Program-made: the position numbers and the translations under genes
Part shown: positions 1 through 64,000 of the stretch, piece by piece
Numbering within the stretch: the first letter of the stretch is position 1
Layout of the letters: each line of letters starts with the position of its first letter
The notes under the pieces: model-generated
The model's database searches: none
Told to the model about the DNA's origin: nothing
The model's input: the letters and a program-made list of their open reading frames with translations, nothing else
DNA from: Eledone cirrhosa
Lineage: Eukaryota
Direction of reading: 5' to 3'
DNA length: 64,000 nt
NCBI GenBank assembly: GCA_964016885.1
Contig: OZ024744.1
Coordinates: forward strand, 99,386,001 to 99,450,000

Positions 1-44
<44 letters not shown>

Positions 45-97
45 CACATATATATATATGTGTGTATATACACACCCACACACATACATATATATAT
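1..97. repeat. (TA)n/(CA)n compound microsatellite
   Basis: Direct reading: TA dinucleotide run with CA/TG interruptions. Confidence 0.95.
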
Positions 98-174
98 GCT
101 CTCTTGCTGCATTAAGTGTGGCCGTAACTCGAGTACGGGTATAAATTTATGGTACCCATTTACAAGTGTTAAAT

Positions 175-290
175 ATAATAATAATTGTTTCTACTTTTTG
201 GCACAAGGCCACCAATTACCCAGTGCATTACTGGTACTTTATTTTATCGAGCCCGTAAGGATGAAAGGCAAAGTCAACCTCAGCGGGATA
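175..290 (-). mobile_element. 5'-truncated tRNA-derived SINE (same family as 2320-2524)
   Basis: Near-identical to 2338-2449 (ttgtttctacttttggcacaaggcc...ctggtactttattttatcga...aaggatgaaaggcaaagt.aacctc.gcggga); breaks off just before the B box; (AAT)n tail at the left end. Confidence 0.8.
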
Positions 291-482
291 TATAATAATA
301 ATGAAATTATTGTGTACTATAACTCATCAAAGGTGCATGTATAGTACATAGAATAATGTACAAATGTGTTGTATTCAGGCAAATAACTTTGTGTCTACTC
401 TGGGATTTTTACATAACCTTATCTATTGAGTACGCTGAGATGCAACCGGTACTATCAAGGAAACCTTATCCAAGTACATTCT

Positions 483-538
483 TTCTCTGTTAGTAGGCTG
501 ACAGAAGTAGCTACCTCTGTCAGCCTACTAACAGAGAA
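483..538. other. 56-bp near-perfect spacerless palindrome
   Basis: ttctctgttagtaggctgacagaagtag|ctacctctgtcagcctactaacagagaa: 27 of 28 pairs match around the centre at 510/511; the single mismatch is A506/C515. Confidence 0.95.
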
Positions 539-662
539 CAAAGGACAAACACGGACAGAGATATGAACTCTCCTTTCAAAATATATATGTAAAAATGAAT
601 TTTTCTTCCACTTTTTATTATTATTTGTATAAATATGCAACTTTACCATATTATGCATATCC

Positions 663-700
663 GCAGTTGACAATGGATATAATGCTGAAACCGGTACCAT
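663..700 (+). ncRNA. Degenerate minimal (PLE-type) hammerhead ribozyme motif
   Basis: UUGACAA (667-673), 13-nt spacer, GAAA (687-690), palindromic ACCGGU stem III, then A. Stems I and II pair poorly, so probably inactive. Confidence 0.4.
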
Positions 701-836
701 TATTAAATGTGGAAATATCCTCTTTATAAATAAATAAATGTTTTGATATTACACTGAAAGAATCTCTTCAGCATTTTCTACTGAAAAATCTTTTTCCTTT
801 CTACTATTTGTTTTTATATATTTCAACTCGTGTGTT

Positions 837-1094
<258 letters not shown>

Positions 1095-1104
1095 AACAAG
1101 TAAG

Positions 1105-1198
1105 ACCCCGACGGCTGAGCTCAAGCCGTTTCGACGGCTAATTCTGGACTGAATGAAAATTTATTCTGGTATTTAAATAGCCGAGCTTATCAAGGGGG
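1105..1198 (-). ncRNA. Type I hammerhead ribozyme (U3-A8 core variant)
   Basis: Minus strand: CCCC-UUGAUAA (1193-1187)-G/CGGCUA...UAGCCG/C-GAAA (1132-1129)-CGGCU-ugagcuc-AGCCG-UC-GGGG. GUC triplet at 1112-1110; stems I, II and III all pair. Confidence 0.8.
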
Positions 1199-1815
1199 TA
1201 ATTCCATATATGGTCAAAGAGATAATCACCAGGATTGGTCACATCACAAGTTAGTAGTAAATCTGTGATGGCAAATTAGTGGGGGAAGGGGTAGCTAAAC
1301 CTGCCGGTAGGAGAAAAAGGGAGAGGGGATGGAGTAGACCCATTCATGCGTTGGTAGTGCCGGCTACAGCTGGGCATGAGGTCAAAGAGGATACTGGGGG
1401 AGGAAGTCGAAACGGTAAGTAGAACAATGAAGGGTAAAACTATAAAAAGTACTGAGAATGAAAAAAAAAAAATAAAAAAAAAAATAAAAAAAAATGAGCA
1501 AAGTCTGGTTACTAAGACTTAAGTCTCTCGCTATTGCTAGGCTAAAGAAATACATAAATAAATAAATAAACAAACAAATAAATGAATAAAAGAATAGATA
1601 AATAAATAAAAAAAATATAATAAATTATTAAAAAATAAATAATAATAATAATAATAAATAGACTAGGTGGGACGGAAATAAAGGGACCCTTATAAGAGGT
1701 AAAAGTGCGTGTATCGTACGGTGACGGGTCAACAAAAGGGGGGCCAAAATACTAAAGAGACTACCACGAAATAATAAAGGTTTCTATCCCAATCTCTTTG
1801 ACCATATATGGAATT

Positions 1816-1909
1816 ACCCCTTGATAAGCTCGGCTATTTAAATACCAGAATAAATTTTCATTCAGTCCAGAATTAGCCGTCGAAACGGCTTGAGCTCAGC
1901 CGTCGGAGT
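1816..1909 (+). ncRNA. Type I hammerhead ribozyme (U3-A8 core variant)
   Basis: ACCCC-UUGAUAA (1821-1827); stem II G1828:C1881 plus CGGCUA (1831-1836):UAGCCG (1874-1879); GAAA 1882-1885; stem III ACGGCU:AGCCGU; GUC 1902-1904; 3' strand of stem I is GGAGU (one mismatch). Confidence 0.78.
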
Positions 1910-2000
1910 TTTACTTGTTCCTATTACCCACTCTACTACCCTAAGTATTGAGTACTTTGGTGCGTTATGGTCCACCTGGTTCGTTACCACATTTACTTCG

Positions 2001-2001
<1 letters not shown>

Positions 2002-2057
<56 letters not shown>
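2002..2057. repeat. (TA)n microsatellite
   Basis: Direct reading. Confidence 0.97.
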
Positions 2058-2060
<3 letters not shown>

Positions 2061-2319
2061 CAAGAGTAACCAATCTTAAAGAGAGAGATGGAGATAGGAG
2101 AGGAGAGATTGGTGAATTAGTTAGAAGCCAAAGCATAAAGGCATGTGCTCAATGTGCAATATGCAGTGGAAAGCAGCTAGGTGGCTGGGTTCATGCAGAA
2201 GTTAGGTGCGCAGAGCAGGAAATATTCATTAGTTAAGCAAAACAAGACCACAAATTTCACAAGGAAGACATTATTAAAAGATTGTCAACATATTTTAGTT
2301 TGATGTAAGGAATGTAGAG

Positions 2320-2524
2320 AATAATAATAATAATATTAATAATAATTGTTTCTACTTTTGGCACAAGGCCAGCAATTACCCAGTACATTACTGGTACTTT
2401 ATTTTATCGACCCCATAAGGATGAAAGGCAAAGTTAACCTCGGCGGGATTTGAACTCAGAGTGTAAAGGGACGTAACTATGCTAGAAAGCATGGCGTCCA
2501 ACCCTCTACCGATACTGACAATTG
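2320..2524 (-). mobile_element. Near full-length tRNA-derived SINE
   Basis: Minus strand: A-box-like TGTCAGTATCGGTAG (2520-2506), B box GAGTTCAAATCCC (2457-2445), central GCCTTTCATCCTTATGGGGTCGATAAAATAAAGTACCAG domain recalled from invertebrate SINEs, (ATT)n tail. Related copies elsewhere in the window. Confidence 0.82.
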
Positions 2525-2726
2525 TTTCGCTACTCCATATAACATTCCTGGATCAAATGACTATATATCATTATTGATCTAGTTCAGTTGAAAATAATTA
2601 GCATAGTTAAAGATAGAGCGACTCATCGGAACTTCAAAGGAATATAAATTAAAATGAGGAAAGAATGTTACATAATGTAATGTTCCATATATTGGTTTTT
2701 CACTATGGTGTCCTGGGTGTATCAAT

Positions 2727-2730
<4 letters not shown>

Positions 2731-2768
<38 letters not shown>
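2731..2768. repeat. (TA)n microsatellite
   Basis: Direct reading. Confidence 0.95.
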
Positions 2769-2771
<3 letters not shown>

Positions 2772-2884
2772 TCACATATACGTACATATTTCATTAAATT
2801 AAAATAAATAAATGGCACTGAAATGAAGCTAAAAATAACGGCAGCTCATTATTAATCCTATCATACATAAACTGCCACACTAAT

Positions 2885-3472
2885 CATACCATCACTACTA
2901 CCATCATCACCTACAGCACCAACACCCTCATCACCATCACTGCCACCACCACCACTACCACCACCACCATCACCTCTAGCACCAACACCACAGTCACAAC
3001 CATCACCATCATCACCACCACCATTACCTCCATCACCATCATCGCCCCATCCCCACCCCCACCTACTAGCATCATCACAACCACGACCACCATTACCTCC
3101 ACAGCCACCATCTCCATCACCATTGCCACCACCACCACCACCACCATTACCACTGCTACCACAACCACCACCACCACCACCACCATCACCACTACCATAA
3201 CCCCCACCCTCACCACACCACCACCACCACCATCATCACAACCATTACCACTGTCACCACAATCACTGCCCTCACCTCACTACGACCATCACCACCACCA
3301 CCATCACAACCATTACCACTGCCACCACAATCACCTAACCCTAACCCTAACCCAACCATTACCACAGCCATTACAATCACCCATCTCACCACCACCATCA
3401 TAACCCCCACTCAACCTCACCACCACCACCACCATATCGCCACCACCACCACCACCACCTTCACCTCCACCA
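2885..3472 (+). repeat. Degenerate (CAC/CAT)n low-complexity tract containing (CCCTAA)3
   Basis: Direct reading; cctaaccctaaccctaaccc at 3334-3353. Confidence 0.9.
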
Positions 3473-3559
3473 GCAGGGACTATGGTCAATTGTATCAATA
3501 CTGTCCAATGTCACCTCTATCCCACCATTACTGAGGGTCAGGGACATTTGTACCAATGC

Positions 3560-3800
3560 TCTCCAATGGCCATCTCTTCCTCTCTATGACCCTCACCCTG
3601 CCCCCACCAGTGTTCTTCCCATTTATTTCCTAATATCACCACTACAACATCTCGTTGTTGGTCTTTCTCTTGATCTTCTGCCAGTGTTGTATCTTTCCAG
3701 GATGTGGGTGCAAAGATTCTGTGGCGCTGATGACATGATTGATGTATTGCCTTCCTTAAGGTCAAGGCCATCCATCTCCCTGTTCCCATCTCTATCAAGG
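3560..3800 (-). mobile_element. Decayed RTE-type LINE ORF2 C-terminal fragment
   Basis: Frameshifted translation RQYINHVISA/QNLCTHILERYNTGRRSRERPTTRCCSGDIRK*MGRTL resembles the RTE C-terminal motif (K..YFGHV.R...L...ILEG...G.R.RGRP..RW.DDI). Confidence 0.55.
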
Positions 3801-3887
3801 ACCGATCTGTTAGTTTTGTGGTCCATCCAGCCGATGTGCGGTGTCCACCTGTAACATGGAATAACCAATACTTAACTAGTACTTCAC

Positions 3888-4200
3888 TGGGATGCCACAT
3901 GCAGTGAGTGACACATTCTCCAGCAGGAACCTGGTGCAGTCTGTGACTAACTCAGGCTCTGCTGCACGTCAGGCTGAGGAGGGTAACCTGTCCAAGTATC
4001 AGTTGCTCTCCGACAGATTTGCAGTCGAGCCTGTGCCAATGGGAGACTTCTGATGTCCTTGGCCCTACTGCCGCCTCCCTACTCACCGCCGTCGGCACAG
4101 AATTGGCTACCCGCTGGTGTGAGCCTCACAAGCTGGAATGGCTCTTCCAATGTGTACCCTCACCGTCTTCTGGGGAAACACCTTTTCTATTCTGTCCACC
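3888..4200 (+). mobile_element. Decayed CRE-clade non-LTR retrotransposon, restriction-like endonuclease (RLE) C-terminus
   Basis: Frameshifted translation WDATCS/DTFSSRNLVQSVTNSGSAARQAEEGNLSKYQLLSDRFAVEPVPM/ETSDVLGPTAASLLTAVGTEL...LEWLFQC/..VFWGNTFSIL follows the recalled CRE RLE pattern WD.TC.DT...AA..AE..K..KY..L...F.P.A.ET.G..GP....RGN..SI. Confidence 0.72.
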
Positions 4201-4349
4201 GGAGACTCGGGGGTGGCCAACGTGTGGGCCCCTATTTATTCACAGTAGTGAGAGATGGGGAGAACAGGAGAGACAGAGGCAATGACTGTGGGAGTTTGGT
4301 TCCTTTGTGCTTGGTCCTGGTGTATATAAATATATGTATATAAAAGAGA

Positions 4350-4497
4350 ATGAGTACACAGTTTATTGATTCCTGAAATGAAGAAAGGACGGTAAATTCA
4401 GTCTCAGTGGGATTTGAACTCAAAAGATTGAAACAAAGTCTTAACTAAATGCTACAAAACATAATGTATGATTCTCTACTGATACTATCAATTCACT
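4350..4497 (-). mobile_element. Old diverged copy of the minus-strand SINE family
   Basis: gggatttgaactc B box at ~4409-4421 and ctctactgatactatcaatt A-box region resemble 2445-2524. Confidence 0.6.
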
Positions 4498-4507
4498 ACA
4501 GCCTTTA

Positions 4508-5033
4508 GTGAAGGCACGTGGCTTAGTGGTTAGAGAGTCGGATTCACAATTGTAAGGTTGTGAGTTCAATTCTCAGATCGGATGGTGTGTTGTGTCTTTA
4601 AGCAAGACACTTTATTTCATGTTGCTCCTCCTGCCAGGAGTTGCAATGTGATGACACACGACCGTGACCTCTGGCATCACACAGTAATACAGAGTACCCG
4701 ACCTCCCAAGGGGACAAGCCGAAGCTGAAGCATATAGACAATATGCCCCCACACCCTCCCACCGCAAGGTGGTCGTGGAGGTGCCACGGCAAAAAAGCAC
4801 CCAGCCCACACTGTAAAGTGGACATGTAGGCGCCACGGAAAAGCACCCAGCACTCACAGTAAATGAGGTTGGTGTTAGGAAGGGCATCCAGCTGTAGAAT
4901 TCAAGCCGAAATCAGTTCCAGTATGAGCAAGACAAGGTCAGCCGACCAGACACTGCCCACAACAGGACAACCCGCCTAACCCATGCTAGAATGGAAGAAC
5001 GGACGTAAAACGGTGATGATGATGATGATGATG
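4508..5033 (+). mobile_element. tRNA-derived SINE (possibly composite) with RTE-like 3' tail and (GAT)n end
   Basis: A box TGGCTTAGTGG (4519-4529), B box GAGTTCAATTCT (4562-4573), TTGTGTCTTTAAGCAAGACACTT core, GGTTGGTGTTAGGAAGGGCATCCAGCTGTAGAA, 3' CCCATGCTAGAATGGAAGAACGGACGTAAAAC then (GAT)n; ~40-bp internal direct repeat within 4782-4868. Confidence 0.75.
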
Positions 5034-5174
5034 AGATAGTATCAGCAATGGAAAAACCAATAGGAACATTGTTTCCTTGGTCTGATTTGACGAGGTCCAC
5101 CCCAATCGGCAAGCAGAGTTCTGGGATCTTTAACATTCCGCTAATAATATCAAAACCACATACATCCAAGACAG

Positions 5175-5560
5175 GAGCTTCTATGTGGTCTGCTAGAAAG
5201 AGCAGCTAAACCTCTCTCAAATTATATCTTACTGTATTAACTTTTAGCATCCTATAATGATTTAACAGAAAATATCTAAAAACATGTTTGTTAATTCAAA
5301 TGTTTATAGTATCTTTACTAGTGGACAGATTGTTGTAAAAATTTACAGTATTAGTGAAAAGGCTTTAATATTTAATGTAAAGCAGTCATAGTACTGTTTT
5401 GTACTTTTCAAGAATGTCTTCCTTATAATGTGGTTTCATGTGGTTCAGGACGTTAAAGGTTAAATAAGGATACATTGGATAAAAATATATAGACAGGATG
5501 GTCATGGCTGGAATATCTTTGATCATAGGTCTGCCTGATTAGGGCCCATATGGGGGTTAA
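5175..5560 (+). mobile_element. Interspersed repeat fragment split by the MITE
   Basis: Removing the MITE and one TTAA rejoins ...cttactgtaTTAAataaggatacattggat...ggatggtcatggctggaat..., which I recall as a common octopus repeat; not verifiable from this window. Confidence 0.4.
5237..5463. mobile_element. piggyBac-like MITE with TTAA ends
   Basis: Left TTAActtttagcatcct versus reverse complement of right end TTAAcctttaacgtcct (14/17 identical); TTAA at 5237-5240 and 5460-5463; AT-rich and non-coding. Confidence 0.68.
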
Positions 5561-5665
5561 ATATAAGAAAAATATGAACCAAACATTAAATATTTATAAT
5601 AACAACATCAATATTAATACATTTCTGATATCAATATCTGACAAGAATCAATAAAAATAATAATG

Positions 5666-6815
<1,150 letters not shown>

Positions 6816-6849
6816 TACCGACACCATCGTGTTGGTAAAGTCTGTGACG

Positions 6850-7395
6850 ATGCTGATGATAATGATGGTGGTGTGGTGGGTTAAGGCGTAATGTTGGTGG
6901 TGGTGGTGGGTGGTGGGCTAATGTTGATGGTGGTTGTAGTGGGTTAAGGCGTAATGTTGGTGGTGGTGGTGGTGGGTTGTGGGGTAATGTTGGTGGTGAT
7001 GGTGGTGGTGGTGGGTTGTGGGGTAATGTTGGTGGTGGTGGTGGTGGTGGGTCGGTGGTGGGGTAATGTTGGTGGCGGTGGTGGTGGTGTGTGGTGGGAC
7101 AATGTTGTTGTTGTTGGTGGTGGTGGTGGGTGGTGGTGGTGGTGGTGGTGGTAGTGGTTTGTGGGGTAATGTTGGTGGTGGTGGGTGGTGGGGGTGGGGG
7201 AGGGGTGGGGGTTGGGGTGGCATGGGGAGGTATTGTTGGTGGTGGTTGTGATGGTGGTGGTTGTGATGGTGGTGGTGGGTGGTGTGGTTATGGTGGTGGT
7301 GGTGGTGGTGGTGTTGGTGGTGGTGGGTTGTGGGGTAATGTTGTTGGTGGTGGTCGTGGTGGTGGTGGTGGTGGTGGTGGTGGGGTAATGTTGGC
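6850..7395 (+). repeat. (TGG/TTG)n tract with recurring GGGGTAATGTTGG motif
   Basis: Direct reading; opposite polarity to the preceding CCA/CAA tract. Confidence 0.92.
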
Positions 7396-7454
7396 GGCGT
7401 TGATTTCTTGCTTAATAACAACAGTAACAACAATATTTCTATTTTATTGGACTA

Positions 7455-7958
7455 GGGGTGAGGTGTGAGGAGTGGGAGGTGAGGGTGAGGGTGAGGGGTG
7501 AGGGGTGAGTGGTGAGGATGGGGGATTAGAGGTGAGGGGTGAAAGGTGAGAGGTGATGGGTGAGGGGTGAGGGATGAGAGGTGAGGGGTGAGAGGTGAGG
7601 GGTGAGGGGTGAGGGATGAGAGGTGCAGGGTGAGATGTGAGAGGTGAGGGGTGAGGGGCTGGGTGAGGAGTGAGAGGTGAGGGGTGCGGGGAGAGGGGTG
7701 AGGGATGAGACGTGCAGGGTGATGGGTGTGAGAGAGGGGAGAGGTGAAGGATGAGGGGTGAGGGGGTGAGGGGTGAAGGGTGAGCGGTGTGTGGTGAGGA
7801 GTGAGAGGTGAGAGGTGAGGGGTGAAATGTGAGGGGTGAGGGGTGAGGTGTGAGGGGTGATGGGTGAGAGGTGAGGGATGAGAGGTGAGAGGTGAGGGAT
7901 GAGAGATGAGAGGTGAGGGGTGAGGGGTGAGAGGTGAGGGGTGAGAGGGGGGAGGGGA
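7455..7958 (+). repeat. G-rich 7-bp (GGGGTGA/GAGGTGA)n minisatellite
   Basis: Direct reading; many G3-G4 runs with short spacers. Confidence 0.9.
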
Positions 7959-8211
7959 TATATTTCCTTAGATTGTCCAATGCTGAGCTAACACTTTGGA
8001 TCAACCATGGATTGTTCCCATAGCATATAATTATTGCTAGGACCTCACATAATCCACCTTCAATCCATTTTTAGAGAAAGGCAAAATGTAAGTGGTTACC
8101 CTGGGACTTGGTTTAAGAGGAATTCAATTATTATTTATAGCAGGAGTCAACTATTATTACAGTCATCTGCATTGGGACAACTACATTTCACACACAAACA
8201 AATATATATAT

Positions 8212-11200
8212 AGTGTTGTGCAAGAGAGAAGACTGTGTTGGTATAGACATGTGATGTACATGGATGATGGTTGTTGGATGAAGAAATGCCAGGAAATCCC
8301 AGTGGAAGGAAGCCACAGAAGAGGTAGACCAAGGAAGACCCGGGTGGATGTGGTGAGAGCTGATCTCAAATTGCTGAGACTCACAGGAGATGACGAAGGA
8401 ATGCAAGGAGTGTGCAAAAGAGAAGACTCTGTTGGTGGTATAGACATGTGAAGAAATGCCAGGAAATGTCAGTGGATGGAAGCTGTGGTAGAGGTAGACC
8501 AAGGAAGACCTGGGTAGAGGAAATACCAGTGGAAGGAAGCTGTAGTAGAGGTAGACCAAGGAAGACCTGGGTAGAGGAAATGCCAGTGGAAGGAAGCTGT
8601 AGTAGAGGTAGACCAAGGAAGACCTGGACAGAGGAAATGCCAGTGGAAGGAAGCCGCAGTAGAGGTAGACCAAGGAAGACCTGGACAGAGGAAGTGTCAG
8701 TGGAAGGAAGCTGTAGTAGAGGTAGACCAAGGAAGACCTGGACAAAGGAAATGCCAGTGGAAGGAAGCCGCAGTAGAGGTAGACCAAGGAAGACCTGGGT
8801 AGAGGAAATGTCAGTGGAAGGAAGCTGTAGTAGAGGTAGACCAAGGAAGACCTGGGTAGAGGAAATGTCAGTGGAAGGAAGCTGTAGTAGAGGTAGACCA
8901 AGGAAGACCTGGGCAGAGGAAATGTCAGTGGAAGGAAGCTGTAGTAGAGGTAGACCAAGGAAGACCTGGGTAGAGGAAATACCAGTGGAAGGAAGCTGTA
9001 GTAGAGGTAAACCAAGGAAGACCTAGGCAGAGGAAATGCCAGTGGAAGGAAGCTGTAGTAGAGGTAGACCAAGGAAGACCTAGGCAGAGGAAATGCCAGT
9101 GGAAGGAAGCCGCAGTAGAGGTAGACCAAGGAAGACCTGGGTAGAGGAAATGCCAGTGGAAGGAAGCTGTAGTAGAGGTAGACCAAGGAAGACCTAGGCA
9201 GAGGAAATGCCAGTGGAAGGAAGCTGTAGTAGAGGTAGACCAAGGAAGACCTAGGCAGAGGAAATGCCAGTGGAAGGAAGCTGTAGTAGAGGTAGACCAA
9301 GGAAGACCTGGGTAGAGGAAATACCAGTGGAAGGAAGCAGTAGAGGTAGACCAAGGAAGACCTGGGTAGAGGAAATACCAGTGGAAGGAAGCAGTAGAGG
9401 TAGACCAAGGAAGACCTGGGTAGAGGAAATGTCAGTGGAAGGAAGCTGTAGTAGAGGTAGACCAAGGAAGACCTGGACAGAGGAAATGTCAGTGGAAGGA
9501 AGCTGCAGTAGAGGTAGACCAAGGAAGACCTGGGCAGAGGAAATGTCAGTGGAAGGAAGCTGTAGTAGAGGTAGACCAAGGAAGACCTGGGCAGAGGAAA
9601 TGTCAGTGGAAGGAAGCTGCAGTAGAGGTAGACCAAGGAAGACCTGGGCAGAGGAAATGTCAGTGGAAGGAAGCTGTAGTAGAGGTAGACCAAGGAAGAT
9701 CTGGGTAGAGGAAATGTCAGTGGTAGGAAGCTGTAGTAGAGGTAGACCAAGGAAGACCTGGGCAGAGGAAATGTCAGTGGAAGGAAGCCGCAGTAGAGGT
9801 AGACCAAGGAAGACCTGGGCAGAGGAAATGTCAGTGGAAGGAAGCTGCAGTAGAGGTAGACCAAGGAAGACCTGGGCAGAGGAAATGTCAGTGGAAGGAA
9901 GCTGTAGTAGAGGTAGACCAAGGAAGACCTGGGCAGAGAAAATGTCAGTGGAAGGAAGCCGCAGTAGAGGTAGACCAAGGAAGACCTGGGCAGAGGAAAT
10001 GTCAGTGGAAGGAAGCCGCAGTAGAGGTAGACCAAGGAAGACCTGGGCAGAGGAAATGTCAGTGGAAGGAAGCCGCAGTAGAGGTAGACCAAGGAGAAAC
10101 TGGGCAGAGGAAATGTCAGTGGAAGGAAGCTGTAGTAGAGGTAGACCAAGGAATACCTGGGTAGAGGAAATGTCAGTGGAAGGAAGCTGTAGTAGAGGTA
10201 GACCAAGGCAGACCTGGGCAGAGGAAATGCCAGTGGAAGGAAGCTGTAGTAGAGGTAGACCAAGGAAGACCTGGACAGAGGAAATGCCAGTGGAAGGAAG
10301 CTGTAGTAGAGGTAGACCAACGAAGACCTGGGTAGAGGAAATGTCAGTGGAAGGAAGCCACAGTGAGGTAGACCAAGGAAGACCTGGGCAGAGGAAATGT
10401 CAGTGGAAGGAAGCTGTAGTAGAGGTAGACCAAGGAAGACCTGGGTAGAGGAAATACCAGTGGAAGGAAGCTGTAGTAGAGGTAGACCAAGGAAGACCTA
10501 GGCAGAGGAAATGCCAGTGGAAGGAAGCTGTAGTAGAGGTAGACCAAGGAAGACCTGGGTAGAGGAAATGTCAGTGGAAGGAAGCTGTAGTAGAGGTAGA
10601 CCAAGGAAGACCTGGGTAGAGGAAATACCAGTGGAAGGAAGCAGTAGAGGTAGACCAAGGAAGACCTGGGTAGAGGAAATGTCAGTGGAAGGAAGCTGTA
10701 GTAGAGGTAGACCAAGGAAGAACTGGGCAGAGGAAATACCAGTGGAAGGAAGCTGTAGTAGAGGTAGACCAAGGAAGACCTGGGTAGAGGAAATGCCAGT
10801 AGAAGGAAGCCACAGTAGAGGTAGACCAAGGAAGACCTGGGCAGAGGAAATGTCAGTGGAAGGAAGCTGTAGTAGAGGTAGACCAAGGAAGACCTGGGTA
10901 GAGGAAATGTCAGTGGAAGGAAGCTGTAGTAGAGGTAGACCAAGGAAGACCTGGGTAGAGGAAATACCAGTGGAAGGAAGCAGTAGAGGTAGACCAAGGA
11001 AGACCTGGGTAGAGGAAATGTCAGTGGAAGGAAGCTGCAGTAGAGGTAGACCAAGGAAGACCTGGGCAGAGGAAATGCCAGTGGAAGGAAGCTGCAGTAG
11101 AGGTAGACCAAGGAAGACCTGGGCAGAGGAAATGTCAGTGGAAGGAAGCTGTAGTAGAGGTAGACCAAGGAAGACCTGGGCAGAGGAAATGTCAGTGGAA

Positions 11201-14200
11201 GGAAGCTGTAGGAGAGGTAGACCAAGGAAGACCTGGGTAGAGGAAATACCAGTGGAAGGAAGCTGCAGTAGAGGTAGACCAAGGAAGGCCTGGGTAGAGG
11301 AAATACCAGTGGAAGGAAGCTGTAGTAGAGGTAGACCAAGGAAGACCTGGGTAGAGGAAATGTCAGTGGAAGGAAGCTGTAGTAGAGGTATACCAAGGAA
11401 GACCTGGGCAGAGGAAATGTCAGTGGAAGGAAGCTGTAGGAGAGGTAGACCAAGGAAGACCTGGGTAGAGGAAATACCAGTGGAAAGAAGCTGTAGTAGA
11501 GGTAGACCAAGGATGACCTGGGCAGAGGAAATGTCAGTGGAAGGAAGCTGTAGTAGAGGTATACCAAGGAAGACTTGGGTAGAGGAAATGTCAGTGGAAG
11601 GAAGCTGTGGTAGAGGTAGAAAAAGGAAGACCTGGGCAGAGGAAATACCAGTGGAAGGAAGCTGCAGTAAGGTAGACCAAGGAAGACCTGGGTAGAGGAA
11701 ATATCACTGGAAGGAAGCTGTAGTAGAGGTAGACCAAGGAAGACTTGGGCAGAGGAAATGTCAGTGGAAGGAAGCTGTAGTAGAGGTAGACCAAGGAAGA
11801 CCTGGGTAGAGGAAATGTCAGTGGAAGGAAGCTGCAGTAGAGGTAGACCAAGGAAGACCTGGGCAGAGGAAATGTCAGTGGAAGGAAGCTGTAGTAGAGG
11901 TAGACCAAGGAAGACCTGGGTAGAGGAAATGTCAGTGGAAGGAAGCCGCAGTAGAGGTAGACCAAGGAAGACCTGGGTAGAGGAAATGTCAGTGGAAGGA
12001 AGCTGTAGTAGAGGTAGACCAAGGAAGACCTGGGTAGAGGAAATGTCAGTGGAAGGAAGCTGTAGTAGAGGTAGACCAAGGAAGACCTGGGCAGAGGAAA
12101 TGTCAGTGGAAGGAAGCTGTAGTAGAGGTAGACCAAGGAAGACCTGGGTAGAGGAAATACCAGTGGAAGGAAGCTGTAGTAGAGGTAAACCAAGGAAGAC
12201 CTAGGCAGAGGAAATGCCAGTGGAAGGAAGCTGTAGTAGAGGTAGACCAAGGAAGACCTAGGCAGAGGAAATGCCAGTGGAAGGAAGCCGCAGTAGAGGT
12301 AGACCAAGGAAGACCTGGGTAGAGGAAATGCCAGTGGAAGGAAGCTGTAGTAGAGGTAGACCAAGGAAGACCTAGGCAGAGGAAATGCCAGTGGAAGGAA
12401 GCTGTAGTAGAGGTAGACCAAGGAAGACCTAGGCAGAGGAAATGCCAGTGGAAGGAAGCTGTAGTAGAGGTAGACCAAGGAAGACCTGGGTAGAGGAAAT
12501 ACCAGTGGAAGGAAGCAGTAGAGGTAGACCAAGGAAGACCTGGGTAGAGGAAATACCAGTGGAAGGAAGCAGTAGAGGTAGACCAAGGAAGACCTGGGTA
12601 GAGGAAATGTCAGTGGAAGGAAGCTGTAGTAGAGGTAGACCAAGGAAGACCTGGACAGAGGAAATGTCAGTGGAAGGAAGCTGCAGTAGAGGTAGACCAA
12701 GGAAGACCTGGGCAGAGGAAATGTCAGTGGAAGGAAGCTGTAGTAGAGGTAGACCAAGGAAGACCTGGGCAGAGGAAATGTCAGTGGAAGGAAGCTGCAG
12801 TAGAGGTAGACCAAGGAAGACCTGGGCAGAGGAAATGTCAGTGGAAGGAAGCTGTAGTAGAGGTAGACCAAGGAAGATCTGGGTAGAGGAAATGTCAGTG
12901 GTAGGAAGCTGTAGTAGAGGTAGACCAAGGAAGACCTGGGCAGAGGAAATGTCAGTGGAAGGAAGCCGCAGTAGAGGTAGACCAAGGAAGACCTGGGCAG
13001 AGGAAATGTCAGTGGAAGGAAGCTGCAGTAGAGGTAGACCAAGGAAGACCTGGGCAGAGGAAATGTCAGTGGAAGGAAGCTGTAGTAGAGGTAGACCAAG
13101 GAAGACCTGGGCAGAGAAAATGTCAGTGGAAGGAAGCCGCAGTAGAGGTAGACCAAGGAAGACCTGGGCAGAGGAAATGTCAGTGGAAGGAAGCCGCAGT
13201 AGAGGTAGACCAAGGAAGACCTGGGCAGAGGAAATGTCAGTGGAAGGAAGCCGCAGTAGAGGTAGACCAAGGAGAAACTGGGCAGAGGAAATGTCAGTGG
13301 AAGGAAGCTGTAGTAGAGGTAGACCAAGGAATACCTGGGTAGAGGAAATGTCAGTGGAAGGAAGCTGTAGTAGAGGTAGACCAAGGCAGACCTGGGCAGA
13401 GGAAATGCCAGTGGATGGAAGCTGTAGTAGAGGTAGACCAAGGAAGACCTGGACAGAGGAAATGCCAGTGGAAGGAAGCTGTAGTAGAGGTAGACCAACG
13501 AAGACCTGGGTAGAGGAAATGTCAGTGGAAGGAAGCCACAGTGAGGTAGACCAAGGAAGACCTGGGCAGAGGAAATGTCAGTGGAAGGAAGCTGTAGTAG
13601 AGGTAGACCAAGGAAGACCTGGGTAGAGGAAATACCAGTGGAAGGAAGCTGTAGTAGAGGTAGACCAAGGAAGACCTAGGCAGAGGAAATGCCAGTGGAA
13701 GGAAGCTGTAGTAGAGGTAGACCAAGGAAGACCTGGGTAGAGGAAATGTCAGTGGAAGGAAGCTGTAGTAGAGGTAGACCAAGGAAGACCTGGGTAGAGG
13801 AAATACCAGTGGAAGGAAGCAGTAGAGGTAGACCAAGGAAGACCTGGGTAGAGGAAATGTCAGTGGAAGGAAGCTGTAGTAGAGGTAGACCAAGGAAGAC
13901 CTGGGCAGAGGAAATACCAGTGGAAGGAAGCTGTAGTAGAGGTAGACCAAGGAAGACCTGGGTAGAGGAAATGCCAGTGGAAGGAAGCCACAGTAGAGGT
14001 AGACCAAGGAAGACCTGGGCAGAGGAAATGTCAGTGGAAGGAAGCTGTAGTAGAGGTAGACCAAGGAAGACCTGGGTAGAGGAAATGTCAGTGCAAGGAA
14101 GCTGTAGTAGAGGTAGACCAAGGAAGACCTGGGTAGAGGAAATACCAGTGGAAGGAAGCAGTAGAGGTAGACCAAGGAAGACCTGGGTAGAGGAAATGTC

Positions 14201-17200
14201 AGTGGAAGGAAGCTGCAGTAGAGGTAGACCAAGGAAGACCTGGGCAGAGGAAATGCCAGTGGAAGGAAGCTGCAGTAGAGGTAGACCAAGGAAGACCTGG
14301 GCAGAGGAAATGTCAGTGGAAGGAAGCTGTAGTAGAGGTAGACCAAGGAAGACCTGGGCAGAGGAAATGTCAGTGGAAGGAAGCTGTAGTAGAGGTATAC
14401 CAAGGAAGACCTGGGCAGAGGAAATGTCAGTGGAAGGAAGCTGTAGGAGAGGTAGACCAAGGAAGACCTGGGTAGAGGAAATACCAGTGGAAGGAAGCTG
14501 CAGTAGAGGTAGACCAAGGAAGGCCTGGGTAGAGGAAATACCAGTGGAAGGAAGCTGTAGTAGAGGTAGACCAAGGAAGACCTGGGTAGAGGAAATGTCA
14601 GTGGAAGGAAGCTGTAGTAGAGGTATACCAAGGAAGACCTGGGCAGAGGAAATGTCAGTGGAAGGAAGCTGTAGGAGAGGTAGACCAAGGAAGACCTGGG
14701 TAGAGGAAATACCAGTGGAAGGAAGCTGCAGTAGAGGTAGACCAAGGAAGGCCTGGGTAGAGGAAATACCAGTGGAAGGAAGCTGTAGTAGAGGTAGACC
14801 AAGGAAGACCTGGACAGAGGAAATGCCAGTGGAAGGAAGCTGTAGTAGAGGTAGACCAAGGAAGACCTGGGTAGAGGAAATACCAGTGGAAAGAAGCTGT
14901 AGTAGAGGTAGACCAAGGATGACCTGGGCAGAGGAAATGTCAGTGGAAGGAAGCTGTAGTAGAGGTAGACCAAGGAAGACCTGGGTAGAGGAAATGTCAG
15001 TGCAAGGAAGCTGTAGTAGAGGTAGACCAAGGAAGACCTGGGTAGAGGAAATACCAGTGGAAGGAAGCAGTAGAGGTAGACCAAGGAAGACCTGGGTAGA
15101 GGAAATGTCAGTGGAAGGAAGCTGCAGTAGAGGTAGACCAAGGAAGACCTGGGCAGAGGAAATGCCAGTGGAAGGAAGCTGCAGTAGAGGTAGACCAAGG
15201 AAGACCTGGGCAGAGGAAATGTCAGTGGAAGGAAGCTGTAGTAGAGGTAGACCAAGGAAGACCTGGGCAGAGGAAATGTCAGTGGAAGGAAGCTGTAGTA
15301 GAGGTATACCAAGGAAGACCTGGGCAGAGGAAATGTCAGTGGAAGGAAGCTGTAGGAGAGGTAGACCAAGGAAGACCTGGGTAGAGGAAATACCAGTGGA
15401 AGGAAGCTGCAGTAGAGGTAGACCAAGGAAGGCCTGGGTAGAGGAAATACCAGTGGAAGGAAGCTGTAGTAGAGGTAGACCAAGGAAGACCTGGGTAGAG
15501 GAAATGTCAGTGGAAGGAAGCTGTAGTAGAGGTATACCAAGGAAGACCTGGGCAGAGGAAATGTCAGTGGAAGGAAGCTGTAGGAGAGGTAGACCAAGGA
15601 AGACCTGGGTAGAGGAAATACCAGTGGAAGGAAGCTGCAGTAGAGGTAGACCAAGGAAGGCCTGGGTAGAGGAAATACCAGTGGAAGGAAGCTGTAGTAG
15701 AGGTAGACCAAGGAAGACCTGGACAGAGGAAATGCCAGTGGAAGGAAGCTGTAGTAGAGGTAGACCAAGGAAGACCTGGGTAGAGGAAATACCAGTGGAA
15801 AGAAGCTGTAGTAGAGGTAGACCAAGGATGACCTGGGCAGAGGAAATGTCAGTGGAAGGAAGCTGTAGTAGAGGTATACCAAGGAAGACTTGGGTAGAGG
15901 AAATGTCAGTGGAAGGAAGCTGTGGTAGAGGTAGAAAAAGGAAGACCTGGGCAGAGGAAATACCAGTGGAAGGAAGCTGCAGTAAGGTAGACCAAGGAAG
16001 ACCTGGGTAGAGGAAATGTCACTGGAAGGAAGCTGTAGTAGAGGTAGACCAAGGAAGACTTGGGCAGAGGAAATGTCAGTGGAAGGAAGCTGTAGTAGAG
16101 GTAGACCAAGGAAGACCTGGGTAGAGGAAATGTCAGTGGAAGGAAGCTGCAGTAGAGGTAGACCAAGGAAGACCTGGGCAGAGGAAATGTCAGTGGAAGG
16201 AAGCTGTAGTAGAGGTAGACCAAGGAAGACCTGGGTAGAGGAAATGTCAGTGGAAGGAAGCCGCAGTAGAGGTAGACCAAGGAAGACCTGGGTAGAGGAA
16301 ATATCACTGGAAGGAAGCTGTAGTAGAGGTAGACCAAGGAAGACCTGGGCAGAGGAAATACCAGTGGAAGGAAGCCGCAGTAGAGGTAGACTAAGAAAGA
16401 CCTGGGTAGAGGAAATGTCAGTGGAAGGAAGCTGCAGTAGATTTAGACCAAGGAAGACCTAGGCAGAGGAAATGTCAGTGGAAGGGAGCCACAGTAGAGG
16501 TAGATCAACGAGGACCTGGTCAGAGGAAATGTCAGTGGAAGGAAGCTGCAGTAGAGATAGACCAAGGATGACCTGGGCAGAGGAAATGTCAGTGGAAGGA
16601 AGCTGTAGTAGAGGTAGACCAACGAAGACTTGGGTAGAGAAAATGTCAGTGGAAGGAAGCTGTAATAGAGGTAGACAAAGGAAGACCTGGGCAGAGGAAA
16701 TGTCAGTGGAAGGAAGCTGTAGTAGAGATAGACCAAGGAAGACCTGGGTAGAGAAAATGTCAGTGGAAGGAAGTTGTAATAGAGGTAGACCAAGGAAGAC
16801 CTGGGCAGAGGAAATGTCAGTGGAAGGAAGCTGTAGTAGAGGTAGACCAAGGAAGACCTGGGTAGAGGAAATGTCAGTGGAAGGAAGCTGTAGTAGAGGT
16901 AGACCAAGGAAGACTTGGGTAGAGGAAATGTCAGTGGAAGGAAGCTGTAGTAGAGATAGACCAAGGATGACTTGGGCAGAGGAAATGTCAGTGGAAGGAA
17001 GCCGCAGTAGAGGTAGACCAAGGAAGACCTGGGTAGAGGAAATGTCAGTGGAAGGAAGCTGCAGTAGAGGTAGACCAAGGAGACCTGGGCAGAGGAAATG
17101 TCAGTGGAAGGAAGCTGTAGTAGAGGTGGACCAAGGAGACCTGGGCAGAGGAAATGTCAGTGGTAGGAAGCTGTAGTAGAGGTAGACCAAGGTAGACCTG

Positions 17201-17745
17201 GGTAGAGGAAATGTCAGTGGTAGGAAGCTGTAGTAGAGGTGGACCAAGGAGACCTGGGCAGAGGAAATGTCAGTGGTAGGAAGCTGTAGTAGAGGTGGAC
17301 CAAGGAGACCTGGGCAGAGGAAATGTCAGTGGAAGGAAGCTGTAGTAGAGGTAGACCAAGGAAGACCTGGGCAGAGGAAATGCCAGTGGAAGGAAGCTGT
17401 AGTAGTGGTAGACCAAGGAAGACCTGGGCAGAGGTGGTGAGAGCTGATCATAAATCATTGAGACTCACAGGAGATGATGAAGGAACGTAGTGAGTGTGCA
17501 AGAGAGAAGACTGTATTGGTATGGACATATGATGTACATGGACGATGATCACTGGGTGAAGAAGTGGCAGGAAATTCTAGTGGAAGGAAGCTGCAATAGA
17601 GGAAGACCAAGGAGGACCTTCGTGGAGGTGGTGAGACTCACAGAGGACATGATGAAGGAATGTGGTGAGTGGAGTACTGAGCCAATCTGTTGATGACCCA
17701 TTCAGTCCTTGCTAGCAGGGAAAGCGGGTAATAAGGATGATGGTT
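8212..17745 (+). mobile_element. Tandem triplet of an RTE LINE 3'-end fragment; the middle copy carries the 57-bp expansion
   Basis: Copy 1 ~8212-8407 (VQERRLCWYRHVMYMDDGCWMKKCQEIPVEGSHRRGRPRKTRVDVVRADLK), copy 2 ~8408-17491, copy 3 ~17492-17690 (VQERRLYWYGHMMYMDDDHWVKKWQEILVEGSCNRGRPRRTFVEVV), then a 3'UTR-like tail ending in GATGATG. Confidence 0.85.
8461..17434 (+). repeat. 57-bp minisatellite, ~157 copies, LINE-derived, with higher-order duplications
   Basis: Unit aggaaatgtcagtggaaggaagctgtagtagaggtagaccaaggaagacctgggtag (period 8461 to 8518); occasional 54-, 55- and 56-bp variants. Confidence 0.98.
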
Positions 17746-17935
17746 GTGGTGGTAGCAGTAATGATGGATGATGATGAAGGTTAGGGACTTCTGATCGTTA
17801 ACGTAGTCTTGGAGGGGTGGGGTAGGATGTAGGGAAAGACAGGCAAACATTTACTTTGGAGACTATTTGATTCCAAATCTCAATTAAAAAAGAATACACC
17901 AAAATATGGCTGATGGAAACACAAGAGATGGGTGA

Positions 17936-18620
17936 GTCAGGGGTGTCTGAGGGGTAGTAATACAGGACTAGGACTAGGACTAGACAGTATTGAGGAGCAG
18001 AGGCCACAGTAGTAGATGTAGAAGTGGTAGAGAGAGGAGACACAGCATATCTGTGGGTAAGAGATTGTAGTGTGTCAGGGGTGTCTGAGGGGTAGTAATA
18101 CAGGACTAGGACTAGGACTAGACAGTAGGAGGAGCAGAGGCCACAGTAGTAGATGTAGAAGAGATAGAGAGAGGAGTCACAGCATATCTGTGGGTAGGAG
18201 ATTGTAGTGTGTCAGGGGTGTCTGAGGGGTAGTAATACAGGACTAGGACTAGGACTAGACAGTAGGAGGAGCAGAGGCCACAGTAGTAGGTGTAGAAGTG
18301 GTAGAGAGAGGAGACACAGCATATCTGTGGGTAAGAGATTGTAGTGTGTCAGGGGTGTCTGAGGGGTAGTAATACAGGACAAGGACTAGGACTAGACAGT
18401 AGGAGGAGCAGAGGCCACAGTAGTAGATGTAGAAGAGATAGAGAGAGGAGACACAGCATATCTGTGGGTAAGAGATTGTAGTGTGTCAGGGGTGTCTGAG
18501 GGGTAGTAATACAGGACAAGGACTAGGACTAGACAGTAGGAGGAGCAGAGGCCACAGTAGTAGATGTAGAAGAGATAGAGAGAGGAGGCACAGCATATCT
18601 GTGGGTAAGAGATTGTAGTG
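17936..18620 (+). repeat. 137-bp tandem repeat, 5 copies
   Basis: Units start at 17936, 18074, 18211, 18348 and 18485; each contains (GGACTA)3 or a one-base variant. Confidence 0.97.
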
Positions 18621-18849
18621 CATTATGTCAATCAATCAATCATTCAATAAGAAAACCTTTCTTTTGGATGAAGCCTTGATGTCTGTTTATGTAGCTTCAT
18701 CTCTATCTTTGACAAGATGTAATTCCACTCTTGTTATTTTGTTTCGAGGAAAAGCTGACAAACGTGATGTTCCATGTTCGGGGGTAACAACAGAAGAAAT
18801 GAATACTTCTGTTTGTCTGGATTAAAGTTTTATTATTTCATCAAGAGTG

Positions 18850-18910
18850 GTCATTTGTCAGTATCGGTAGAGCATCAGACAACATGCTTTGTGTCATATA
18901 GTTATGTTTT
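18850..18910 (+). mobile_element. SINE 5' head (A-box part only) abutting the 85-bp satellite
   Basis: ttgtcagtatcggtagag (18855-18872) is the exact reverse complement of 2504-2521; similarity continues (catgcttt...tagtta.gt) up to the first satellite unit; no B box. Confidence 0.7.
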
Positions 18911-21900
18911 GTTAATGTGGTTTCATGTGGTACAGGATGTTAAGAGTTAATGTGATACTGTCATAGTACTGTTTTGTACTTTTCAAGAATGTCTTGTTAA
19001 TGTGGTTTCATGTGGTACAGGATGTTAACAGTTAATGTGATACAGTCATAGTACTGTTTTGTACTTTTCAACAATGTCTTGTTAATGTGGTTTCATGTGG
19101 TACAGGATGTTAAGAGTTAATGTGGTACAGTCATAGTACTGTTTTGTACTTTTCAACAGTGTCTTGTTAATGTGATTTCATGTGGTACAGGATGTTAACA
19201 GTTAATGTGATACAGTCATAGTACTGTTTTGTACTTTTCAACAATGTCTTGTTAATGTGGTTTCATGTGGTACAGGATGTTAAGAGTTAATGTGATACAG
19301 TCATAGTAGTGTTTTGTACTTTTCTAGTATGTCTTGTTAATGTGGTTTCATGTGGTACAAGATGTTAACAGTTAATGTGATACAGTTATAGTACTGTTTT
19401 GTAGTTTTCAACAGTGTCTTGTTAATGTGGTTTCATGTGGTACAGGATGTTAAGAGTTAATGTGATACAGTCATGGTACTGTTTTGTACTTTTCAACAGT
19501 GTCTTGTTAATGTGGTTTCATGTGGTACAGGATGTTAAGAGTTAATGTGATACAGTCATAATACTGTTTTGTAGTTTTCAACAATATCTTGTTAATGTGG
19601 TTTCATGTGGTACAGGATGTTAAGAGTTAATGTGATACAGTCATAGTACTGTTTTGTACTTTTCAACAATGTCTTGTTATTGTGATTTCATGTGGTACAG
19701 GATGTTAAGAGTTAATGTGATACAGTCATAGTAGTGTTTTGTACTTTTCTAGTATGTCTTGTTAATGTGGTTTCATGTGGTACAGTATGGTAAGAGTTAA
19801 TGTGATACAGTCATAGTACTGTTTTGTACTCATCAACAATGTCTTGTGAATGTGGTTTCATGTGGTACAGGATGTTAAGAGTTAATGTGATACAGTCATA
19901 ATACTGTTTTGTACTTTTCCACAATGTCTTGTTAATCTGGTTTCATGTCGTACAGGATGTTAAGAGTTAATGTGATACAGTCATAGTACTGTCTTGTACT
20001 TTTCAAGAATGTCTTGCTAATGTGGTTTCATGTGGTACAGGATGTTAACAGCTAATGTGATACAGTCATAGTACTGTGTTGTACTTTTCAACAGTGTCTT
20101 GTTAATGTGGTTTCATGTGGTACAGGATGTTAAGAGTTAATGTGATACAGTCATAGTAATGTTTTGTACTTTTCAACAATGTCTTGTTAATGTGGTTTCA
20201 TGTGGTACAGGATGTTAACAGCTAATGTGATACAGTCATAGTACTGTTTTGTACTTTTCAACAATGTCTTTTTAATGTGGTTTCATGTGGTACAGGATGT
20301 TAACAGTTAATGTGATACAGTCATAGTACTGTTTTGTACTTTTCAACAATGTCTTGTTATTGTGGTTTCATGTGGTACAGGATGTTAACAGTTAATGTGA
20401 TACAGTCATAGTACTGTTTTGTACTTTTCAACAATGTCTTGTTAATGTGGTTTCATGTGGTACAGGATGCTAAGAGTTAATGTGATACAGTCATAGTAGT
20501 GTTTTGTACTTTTCAACAATGTCTTGTTAATGTGGTTTAATGTGGTACAGGATGTTAAGAGTTAATGTGATACAGTCATAGTACTGTTTTGTACTTTTCA
20601 ACAATGTCTTGTTAATGTGGTTTCATGTGGTACAGGATGCTAAGAGTTAATGTGATACAGTCATAGTAGTGTTTTGTACTTTTCAACAATGTCTTGTTAA
20701 TGTGGTTTAATGTGGTACAGGATGTTAAGAGTTAATGTGACACAGTCATAGTACTGTTTTGTACTTTTCAACAGTGTCTTGTTAATGTGGTTTCATGTGG
20801 TACAGGATGTTAATAGGTAATGTGATACAGTCATAGTACTGTTTTGTACTTTTCAACAGTGTCTTGTTATTGTGGTTTCATGTGGTACTGGATGTTAACA
20901 GTTAATGTGATACAGTCATAGTACTGTTTTGTACTTTTCAACAATGTCTTGTTATTGTGGTTTCATGTGGTACAGGATGTTAAGAGTTAATGTGATACAG
21001 TCATAGTACTGTTTTGTAATTTTCAACAATGTCTTGTTAATTTGGTTTCATGTGGTACAGGATGTTATGAGTTAATGTGATACAGTCATAGTACTGTTTT
21101 GTACTTTTCAAGAATGTCTTGCTAATGTGGTTTCATGTGGTACAGGATGTTAACAGTTAATGTGATACAGTCATAGTACTGTTTTGTACTTTTCAACAAT
21201 GTCTTGTTAATGTGGTTTCATGTGATACAGGATGTTAACAGTTAATGTGATACAGTCATAGTACTGTTTTGTACTTTTCAACAATGTCTTGTTAATGTGG
21301 TTTCATGTGGTACAGGATGTTAAGTGTTAATGTGATACAGTCATAGTACTGTTTTGTACTTTTCAAGAATGTCTTGCTAATGTGGTTTCATGTGGTACAG
21401 GATGTTAAGAGTTAATGTGATACAGTGATAATACTGTTTTGTAGTTTTCAACAATATCTTGTTAATGTGGTTTCATGTGGTACAGGATGTTAAGAGTTAA
21501 TGTGATACAGTCATAGTACTGTTTTGTACTTTTCAACAATGTCTTGTTAATGTGGTTTCATGTGGTACAGGATGTTAAGAATAAATGTGATACAGTCATA
21601 GTACTGTTTTGTACTTTTCAAGAACGTCTTGTTAATGTGGTTTCATGTGGTACAGGATGTTAAGAGTTAATGTGATACAGTCATAATACTGTTTTGTACT
21701 TTTCAACAATGTCTTGTTAATGTGGTTTCATGTGGTACAGGATGCTAACAGTTAATGTGATATAGTCATAGTAGTGTTTTGTACTTTTCAAGTATGTCTT
21801 GTTAATGTGGTTATATGTGGTACAGGATGTTAACAGTTAATGTGATACAGTCATAGTACTGTTTCATACTTTTCAACAATGTCTTGTTAACGTGGTTTCA

Positions 21901-24900
21901 TGTGGTACAGGATGTTAAGAGTTAATGTGATACAGTCATAATACTGTTTTGTACTTTTCAACAATGTCTTGTTAATGTGGTTTCATGTGGTACAGGATGT
22001 TAACAGTTAATGTGATATAGTCATAGTAGTGTTTTGTACTTTTCAAGTATGTCTTGTTAATGTGGTTATATGTGGTACAGGATGTTAAGAGTTAATGTGA
22101 TACAGTCATAGTACTGTTTTGTACTTTTCAACAATGTCTTGTTATTGTGGTTTCATGTGGTACAGGATGTTAAGAGTTAATGTGATACAGTCATAGTACT
22201 GTTTTGTACTTTTCAACATTGTCTTGTTAATGTGGTTTTGTGTGGTACAGGATGTTAACAGTTAATGTGATACAGTCATAGTACTGTTTTGTACTTTTCA
22301 ACAATATCTTGTTAATGTGGTTTCATGTGGTACAGGATGTTAAGAGTTAATGTGATACAGTCATAGTACTGTTTTGTACTTTTCAACAATGTCTTGTTAA
22401 TGTGGTTTCATGTGGTACAGGATGTTAAGAGTAAATGTGATACAGTCATAGTACTGTTTTGTACTTTTCAAGAATGTCTTGTTAATGTGGTTTCATGTGG
22501 TACAGGATGTTAAGAGTTAATGTGATACATTCATAGTACTGTTTTGTACTTTTCAACAATGTCTTGTTAATGTGGTTTCATGTGGTACAGGATGTTAACA
22601 GTTAATGTGATATAGTCATAGTAGTGTTTTGTACTTTTCAAGTATGTCTTGTTAATGTGGTTATATGTGGTACAGGATGTTAACAGTTAATGTGATACTG
22701 TCATAGTAGTGTTTTGTACTTTTCAAGAATGTCTTGTTAATGTGGTTTCAGGTGGTACAGGATTTTAACAGTTAATGTGATACTGTCATAGTACTGTTTT
22801 GTACTTTTCAACAATGTCTTGTTAATGTGGTTTCATGTGGTACAGGATGCTAAGAGTTAATGTGATACAGTCATAGTAGTGTTTTGTACTTTTCAACAAT
22901 GACTTGTTAATGTGGTTTAATGTGGTACAGGATGTTAAGAGTTAATGTGATACAGTCATAGTACTGTTTTGTACTTTTCAACAATGTCTTGTTAATGTGG
23001 TTTCATGTGGTACAGGATGCTAAGAGTTAATGTGATACAGTCATAGTAGTGTTTTGTACTTTTCAACAATGTCTTGTTAATGTGGTTTAATGTTGTACAG
23101 GATGTTAAGAGTTAATGTGATACAGTCATAGTACTGTTTTGTACTTTTCAACAATGTCTTGTTAATGTGGTTTCATGTGGTACAGGATGCTAAGAGTTAA
23201 TGTGATACAGTCATAGTAGTGTTTTGTACTTTTCAACAATGTCTTGTTAATGTGGTTTAATGTGGTACAGGATGTTAAGAGTTAATGTGACACAGTCATA
23301 GTACTGTTTTGTACTTTTCAACAGTGTCTTGTTAATGTGGTTTCATGTGGTACAGGATGTTAATAGGTAATGTGATACAGTCATAGTACTGTTTTGTACT
23401 TTTCAACAGTGTCTTGTTATTGTGGTTTCATGTGGTACTGGATGTTAACAGTTAATGTGATACAGTCATAGTACTGTTTTGTACTTTTCAACAATGTCTT
23501 GTTATTGTGGTTTCATGTGGTACAGGATGTTAAGAGTTAATGTGATACAGTCATAGTACTGTTTTGTACTTTTCAACAATGTCTTGTTAATTTGGTTTCA
23601 TGTGGTACAGGATGTTATGAGTTAATGTGATACAGTCATAGTACTGTTTTGTACTTTTCAAGAATGTCTTGCTAATGTGGTTTCATGTGGTACAGGATGT
23701 TAACAGTTAATGTGATACAGTCATAGTACTGTTTTGTACTTTTCAACAATGTCTTGTTAATGTGGTTTCATGTGATACAGGATGTTAACAGTTAATGTGA
23801 TACAGTCATAGTACTGTTTTGTACTTTTCAACAATGTCTTGTTAATGTGGTTTCATGTGGTACAGGATGTTAAGTGTTAATGTGATACAGTCATAGTACT
23901 GTTTTGTACTTTTCAAGAATGTCTTGTTAATGTGGTTTCATGTGGTACAGGATGTTAAGAGTTAATGTGATACAGTGATAATACTGTTTTGTACTTTTCA
24001 AGAACGTCTTGTTAATGTGGTTTCATGTGGTACAGGATGTTAAGAGTTAATGTGATACAGTCATAATACTGTTTTGTACTTTTCAACAATGTCTTGTTAA
24101 TGTGGTTTCATGTGGTACAGGATGTTAACAGTTAATGTGATATAGTCATAGTAGTGTTTTGTACTTTTCAAGTATGTCTTGTTAATGTGGTTATATGTGG
24201 TACAGGATGTTAAGAGTTAATGTGATACAGTCATAGTACTGTTTTGTACTTTTCAACAATGTCTTGTTATTGTGGTTTCATGTGGTACAGGATGTTAAGA
24301 GTTAATGTGATACAGTCATAGTACTGTTTTGTACTTTTCAACATTGTCTTGTTAATGTGTTTTTGTGTGGTACAGGATGTTAACAGTTAATGTGATACAG
24401 TCATAGTACTGTTTTGTACTTTTCAACAATATCTTGTTAATGTGGTTTCATGTGGTACAGGATGTTAAGAGTTAATGTGATACAGTCATAGTACTGTTTT
24501 GTACTTTTCAACAATGTCTTGTTAATGTGGTTTCAAGTGGTACAGGATGTTAAGAGTAAATGTGATACAGTCATAGTACTGTTTTGTACTTTTCAAGAAT
24601 GTCTTGTTAATGTGGTTTCATGTGGTACAGGATGTTAAGAGTTAATGTGATACATTCATAGTACTGTTTTGTACTTTTCAACAATGTCTTGTTAATGTGG
24701 TTTCATGTGGTACAGGATGTTAACAGTTAATGTGATATAGTCATAGTAGTGTTTTGTACTTTTCAAGTATGTCTTGTTAATGTGGTTATATGTGGTACAG
24801 GATGTTAACAGTTAATGTGATACTGTCATAGTAGTGTTTTGTACTTTTCAACAATGTCTTGTTAATGTGGTTTAATGTGGTACAGGATGTTAAGAGTTAA

Positions 24901-27900
24901 TGTGATACAGTCATAGTACTGTTTTGTACTTTTCAAGAATGTCTTGTTAATGTGGTTTCAGGTGGTACAGGATTTTAACAGTTAATGTGATACTGTCATA
25001 GTACTGTTTTGTACTTTTCAACAATGTCTTGTTAATGTGGTTTCATGTGGTACAGGATGCTAAGAGTTAATGTGATACAGTCATAGTAGTGTTTTGTACT
25101 TTTCAACAATGACTTGTTAATGTGGTTTAATGTGGTACAGGATGTTAAGAGTTAATGTGATACAGTCATAGTACTGTTTTGTACTTTTCAACAATGTCTT
25201 GTTAATGTGGTTTCATGTGGTACAGGATGCTAAGAGTTAATGTGATACAGTCATAGTAGTGTTTTGTACTTTTCAACAATGTCTTGTTAATGTGGTTTAA
25301 TGTTGTACAGGATGTTAAGAGTTAATGTGATACAGTCATAGTACTGTTTTGTACTTTTCAACAATGTCTTGTTAATGTGGTTTCATGTGGTACAGGATGC
25401 TAAGAGTTAATGTGATACAGTCATAGTAGTGTTTTGTACTTTTCAACAATGTCTTGTTAATGTGGTTTAATGTGGTACAGGATGTTAAGAGTTAATGTGA
25501 CACAGTCATAGTACTGTTTTGTACTTTTCAACAGTGTCTTGTTAATGTGGTTTCATGTGGTACAGGATGTTAATAGGTAATGTGATACAGTCATAGTACT
25601 GTTTTGTACTTTTCAACAGTGTCTTGTTATTGTGGTTTCATGTGGTACTGGATGTTAACAGTTAATGTGATACAGTCATAGTACTGTTTTGTACTTTTCA
25701 ACAATGTCTTGTTATTGTGGTTTCATGTGGTACAGGATGTTAAGAGTTAATGTGATACAGTCATAGTACTGTTTTGTACTTTTCAACAATGTCTTGTTAA
25801 TTTGGTTTCATGTGGTACAGGATGTTATGAGTTAATGTGATACAGTCATAGTACTGTTTTGTACTTTTCAAGAATGTCTTGCTAATGTGGTTTCATGTGG
25901 TACAGGATGTTAACAGTTAATGTGATACAGTCATAGTACTGTTTTGTACTTTTCAACAATGTCTTGTTAATGTGGTTTCATGTGATACAGGATGTTAACA
26001 GTTAATGTGATACAGTCATAGTACTGTTTTGTACTTTTCAACAATGTCTTGTTAATGAGGTTTCATGTGTTACAGGATGTTAAGTGTTAATGTGATACAG
26101 TCATAGTACTGTTTTGTACTTTTCAAGAATGTCTTGTTAATGTGGTTTCATGTGGTACAGGATGCTAAGAGTTAATGTGATACAGTCATAGTACTGTTTT
26201 GTACTTTTCAACAGTGTCTTGTTAATGTGGTTTCATGTGGTACAGGATGTTAATAGTTAATGTGATACAGTCATAGTAGTGTTTTGTACTTTTCAACAGT
26301 GTCTTGTTAATGTGGTTTCATGTGGTACAGGATGTTAACAGTTAATGTGATACAGTCATAGTACTGTTTTGTACTTTTCAAGAATGTCTTGCTAATGTGG
26401 TTTCATGTGGTACAGGATGTTAAGAGTTAATGTGATACAGTGATAATACTGTTTTGTAGTTTTCAACAATATCTTGTTAATGTGGTTTCATGTGGTACAG
26501 GATGTTAAGAGTTAATGTGATACAGTCATAGTACTGTTTTGTACTTTTCAACAATGTCTTGTTAATGTGGTTTCATGTGGTACAGGATGTTAAGAATAAA
26601 TGTGATACAGTCATAGTACTGTTTTGTACTTTTCAAGAACGTCTTGTTAATGTGGTTTCATGTGGTACAGGATGTTAAGAGTTAATGTGATACAGTCATA
26701 ATACTGTTTTGTACTTTTCAACAATGTCTTGTTAATGTGGTTTCATGTGGTACAGGATGTTAACAGTTAATGTGATATAGTCATAGTAGTGTTTTGTACT
26801 TTTCAAGTATGTCTTGTTAATGTGGTTATATGTGGTACAGGATGTTAAGAGTTAATGTGATACAGTCATAGTACTGTTTTGTACTTTTCAACAATGTCTT
26901 GTTATTGTGGTTTCATGTGGTACAGGATGTTAAGAGTTAATGTGATACAGTCATAGTACTGTTTTGTACTTTTCAACATTGTCTTGTTAATGTGGTTTTG
27001 TGTGGTACAGGATGTTAACAGTTAATGTGATACAGTCATAGTACTGTTTTGTACTTTTCAACAATATCTTGTTAATGTGGTTTCATGTGGTACAGGATGT
27101 TAAGAGTTAATGTGATACAGTCATAGTACTGTTTTGTACTTTTCAACAATGTCTTGTTAATGTGGTTTCATGTGGTACAGGATGTTAAGAGTAAATGTGA
27201 TACAGTCATAGTACTGTTTTGTACTTTTCAAGAATGTCTTGTTAATGTGGTTTCATGTGGTACAGGATGTTAAGAGTTAATGTGATACATTCATAGTACT
27301 GTTTTGTACTTTTCAACAATGTCTTGTTAATGTGGTTTCATGTGGTACAGGATGTTAACAGTTAATGTGATATAGTCATAGTAGTGTTTTGTACTTTTCA
27401 AGTATGTCTTGTTAATGTGGTTATATGTGGTACAGGATGTTAACAGTTAATGTGATACTGTCATAGTAGTGTTTTGTACTTTTCAACAATGTCTTGTTAA
27501 TGTGGTTTAATGTGGTACAGGATGTTAAGAGTTAATGTGATACAGTCATAGTACTGTTTTGTACTTTTCAAGAATGTCTTGTTAATGTTGTTTCATGTGG
27601 TACATGATTTTAACAGTTAATGTGATACTGTCATAGTACTGTTTTGTACTTTTCAACAATGTCTTGTTATTGTGGTTTCATGAGGTACAGGATGTTAACA
27701 GTTAATGTGATACAGTCATCGTACTGTTTTGTACTTTTCAACAATGTCTTGTTAATGTGGTTTCATGTGGTACAGGATGTTAACAGTTAATGTGATACAG
27801 TCATAGTACTGTTTTGTACTTTTCAACAGTGTCTTGTTAATGTGGTTTCATGTGGTACAGGATGTTAACAGTTAATGTGATACAGTCATAGTACTGTTTT

Positions 27901-30900
27901 GTACTTTTCAAGAATTTCTTGCTAATGTGGTTTCATGTGGTACAGGATGTTAACAGTTAATGTGATACAGTCATAGTACTGTTTTGTACTTTTCAACAAT
28001 GTCTTGTTAATGTGGTTTCATGTATTACAGGATGTTAACAGTTAATGTGATACAGTCATAATACTGTTTTGTACTTTTCAACAATGTCTTGTTAATGTGG
28101 TTTCCCGTTGTACAGGATGTTAATAGTTAATGTGATACAGTCATAGTACTGTTTTGTACTTTTCAACAATGTCTTGTTAATGTGGTTTCATGTGGTACAG
28201 GATGTTAAGAGTTAATGTGACACAGTCATAGTACTGTTTTGTACTTTTCAACAGTGTCTTGTTAATGTGGTTTCATGTGGTACAGGATGTTAAGAGTTAA
28301 TGTGATACAGTGATAATACTGTTTTGTAGTTTTTCAACAATATCTTGTTAATGTGGTTTCATGTGGTACAGGATGTTAAGAGTTAATGTGATACAGTCAT
28401 AGTACTGTTTTGTACTTTTCAACAATGTCTTGTTAATGTGGTTTCATGTGGTACAGGATGTTAAGAATAAATGTGATACAGTCATAGTACTGTTTTGTAC
28501 TTTTCAAGAACGTCTTGTTAATGTGGTTTCATGTGGTACAGGATGTTAAGAGTTAATGTGATACAGTCATTATACTGTTTTGTACTTTTGAACAATGTCT
28601 TGTTAATATGGTTTCATGTGGTACAGGATGTTAACAGTTAATGTGATATAGTCATAGTAGTGTTTTGTACTTTTCAAGTATGTCTTGTTAATGTGGTTAT
28701 ATGTGGTACAGGATGTTAACAGTTAATGTGATACAGTCATAGTAGTGTTTTGTACTTTTCAAGTATGTCTTGTTAATGTGGTTTCATGTGGTACAGGATG
28801 TTAAGAGTTAATGTGATACAGTCATAGTACTGTTTCATACTTTTCAACAATGTCTTGTTAACGTGGTTTCATGTGGTACAGGATGTTAAGAGTTAATGTG
28901 ATACAGTCATAATACTGTTTTGTAGTTTTCAACAATATCTTGTTAATGTGGTTTCATGTGGTACAGGATGTTAAGAGTTAATGTGATACAGTCATAGTAC
29001 TGTTTTGTACTTTTCAACAATGTCTTGTTATTGTGGTTTAATGTGGTACAGGATGTTAAGAGTTAATGTGATACCGTCATAGTACTGTTTTGTACTTTTC
29101 AACAATGTCTTGTTAATGTGGTTTTGTGTGGTACAGGATGTTAACAGTTAATGTGATACAGTCATAGTACTGTTTTGTACTTTTCAACAGTGTCTTGTTA
29201 ATGTGGTTTCATGTGGTACAGGATGTTAACAGTTAATGTGATACAGTCATAGTACTGTTTTGTACTTCTCAAGAATGTCTTGCTAATGTGGTTTCATGTG
29301 GTACAGGATGTTAAGAGTTAATGTGATACAGTCATAGTACTGTTTTGTACTTTTCAACAATGTTTTGTTAATGTGGTTTCATGTGGTACAGGATGTTAAG
29401 AGTAAATGTGATACAGTCATAGTACTGTTTTGTACTTTTCAAGAATGTCTTGTTAATGTGGTTTCATGTGGTACAGGATGTTAAGAGTTAATGTGATACA
29501 GTCATAGTACTGTTTTGTACTTTTCAACAATGTCTTGTTAATGTGGTTTCATGTGGTACAGGATGTTAACAGTTAATGTGATACAGTCATAGTACTGTTT
29601 TGTACTTTTCAACAATGTCTTGTTAATGTGGTTTCATGTATTACAGGATGTTAACAGTTAATGTGATACAGTCATAATACTGTTTTGTACTTTTCAACAA
29701 TGTCTTGTTAATGTGGTTTCATGTGGTACAGGATGTTAACAGTTAATGTGATACAGTCATTGTACTGTTTTGTACTTTTCAAGAATGTCTTGTTAATGTG
29801 GTTTCATGTGGTACAGGATGTTAACAGTTAATGTGATACAGTCATAGTACTGTTTTGTACTTTTCAACAATGTCTTGTTAATGTGGTTTCATGTGGTACA
29901 GGATGTTAAGAGTGAATGTGATACACTCATAGTACTGTTTTGTACTGTTCAACAATATCTTGTTAATGTGGTTTCATGTGGTACAGGATGTTAAGAGTGA
30001 ATGTGATACAGTCATAGTACTGTTTTGTACTTTTCAACAGTGTCTTGTTATTGTGGTTTCATGTGGTACTGGATGTTAACAGTTAATGTGATACAGTCAT
30101 AGTACTGTTTTGTACTTTTCAAGAATGTCTTGCTAATCTGGTTTCATGTGGTACAGGATGTTAACAGTTAATGTGATACAGTCATAGTCCTGTTTTGTAC
30201 TTTTCAACAATGTCTTGTTAATGTGGTTTCATGTGATACAGGATGTTAACAGTTAATGTGATACAGTCATAGTACTGTTTTGTACTTTTCAACAATGTCT
30301 TGTTAATGTGGTTTCATGTGGTACAGGATGTTAAGTGTTAATGTGATACAGTCATAGTACTGTTTTGTACTTTTCAAGAATGTCTTGTTAATGTGGTTTC
30401 ATGTGGTACAGGATGCTAACAGTTAATGTGATACAGTCATAGTACTGTTTTGTACTTTTCAAGAATGTCTTGCTAATGTGGTTTCATGTGGTACAGGATG
30501 TTAACAGTTAATGTGATACAGTCATAGTACTGTTTTGTACTTTTCAACAATGTCTTGTTAATGTGGTTTCATGTATTACAGGATGTTAACAGTTAATGTG
30601 ATACAGTCATAATACTGTTTTGTACTTTTCAACAATGTCTTGTTAATGTGGTTTCCCGTTGTACAGGATGTTAATAGTTAATGTGATACAGTCATAGTAC
30701 TGTTTTGTACTTTTCAACAGTGTCTTGTTAATGTGATTTCATGTGGTACAGGATGTTAACAGTTAATGTGATACAGTCATAGTACTGTTTTGTACTTTTC
30801 AAGAATGTCTTGTTAATGTGGTTTCATGTGGTACAGGATGCTAAGATTTAATGTGATACAGTCATAGTTCTGTTTTGTACTTTTCAACAGTGTCTTGTTA

Positions 30901-33900
30901 ATGTGGTTTCATGTGGTACAGGATGTTAATAGTTAATGTGATACAGTCATAGTAGTGTTTTGTACTTTTCAACAGTGTCTTGTTATTGTGGTTTCATGTG
31001 GTACTGGATGTTAACAGTTAATGTGATACAGTCATAGTACTGTTTTGTACTTTTCAACAATGTCTTGTTATTGTGGTTTCATGTGGTACAGGATGTTAAG
31101 AGTTAATGTGATACAGTCATAGTACTGTTTTGTACTTTTCAAGAATGTCTTGCTAATGTGGTTTCATGTGGTACAAGATGTTAACAGTTAATGTGATACA
31201 GTCATAGTACTGTTTTGTACTTTTCAACAATGTCTTGTTAATGTGGTTTCATGTGGTACAGGATGTTAACAGTTAATGTGATACAGTCATAGTACTGTTT
31301 TGTACTTTTCAACAATGTCTTGTTAATGTGGTTTCATGTGGTACAGGATGTTAAGAGTTAATGTGGTACAGTCATAGTACTGTTTTGTACTTTTCAACAA
31401 TGCCTTGCTAATGTGGTTTCATGTGGTAGAGGATGTTAACAGTTAATGTGATACAGTCATAGTACTGTTTTGTACTTTTCAACAATGTCTTGCTAATGTG
31501 GTTTCATGTGGTACAGGAAGTTAAGAGTTAATGTGATACAGTCATAGTACTGTTTTGTACTTTTCTAGTATGTCTTGTTAATGTGGTTTCATGTGGTACA
31601 GGATGTTAAGAGTGAATGTGATACAGTTATAGTACTGTTTTGTACTTTTCAACAATGTCTTGTTAATGTGGTTTCATGTGGTACACGATGTTAAGAGTTA
31701 ATGTGATACAGTCATAGTACTGTTTTCTACTTTTCAACAGTGTCTTGTTAATGTGGTTTCATGTGGTACAGGATGTTAAGAGTTAATGTGATACAGTCAT
31801 AGTACTGTTTTGTACTTTTGAACAATGTCTTGTTAATGTGGTTTTGTGTGGTACAGGATGTTAACAGTTAATGTGATACAGTCATAGTACTATTTTGTAC
31901 TTTTCAACAATATCTTGTTAACGTGGTTTCATGTTGGACAGGATGTTAACAGTTAATGTGATACAGTCATAGTACTGTTTTGTACTTTTCAACAATTTCT
32001 TGTTAATGTGGTTTCATGTGGTACAGGATGTTAACAGTTAATGTGATATAGTCATAGTAGTGTTTTGTACTTTTCAAGTATGTCTTGTTAATGTGGTTAT
32101 ATGTGGTACAGGATGTTAACAGTTAATGTGATACAGTCATAGTAGTGTTTTGTACTTTTCAAGTATGTCTTGTTAATGTGGTTTCATGTGGTACAGGATG
32201 TTAAGAGTTAATGTGATACAGTCATAGTACTGTTTCATACTTTTCAACAATGTCTTGTTAACGTGGTTTCATGTGGTACAGGATGTTAAGAGTTAATGTG
32301 ATACAGTCATAATACTGTTTTGTAGTTTTCAACAATATCTTGTTAATGTGGTTTCATGTGGTACAGGATGTTAAGAGTTAATGTGATACAGTCATAGTAC
32401 TGTTTTGTACTTTTCAACAATGTCTTGTTATTGTGGTTTCATGTGGTACAGGATGTTAAGAGTTAATGTGATACCGTCATAGTACTGTTTCGTACTTTTC
32501 AACAATGTCTTGTTAATGTGGTTTTGTGTGGTACAGGATGTTAACAGTTAATGTGATACAGTCATAGTACTGTTTTGTACTTTTCAACAGTGTCTTGTTA
32601 ATGTGGTTTCATGTGGTACAGGATGTTAACAGTTAATGTGTTACAGTCATAGTACTGTTTTGTACTTCTCAAGAATGTCTTGCTAATGTGGTTTCATGTG
32701 GTACAGGATGTTAAGAGTTAATGTGATACAGTCATAGTACTGTTTTGTACTTTTCAACAATGTTTTGTTAATGTGGTTTCATGTGGTACAGGATGTTAAG
32801 AGTAAATGTGATACAGTCATAGTACTGTTTTGTACTTTTCAAGAATGTCTTGTTAATGTGGTTTCATGTGGTACAGGATGTTAAGAGTTAATGTGATACA
32901 GTCATAGTACTGTTTTGTACTTTTCAACAATGTCTTGTTAATGTGGTTTCATGTGGTACAGGATGTTAACAGTTAATGTGATACAGTCATAGTACTGTTT
33001 TGTACTTTTCAACAATGTCTTGTTAATGTGGTTTCATGTATTACAGGATGTTAACAGTTAATGTGATACAGTCATAATACTGTTTTGTACTTTTCAACAA
33101 TGTCTTGTTAATGTGGTTTCATGTGGTACAGGATGTTAACAGTTAATGTGATACAGTCATTGTACTGTTTTGTACTTTTCAAGAATGTCTTGTTAATGTG
33201 GTTTCATGTGGTACAGGATGTTAACAGTTAATGTGATACAGTCATAGTACTGTTTTGTACTTTTCAACAATGTCTTGTTAATGTGGTTTCATGTGGTACA
33301 GGATGTTAAGAGTGAATGTGATACACTCATAGTACTGTTTTGTACTGTTCAACAATATCTTGTTAATGTGGTTTCATGTGGTACAGGATGTTAAGAGTGA
33401 ATGTGATACAGTCATAGTACTGTTTTGTACTTTTCAACAGTGTCTTGTTATTGTGGTTTCATGTGGTACTGGATGTTAACAGTTAATGTGATACAGTCAT
33501 AGTACTGTTTTGTACTTTTCAAGAATGTCTTGCTAATCTGGTTTCATGTGGTACAGGATGTTAACAGTTAATGTGATACAGTCATAGTCCTGTTTTGTAC
33601 TTTTCAACAATGTCTTGTTAATGTGGTTTCATGTGATACAGGATGTTAACAGTTAATGTGATACAGTCATAGTACTGTTTTGTACTTTTCAACAATGTCT
33701 TGTTAATGTGGTTTCATGTGGTACAGGATGTTAAGTGTTAATGTGATACAGTCATAGTACTGTTTTGTACTTTTCAAGAATGTCTTGTTAATGTGGTTTC
33801 ATGTGGTACAGGATGCTAACAGTTAATGTGATACAGTCATAGTACTGTTTTGTACTTTTCAAGAATGTCTTGCTAATGTGGTTTCATGTGGTACAGGATG

Positions 33901-36900
33901 TTAACAGTTAATGTGATACAGTCATAGTACTGTTTTGTACTTTTCAACAATGTCTTGTTAATGTGGTTTCATGTATTACAGGATGTTAACAGTTAATGTG
34001 ATACAGTCATAATACTGTTTTGTACTTTTCAACAATGTCTTGTTAATGTGGTTTCCCGTTGTACAGGATGTTAATAGTTAATGTGATACAGTCATAGTAC
34101 TGTTTTGTACTTTTCAACAGTGTCTTGTTAATGTGATTTCATGTGGTACAGGATGTTAACAGTTAATGTGATACAGTCATAGTACTGTTTTGTACTTTTC
34201 AAGAATGTCTTGTTAATGTGGTTTCATGTGGTACAGGATGCTAAGATTTAATGTGATACAGTCATAGTTCTGTTTTGTACTTTTCAACAGTGTCTTGTTA
34301 ATGTGGTTTCATGTGGTACAGGATGTTAATAGTTAATGTGATACAGTCATAGTAGTGTTTTGTACTTTTCAACAGTGTCTTGTTATTGTGGTTTCATGTG
34401 GTACTGGATGTTAACAGTTAATGTGATACAGTCATAGTACTGTTTTGTACTTTTCAACAATGTCTTGTTATTGTGGTTTCATGTGGTACAGGATGTTAAG
34501 AGTTAATGTGATACAGTCATAGTACTGTTTTGTACTTTTCAAGAATGTCTTGCTAATGTGGTTTCATGTGGTACAAGATGTTAACAGTTAATGTGATACA
34601 GTCATAGTACTGTTTTGTACTTTTCAACAATGTCTTGTTAATGTGGTTTCATGTGGTACAGGATGTTAACAGTTAATGTGATACAGTCATAGTACTGTTT
34701 TGTACTTTTCAACAATGTCTTGTTAATGTGGTTTCATGTGGTACAGGATGTTAAGAGTTAATGTGGTACAGTCATAGTACTGTTTTGTACTTTTCAACAA
34801 TGCCTTGCTAATGTGGTTTCATGTGGTAGAGGATGTTAACAGTTAATGTGATACAGTCATAGTACTGTTTTGTACTTTTCAACAATGTCTTGCTAATGTG
34901 GTTTCATGTGGTACAGGAAGTTAAGAGTTAATGTGATACAGTCATAGTACTGTTTTGTACTTTTCTAGTATGTCTTGTTAATGTGGTTTCATGTGGTACA
35001 GGATGTTAAGAGTGAATGTGATACAGTTATAGTACTGTTTTGTACTTTTCAACAATGTCTTGTTAATGTGGTTTCATGTGGTACACGATGTTAAGAGTTA
35101 ATGTGATACAGTCATAGTACTGTTTTCTACTTTTCAACAGTGTCTTGTTAATGTGGTTTCATGTGGTACAGGATGTTAAGAGTTAATGTGATACAGTCAT
35201 AGTACTGTTTTGTACTTTTGAACAATGTCTTGTTAATGTGGTTTTGTGTGGTACAGGATGTTAACAGTTAATGTGATACAGTCATAGTACTATTTTGTAC
35301 TTTTCAACAATATCTTGTTAACGTGGTTTCATGTTGGACAGGATGTTAACAGTTAATGTGATACAGTCATAGTACTGTTTTGTACTTTTCAACAATTTCT
35401 TGTTAATGTGGTTTCTTGTGGTACAGGATGTTAACAGTTAATGTGATACTGTCATAGTACTGTTTTGTACTTTTCAACAATGTCTTGTTATTGTGGTTTC
35501 ATGAGGTACAGGATGTTAACAGTTAATGTGATACTGTCATAGTACTGTTTTGTACTTTTCAACAATGTCTTGTTAATGTGGTTTCATGTGGTACACGATG
35601 TTAAGAGTTAATGTGATACAGTCATAGTAGTGTTTTGTACTTTTCAACAATGTCTTGTTAATGTGGTTTAATGTGGTACAGGATGTTAAGAGTTAATGTG
35701 ATACAGTCATAGTACCGTTTTGTACTTTTCAACAATGTCTTGTTAATGTGGTTTCATGTGGTACAGGATGCTAAGAGTTAATGTGATACAGTCATAGTAG
35801 TGTTTTGTACTTTTCAACAATGTCTTGTTAATGTGGTTTAATGTGGTACAGGATGTTAAGAGTTAATGTGACACAGTCATAGTACTGTTTTGTACTTTTC
35901 AACAGTGTCTTGTTAATGTGGTTTCATGTGGTACAGGATGTTAAGAGTTAATGTGATACAGTGATAATACTGATTTGTAGTTTTCAACAATATCTTGTTA
36001 ATGTGGTTTCATGTGGTACAGGATGTTAAGAGTTAATGTGATACAGTCATAGTACTGTTTTGTACTTTTCAACAATGTCTTGTTAATGTGGTTTCATGTG
36101 GTACAGGATGTTAAGAATAAATGTGATACAGTCATAGTACTGTTTTGTACTTTTCAAGAACGTCTTGTTAATGTGGTTTCATGTGGTACAGGATGTTAAG
36201 AGTTAATGTGATACAGTCATAGTACTGTTTTGTACTTTTCAACAATGTCTTGTTAATGTGGTTTCATGTGGTACAGGATGTTAACAGTTAATGTGATATA
36301 GTCATAGTCGTGTTTTGTACTTTTCAAGTATGTCTTGTTAATGTGGTTATATGTGGTACAGAATGTTAACAGTTAATGTGATACAGTCATAGTAGTGTTT
36401 TGTACTTTTCAAGTATGTCTTGTTAATGTGGTTTCATGTGGTACAGGATGTTAAGAGTTAATGTGATACAGTCATAGTACTGTTTCATACTTTTCAACAA
36501 TGTCTTGTTAACGTGGTTTCATGTGGTACAGGATGTTAAGAGTTAATGTGATACAGTCATAATACTGTTTTGTAGTTTTCAACAATATCTTGTTAATGTG
36601 GTTTCATGTGGTACAGGATGTTAAGAGTTAATGTGATACAGTCATAGTACTGTTTTGTACTTTTCAACAATGTCTTGTTATTGTGGTTTCATGTGGTACA
36701 GGATGTTAAGAGTTAATGTGATACAGTCATAGTACTGTTTTGTACTTTTCAACAATGTCTTGTTAATGTGGTTTTGTGTGGTACAGGATGTTAACAGTTA
36801 ATGTGATACAGTCATAGTACTGTTTTGTACTTTTCAACAATGTCTTGTTAATGTGGTTTCATGTGGTACAGGATGTTAAGAGTTAATGTGATACAGTCAT

Positions 36901-39900
36901 AGTACTGTTTTGTACTTTTCAACAATGTCTTGTTAATGTGGTTTTGTGTGGTACAGGATGTTAACAGTTAATGTGATACAGTCATAGTACTGTTTTGTAC
37001 TTTTCAACAATGTCTTGTTAATGTGGTTTCATGTGGTACAGGATGTTAAGAGTTAATGTGATACAGTCATAGTACTGTTTTGTACTTTTCAAGAATGTAT
37101 TGTTAATGTGGTTTCATGTGGTACAGGATGTTAAGAGTTAATGTGATGCAGTCATAGTACTGTTTTGTACTTTTCAACAATGTCTTGTTAATGTGGTTTC
37201 ATGTGGTACAGGATGTTAACAGTTAATGTGATATAGTCATAGTAGTGTTTTGTACTTTTCAAGTATGTCTTGTTAATGTGGTTATATGTGGTACAGGATG
37301 TTAACAGTTAATGTGATACTGTCATAGTAGTGTTTTGTACTTTTCAACAATGTCTTGTTAATGTGGTTTAATGTGGTACAGGATGTTAAGAGTTAATGTG
37401 ATACAGTCATAGTACTGTTTCGTACTTTTCAAGAATGTCTTGTTAATGTGGTTTCATGTGGTACAGGATGTTAACAGTTAATGTGATACTGTCATAGTAC
37501 TGTTTTGTACTTTTCAACAATGTCTTGTTATTGTGGTTTCATGAGGTACAGGATGTTAACAGTTAATGTGATACAGTCATCATACTGTTTTGTACTTTTC
37601 AACAATGTCTTGTTAATGTGGTTTCATGTGGTACAGGATGTTAAGAGTTAATGTGATACAGTCATAGTACTGTTTCATACTTTTCAACAATGTCTTGTTA
37701 ACGTGGTTTCATGTGGTACAGGAGGTTAAGAGTTAATGTGATAGTCATAATACTGTTTTGTAGTTTTCAACAATATCTTGTTAATGTGGTTTCATGTGGT
37801 ACAGGATGTTAAGAGTTAATGTGATACAGTGATAGTACTGTTTTGTACTTTTCAACAATGTCTTGTTATTGTGGTTTCATGTGGTACAGGATGTTAAGAG
37901 TTAATGTGATACAGTCATAGTACTGTTTTGTACTTTTCAACAATGTCTTGTTAATGTGGTTTTGTGTGGTACAGGATGTTAACAGTTAATGTGATACAGT
38001 CATCGTACTGTTTTGTACTTTTCAACAATGTCTTGTTAATGTGGTTTCATGTGGTACAGGATGTTAACAGTTAATGTGATACAGTCATAGTAATGTTTTG
38101 TACTTTTCAACAATGTCTTGTTAATGTGGTTTCATGTGGTACAGGATGTTAAGAGTAAATGTGATACAGTCATAGTACTGTTTTGTACTTTTCAACAATA
38201 TCTTGTTAATGTGGTTTCATGTGGTACAGGATGTTAAGAGTAAATGTGATACAGTCATAGTAATGTTTTGTACTTTTCAACAATGTCTTGTTAATGTGGT
38301 TTCATGTGGTACAGGATGTTAAGCGTTAATGTGATACAGTCATAGTACTGTTTTGTACTTTTCAACAATATCTTGTTAATGTGGTTTCATGTGGTACAGG
38401 ATGTTAAGATTTAATGTGATACAGTCATAGTACTGTTTTGTACTTTTCAACAATGTCTTGTTAATGTGGTTTCATGCGGTACAGGCTGTTAAGAGTAAAT
38501 GTGATACAGTCATAGTACTGTTTTGTACTTTTCAAGAATGTCTTGTTAATGTGGTTTCATGTGGTACAGGATGTTAAGAGTTAATGTGATGCAGTCATAG
38601 TACTGTTTTGTACTTTTCAACAATGTCTTGTTAATGTGGTTTCATGTGGTACAGGATGTTAACAGTTAATGTGATATAGTCATAGTAGTGTTTTGTACTT
38701 TTCAAGTATGTCTTGTTAATGTGGTTATATGTGGTACAGGATGTTAACATTTAATGTGATACTGTCGTAGTAGTGTTTTGTACTTTTCAACAATGTCTTG
38801 TTAATGTGGTTTAATGTGGTACAGGATGTTAAGAGTTAATGTGATACAGTCATAGTACTGTTTTGTACTTTTCAAGAATGTCTTGTTAATGTGGTTTCAT
38901 GTGGTACAGGATGTTAACAGTTAATGTGATACTGTCATAGTACTGTTTTGTACTTTTCAACAATGTCTTGTTAATGTGGTTTCATGTGGTACGGGATGTT
39001 AAGAGTGAATGTGATACAGTCATAGTACTGTTTTGTACTTTTCAACAGTGTCTTGTTATTGTGGTTTCATGTGGTACTGGATGTTAAGAGTTAATGTGAT
39101 ACAGTCATAGTACTGTTTTGTACTTTTCAACAATGTCTTGTTATTGTGGTTTCATGTGGTACAGGATGTTAAGAGTTAATGTGATACAGTCATAGTACTG
39201 TTTTGTAATTTTCAACAATGTCTTGTTAATTTGGTTTCATGTGGTACAGGATGTTATGAGTTAATGTGATACAGTCATAGTACTGTTTTGTACTTTTCAA
39301 GAATGTCTTGCTAATGTGGTTTCATGTGGTACAGGATGTTAACAGTTAATGTGATACAGTCATAGTACTGTTTTGTACTTTTCAACAATGCCTTGCTAAT
39401 GTGGTTTCATGTGGTACAGGATGTTAACAGTTAATGTGATACAGTCATAGTACTGTTTTGTACTTTTCAACAATGTCTTGCTAATGTGGTTTCATGCGGT
39501 ACAGGAAGTTAAGAGTTAATGTGATACAGTCATAGTACTGTTTTGTACTTTTCTAGTATGTCTTGTTAATGTGGTTTCATGTGGTACAGGATGTTAAGAG
39601 TAAATGTGATACAGTCATAGTAATGTTTTGTACTTTTCAAGAATGTCTTGTTAATGTGGTTTCATGTGGTACAGGATGTTAACAGTTAATGTGATACTGT
39701 CATAGTACTGTTTTGTACTTTTCAACAATGTCTTGTTATTGTGGTTTCATGAGGTACAGGATGTTAACAGTTAATGTGATACAGTCATCATACTGTTTTG
39801 TACTTTTCAACAATGTCTTGTTAATGTGGTTTCATGTGGTACAGGATGTTAACAGTTAATGTGATACAGTCATCGTACTGTTTTGTACTTTTCAAGAATG

Positions 39901-42900
39901 TCTTGTTAATGTGGTTTCATGTGGTACGGGATGTTAAGAGTGAATGTGATACAGTCATAGAACTGTATTGTACTGTTCAACAATGTCTTGTTAATGTGGT
40001 TTCATGTGGTACAGGATGTTAAGAGTGAATGTGATACAGTCATAGTACTGTTTTGTACTTTTCAACAGTCTCTTGTTATTGTGGTTTCATGTGGTACTGG
40101 ATGTTAACAGTTAATGTGATACAGTCATAGTACTGTTTTGTACTTTTCAACAATGTCTTGTTATTGTGGTTTCATGTGGTACAGGATGTTAAGAGTTAAT
40201 GTGATACAGTCATAGTACTGTTTTGTAATTTTCAACAATGTCTTGTTAATTTGGTTTCATGTGGTACAGGATGTTATGAGTTAATGTGATACAGTCATAG
40301 TACTGTTTTGTACTTTTCAAGAATGTCTTGCTAATGTGGTTTCATGTGGTACAGGATGTTAAGAGTTAATGTGATACAGTCATAGTACTGTTTTGTACTT
40401 TTCAACAATGTCTTGTTAATGTGGTTTCATGTGGTACAGGATGTTAACAGTTAATGTGATACAGTCATAGTACTGTTTTGTACTTTTCAACAATGCCTTG
40501 CTAATGTGGTTTCATGTGGTACAGGATGTTAACAGTTAATGTGATACAGTCATAGTACTGTTTTGTACTTTTCAACAATGTCTTGCTAATGTGGCTTCAT
40601 GCGGTACAGGAAGTTAAGAGTTAATGTGATACAGTCATAGTACTGTTTTGTACTTTTCTAGTATGTCTTGTTAATGTGGTTTCATGTGGTACAGGATGTT
40701 AAGAGTGAATGTGATACAGTTATAGTACTGTTTTGTACTTTTCAACAATGTCTTGTTAATGTGGTTTCATGTGGTACAGGATGTTAAGAGTTAATGTGAT
40801 ACAGTCATAGTACTGTTTTGTACTTTTGAACAATGTCTTGTTAATGTGGTTTTGTCTGGTACAGGATGCTAACAGTTAATGTGATACAGTCATAGTACTA
40901 TTTTGTACTTTTCAACAATATCTTGTTAACGTGGTTTCATGTGGTACAGGATGTTAACATTTAATGTGATACAGTCATAGTACTGTTTTGTACTTTTCAA
41001 CAATGTCTTGTTAATGTGGTTTCATGTGGTACAGGATGCTAAGAGTTAATGTGATACAGTCATAGTAGTGTTTTGTACTTTTCAACAATGTCTTGTTAAT
41101 GTGGTTTAATGTGGTACAGGATGTTAAGAGTTAATGTGATACAGTCATAGTACTGTTTTGTACTTTTCAACAATGTCTTGTTAATGTGGTTTCATGTGGT
41201 ACAGGATGCTAAGAGTTAATGTGATACAGTCATAGTAGTGTTTTGTACTTTTCAACAATGTGTTGTTAATGTGGTTTAATGTGGTACAGGATGTTAAGAG
41301 TTAATGTGACACAGTCATAGTACTGTTTTGTACTTTTCAACAGTGTCTTGTTAATGTGGTTTCATGTGGTACAGGATGTTAAGAGTTAATGTGATACAGT
41401 GATAATACTGTTTTGTAGTTTTCAACAATATCTTGTTAATGTGGTTTCATGTGGTACAGGATGTTAAGAATAAATGTGATACACTCATAGTACTGTTTTG
41501 TACTTTTCAAGAACGCTTTGTTAATGTGGTTTCATGTGGTACAGGATGTTAAGAGTTAATGTGATACAGTCATAATACTGTTTTGTACTTTTCAACAATG
41601 TCTTGTTAATGTGGTTTCATGTGGTACAGGATGTTAACAGTTAATGTGATATAGTCATAGTAGTGTTTTGTACTTTTCAAGTATGTCTTGTTAATGTGGT
41701 TATATGTGGTACAGGATGTTAAGAGTTTATGTGATACAGTCATAATACTGTTTCATACTTTTCAAGAATGTCTTGCTAATGTGGTTTCATGTGGTACAGG
41801 ATGTTAACAGTTAATGTGATACAGTCATAGTACTGTTTTGTACTTTTCAACAATGTCTTGTTAATGTGGTTTCATGTGGTACAGGATGTTAACAGTTAAT
41901 GTGATACAGTCATAGTACTGTTTTGTACTTTTCAACAATGCCTTGCTAATGTGGTTTCATGTGGTACAGGATGTTAACAGTTAATGTGATACAGTCATAG
42001 TACTGTTTTGTACTTTTCAACAATGTCTTGCTAATGTGGTTTCATGCGGTACAGGAAGTTAAGAGTTAATGTGATACAGTCATAGTACTGTTTTGTACTT
42101 TTCTAGTATGTCTTGTTAATGTGGTTTCATGTGGTACAGGATGTTAAGAGTAAATGTGATACAGTCATAGTAATGTTTTGTACTTTTCAACAATGTCTTG
42201 TTAATGTGGTTTCATGTGGTACAGGATGTTAAGAGTTAATGTGATACAGTCATAGTACTGTTTTGTACTTTTCAACAATATCTTGTTAATGTGGTTTCAT
42301 GTGGTACAGGATGTTAAGATTTAATGTGATACAGTCATAGTACTGTTTTGTACTTTTCAACAATGTCTTGTTAATGTGGTTTCATGCGTTACAGGATGTT
42401 AAGAGTAAATGTGATACAGTCATAGTACTGTTTTGTACTTTTCAAGAATGTCTTGTTAATGTGGTTTCATGTGGTACAGGATGTTAAGAGTTAATGTGAT
42501 GCAGTCATAGTACTGTTTTGTACTTTTCAACAATGTCTTGTTAATGTGGTTTCATGTGGTACAGGATGTTAACAGTTAATGTGATATAGTCATAGTAGTG
42601 TTTTGTACTTTTCAAGTATGTCTTGTTAATGTGGTTATATGTGGTACAGGATGTTAACATTTAATGTGATACTGTCATAGTACTGTTTTGTACTTTTCAA
42701 CAATGTCTTGTTATTGTGGTTTCATGAGGTACAGGATGTTAACAGTTAATGTGATACAGTCATCATACTGTTTTGTACTTTTCAACAATGTCTTGTTAAT
42801 GTGGTTTCATGTGGTACAGGATGTTAACAGTTAATGTGATACAGTCATCGTACTGTTTTGTACTTTTCAAGAATGTCTTGTTAATGTGGTTTCATGTGGT

Positions 42901-45900
42901 ACGGGATGTTAAGAGTGAATGTGATACAGTCATAGAACTGTTTTGTACTGTTCATCAATGTCTTGTTAATGTGGTTTCATGTGGTACAGGATGTTAAGAG
43001 TGAATGTGATACAGTCATAGTACTGTTTTGTACTTTTCAACAGTGTCTTGTTATTGTGGTTTCATGTGGTACTGGATGTTAACAGTTAATGTGATACAGT
43101 CATAGTACTGTTTTGTACTTTTCAACAATGTCTTGTTATTGTGGTTTCATGTGGTACAGGATGTTAAGAGTTAATGTGATACAGTCATAGTACTGTTTTG
43201 TAATTTTCAACAATGTCTTGTTAATTTGGTTTCATGTGGTACAGGATGTTATGAGTTAATGTGATACAGTCATAGTACTGTTTTGTACTTTTCAAGAATG
43301 TCTTGCTAATGTGGTTTCATGTGGTACAGGATGTTAAGAGTTAATGTGATACAGTCATAGTACTGTTTTGTACTTTTCAACAATGTCTTGTTAATGTGGT
43401 TTCATGTGGTACAGGATGTTAACTGTTAATGTGATACAGTCATAGTACTGTTTTGTACTTTTCAACAATGCCTTGCTAATGTGGTTTCATGTGGTACAGG
43501 ATGTTAACAGTTAATGTGATACAGTCATAGTACTGTTTTGTACTTTTCAACAATGTCTTGCTAATGTGGTTTCATGCGGTACAGGAAGTTAAGAGTTAAT
43601 GTGATACAGTCATAGTACTGTTTTGTACTTTTCTAGTATGTCTTGTTAATGTGGTTTCATGTGGTACAGGATGTTAAGAGTGAATGTGATACAGTTATAG
43701 TACTGTTTTGTACTTTTCAACAATGTCTTGTTAATGTGGTTTCATGTGGTACAGGATGTTAAGAGTTAATGTGATACAGTCATAGTACTGTTTTGTACTT
43801 TTGAACAATGTCTTGTTAATGTGGTTTTGTCTGGTACAGGATGTTAACAGTTAATGTGATACAGTCATAGTACTATTTTGTACTTTTCAACAATATCTTG
43901 TTAACGTGGTTTCATGTGGTACAGGATGTTAACATTTAATGTGATACAGTCATAGTACTGTTTTGTACTTTTCAACAATGTCTTGTTAATGTGGTTTCAT
44001 GTGGTACAGGATGCTAAGAGTTAATGTGATACAGTCATAGTAGTGTTTTGTACTTTTCAACAATGTCTTGTTAATGTGGTTTAATGTGGTACAGGATGTT
44101 AAGAGTTAATGTGATACAGTCATAGTACTGTTTTGTACTTTTCAACAATGTCTTGTTAATGTGGTTTCATGTGGTACAGGATGCTAAGAGTTAATGTGAT
44201 ACAGTCATAGTAGTGTTTTGTACTTTTCAACAATGTGTTGTTAATGTGGTTTCATGTGGTACAGGATGTTAAGAGTTAATGTGATACAGTCATAGTACTG
44301 TTTTGTACTTTTCAACAATGTCTTGTTAATGTGGTTTCATGTGGTACAGGATGCTAAGAGTTAATGTGATACAGTCATAGTAGTGTTTTGTACTTTTCAA
44401 CAATGTCTTGTTAATGTGGTTTAATGTGGTACAGGATGTTAAGAGTTAATGTGACACAGTCATAGTACTGTTTTGTACTTTTCAATAGTGTCTTGTTAAT
44501 GTGGTTTCATGTGGTACAGGATGTTAAGAGTTAATGTGATACAGTGATAATACTGTTTTGTAGTTTTCAACAATATCTTGTTAATGTGGTTTCATGTGGT
44601 ACAGGATGTTAAGAATAAATGTGATACACTCATAGTACTGTTTTGTACTTTTCAAGAACGTCTTGTTAATGTGGTTTCATGTGGTACAGGATGTTAAGAG
44701 TTAATGTGATACAGTCATAATACTGTTTTGTACTTTTCAACAATGTCTTGTTAACGTGGTTTCATGTGGTACAGGATGTTAAGAGTTAATGTGATACAGT
44801 CATAATACTGTTTTGTAGTTTTCAACAATATCTTGTTAATGTGGTTTCATGTGGTACAGGATGTTAAGAGTTAATGTGATACAGTCATAGTACTGTTTTG
44901 TACTTTTCAACAATGTCTTGTTATTGTGGTTTCATGTGGTACAGGATGTTAAGAGTAAATGTGATACAGTCATAGTACTGTTTTGTACTTTTCAACAATA
45001 TCTTGTTAACGTGGTTTCATGTGGTACAGGATGTTAACATTTAATGTGATACAGTCATAGTACTGTTTTGTACTTTTCAACAATGTCTTGTTAATGTGGT
45101 TTCATGTGGTACAGGATGCTAAGAGTTAATGTGATACAGTCATAGTAGTGTTTTGTACTTTTCAACAATGTCTTGTTAATGTGGTTCAATGTGGTACAGG
45201 ATGTTAAGAGTTAATGTGATACAGTCATAGTACTGTTTTGTACTTTTCAACAATGTCTTGTTAATGTGGTTTCATGCGGTACAGGATGTTAAGAGTAAAT
45301 GTGATACAGTCATAGTACTGTTTTGTACTTTTCAAGAATGTCTTGTTAATGTGGTTTCATGTGGTACAGGATGCTAAGAGTTAATGTGATACAGTCATAG
45401 TAGTGTTTTGTACTTTTCAACAATGTCTTGTTAATGTGGTTTAATGTGGTACAGGATGTTAAGAGTTAATGTGATACAGTCATAGTACTGTTTTGTACTT
45501 TTCAACAACGTCTTGTTAATGTGGTTTCATGTGGTACAGGATGCTAAGAGTTAATGTGATACAGTCATAGTAGTGTTTTGTACTTTTCAACAATGTCTTG
45601 TTAATGTGGTTTAATGTGGTACAGGATGTTAAGAGTTAATGTGACACAGTCATAGTACTGTTTTGTACTTTTCAACAGTGTCTTGTTAATGTGGTTTCAT
45701 GTGGTACAGGATGTTAAGAGTTAATGTGATACAGTCATAATACTGTTTTGTAGTTTTCAACAATATCTTGTTAATGTGGTTTCATGTGGTACAGGATGTT
45801 AAGAGTTAATGTGATACAGTCATAGTACTGTTTTGTACTTTTCAACAATGTCTTGTTATTGTGGTTTCATGTGGTACAGGATGTTAAGAGTTAATGTGAT

Positions 45901-47460
45901 ACAGTCATAGTACTGTTTTGTACTTTTCAACAATGTCTTGTTAATGTGGTTTTGTGTGGTACAGGATGTTAACAGTTAATGTAATGCAGTCATAGTACTG
46001 TTTTGTACTTTTCAACAATGTCTTGTTAATGTGGTTTCATGTGGTACAGGATGTTAACAGTTAATGTGATACAGTCATAGTACTGTTTTGTACTTTTCAA
46101 CAGTGTCTTGTTAATGTGGTTTCATGTGGTACAGGATGTTAACAGTTAATGTGATACAGTCATAGTACTGTTTTGTACTTTTCAAGAATGTCTTGCTAAT
46201 GTGGTTTCATGTGGTACAGGATGTTAACAGTTAATGTGATACAGTCATAGTACTGTTTTGTACTTTTCAAGAATGTCTTGTTAATGTGGTTTCATGTGGT
46301 ACAGGATGTTAAGAGTTAATGTGATGCAGTCATAGTACTGTTTTGTACTTTTCAACAATGTCTTGTTAATGTGGTTTCATGTGGTACAGGATGTTAACAG
46401 TTAATGTGATATAGTCATAGTAGTGTTTTGTATTTTTCAAGTATGTCTTGTTAATGTGGTTATATGTGGTACAGGATGTTAACAGTTAATGTGATACTGT
46501 CATAGTAGTGTTTTGTACTTTTCAACAATGTCTTGTTAATGTGGTTTAATGTGGTACAGGATGTTAAGAGTTAATGTGATACAGTCATAGTACTGTTTTG
46601 TACTTTTCAAGAATGTCTTGTTAATGTGGTACAGGATGTTAAGAGTGAATGTGATACTGTCATAGTACTGTTTTGTACTTTTCAAGAATGTCTTGTTAAT
46701 GTGGTTTCATGTGGTACAGGATGTTAACAGTTAATGTGATACAGTCATCGTACTGTTTTGTACTTTTCAACAATGTCTTGTTAATGTGGTTTCATGTGGT
46801 ACAGGATGTTAACAGTTAATGTGATACAGTCATCGTACTGTTTTGTACTTTTCAAGAATGTCTTGTTAATGTGGTTTCATGTGGTACAGGATGTTAACAG
46901 TTAATGTGATACAGTCATAGTACTGTTTTGTACTTTTCAACAATGTCTTGTTAATGTGGTTTCCTGTGGTACAGGATGTTAAGAGTTAATGTGATACAGT
47001 CATAGTACTGTTTTGTACTTTTCAACAATGTCTTGTTAATGTGGTTTCCTGTGGTACAGGATGTTAAGAGTGAATGTGATACAGTCATAGTACTGTTTTG
47101 TACTTTTCAACAATGTCTTGTTAATGTGGTTTCATGTGGTACAGGATGTTAAGAGTTAATGTGATACAGTCATAGTACTGTTTTGTACTTTTCAACAATG
47201 TCTTGTTAATGTGGTTTCCTGTGGTACAGGATGTTAAGAGTTAATGTGATACAGTCATAGTACTGTTTTGTACTTTTCAACAATGTCTTGTTAATGTGGT
47301 TTCCTGTGGTACAGGATGTTAAGAGTTAATGTGATACAGTCATAGTACTGTTTTGTACTTTTCAACAGTGTCTTGTTAATGTGGTTTCATGTGGTACAGG
47401 ATGTTAAGAGTTAATGTGATACAGTCATAGTACTGTTTTGTACTTTTCAAGAGTTAATGT
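18911..47460 (+). repeat. 85-bp AT-rich satellite DNA, ~336 copies, with higher-order repeats
   Basis: Unit gttaatgtggtttcatgtggtacaggatgttaa(g/c)agttaatgtgatacagtcatagtactgttttgtacttttcaacaatgtctt (period 18911, 18996, 19081). Only three indels noticed (~28331 +1, ~37741 -2, ~46630 -10). Confidence 0.99.
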
Positions 47461-47809
47461 TATTCCAGGTGGAGGTGTGAAGTGGGAGAACAAGTGGTTT
47501 CAACAAGAGACACAGAAACATTTGTTTCCTCACATAGTCACATAGATATGACACAGCTGAAGTTTTTTTTTTACCCCCAGATGTTATATATTTATCATGT
47601 CACTAAGATATTATAGAATGTCTGAAGAGCAAAAATCTTTGCTTCATGATAATTTGGACAGCATTATTTGACATAAATTATCAAAAGATAACAATTCATA
47701 AAACTCATAGTTAAAAACACAAATGCATAATTTATCAAATAAATTTCTTTCTGGTTGTCAAATCATGTTTTCCTTTCAATTCACTTATACTACATCCTTC
47801 ATGCACATT

Positions 47810-48926
47810 AACATAACAAATGCATTGGAGCATACTTAACTTCTTTCTAGTCTCTGCAGTTGAGACTCATGTTTCACTGTCAGATAGCATTGTAGTTCAC
47901 AGACAGGCATCATACAGTCTACTCTTCACTCTGAGCAAGATGCCCTTTGTTGTAAGCTGAGGGATCAACTCTTAACCTTTTCCAGCCTGTTCTGATCCTG
48001 GCTATCACACTTTCAGTACATCCTCTCCCACTATTAATTTGTTCACATTGGTAACAAAAGCTGTCAACAACTTCTAAGGAGTCTCCCTGTCAACTGAAGG
48101 AATCTATTTCATGTGTGTTGTTAGTGCCTACACCTCTCCTGTGTATCTATCACATACAATGTCTATCTTTCCTGTTAATCTGCCTTGAATCCCACTACAT
48201 CTCTTGTGAGCCCATACTTTACACTGTGTGCACCTTACGGAATTTCTGCCCAACTTTTTCTGAAATATCGACCAAGGTCACTTCCCTGTTGGTATCACCC
48301 TCCAGTCCTCTTATTAGAACTTTTATCTTTACTAAGTTTACTTTTTGGCCATTCAACTCCGGGTTATTCTTCCATGCTTGAAATGTTGCTTCTAACTCTC
48401 CTACAGATTCAGCTATGAGGACTAGGTCATCAGCATATAGGGGCCCTCATGGGGTTCCTGTTTTAAACACCTCAGGGATGGCCTGAAGTATAATGATAAA
48501 TAGAAGTAGACTGAGGACTGAGCCCTGGTGGACTCCCACCTGTACTTCAAATTCATTACTGCTGACCTCACCCTGTTAGATGCTCCTCTAAACATGGTCT
48601 GTATGACCCTCACAAGCCATTTGTCTACACCTAGCTTCCTAAGTGCCCACCAGGCCTTCTCCAGATCTACAAATGCTAGATACAGAGGCTTAGTCTTAGC
48701 TAAATACCTGTCCTGTAGTTGTCTCACCAGAGAGAAGGCATCAGTAATGCCTCTCCCTGGCATAAATCTAAACTGTGCATCTCATCTAATTTGATTCTTT
48801 CCCTAATTAGTTGTGCTATAAACCCTTTCAGTAACTTTCATGACCTGGTCCATCAACTTGATACCCCTGTAGTTACTTCTCCCTAGTGTATTATCTTTGC
48901 CCTTGTACTAACTTACAGTGATACTG

Positions 48927-48928
<2 letters not shown>
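47810..48928 (-). mobile_element. Decayed RTE-clade LINE, reverse transcriptase region
   Basis: MPGRGITDAFSLVRQLQDRYLAKTKPLYLAFVDLEKA-WWALRKLGV, VGVHQGSVLS.LLFII, YADD (48437-48426), Cys/His segment RCTQCKVWAHKRCSG, EVVDSFCY; multiple frameshifts, stops and deletions. Confidence 0.92.

Positions 48929-48929
<1 letters not shown>

Positions 48930-48977
<48 letters not shown>
48930..48977. repeat. (TA)n microsatellite
   Basis: Direct reading. Confidence 0.97.
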
Positions 48978-48978
<1 letters not shown>

Positions 48979-49105
48979 CGAAGGAAATGTGGTAAGGAAC
49001 CAGGTGGACCTTAACGCACCAAAGTACTCAATACTTGAGGTAGTAGAGTGGGTAAGAATTAGCCGTCGAAACGGCTTGAGCTCAGCTGTCGGGGTCTTAC
49101 TGGTT

Positions 49106-49109
<4 letters not shown>
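48976..49109 (-). mobile_element. 134-bp internally deleted derivative of the 1091-2003 element
   Basis: Minus strand reads the left end 1091-1144 joined directly to the tail 1924-2003, with a few substitutions; flanked by (TA)n on both sides; keeps only the GAAA/stem III/GUC half of the hammerhead. Confidence 0.85.
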
Positions 49110-49178
<69 letters not shown>

Positions 49179-49200
49179 AGAGGGAGACAGAGAGAGAGAG
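49108..49200. repeat. (TA)n(AG)n compound microsatellite
   Basis: Direct reading. Confidence 0.97.
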
Positions 49201-49213
49201 TTAGAGGATCAAT

Positions 49214-49267
49214 ACTACCATAGCCACCACTACGATCGCTGCTGCCGCAACCACCTCCACCTCCACC

Positions 49268-49313
<46 letters not shown>

Positions 49314-52300
49314 TCCCCACACACGCCACCACCACCATCACCACGGCCTCTAACACCACCAACATCTCCATCACCAACAACACCACTACCAACACCACAG
49401 CCACTACCACTAACACCACCACCAACACCACTACCAACACCACAGCCACTACCACCAACACCACCACCAACACCACTACCAATACCACAGCCACTACTAC
49501 CAACACCACAGCCACTACCACTAACACCACCACCAACACCACCACCAACACCACTACCAACACCACAGCCACTACCACCAACACCACCACTAACACCACT
49601 ACCAACACCACAACCACTACCACTAACACCACCACCAACACTACTACCAACAACACTACCAACACCACAGCCACCACCACCAACACCACCACCAACACCA
49701 CTACCAACACCACAGCCACTACCACCAACACCACCACTAACACCACTACCAACACCACAGCCACTACCACTAACACCACCACCAACACTACTACCAACAC
49801 CACAGCCACTACCACTAACACCACCACCAACACTACTACCAACACCACAGCCACTACCACCAACACCACCACTAACACCACTACCAACACCACTTCCAAC
49901 ACCAGAGCCACTACCACTAACACCACCACCAACGCCACTACCAACACCACAGCCACTACCACCAACACCTCAACCAACACCACTACCAACACCACAGCCA
50001 CTACCACTAACACCACTACCAACACCACTACCAACACCAGAGCCACTACCACTAACACCACTACCAACACCACTACCAACACCACAGCCACTACCACTAA
50101 CACCACTACCAACACCACTACCAACACCACAGCCACTACCATTAACACCACCACCAACACCACTACCAACACCACAGCCACTACCACCAACACCACCACT
50201 AACACCACTACCAACACCACAGCCACTACCACTAACACCACCACCAACACCACTACCAACACCACAGCCACTACCACCAACACCTCAACCAACACCACTA
50301 CCAACACCACAGCCACTACCACTAACACCACGACCAACACCACTACCAACACCACAGCCACTACCCCTAACACCACCACCAACGCCATTACCAACACCAC
50401 AGCCACTACCACTAACACCACCACCAACACCACTACCAACACCACAGCCACTACCACTAACACCACCACTAACACTACTACCAACACCACAGCCACTACC
50501 ACTGACACCACTACCAACACCACTACCAACACCACAGCCACTACCATTAACACCACTACCAACACCACTACCAACACCACAGCCACTACCCCTAACACCA
50601 CCACCAACGCCACTACCAACACCACAGCCACTACCACTAACACCACTGCCAACACCACAGCCACTACCCCTAACACCATCACCAACGCCACTACCAACAC
50701 CACAGCCACTACCACTGACATTACCACCAACACCACTACCAACACCACAGCCACTACCATTAACACCACCAACAACACCACTACCAACACCACAGCCACT
50801 ACCACTAACACCACCACCAACACCACTACCAACACCACAGACACTACCACTAATACCACCACCAACACCACAGCTACTACCACTAATACCACCACCAACA
50901 CCACAGCCACTACCACTAACACCACCAACACCACTACCAACACCACAGCCACTACCACTAACACCACCAACACCACTACCAACACCACAGCCACTACCAT
51001 TAACACCACCACCACTACCATCACCACAGGCAATATCTAACACCACCACCAAAACCACTACCAACACCACAGCCACTACTACTAATATCCCCACCAACAA
51101 CACTACCAACACCACCACAGACACTACCACTAACACCACATCTAATACCACCAACACACACAGCCACTACCATTAACACCAATAACACCACCACAACCAC
51201 TACCACTAACACCACTACCAACACCACAGCCACTACCACTAACACCACTACCAACACCACTACCAACACCACAGCCACTACCACTAACACCACCACCAAC
51301 ACCAATAAAAACACCACAGCCACTACCACTAACACCACCACTAACACCACTACCAACACCGCAGCCACTTCCACTAACACCACCACCAACACCACTACCA
51401 ACGCCACAGCTACTATCACTAATACCACCACCAACACCACAGCTACTACCACTAATACCACCACCAACACCACAGCCACTACCATCAACACCACTACCAA
51501 CACCACAGACACTACCACTAACACCACGACCAACACCAATACCAACACCACAGTTACTACCACTAATACCACCACCAACACCACAGCCACTACCACTAAC
51601 ACCACCACCAACACCACCACCAACACCACTACCAACACCACCACTAACACCACCACCAACGACACTACCAACACCACAGACACTACCTCTAACACCACCA
51701 CTAAATCCACCACCAACACCACTACCAACACCACAGCCACCGCTATTAACACCACCACCAACACCACTACCAACACCACAGCCACTACTACAAACATCCC
51801 CACCAACAACACTACCAACCCCACCACCAACACCACAGCCACTACCACTAACACCACCACAGACACCACTACCAACCCCACATACACTACCACTAACACC
51901 ACTACTAACGCCACTACCAACACCACAGACACTACCACTAACGCCACCACCAACGACACTACCAACACCGCTAACACCACTACCAACACTACAGTCACTA
52001 CCACTAACACCACTACCAACACCACTACCAACACCAGAGCCACTAACACCCCCACCAACACCACAGTCACTACCACTAACACCACCACCAACACCACCAC
52101 CAATGCCACAGCCACAACCATTAACACCACTACCAACACCAATACCAACATCACAGCCACTACCATTAACACCACCACTAACACCACTACCAATACCACA
52201 GCCACTACCACTAACACCACCACCAACACCGCTACCAACACCACTACTAACACCACAACGACTACCACTAACACCACTACCAACAGCACTACCAACACCA

Positions 52301-55300
52301 CAGCTACTAGCATTAACACCACCACCAACACCACTACCAACACCACAGCTACTATCACTAACACCACTACCTACACCACTACCAACACCGCAGCCACTAC
52401 CACTAACACTACAACCAACACCACTACCAAGACCACAGCCACTACCACTAACACCACCACCAACACCACTACCAACACCACTACCAACACCACTACCAAC
52501 ACCACAGCAACTACCACCAACACCACCACCAACACCACTACCAACACCACAGCCACTACCGCTAAAACCACCACTAACACCACCACCAACACCAGAGCTA
52601 CTACCACTAACACCACCACCAACACCACTACCAACACCACAGCCACCACCACCAACACCACTACCAACACCACAGCCACTACCATTAACACGACCACCTA
52701 CAGCACGACCAACACCACTACCAACACCACTACCAACACCACTACCAACACCACTACCAACACCACAGCCACTACTACTAACACCACCACTAACACCACC
52801 TCCAACACCACAGCCACTACCATCAACACCACCACCAACACCACAGCCACTGCCGCTAACACCACCACTAACACCACAACCAACACCACTAACACCACTA
52901 CCAGCACCAGAGCCACCACCACTACGAACACAACCAACAACACCAACACCACTACCATTATCACTAACACCACCACTAACACCACTACCAACTTCAGAGC
53001 CACTACCATTAACACCACCACCAACACCACTACCAACACCACTACCAACACCACTACCAACACCACAGCCACTACCACTAACACCACCACCAACACCACT
53101 AAAAACACCACAGCTACTACCACTAACACCACCACCAACACCACCACCAACACCACTACCAACACAACTACCAATACCACAGCTACTACAACCAACACCA
53201 CTACCAACACAACTACCAACACCACAGCCACTACCACTAACACCACTGCCAACACCACTACCAACACGACAGTCACTACCACTATCACCACCACCAACAC
53301 CACTAACAACACCACAGCCACTACCAATAACACCATCACCAATACCACAGCCACCACCACAAACACCACCACTAACACTACTACCAAGACCACTATCAAC
53401 ACCACTAACAACATCACAGCCACTTCCATAACACCACCACCACTAGCACCACTACCTACGTCACAGCCACTACCACTAACCCCACCAGCAACCCCACTAC
53501 CTACACCACAGCCACTACCACCAACACCACAACCAACACCACAGCCACTACCACCAACACCACAACCAACACCACAGCCACTACCACCAACACCACCACC
53601 AACACCACAGCCACTACCACTAACATTACCACCAACACCACCACCAACACCACAGCCACTACCACTAACATTACCACCAACACCACCACCAACACCACAG
53701 CCACTACCACTAACATTACCACCAACACCACAGCCACTACCACTAACATTACCACCAACACCACCACCAACACCACAGCCACTACCACTAACATTACCAC
53801 CAACACCACAACCAACACCACAGCCGCTACCACCAACACCACCACCAACACCACAGCCACTACCACTAACATTACCACCAACACCACAACCAACACCACA
53901 GCCGCTACCACCAACACCACCACCAACACCACAGCCACTACCACTAACATTACCACCAACACCAACACCACAGCCACTACCACTAACATTACCACCAACA
54001 CCACAACCAACACCACAGCCACTACCACTAACATTACCACCAACACCACAACCAACACCACAGCCACTACCACCAACACCACCACCAACACCACAGCCAC
54101 TACCACTAACATTACCACCAACACCACCACCAACACCACAGCCACTACCACTAACATTACCACCAACACCACCACCAACACCACAGCCACTACCACTAAC
54201 ATTACCACCAACACCACCACCAACACCACAGCCACTACCACTAACATTACCACCAACACCACAACCAACACCACAGCCACTACCACCAACACCACCACCA
54301 ACACCACAGCCACTACCACTAACATTACCACCAACACCACAACCAACACCACAGCCACTACCAATAACACCACCACCAACACCACTACCAACACCACAGC
54401 CACTACCACTAACACCACCACCAACACCACAGCCACTACCACTAACATTACCACCAACACCACAGCCAACACCACAGCCACTACCATTAACACCACCACC
54501 AACACCACAGCCACTACCACTAACATTACCACCAACACCACCACCAACACCACAGCCACTACCAAGAACACCACCACCAGCACCACAGCCACTACCACTA
54601 TCACCACCAACACCAGTACCAACACCACAGCCACTACCATTAACACCACCACCAACACCACAGCCACTACCACTAACACCACCAACACCACTACCAACAC
54701 CACAGCCACTACCACTAACACCACCACCAACACCACAGCCACTACCACTAACACCACCACCAACACCACTACCAACACCACAGCCACTACCACTAACACC
54801 ACTACCAACACCACTACCAACACCACAGCCACTACCATTAACACCACCACCAACAACACTACCAACACCACAGCCACTACCACTAACACCACCACCAACA
54901 CCACTACCTACACCACAGCCACTACCATTAACACCACCACCAACACCACTGCCACTACCACTAACACCACCAGCAACACGACTACCAACACCACAGCCAC
55001 CACCACTAACACCACCACCAACACCACAGCCACTACCACTAACACCACCAGGAACACCACTACCAACATCACAGCTACTACCATTAACACCACCACCAAT
55101 ACTACTACCAACACCACAGCCACTACCATCAACACCACCACCAACACCACAGCCACTGCCGCTAACACCACCACTAACACCACAACCAACACCACTAACA
55201 CCACAACCAACACCAGAGCCACCACCACTACGAACACAACCAACAACACCAACACCACTACCATTATCACTAACACCACCACTAACACCACTACCAACTT

Positions 55301-58300
55301 CAGAGCCACTACCATTAACACCACCACCAACACCACTACCAACACCACTACCAACACCACTACCAACACCACAGCCACTACCACTAACACCACCACCAAC
55401 ACTACTAAAAACACCACAGCTACTACCACTAACAACACCACCAACACCACTACCAACACCACTACCAACACCACTACCAACACCACTACCAACACCACAG
55501 CCACTACCACTAACACCACCACCAACACCACTACCAACACCACAGCCACTACCACCAACACCACCACCAACACCACTAAAAACACCACAGCTACTACCAC
55601 TAACACCACCACCAACACCACTACCAACACCACTACCAAGATCACAGCCACTACCACTAACACCACCACCACCAACACCACTACCTACACCACGGCCACT
55701 ACCACTAACACCACCACCAACACCACTACAAACACCACAGCCACTACCACTAACACCACCACCAACACCACTAAAAACACCACAGCTACTACCACTAACA
55801 CCACCACCAACACCACCACCAACACCACTACCAACACCACAGTCACTACCACTAACACCACCACCAACACCACTACCAACACCACAGCCACTACCACTAA
55901 CACCACCACCAACACCACTAAAAACACCACAGCTACTACCACTAACACCACCACCAACACCACTACCAACACCACTACCAAGATCACAGCCACTACCACT
56001 AACACCACCACCACCAACACCACTACCAACACCACTACCAAGATCACAGCCACTACCACTAACACCACCACCACCAACACCACTACCTACACCACGGCCA
56101 CTACCACTAACACCACCACCAACACCACTACAAACACCACAGCCACTACCACTAACACCACCACCAACACCACTAAAAACACCACAGCTACTACCACTAA
56201 CACCACCACCAACACCACCACCAACACCACTACCAACACCACAGTCACTACCACTAACACCACCACCAACACCACTACCAACACCACTACCAAGATCACA
56301 GCCACTACCACCAACACCACTACCAACACCAAAGCCACTACCACTAACACCACTACCAACATCACAACCACTACCAAAAACACCACCACCAACACCACTA
56401 CCAACACCACAGCCACTACCAAAAACACCACCCCAACACCACAGCTACTACCACTAACACCACCACCAACACCACCACCAAAACCACTACCAACACCACA
56501 GCCACCACCACTAACACCACTGCCAACACCACTACCAATACCACAGCTACTACAACCAACACAACTACCAACACCACATCCACTACCGTTAACACCACCA
56601 CTAACACCACTGCCAACACCACTACCAACACGACAGTCACTACCACTATCACCACCACCAACACCACTAACAACACCACAGCCACTACCATTAACACCAT
56701 CACCAATACCACAGCCACCACCACAAACACCACCACTAACACCACTGCCAACACCACTACCAACACGACAGTCACTACCACTATCACCACCACCAACACC
56801 ACTAACAACATCACAGCCACTTCCATAACACCACCACCACTAGCACCACTACCTACGTCACAGCCACTACCACCAACACCACTACCAACACCACAGCCAC
56901 AACCACTAACACCACTACCAACACCACCACCAACACCACAGCCACTAGTCTATCACCACCACCAATTCCACTACCAACACCACAGCCACTACCACTAACC
57001 CCACCAGCAACCCCACTACCTACACCACAGCCACTACCACTAACACCACCACCAACACCACTACCAACACCACAGCCACTACCACTAACACCACCACCAA
57101 CACCACTACCAACACCACAGCCACTACCACTAACCCCACCAGCAACCCCACAACCAACACCACAGCCACTACCACCAACACCACCACCAACACCACTACC
57201 AACACCACGGCCACTACCACCAACACCACCACCAACACCACAGCCACTACCACTAACATTACCACCAACACCACCACCAACACCACAGCCACTACCATTA
57301 ACACCACCACCAACACCACAGCCACTACCACTAACATTACCACCAACACCACAACCAACACCACAGCCACTACCATTAACACCACCACCAACACCACAGC
57401 CACTACCACTAACACCACCACCAACACCACAGCCACTACCACTAACACCACCACCAACACCACAGCCACTACCATTAACACCACCACCAACACCACAGCC
57501 ACTACCACTAACACCACAACCAACACCACAGCCACTACCATTAACACCACCACCAACACCACAGCCACTACCACCAACACCACCACCAACACCACAGCCA
57601 CTACCACTAACACCACCACCAACACCACAACCAACACCACAGCCACTACCATTAACACCACCACCAACACCACAGCCACTACCACTAACATTACCACCAA
57701 CACCACCACCAACACCACAGCCACTACCACCAACACCACCACCAACACCACAGCCACTGCCACTAACACCACCACCAACACCACAACCAACACCACAGCC
57801 ACTACCATTAACACCACCACCAACACCACAGCCACTACCACTAACATTACCACCAACACCACCACCAACACCACAGCCACTACCATTAACACCACCACCA
57901 ACACCACAGCCACTACCACTAACATTACCACCAACATCACAACCAACACCACAGCCACTACCATTAACACCACCACCAACACCACAGCCACTACCACTAA
58001 CATTACCACCAACACCACAACCAACACCACAGCCACTATCACTAACACCACTACCAACACCACTACCAACACCACAGCCACTACCACTAACACCACCACC
58101 AACACCACAGCCACTACCACTAACACCACCACCAGCACCACTACCAACACCACAGCCACTACCACTAACACCACCACCAACACCACTACCAATACCACAG
58201 CCACTACCACTAACACCACCACCAACACCACTACCTACACCACAGTCACTACCACTAACACCACTACCAACACCACTACCAACACCACAGCCACTACCAC

Positions 58301-61300
58301 TAACACCACTACCAACACCACTACCAACACCACAGCCACTACCATTAACACCACCACCAACACCACTACCAACACCACATCCACTACCACTAACACCACC
58401 ACCAACACCACTACCAACACCACATCCACTACCACTAACACCACCACCAACACCACTACCAACACCACATCCACTACCACTAACACCACCACCAACACCA
58501 CTACCTACACCACAGTCACTACCACTAACACCACTACCAACACCACTACCAACACCACTACCAACACCACAGCCACTACCACTAACACCACTACCAACAC
58601 CACTACCAACACCACAGCCACTACCATTAACACCACCACCAACACCACTACCAACACCACTACCAACACCACAGCCACTACTGCTAATACCACCCCCAAC
58701 ACCACTACTAACACCACAGCCACTACCACTAACACCACCAACACCACTACCAACACCACAGCCACTACCATTAACACCACCACCAACACCACTACCAACA
58801 CCACATCCACTACCACTAACACCACCACCAACACCACTACCAACACCACATCCACTACCACTAACACCACCACCAACACCACTACCAACACCACATCCAC
58901 TACCACTAACACCACCACCAACACCACTACCTACACCACAGTCACTACCACTAACACCACTACCAACACCACTACCAACACCACAGCCACTACTGCTAAT
59001 ACCACCCCCAACACCACTACCAACACCACAGCCACTACCACTAACACCACCACCAACACCACTAGTAACACCACAGCCACAACCACTAACACCACCAGCA
59101 ACACCACTACCACTAACACCACCACCAATACCACTACCAACACCACAGCCACTACCACTAACACCACCACCAACACCACTACCAACACCACTGCCACTAC
59201 CACTAACACCACCACAAACCCCACTACCAACACCACAGCCACTACCACTAACACCACCACAAACCCCACTACCAACACCACAGCCACTACCACTAACACC
59301 ACCACCAACACCACTACCAATACCACAGTCACTACCACTAACACCACCACCAACACCACTACCAATACCACAGTCACTACCACTAACACCACCACCAACA
59401 GCACTACCAATACCACAGTCACTACCACTAACACCACTACCTACGCCACTACCAACACCACAGCCACTACCACTAACACCACCACCAACACCACTACCAA
59501 CACCACAGTCACTACCACTAACACCACTACCTACACCACTACCAACACCACAGCCACTACCACTAACACCACTACCAACACCACAGCCACTACTGCTAAT
59601 ACCACCCCCAACACCACTACCAACACCACAGCCACTACCACTAACACCACCACCAACCCCACTACCAACACCACAGCCACTACCACTAACACCACCACCA
59701 ACACCACTACCAACACCACAGCCACTACCACTAACACCACCACCAACACCACTAAAAACACCACAGCTACTACCACTAACACCACCACCAACACCACTAC
59801 CAACACCACAGCCACTACCACTAACACCACCACCAACACCACTACCAACACCACAGCCACTACCACTAACACCACCACCAACACCACTAAAAACACCACA
59901 GCTACTACCACTAACACCACCACCAACACCACTACCAACACCACTACCAAGATCACAGCCACTACCACTAACACCACCACCACCAACACCACTACCTACA
60001 CCACGGCCACTACCACTAACACCACCACCAACACCACTACAAACACCACAGCCACTACCACTAACACCACCACCAACACCACTAAAACACCACAGCTACT
60101 ACCACTAACACCACCACCAACACCACCACCAACACCACTACCAACACCACAGCCACTACCACTAACACCACCACCAACACCACTACCAACACCACAGCCA
60201 CTACCACTAACACCACCACCAACACCACTAAAAACACCACAGCTACTACCACTAACACCACCACCAACACCACTACCAACACCACTACCAAGATCACAGC
60301 CACTACCACTAACACCACTACCACCAACACCACTACCTACACCACGGCCACTACCACTAACACCACCACCAACACCACTACAAACACCACAGCCACTACC
60401 ACTAACACCACCACCAACACCACTAAAAATACCACAGCTACTACCACTAACACCACCACCAACACCACTACCAACACCACTACCAAGATCACAGCCACTA
60501 CCACCAACACCACTACCAACACCAAAGCCACTACCATTAACACCACCACCACCAACACCACTACCTACACCACGGCCACTACCACTAACACCACCACCAA
60601 CACCACTACAAACACCACAGCCACTACCACTAACACCACCACCAACACCACTAAAAATACCACAGCTACTACCACTAACACCACCACCAACACCACTACC
60701 AACACCACTACCAAGATCACAGTCACTACCACCAACACCACTACCAACACCAAAGCCACTACCATTAACACCACTACCAACATCACAACCACTACCAAAA
60801 ACACCACCACCAACACCACTACCAACACCACAGCCACTACCAAAAACACCACCCCAACACCACAGCTACTACCACTAACACCACCACCAACACCACCACC
60901 AAAACCACTACCAACACCACAGCCACCACCACTAACACCACTGCCAACACCACTACCAATACCACAGCTACTACAACCAACACAACTACCAACACCACAT
61001 CCACTACCGTTAACACCACCACTAACACCACTGCCAACACCACTACCAACACGACAGTCACTACCACTATCACCACCACCAACACCACTAACAACACCAC
61101 AGCCACTACCATTTACACCATCACCAATACCACAGCCACCACCACAAACACCACCACTAACACCACTGCCAACACCACTACCAACACAACAGTCACTACC
61201 ACTATCACCACCACCAACACCACTAACAACACCACAGCCACTACCATTAACATCATCACCAATACCACAGCCACCACCACCAACACCACCACCAAAACCA

Positions 61301-64000
61301 CTACCAACACCACAGCCACCACCACTAACACCACTGCCAACACCACTACCAATACCACAGCTACTACAACCAACACAACTACCAATACCACATCCACTAC
61401 CGTTAACACCACCACTAACACCACTGCCAACACCACTACCAACACGACAGTCACTACCACTATCACCACCACCAACACCACTAACAACACCACAGCCACT
61501 ACCACTAACACCACCACTAACACTACTACCAAGACCACTATCAACACCACTAACAACATCACAGCCACTTCCATAACACCACCACCACTAGCACCACTAC
61601 CTACGTCACAGCCACTACCACCAACACCACTACCAACACCACCACCAACACCACAGCCACTAGTCTATCACCACCACCAATTCCACTACCAACACCACAG
61701 CCACTACCACTAACACCACCACCAACACCACTACCAACACCACATCCACTACCACTAACCCAACCAGCAACCCCACTACCAACACCACAGCCACTACCAA
61801 TAACACCACCACCAACACCACTACCAACACCACAGCCACTACCACTAACCCCACCAGCAACCCCACTACCTACACCACAGCCACTACCACTAACACTACC
61901 ACCAACACCACAACCAACACCACAGCCACTACCAAGAACACCACAACCAACACCACAGCCACTACCAAGAACACCACAACCAACACTACAGCCACTACCA
62001 CTAACATTACCACCAACACCACAGCCACTACCACTAACATTACCACCAACACCACAACCAACACCACAGCCACTACCACCAACACCACCACCAACACCAC
62101 AGCCACTACCACTAACACCACCACCAACACCACAACCAACACCACAGCCACTACCATTAACACCACCACCAACACCACAGCCACTACCACTAACATTACC
62201 ACCAACACCACAACCAACACCACAGCCACTACCACCAACACCACCACCAACACCACAGCCACTACCACCAACACCACCACCAACACCACAGCCACTACCA
62301 CCAACACCACCACCAACACCACAGCCACTACCACCAACACCACCACCAACACCACAGCCACTACCACTAACACCACCACCAACACCACAACCAACACCAC
62401 AGCCACTACCATTAACACCACCACCAACACCACTACCAACACCACTACCAACACCACTACCAACACCACAGCCACTACCACTAACACCACCACCAACACC
62501 ACAACCAACACCACAGCCACTACCACCAACACCACCACCAACACCACAGCCACTACCACTAACATTACCACCAAGACCACAACCAACACCACAGCCACTA
62601 CCATTAACACCACCACCAACACCACAGCCACTACCACTAACATTACCACCAACACCACAACCAACACCACAGCCACTACCACCAACACCACCACCAACAC
62701 CACAGCCACTACCACTAACATTACCACCAACACCACCACCAACACCACAGCCACTACCATTAACACCACCACCAACACCACAGCCACTACCACTAACATT
62801 ACCACCAACACCAACACCACAGCCACTACCACCAACACCACCACCAACACCACAGCCACTACCACTAACATTACCACCAAGACCACAACCAACACCACAG
62901 CCACTACCACTAACATTACCACCAACACCACCACCAACACCACAGCCACTACCACTAACATTACCACCAACACCACAACCAACACCAAAGCCACTACCAT
63001 TAACACCACCACCAACACCACAGCCACTACCACTAACATTACCACCAACACCACCACCAACACCACAGCCACTACCACTAACATTACCACCAACACCACA
63101 ACCAACACCAAAGCCACTACCATTAACACCACCACCAACACCACAGCCACTACCACTAACATTACCACCAACACCACCACCAACACCACAGCCACTACCA
63201 CTAACATTACCACCAACACCACAGCCACTACCACTAACATTACCACCAACACCACTACCAACACCACAGCCACTACCATTAACACCACCACCAACACCAC
63301 AGCCACTACCACTAACATTACCACCAACACCACAACCAACACCACAGCCACTACCACCAACACCACCACCAACACCACAGCCACTACCACTAACATTACC
63401 ACCAACACCACAACCAACACCACAGCCACTACCACCAACACCACCACCAACACCACAGCCACTACCACTAACATTACCACCAACACCACCACCAACACCA
63501 CAGCCACTACCACTAACATTACCACCAACACCACAACCAACACCACAGCCACTATCACTAACACCACCACCAACACCACAGCCACTACCACTAACATTAC
63601 CACCAACACCACCACCAACACCACAGCCACTACCACTAACATTACCACCAACACCACAACCAACACCACAGCCACTATCACTAACACCACCAACACCAGT
63701 ACCAACACCACAGCCACTACCACCAACACCACTACCAACACCACAGCCACTACCACTAACACCACCACCAACACCACAGCCACTACCACTAACACCACCA
63801 CCAACACCACTACCAACACCACAGCCACTACCACTAACACCACCACCAACACCACTACCAATACCACAGCCACTACCAATAACACCACCACCAACACCAC
63901 TACCTACACCACAGTCACTACCACTAACACCACTACCAACACCACTACCTACACCACAGTCACTACCACTAACACCACTACCAACACCACTACCAACACC
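49214..64000 (+). repeat. C/A-rich compound satellite built from 12/18-bp modules (30- and 42-bp periods), runs off the window
   Basis: Modules ccaacaccacta, ccaacaccacagccacta, ccactaacaccacca; block duplications of several hundred bp (e.g. ~52810-53130 with ~55115-55435; ~56340-56720 with ~60770-61150). Confidence 0.95.

Follow-up and report, generated by a model that had tools for sequence, protein, structure and literature searches.

The hammerhead-bearing element in the window, by which the whole 64,000-nt stretch of DNA analysed here is meant, is by its sequence a 5'-truncated, inverted insertion of a Penelope-like element (PLE) into a (TA)n microsatellite. It belongs to an autonomous PLE family of the Hydra clade, and the start of transcription in this family would lie inside loop II of the hammerhead motif, so that the motif, with its U3-A8 core pair, would cut in read-through RNA only. 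We hold this combined reading to be probable.

Structure of the inserted element

The features to which the text refers are as follows, in positions of the window.

841..1092, no strand: (TA)n target microsatellite, left flank
1091..1794, minus strand: tail-less arm, a 704-nt 5'-truncated copy of the 3' UTR/pLTR that stops at end site 1
1090..1223, minus strand: left inverted-repeat arm with hammerhead motif (core 1193-1187, GAAA 1132-1129)
1110, minus strand: predicted cut of the left-arm motif, after C1110
1792..1794, no strand: inversion junction, an overlap of about 3 nt between the two arms
1792..1924, plus strand: right inverted-repeat arm (pLTR end)
1816..1909, plus strand: type I hammerhead motif, predicted cut after C1904
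1835..1842, plus strand: TATA-like box TATTTAAA where stem II meets loop II, putative promoter element
1858..1874, plus strand: Inr-like motifs and 5' breakpoint cluster of the family, candidate transcription start inside loop II
1925..2003, plus strand: 79-nt tail, from end site 1 (1924) to end site 2 (2003)
2002..2057, no strand: (TA)n target microsatellite, right flank
48972..49110, no strand: second, mini insertion of the same PLE family in (TA)n

The element is made up of the 704-nt arm, ending at site 1, that stands head to head with a 212-nt arm ending at site 2, and it has no coding capacity. The tail-less arm (1091-1794) is 93% identical to the 3' UTR of a full-length copy, L031, and is devoid of coding sequence because its first base lies some 600 nt past the stop of the ORF. 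The 79 extra bases at 1925-2003 are present on the right side only; in full-length copies they form part of the 5' UTR, the ORF starting at about 2095 in window coordinates.

A first-pass annotation, made from the sequence alone, had described inverted repeats of about 133 bp with about 98% identity, and the alignment of 1090-1223 (minus) with 1792-1924 (plus) agrees with this, comprising 134 columns with two substitutions and one gap. In the predicted fold of the whole element, base pairs with the far arm involve 131 of the first 134 nt. Both hammerhead motifs would be locked by this mutual pairing of the arms. Each motif also carries a private change in stem I when compared with 61 copies, namely one extra C in the left (minus) arm and, in the right (plus) arm, a G>A at 1907 (1/61 copies). 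Since the arms pair with each other and stem I is broken in the plus copy, both hammerhead copies of the window are, according to this model, probably inert.

The mini insertion at 48972-49110 carries the letters of the youngest subfamily. Its tail lies on the minus strand, its plus-strand arm corresponds to element positions 1869-1924 and the 5' core is absent.

Much of the window is occupied by tandem arrays, with a 57-bp unit repeated 158 times at 8461-17434, an 85-bp unit repeated 336 times at 18904-47450 and a 33/45-bp array, rich in ACC, that spans about 14.7 kb at 49250-64000. Two copies of a dispersed repeat (176-306 and 2337-2466), 87% alike over 111 nt, resemble a common octopus SINE.

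Identity and coding capacity of the family

With the right arm as query, 2009 candidate genome matches were obtained, and all 40 that were scored lay at 98-100%. Longer copies run upstream into an endonuclease- and RT-coding frame, and copy L031 is built as pLTR-ORF-pLTR plus an inverted tail-less pLTR. Together with the arms of the window, this structure confirms the proposed identity as a Penelope-like pLTR, including the inverted pLTR without tail.

The search for linked RT/GIY-YIG ORFs was positive, as seven complete ORFs of 717-719 aa with RT and GIY-YIG were translated from four genomic regions. The first-pass description of the family as non-autonomous is thereby contradicted. Several of these ORFs lie in head-to-tail 3.54-kb tandems with one hammerhead motif per unit; the tandem unit is thus a coding element and not a short non-coding repeat, so that the label of retrozyme had to be dropped. 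Open frames of 784 codons were counted by hand in 27 of the best 150 protein matches, and 1922 homologues were found.

The family protein is marked by RWR, SDKT (DKG changed to DKT), YRDD and a C-terminal VIY/YIG region. Its linker reads C-N-C-x5-C, CCHH is absent, one Cys lies between the GIY- and YIG-like words, and CNLC and CKH are present. Pfam gave no match on the family protein itself; GIY-YIG was matched on homologue P0002 and weakly on P0023. The published hallmarks of the Hydra clade are RWK, DKT, CxCX5C, no CCHH, CxxC and CxH around E and N, and a (TA)n target (PMC8557442). All listed hallmarks are present, reference proteins having been compared by eye, and by these sequence marks the family is an autonomous Hydra-clade PLE.

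In a 100-locus sample, exact TATATATA adjoins 55 of the 63 scored left ends and 62 of the 71 scored right ends. The target is (TA)n, and the family has two fixed 3' ends, 79 nt apart.

Several Hydra families are present in the genome, one endonuclease query alone giving 55,423 first-look candidates, and different Hydra families often insert beside or into each other's (TA)n flanks (L051, L031:1-1139, L225, L236).

Anatomy and predicted folding of the hammerhead motif

On the plus strand, the stem I strands are 1816-1820 and 1905-1909, and the core UUGAUAA at 1821-1827 provides the U3-A8 pair. Stem II (1828-1836/1874-1881) comprises G10.1 (1828) with C11.1 (1881), a 2x1 internal loop and six base pairs of 1831-1836 with 1874-1879; it is followed by the 37-nt loop II (1837-1873) and by GAAA at 1882-1885. 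Helix III (1885-1903) has 6 bp with GAGCUC at 1892-1897, and GUC ends at C1904, the position after which a cut had been expected and is also predicted here from the motif. The elements required of a hammerhead core (3-8 pair, G5, A6, A9, G12-A14, A15.1-U16.1, NUH) are present, the 3-8 pair being broken in one subfamily, C3-A8.

Two details of the earlier description were right as far as they went. Stem III does contain the palindrome GAGCUC, but helix III as a whole is a perfect 18-nt palindrome plus one extra U. Loop II does measure 37 nt, but it is more than a big loop, since it holds the TATA-like box, Inr-like motifs and the dominant 5' breakpoint.

A custom hammerhead descriptor that demands four contiguous stem I pairs gave a score of 18 for an intact family copy, and none of 3000 dinucleotide shuffles attained even 12, which supports the type I fold with U3-A8 core claimed for each arm. 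Of the window copies, it detects only that on the minus strand because the G>A at 1907 interrupts stem I of the other. Rfam returned no hammerhead match at E<=10 in window 800-2300 or on a young family copy; the motif is therefore missed by Rfam as well as, in keeping with the first-pass annotation, by strict CUGANGA searches. Little weight is given to the Rfam result because the canonical-core hammerhead of a sister family was missed too.

For neither window copy is the hammerhead the predicted lowest-energy fold of the monomer. In the window's subfamily, 0.1-1.5% of monomers are predicted to be in the active fold, and a competing hairpin covers GAAA. For a dimer of an intact copy, the predicted lowest-energy structure is a double hammerhead-like fold with stems I and II and an extended helix III. 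In the youngest subfamily, the hammerhead is the lowest-energy fold even as monomer. Judging from these models, helix III likely serves dimeric activity.

The motif sits just before end site 1, where the sister family, which is 50% identical, has a canonical CUGAUGA hammerhead. The stems of the sister family are wholly different in sequence, yet paired, at the same place. Although C3-G8 is absent, a hammerhead does occupy the position where one would be looked for, and we therefore regard the motif as a hammerhead variant and not as a loss.

Subfamilies and sequence conservation

Three core patterns gave 406 (U7, the window's subfamily), 2,227 (G7, A10.2) and 1,693 (G7, C10.2) exact matches, in sum 4,326, and reversed-pattern controls gave 0 matches for each of the three. 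Divergence from the group majority in the four groups distinguished was 1.8%, 0.6%, 5.2% and 2.9%. The youngest subfamily, with 0.6% divergence and 2,227 matches, bears out the claim of a young family; it has kept U3-A8, as have three of the four subfamilies in all. Among the 300 matches listed, there was one U3-G8 and no C3-G8.

C3-A8, in which the pair is broken, was counted by hand in 45 of the first 100 listed of the 1,693 matches. As this subfamily has spread widely, transposition does not require the 3-8 pair. It is likely derived from U3-A8, judging from a tree in which its clade has a support of 83 and the root is weak. A role of C3-A8 as an intermediate from C3-G8 to U3-A8 is not supported, as the outgroup-rooted tree roots, with weak support, among U3-A8 copies. 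By extrapolation, the C3-A8 subfamily (L347-L376) may have perhaps 700-800 motif copies; its TATA-like box is altered.

When the four subfamily majorities were compared, only 1 of 36 columns differed in 1874-1909 versus 48 of 208 upstream (Fisher p=0.003), and the single differing column, a C>U, leaves the position paired as G-U. Differences were seen in 5 of the 37 loop II columns (p=0.28). The 5' half of the motif, with 3 of 21 columns differing (p=0.58), is not significantly more conserved than the upstream sequence, and the three differing columns are fixed by the search patterns that define the groups. Within the family, which is young, one stem change from G-C to G-U was found and no two-sided change; the other changes between subfamilies concern the free N7, position 10.2 (adding a pair) and a G-U wobble. 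Lower per-copy mutation rates in core and stems were discounted because the picking of copies is biased. Conservation of the 3' half may be due to a function in the 5' UTR or as a protein-binding site.

5' breakpoints inside loop II

The tail pattern has 28,486 exact matches in the genome, compared with the 4,326 exact core matches. Breakpoints were read from the first 100 listed tail matches, unselected and all from the first 25 Mb of one contig. Only 8 of the 100 tailed arms reach the core, and 77 loci are small fold-backs. Arm ends fall in 1855-1876, inside loop II, in 116 of 177 cases, with none in 1819-1854 and eight beyond; in 48 of the 77 two-armed copies both arms end in this cluster. 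By an exact-match method, 108 arms could be anchored; 104 of them stop at 1859-1874, four read through and 1853-1858 contains no end. These extents include microhomology and are possibly a few nt too long. Extrapolated from the one contig end, the core-less mini insertions would number about 26,000, or 92% of the 28,486.

The resulting wall in loop II stands 25-39 nt behind the TATA-like box starting at 1835. Measured against the Inr consensus, Inr-like words centre on A1860 and A1864. We conclude from the DNA breakpoints that transcription of the PLE likely starts inside loop II, the reasons being the pile-up of arm ends behind the TATA-like box and a matching result in the sister family.

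The sister family (L171-L177) has open frames of 750-758 codons and 17,133 tail matches. It has a TATA-like TATAAATA upstream of its hammerhead, and a break about 30 nt behind this box was predicted beforehand. Ends at TATA+28 to +39, immediately ahead of the hammerhead, were found in 11 of 30 tailed arms and in 12 of 16 tail-less ones; eight tailed arms extend upstream of the TATA-like box. The mini fold-backs of the sister family keep the whole canonical ribozyme. TATA and Inr-like motifs have been described in rotifer pLTRs (PMC3846280).

Several further readings of the breakpoints and of loop II were rejected. A footprint of ribozyme cleavage was looked for at the cut site, and a few copies do break at 1905-1906, but there is no excess of breakpoints there (5/38 in 1903-1907, p=0.46). 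A G precedes five of the seven arms ending at 1864; it was not counted as cap-templated, because the partner arm can supply a G before 1864. Homology of loop II to the sister promoter segment was dismissed on a local score of 82 against a shuffle mean of 70 and maximum of 99 (p=0.11). A third Hydra family (L129, L131, L137), with a canonical CUGAGGA core, a 61-nt stem-loop II and 327 matches, shows 23 of its 30 ends at the core or further upstream and one in the loop, many of its copies being segmental duplicates; as it has no wall in the loop, a long loop II was not accepted as a general sign of an inner start. Contigs of two sequencing runs, which do not show RNA ends, pointed to variants of the subfamilies and to numerous joints around 1860-1870.

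Among the 77 two-armed copies, 16 have a tail-less arm that exceeds the tailed arm by at least 10 nt, and the reverse holds for 4. Because of these 16 copies, a single folded-back or self-primed cDNA cannot explain the structure.

Proposed mechanism and alternative explanations

We propose that the element protein would nick both strands of the (TA)n target and prime a first cDNA at site 1 (1924) and a second at site 2 (2003), and that the cDNA 3' ends would be joined, often by microhomology, which would give an inversion whose arms stand head to head and of which only one side is tailed. For a PLE of the anole, the tail has been reported to be the stretch between two RT start sites, with both DNA strands extended and uncut RNA as the main template (PMC11167929). 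On promoter-started RNA with +1 near 1860/1864, the cDNAs would run off after about 60 and about 140 nt, resulting in the core-less mini insertions, which account for about 92% of the copies with a tail; uncut read-through RNA would give longer cDNAs, as in the window copy (704 and 212 nt).

Promoter-started mRNA would be without the 5' strand of stem I, the core and the 5' strand of stem II, and such a half ribozyme would not cut itself, so that the mRNA would retain its 5' end and leader. This RNA would have a leader of about 235 nt before the ORF with one upstream AUG, and its GAAA is predicted to lie in a hairpin in three of four folds. A whole ribozyme would occur only in pLTRs transcribed from upstream, where dimerisation through the helix III palindrome would aid it. 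In a plant retrozyme, the hammerhead of the 5' LTR removes the 5' end of the promoter RNA, and mutant RNA is translated efficiently (PMC12029980); an inner start would avoid such a loss. That the hammerhead is gated in this manner by the transcription start, with an inert, capped half-ribozyme mRNA, active read-through pLTRs and mini insertions as strong-stop-like cDNA pairs, is plausible, and we put it forward tentatively.

The same element and the same start site would also be compatible with a hammerhead that is a relaxed or dead relic, rarely transcribed whole, whose 3' half is kept for other reasons. The success of the C3-A8 subfamily with its likely origin from U3-A8 (support 83, weak root) fits such a relic, as do the lack of excess breakpoints at the cut site, the poor monomer folding of the window's subfamily (subfamily 1) and the normal insertion in vitro of hammerhead mutants of the anole element (PMC11167929). 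We nevertheless think it unlikely, because three of four subfamilies, the youngest included, keep U3-A8, because the other changes in these subfamilies fall on the free N7, on position 10.2, where a pair is added, and on a G-U wobble, and because covariation to U3-A8 has been reported in natural hammerheads, as has the activity of such pairs in vitro (PMC3088659). Alternatively, the wall may mark a 3' splice site, an RNase-sensitive C-A step or a structural stall of the RT, in which case the ribozyme would be whole in the primary mRNA. An AG at 1864-1865 or 1869-1870 does follow a U-rich tract, a pyrimidine tract and a CAG lie close to the wall in either family, the intron of Drosophila Penelope ends at hammerhead helix I (PMC4209133), and Penelope's own promoter is TATA-less and internal (PMC2377424). 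Splicing is at odds, however, with the several arms that run to 1859-1861, past the first AG, and carry the subfamily's genomic letter at 1863, and with junction inserts that share no common exon. A stall is difficult to reconcile with an RT that passes helix III, GAAA and the 3' strand of stem II before the wall and, in the sister family, the whole hammerhead. The feature common to both walls is the distance from a TATA-like box, and we consider all three of these readings distinctly improbable.

The first-pass annotation had taken the two outward-facing ribozymes as a design, in the form of a retrozyme or a non-autonomous derivative of a PLE with two active copies. The window copy does encode nothing, and both motifs are nearly intact; yet the family is autonomous, the arms pair with each other, short tandem repeat units are lacking, junctions differ from copy to copy, and the 913-bp unit was not seen copied as a unit. 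Such a design is refuted for the family, and the facing pair is a by-product of the insertion mode of PLEs.

The role of hammerheads in PLEs is an open question (PMC8557442, PMC11167929). Within the 5' pLTR, a ribozyme would be expected to trim the mRNA start, and within the 3' pLTR to part the body from the RT start sites. If the proposed gating by the transcription start is true, mini insertions map the RNA 5' end, and PLE inversions are two cDNAs primed on opposite target strands. The present family, whose 5' copy would be disabled by the position of the transcription start, the ordinary sister family and the broken-pair C3-A8 subfamily offer a natural three-way comparison. The breakpoint pile-up suggests that PLE transcript starts may be mapped from DNA only, and it supports a two-cDNA origin of the one-tailed inversion. 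The literature searched, which scarcely includes subscription papers, yielded no account of transcription starting within a hammerhead loop and none of PLE mini fold-backs that arise by run-off. The new points are the family itself, which belongs to a known clade, and the likely start inside loop II; the U3-A8 core and facing pairs are already in print.

Comparison with known systems

Hydra-clade PLEs such as Hydra-1_Obim resemble the family in protein marks (RW(K/R), DKT, CxCX5C, no CCHH, CxxC/CxH around E/N) and in having a (TA)n target, an inverted 5'-truncated copy, a one-sided tail and a hammerhead near the 3' end (PMC8557442). In contrast, all 26 Hydra rows of File S2 of that study have C3-G8, a loop II of 3-10 nt and short helices III, while the window family combines U3-A8 with a loop II of 37 nt and a helix III of 6 bp, the latter being an 18-nt palindrome. 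Its unit of 3.5 kb and tail of 79 nt also exceed what is general in the clade (<3 kb and 30-40 bp; PMC8557442). The family is not Hydra-1_Obim, since the hammerheads differ, and two family motifs had 0 matches in the available supplement of PMC8557442, in which line breaks could hide one.

Among metagenome relatives (76 loci, 36-43% identity), hammerhead matches were obtained in 26, with C3-G8 in all but one locus (G3-C8) and a stem-loop II of at most 25 nt. No U3-A8 hammerhead was present in the 76 loci, and they provided no close relative for covariation. One Hydra-like metagenome element (L097:284 and 2787) has two pLTR hammerheads with a G3-C8 core pair.

A second, unrelated U3-A8 family with short stems was encountered, with 166 exact pattern matches and 0 in the control (L158:199; G000 C2:208895103-208908052, C3:190372371-190375690). 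It lies partly in arrays with a spacing of about 318 bp, is retrozyme-like and had no linked ORF in the loci scanned.

The Cercyon hammerheads of Schistosoma mansoni are alike in U3-A8, with covariation (~1,300 hits), and in G10.1-C11.1 (PMC4209133). The minimal hammerheads of metazoan PLEs share the palindromic helix III, the dimer model and opposite-strand pairs 100-700 bp apart, and the helix II bulge is as in D. virilis Penelope (PMC4209133). Unlike these minimal hammerheads, the window family has a helix III long enough for a monomer, no additional base between A9 and G10.1 (PMC4209133) and a large loop II with promoter-like motifs and the main 5' breakpoint.

Poseidon PAc of Anolis carolinensis is similar in that two RT start sites bound the tail, targets are AT-rich, both strands are extended, uncut RNA is the template and there are no RNA ends at the cut site (PMC11167929). 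It differs in belonging to another clade and in a C3-G8 hammerhead that overlaps the start codon, and its account, in the text available, describes neither run-off at a transcript 5' end nor mini fold-backs (PMC11167929). Non-LTR retrozymes, finally, share the type I hammerhead and are PLE-related, but they are non-coding tandem repeats of 150-450 bp, whereas the tandem unit of the window family is a 3.5-kb coding element (PMC7229834; bioRxiv 10.64898/2026.07.22.740005).

Follow-up and report, generated by a model that had tools for sequence, protein, structure and literature searches.

A 158-unit minisatellite inside a triplicated segment of a decayed LINE 3' end, likely of RTE type

The route from single-copy DNA to a long tandem array is only partly understood, and most long arrays have lost the sequence from which they started; for repeats derived from transposable elements (TEs), initiation is explained in only 6% according to PMC3389668. 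We analysed a 64-kb window (the whole stretch of 64,000 nucleotides, from Eledone cirrhosa) that holds a 57-bp minisatellite together with two unexpanded homologues of its unit, both arms of its junction and nested duplications of falling divergence, which makes it a good worked example. We regard it as quite likely that a 57-bp piece of a decayed 3' LINE fragment was repeated here by slippage and unequal exchange, in a stepwise and neutral history.

TRF, a run of which had been proposed in a preliminary description of this locus, confirmed a period of 57 with 158.1 copies at 8461–17434 (93% matches, score 15218), an array far above chance. Anchor-based splitting gave 158 plus-strand units at 8461–17431, followed by a 3-bp AGG overhang that ends the array at 17434; the preliminary description had rightly recognized a large 57-bp array and, at ~157 expansions, had counted one unit short. 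The unit spans 19 codons of the old LINE frame and has a GC content of ~0.50; 141 units measure 57 bp, 9 measure 54 bp and 8 measure 56 bp. Altogether 57 distinct variants occur, with a mean identity of 95.7% to the majority unit and of 93.3% between pairs of units (6.7% mean divergence), and no further copy of the unit was found elsewhere in the 64-kb window. As had been described, AGG bounds the array on both sides (upstream TGCC-AGG-AAATG, downstream GCAG-AGG-TGGTG) and normal LINE sequence restarts at 17435. The array lies wholly within the middle one of three LINE-segment copies (copy 2), in exact register with both halves of that copy; the window is free of N, and both array ends join cleanly to this single LINE copy. 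Compared with its unexpanded homologues, the majority unit has 9 mismatches in 57 positions to copy 1 (48/57 identical) and 11 in 57 to copy 3 (46/57).

The three homologous segments start at 8217, 8411 and 17495 and are 83–87% identical in pairwise comparison, copy 2 being collapsed to one unit; the tandem copies first put at ~190 bp are thus borne out as segments of ~194 bp. Copy 1 (8217–8410, plus strand) is an unexpanded 194-bp C-terminal LINE segment that matches residues 230–293 of the database relative P0006 at 53% identity (E = 9e-13), with LINE homology setting in at ~8200–8215. Its single 57-bp homologue occupies 8291–8347, and its downstream arm is ATG, not AGG. The left part of copy 2 (8411–8460, plus strand) has gained 3 bp by duplication near 8432 and lost 27 bp, in frame, with one TGA remaining at 8449–8451; this loss is the TGA-bounded deletion noticed earlier just upstream of the array (~8450); the right part (17435–17494, plus strand) is the resumed LINE sequence and has a 2-bp frameshift in common with copy 1. 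Copy 3 (17495–17671, plus strand) is again unexpanded, with the 57-bp homologue at 17569–17625 and 56% identity to residues 132–203 of the relative P0165. A 21-bp deletion private to this copy is bounded by TGAGA at 17632–17636, and past it the family reading frame is retained: copy 3 reads LTEDMMKECGEW, in the frame shared with relatives such as P0165 (LTEEMTGDRAEW). Copies 1 and 2 both read LTGDDEG through a common 2-bp frameshift after the LT codons, and copy 3 is without it.

These lesions bear on the order in which the copies arose. Because copies 1 and 2 have the 2-bp frameshift in common, the simplest reading, on one indel, would be a first duplication, next the 2-bp deletion and last another duplication. 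The substitutions favour the same order without being decisive: lone-difference columns number 18 in copy 3 (5 of them at indel edges), 9 in copy 1 and 8 in copy 2. A chimeric middle copy was ruled out, since no column left of the unit unites copies 2 and 3 to the exclusion of copy 1.

We read the locus as one LINE end with an internal triplication because only copy 3 reaches a terminal motif and a GAT tail. The element end (17672–17778, plus strand) consists of a decayed terminal motif at 17705–17731, one frame of which reads VLASRESG-stop, and a GAT-rich tail at 17736–17778, which extends beyond the end at 17745 given in the preliminary description to ~17778. Among the database relatives, 10 of 269 terminate in a THASMENGR-like motif, and one of them continues into poly-Met (ATG repeats); the relatives run from the ORF into the terminal motif and then into ATG/GAT repeats, and the spacing after copy 3 equals theirs within 2 bases. 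The earlier claim of a LINE-end triplication therefore stands as a triplication and falls as three LINE ends, for what was tripled is a sub-terminal 194-bp piece of one LINE end; three independent ends are ruled out by the single tail, present after copy 3 alone. A second GAT-type tail, found by local match to the tail at 17736–17778, lies at 4980–5035.

A profile of four window segments searched against 1.84 billion proteins returned 1926 matches at E <= 0.001 (best 1.6e-21). The relatives P0105, P0153 and P0155 carry RVT_1 and a PHD-like finger, the best PDB matches of P0105 are R2 and LINE-1 proteins, and in the 66 proteins of at least 290 aa the matched motif lies 37–56 residues from the C-terminus (5th–95th percentile). 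We assign the segment, on protein homology, to the C-terminal end of a non-LTR retrotransposon ORF because longer relatives carry the RT domain, one of them best matches R2 and LINE-1 structures, and the motif has a C-terminal position in them. The few relatives with source names include two Hydractinia proteins, one Octopus vulgaris protein and one with a bacterial-MAG label; the repeats of the window have an octopus-like appearance. Short translations of copies 1 and 3 had no Pfam match, and a word-index search of copy 1 against longer proteins confirmed 0 of 12 candidates. At the DNA level, a 22-base pattern had 0 matches in bacterial genome contigs, where 18 candidate stretches also yielded 0 confirmed relatives, so the polarity of the changes discussed here rests on proteins.

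The parent LINE likely belongs to the RTE clade, as judged from its 3' end. RTE elements have a single ORF with an AP endonuclease and an RT (PMC2887409), and a very short 3' UTR that ends in simple repeats instead of poly(A) (PMC2887409, PMC6007223). The element in the window shares with RTE LINEs the RT-bearing ORF, the very short 3' UTR, the simple-repeat tail and the many 5'-truncated copies described for them (PMC2887409, PMC6007223, PMC10294476, PMC9115989, PMC3391268), and the same sources report RTE-BovB as greatly expanded in cephalopods. Microsatellites seeded by RTE elements in those accounts come from the tail, whereas the array here comes from the coding region. Such a 3' UTR, very short and closed by simple repeats that are not poly(A), is an RTE-type trait also seen in the window. 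RT structures matched in the PDB comprise R2, LINE-1 and group II intron only, none of them a named RTE reference. P0105, the longest relative (880 aa), has RVT_1 but yielded no endonuclease in Pfam up to a cut-off of E <= 10, and the window is without the endonuclease part of the element. A PHD-like finger directly follows the RT in relatives and is present in the window too, at 48131–48277; beyond it, no Pfam zinc domain was found in the 8 relatives scanned. RTE elements are not known to have a zinc knuckle at the ORF C-terminus. A search for a target-site duplication around the element gave none, the longest direct match being 6 bp and away from the element ends. Old copies can lose this duplication, and the element's 5' end may be a rearrangement break.

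Four junctions at the locus carry microhomology: 3 bp at the unit junction, 3 bp at the 27-bp deletion, 5 bp at the 21-bp deletion and 2 bp at the 194-bp duplication. The AGG microhomology at the unit junction, a central claim of the preliminary description, is present; a 3-bp AGG alone says little, arising by chance at ~8% of random junctions and at 9–12% for a spacing of 57. The two junctions named in that description reach p = 0.026 jointly, and for all four together P(sum >= 13) = 0.001 with random breakpoints in copy 1, a value to be read with the four junctions chosen after inspection and 1–3-bp indels excluded. The 194-bp segment is duplicated at a TG junction, whose ancestral form, judged from relatives, was probably AGTG. 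According to PMC3389668, the Haber–Louis model of 1998 calls for direct repeats of 5–10 bp at the flanks; the array works like this model, yet is not classed under it, its arm being shorter at 3 bp. The AGG arm likewise falls below the range of 4–25 bp given for candidate sites in PMC13167724.

The array contains duplicated blocks. Block A (8803–11980, plus strand; units 7–62, 56 units, 3178 bp) recurs as block B (11981–16295, plus strand; units 63–138), a duplicate with 20 extra units and with 5 mismatches per 3178 bp between the two. At an offset of 56, 38 of 42 units are identical (units 7–48 against 63–104), far above chance, the best diagonal score in 200 unit-order shuffles being 4. Block B contains in turn a 16-unit tandem duplication (14023–15840, plus strand) of 909 bp, in which 16 of 16 units are identical and the match is exact over 956 bp; it supplies 16 of the 20 extra units and leaves 4 unexplained. 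Half of the array derives from one recent 56-unit block duplication and smaller ones, and 82 units are left once block B is removed. Divergence falls with nesting, from 13–17% between the LINE copies to a mean of 6.7% between units; blocks A and B are 0.16% apart, and the figure is 0 for the 909-bp block, which is either the youngest event or a mis-assembly. Singleton variants crowd into units 139–158, as expected outside duplicated blocks, and polar growth is unsupported.

Triplication, unit-junction microhomology and block amplification, the three parts of the stepwise history first proposed, were all recovered, the last in the 56-unit and 16-unit duplications. The history would begin with a LINE 3' piece, which homology places at ~8210–17778. 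Its sub-terminal 194-bp segment was duplicated, as the TG junction shows, probably from an ancestral AGTG; one copy would then have lost 2 bp and been re-duplicated into copies 1 and 2, the frameshift being visible and the order our reading of it. In the middle copy, 57 bp between two AGG were duplicated, an event recorded by the junction and probably brought about by slippage or microhomology-mediated repair. Homologous unequal exchange, which needs no new microhomology, probably carried the array to ~82 units. The 56-unit duplication, a net change of 4 units and the 16-unit duplication would have completed the 158 units, the blocks being observed and the mechanism behind them presumed.

This history has competitors. 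The triplication or the first 57-bp dimer could stem from retrotransposition itself, through template jumps of the RT, or could have been present in the source element already, which we consider unlikely. Retrotransposition-linked initiation is argued for in PMC3389668, and in 5 of 150 profile matches the corresponding C-terminal region is itself tandemly repeated, at periods of 17, 22, 54, 62 and 282 residues and with scores of 25–99 against the 5 reached by shuffled controls. The LINE 3' region so appears to have been duplicated independently elsewhere, with other periods and in a search that favours such proteins. However, breakpoints and periods in the five differ from those in the window, and the profile search inflates the count by favouring proteins with multiple matches; moreover, a frameshift present in copies 1 and 2 and absent from copy 3 places the second duplication, at the least, after decay in the genome. 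It is less probable again that the 57-mer belongs to a multi-locus satellite family inserted or converted into the LINE copy from elsewhere. SINE-derived satellites described in PMC10702118 do occupy many loci and border on parent sequence at one end or at both, but the register of the array here agrees exactly with the two halves of a single LINE copy. Among the 150 top-ranked profile matches, none is a protein in which the 19-residue unit recurs many times, and a search with the antisense frame gave 1 marginal match among 8000 candidates scored, which was not an array of the 57-bp unit; both negatives are weak, since the window's own frames were not returned either. As for the young blocks, it seems improbable that they are an assembly artefact, with two shorter VNTR alleles joined or the 909-bp stretch entered twice in an array that is itself real. 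The exactness of the 909-bp duplicate, a difference of 0.16% between A and B that is plausible for two alleles, and the neighbouring 85-bp array, where 32 consecutive units are identical at offset 40, fit such an error. Block B is nevertheless unlike block A in structure (20 extra units, 4 of them not explained by the 16-unit copy), both array ends join one LINE copy cleanly and no N occurs in the window; even in the worst case of mis-assembly, ~82 units remain and the origin of the array is unchanged.

A functional array, whether it encodes a repeat protein kept in frame or forms a structure, is a very improbable reading. The unit length is divisible by 3, and frames without a stop extend to 397 aa on the plus and 978 aa on the minus strand, but long frames are expected from repeating any stop-free unit. 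The 45 distinct substitutions divide into 36 non-synonymous, 7 synonymous and 2 stop changes, against 125:34:12 possible; with no synonymous excess, in-frame stops in 11 units and frameshifts in 8, protein-coding constraint was rejected. Hairpin- or quadruplex-driven instability was rejected as well: folding of the unit dimer was no better than shuffles (z-scores of -0.75 and -0.18) and the 57-bp unit contains no G3 quadruplex motif. Rfam gave no match in positions 1–20000, and a known RNA family was dismissed there. The array is probably without function; we see in it no sign of function and no new mechanism.

Set against known systems, the array is a legible example of a known origin, since TE-derived minisatellites and microhomology-initiated repeats are already well documented. 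In humans, 7,276 TE-derived cases make up 23% of minisatellites, 601 of them from L1 (Ahmed and Liang 2012, PMC3389668). As in those cases, a unit of 20–100 bp from within a retroelement was expanded locally. By the definitions used there, the array has a unit of at least 20 bp, a GC content of at least 40% and at least 2 units, and its unit is at least 70% TE-similar or overlaps a TE over the full period (48/57 and 46/57); beside a working filter of at least 95% unit similarity, it shows 95.7% to the majority unit, 93% in TRF and 93.3% between pairs. Human Alu-derived arrays average 2.3–2.4 units, whereas this one has 158 units over 9 kb, and unlike the cases presented in PMC3389668 it belongs to a non-human genome, has LINE coding sequence as its source and lies within an earlier triplication that keeps two unexpanded homologues. 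The squamate satellites of Vassetzky et al. (2023, PMC10702118) likewise reach up to 1000 units and carry parent sequence at their end(s), but they are SINE-derived, and the parent here is a LINE ORF. Microhomology-mediated tandem duplication, described across life, leaves n units and one terminal arm, as here, and is mostly neutral (Wei et al. 2026, PMC13167724); unlike the duplications in that account, this array reached 158 units by later block duplication. PROsat, Pvc 20 and chicken HinfI/CR1 are also tandem repeats of LINE coding sequence, often near the 3' end, but they are satellite families with LINE-1 or CR1 parents, whereas the present array has a short unit and is still inside its parent (PMC9659126). 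A literature search, with most subscription journals outside its scope, returned no report of this array or of a minisatellite derived from RTE coding sequence. The array is likely to be a hypervariable marker.

TRF arrays cover 88% of the window, and the best reading of the 57-bp array is a VNTR under neutral drift, in a region that gathers tandem arrays. An RT fragment of the same kind of element lies at 47768–48930 on the minus strand. Its match to P0006 stops at residue 226, and that of the plus-strand fragment begins 4–9 residues farther on, at about 230–235; both fragments match the same relatives at comparable identity (mostly 49–62%, with one frameshifted stretch at 37%). Since these ends on opposite strands match the geometry of an inversion, one LINE insertion could have been split by an inversion of ~8210–47768, the inverted stretch becoming an amplification hotspot that made three arrays from ~1.6 kb; we hold this to be unlikely. 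The geometry was noticed after the fact, and a search for a target-site duplication or for a repeat across the presumed breakpoints found neither. On the same reading, the final 200 bases of the LINE family (compare the 5 of 150 profile matches) would also be a recurrent minisatellite seed across genomes, and every step from single copy to kilobase array would be datable against orthologues. Between 8210 and 47768, ~38 of 39.5 kb consist of arrays of 57, 137 and 85 bp, and the non-array sequence between the supposed breakpoints amounts to 1356 bases. The neighbouring 85-bp array extends over 28.5 kb, with a monomeric relative at 5365–5463 and a 3400-bp block duplication. A single-copy relative can be traced for at least two of the three arrays, and block duplications of 3.2–3.4 kb enlarged both the 57-bp and the 85-bp array.

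The C-terminal region of this LINE has been tandemly duplicated, independently, in five related database proteins (P0039, P0136, P0004, P0079 and P0119), found among 150 matches of a profile search that favours multi-match proteins, with repeat periods of 22, 17, 54, 62 and 282 residues across the five. A further relative of this animal LINE, P0216, carries a bacterial MAG protein label, probably through host contamination. Within the 57-bp minisatellite itself (8461-17431), unit positions 24-26 occur as CGC, TGC, CAC and TGT, and the unexpanded homologues flanking the array hold CAC in copy 1 and TGC in copy 3 of the triplicated LINE segment. These variants suggest an ancestral CpG in the course of decay, so that the commonest 57-bp unit may differ from the ancestral one.

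Two further LINE remnants lie in the window. On the minus strand, a decayed fragment encoding RT and a PHD finger (47768-48930) derives from the same kind of LINE as the 8210 locus and stops 4-9 residues short of the start of the fragment at 8210, as placed on the relative P0006; the two would lie in the geometry of an inversion, and a search for a target-site duplication of this pair found none. On the plus strand, a second 3' end, from a related element (4500-5035), matches P0006 residues 294-310 at 4651-4701 (E 0.046) and continues through a longer 3' region to the terminal motif and a GAT tail; the stretch ahead of it resembles, by eye, a tRNA-derived SINE head.

A MITE-like element flanked by TA repeats occupies 1092-2002 and carries inverted repeats of 132 bp at 97.7% identity (1090-1223 versus 1792-1922), and a short related copy at 48977-49108 interrupts the 5' end of the minus-strand RT fragment.

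The remaining tandem repeats include five copies of a 137-bp unit immediately 3' of the LINE tail (17932-18620), whose ends apparently carry a GTG overhang, and an ACC-rich array with periods of 33 bp and 45 bp (49250-64000), which continues past the window end and of which 14.7 kb lies inside. Between them, an 85-bp array of 336 units spans 28.5 kb (18904-47450) and contains 32 identical units at a 40-unit (3400-bp) offset. A monomeric relative of its unit, with 88-89% identity, is found at 5365-5463, where TTAA apparently stands at the junction.
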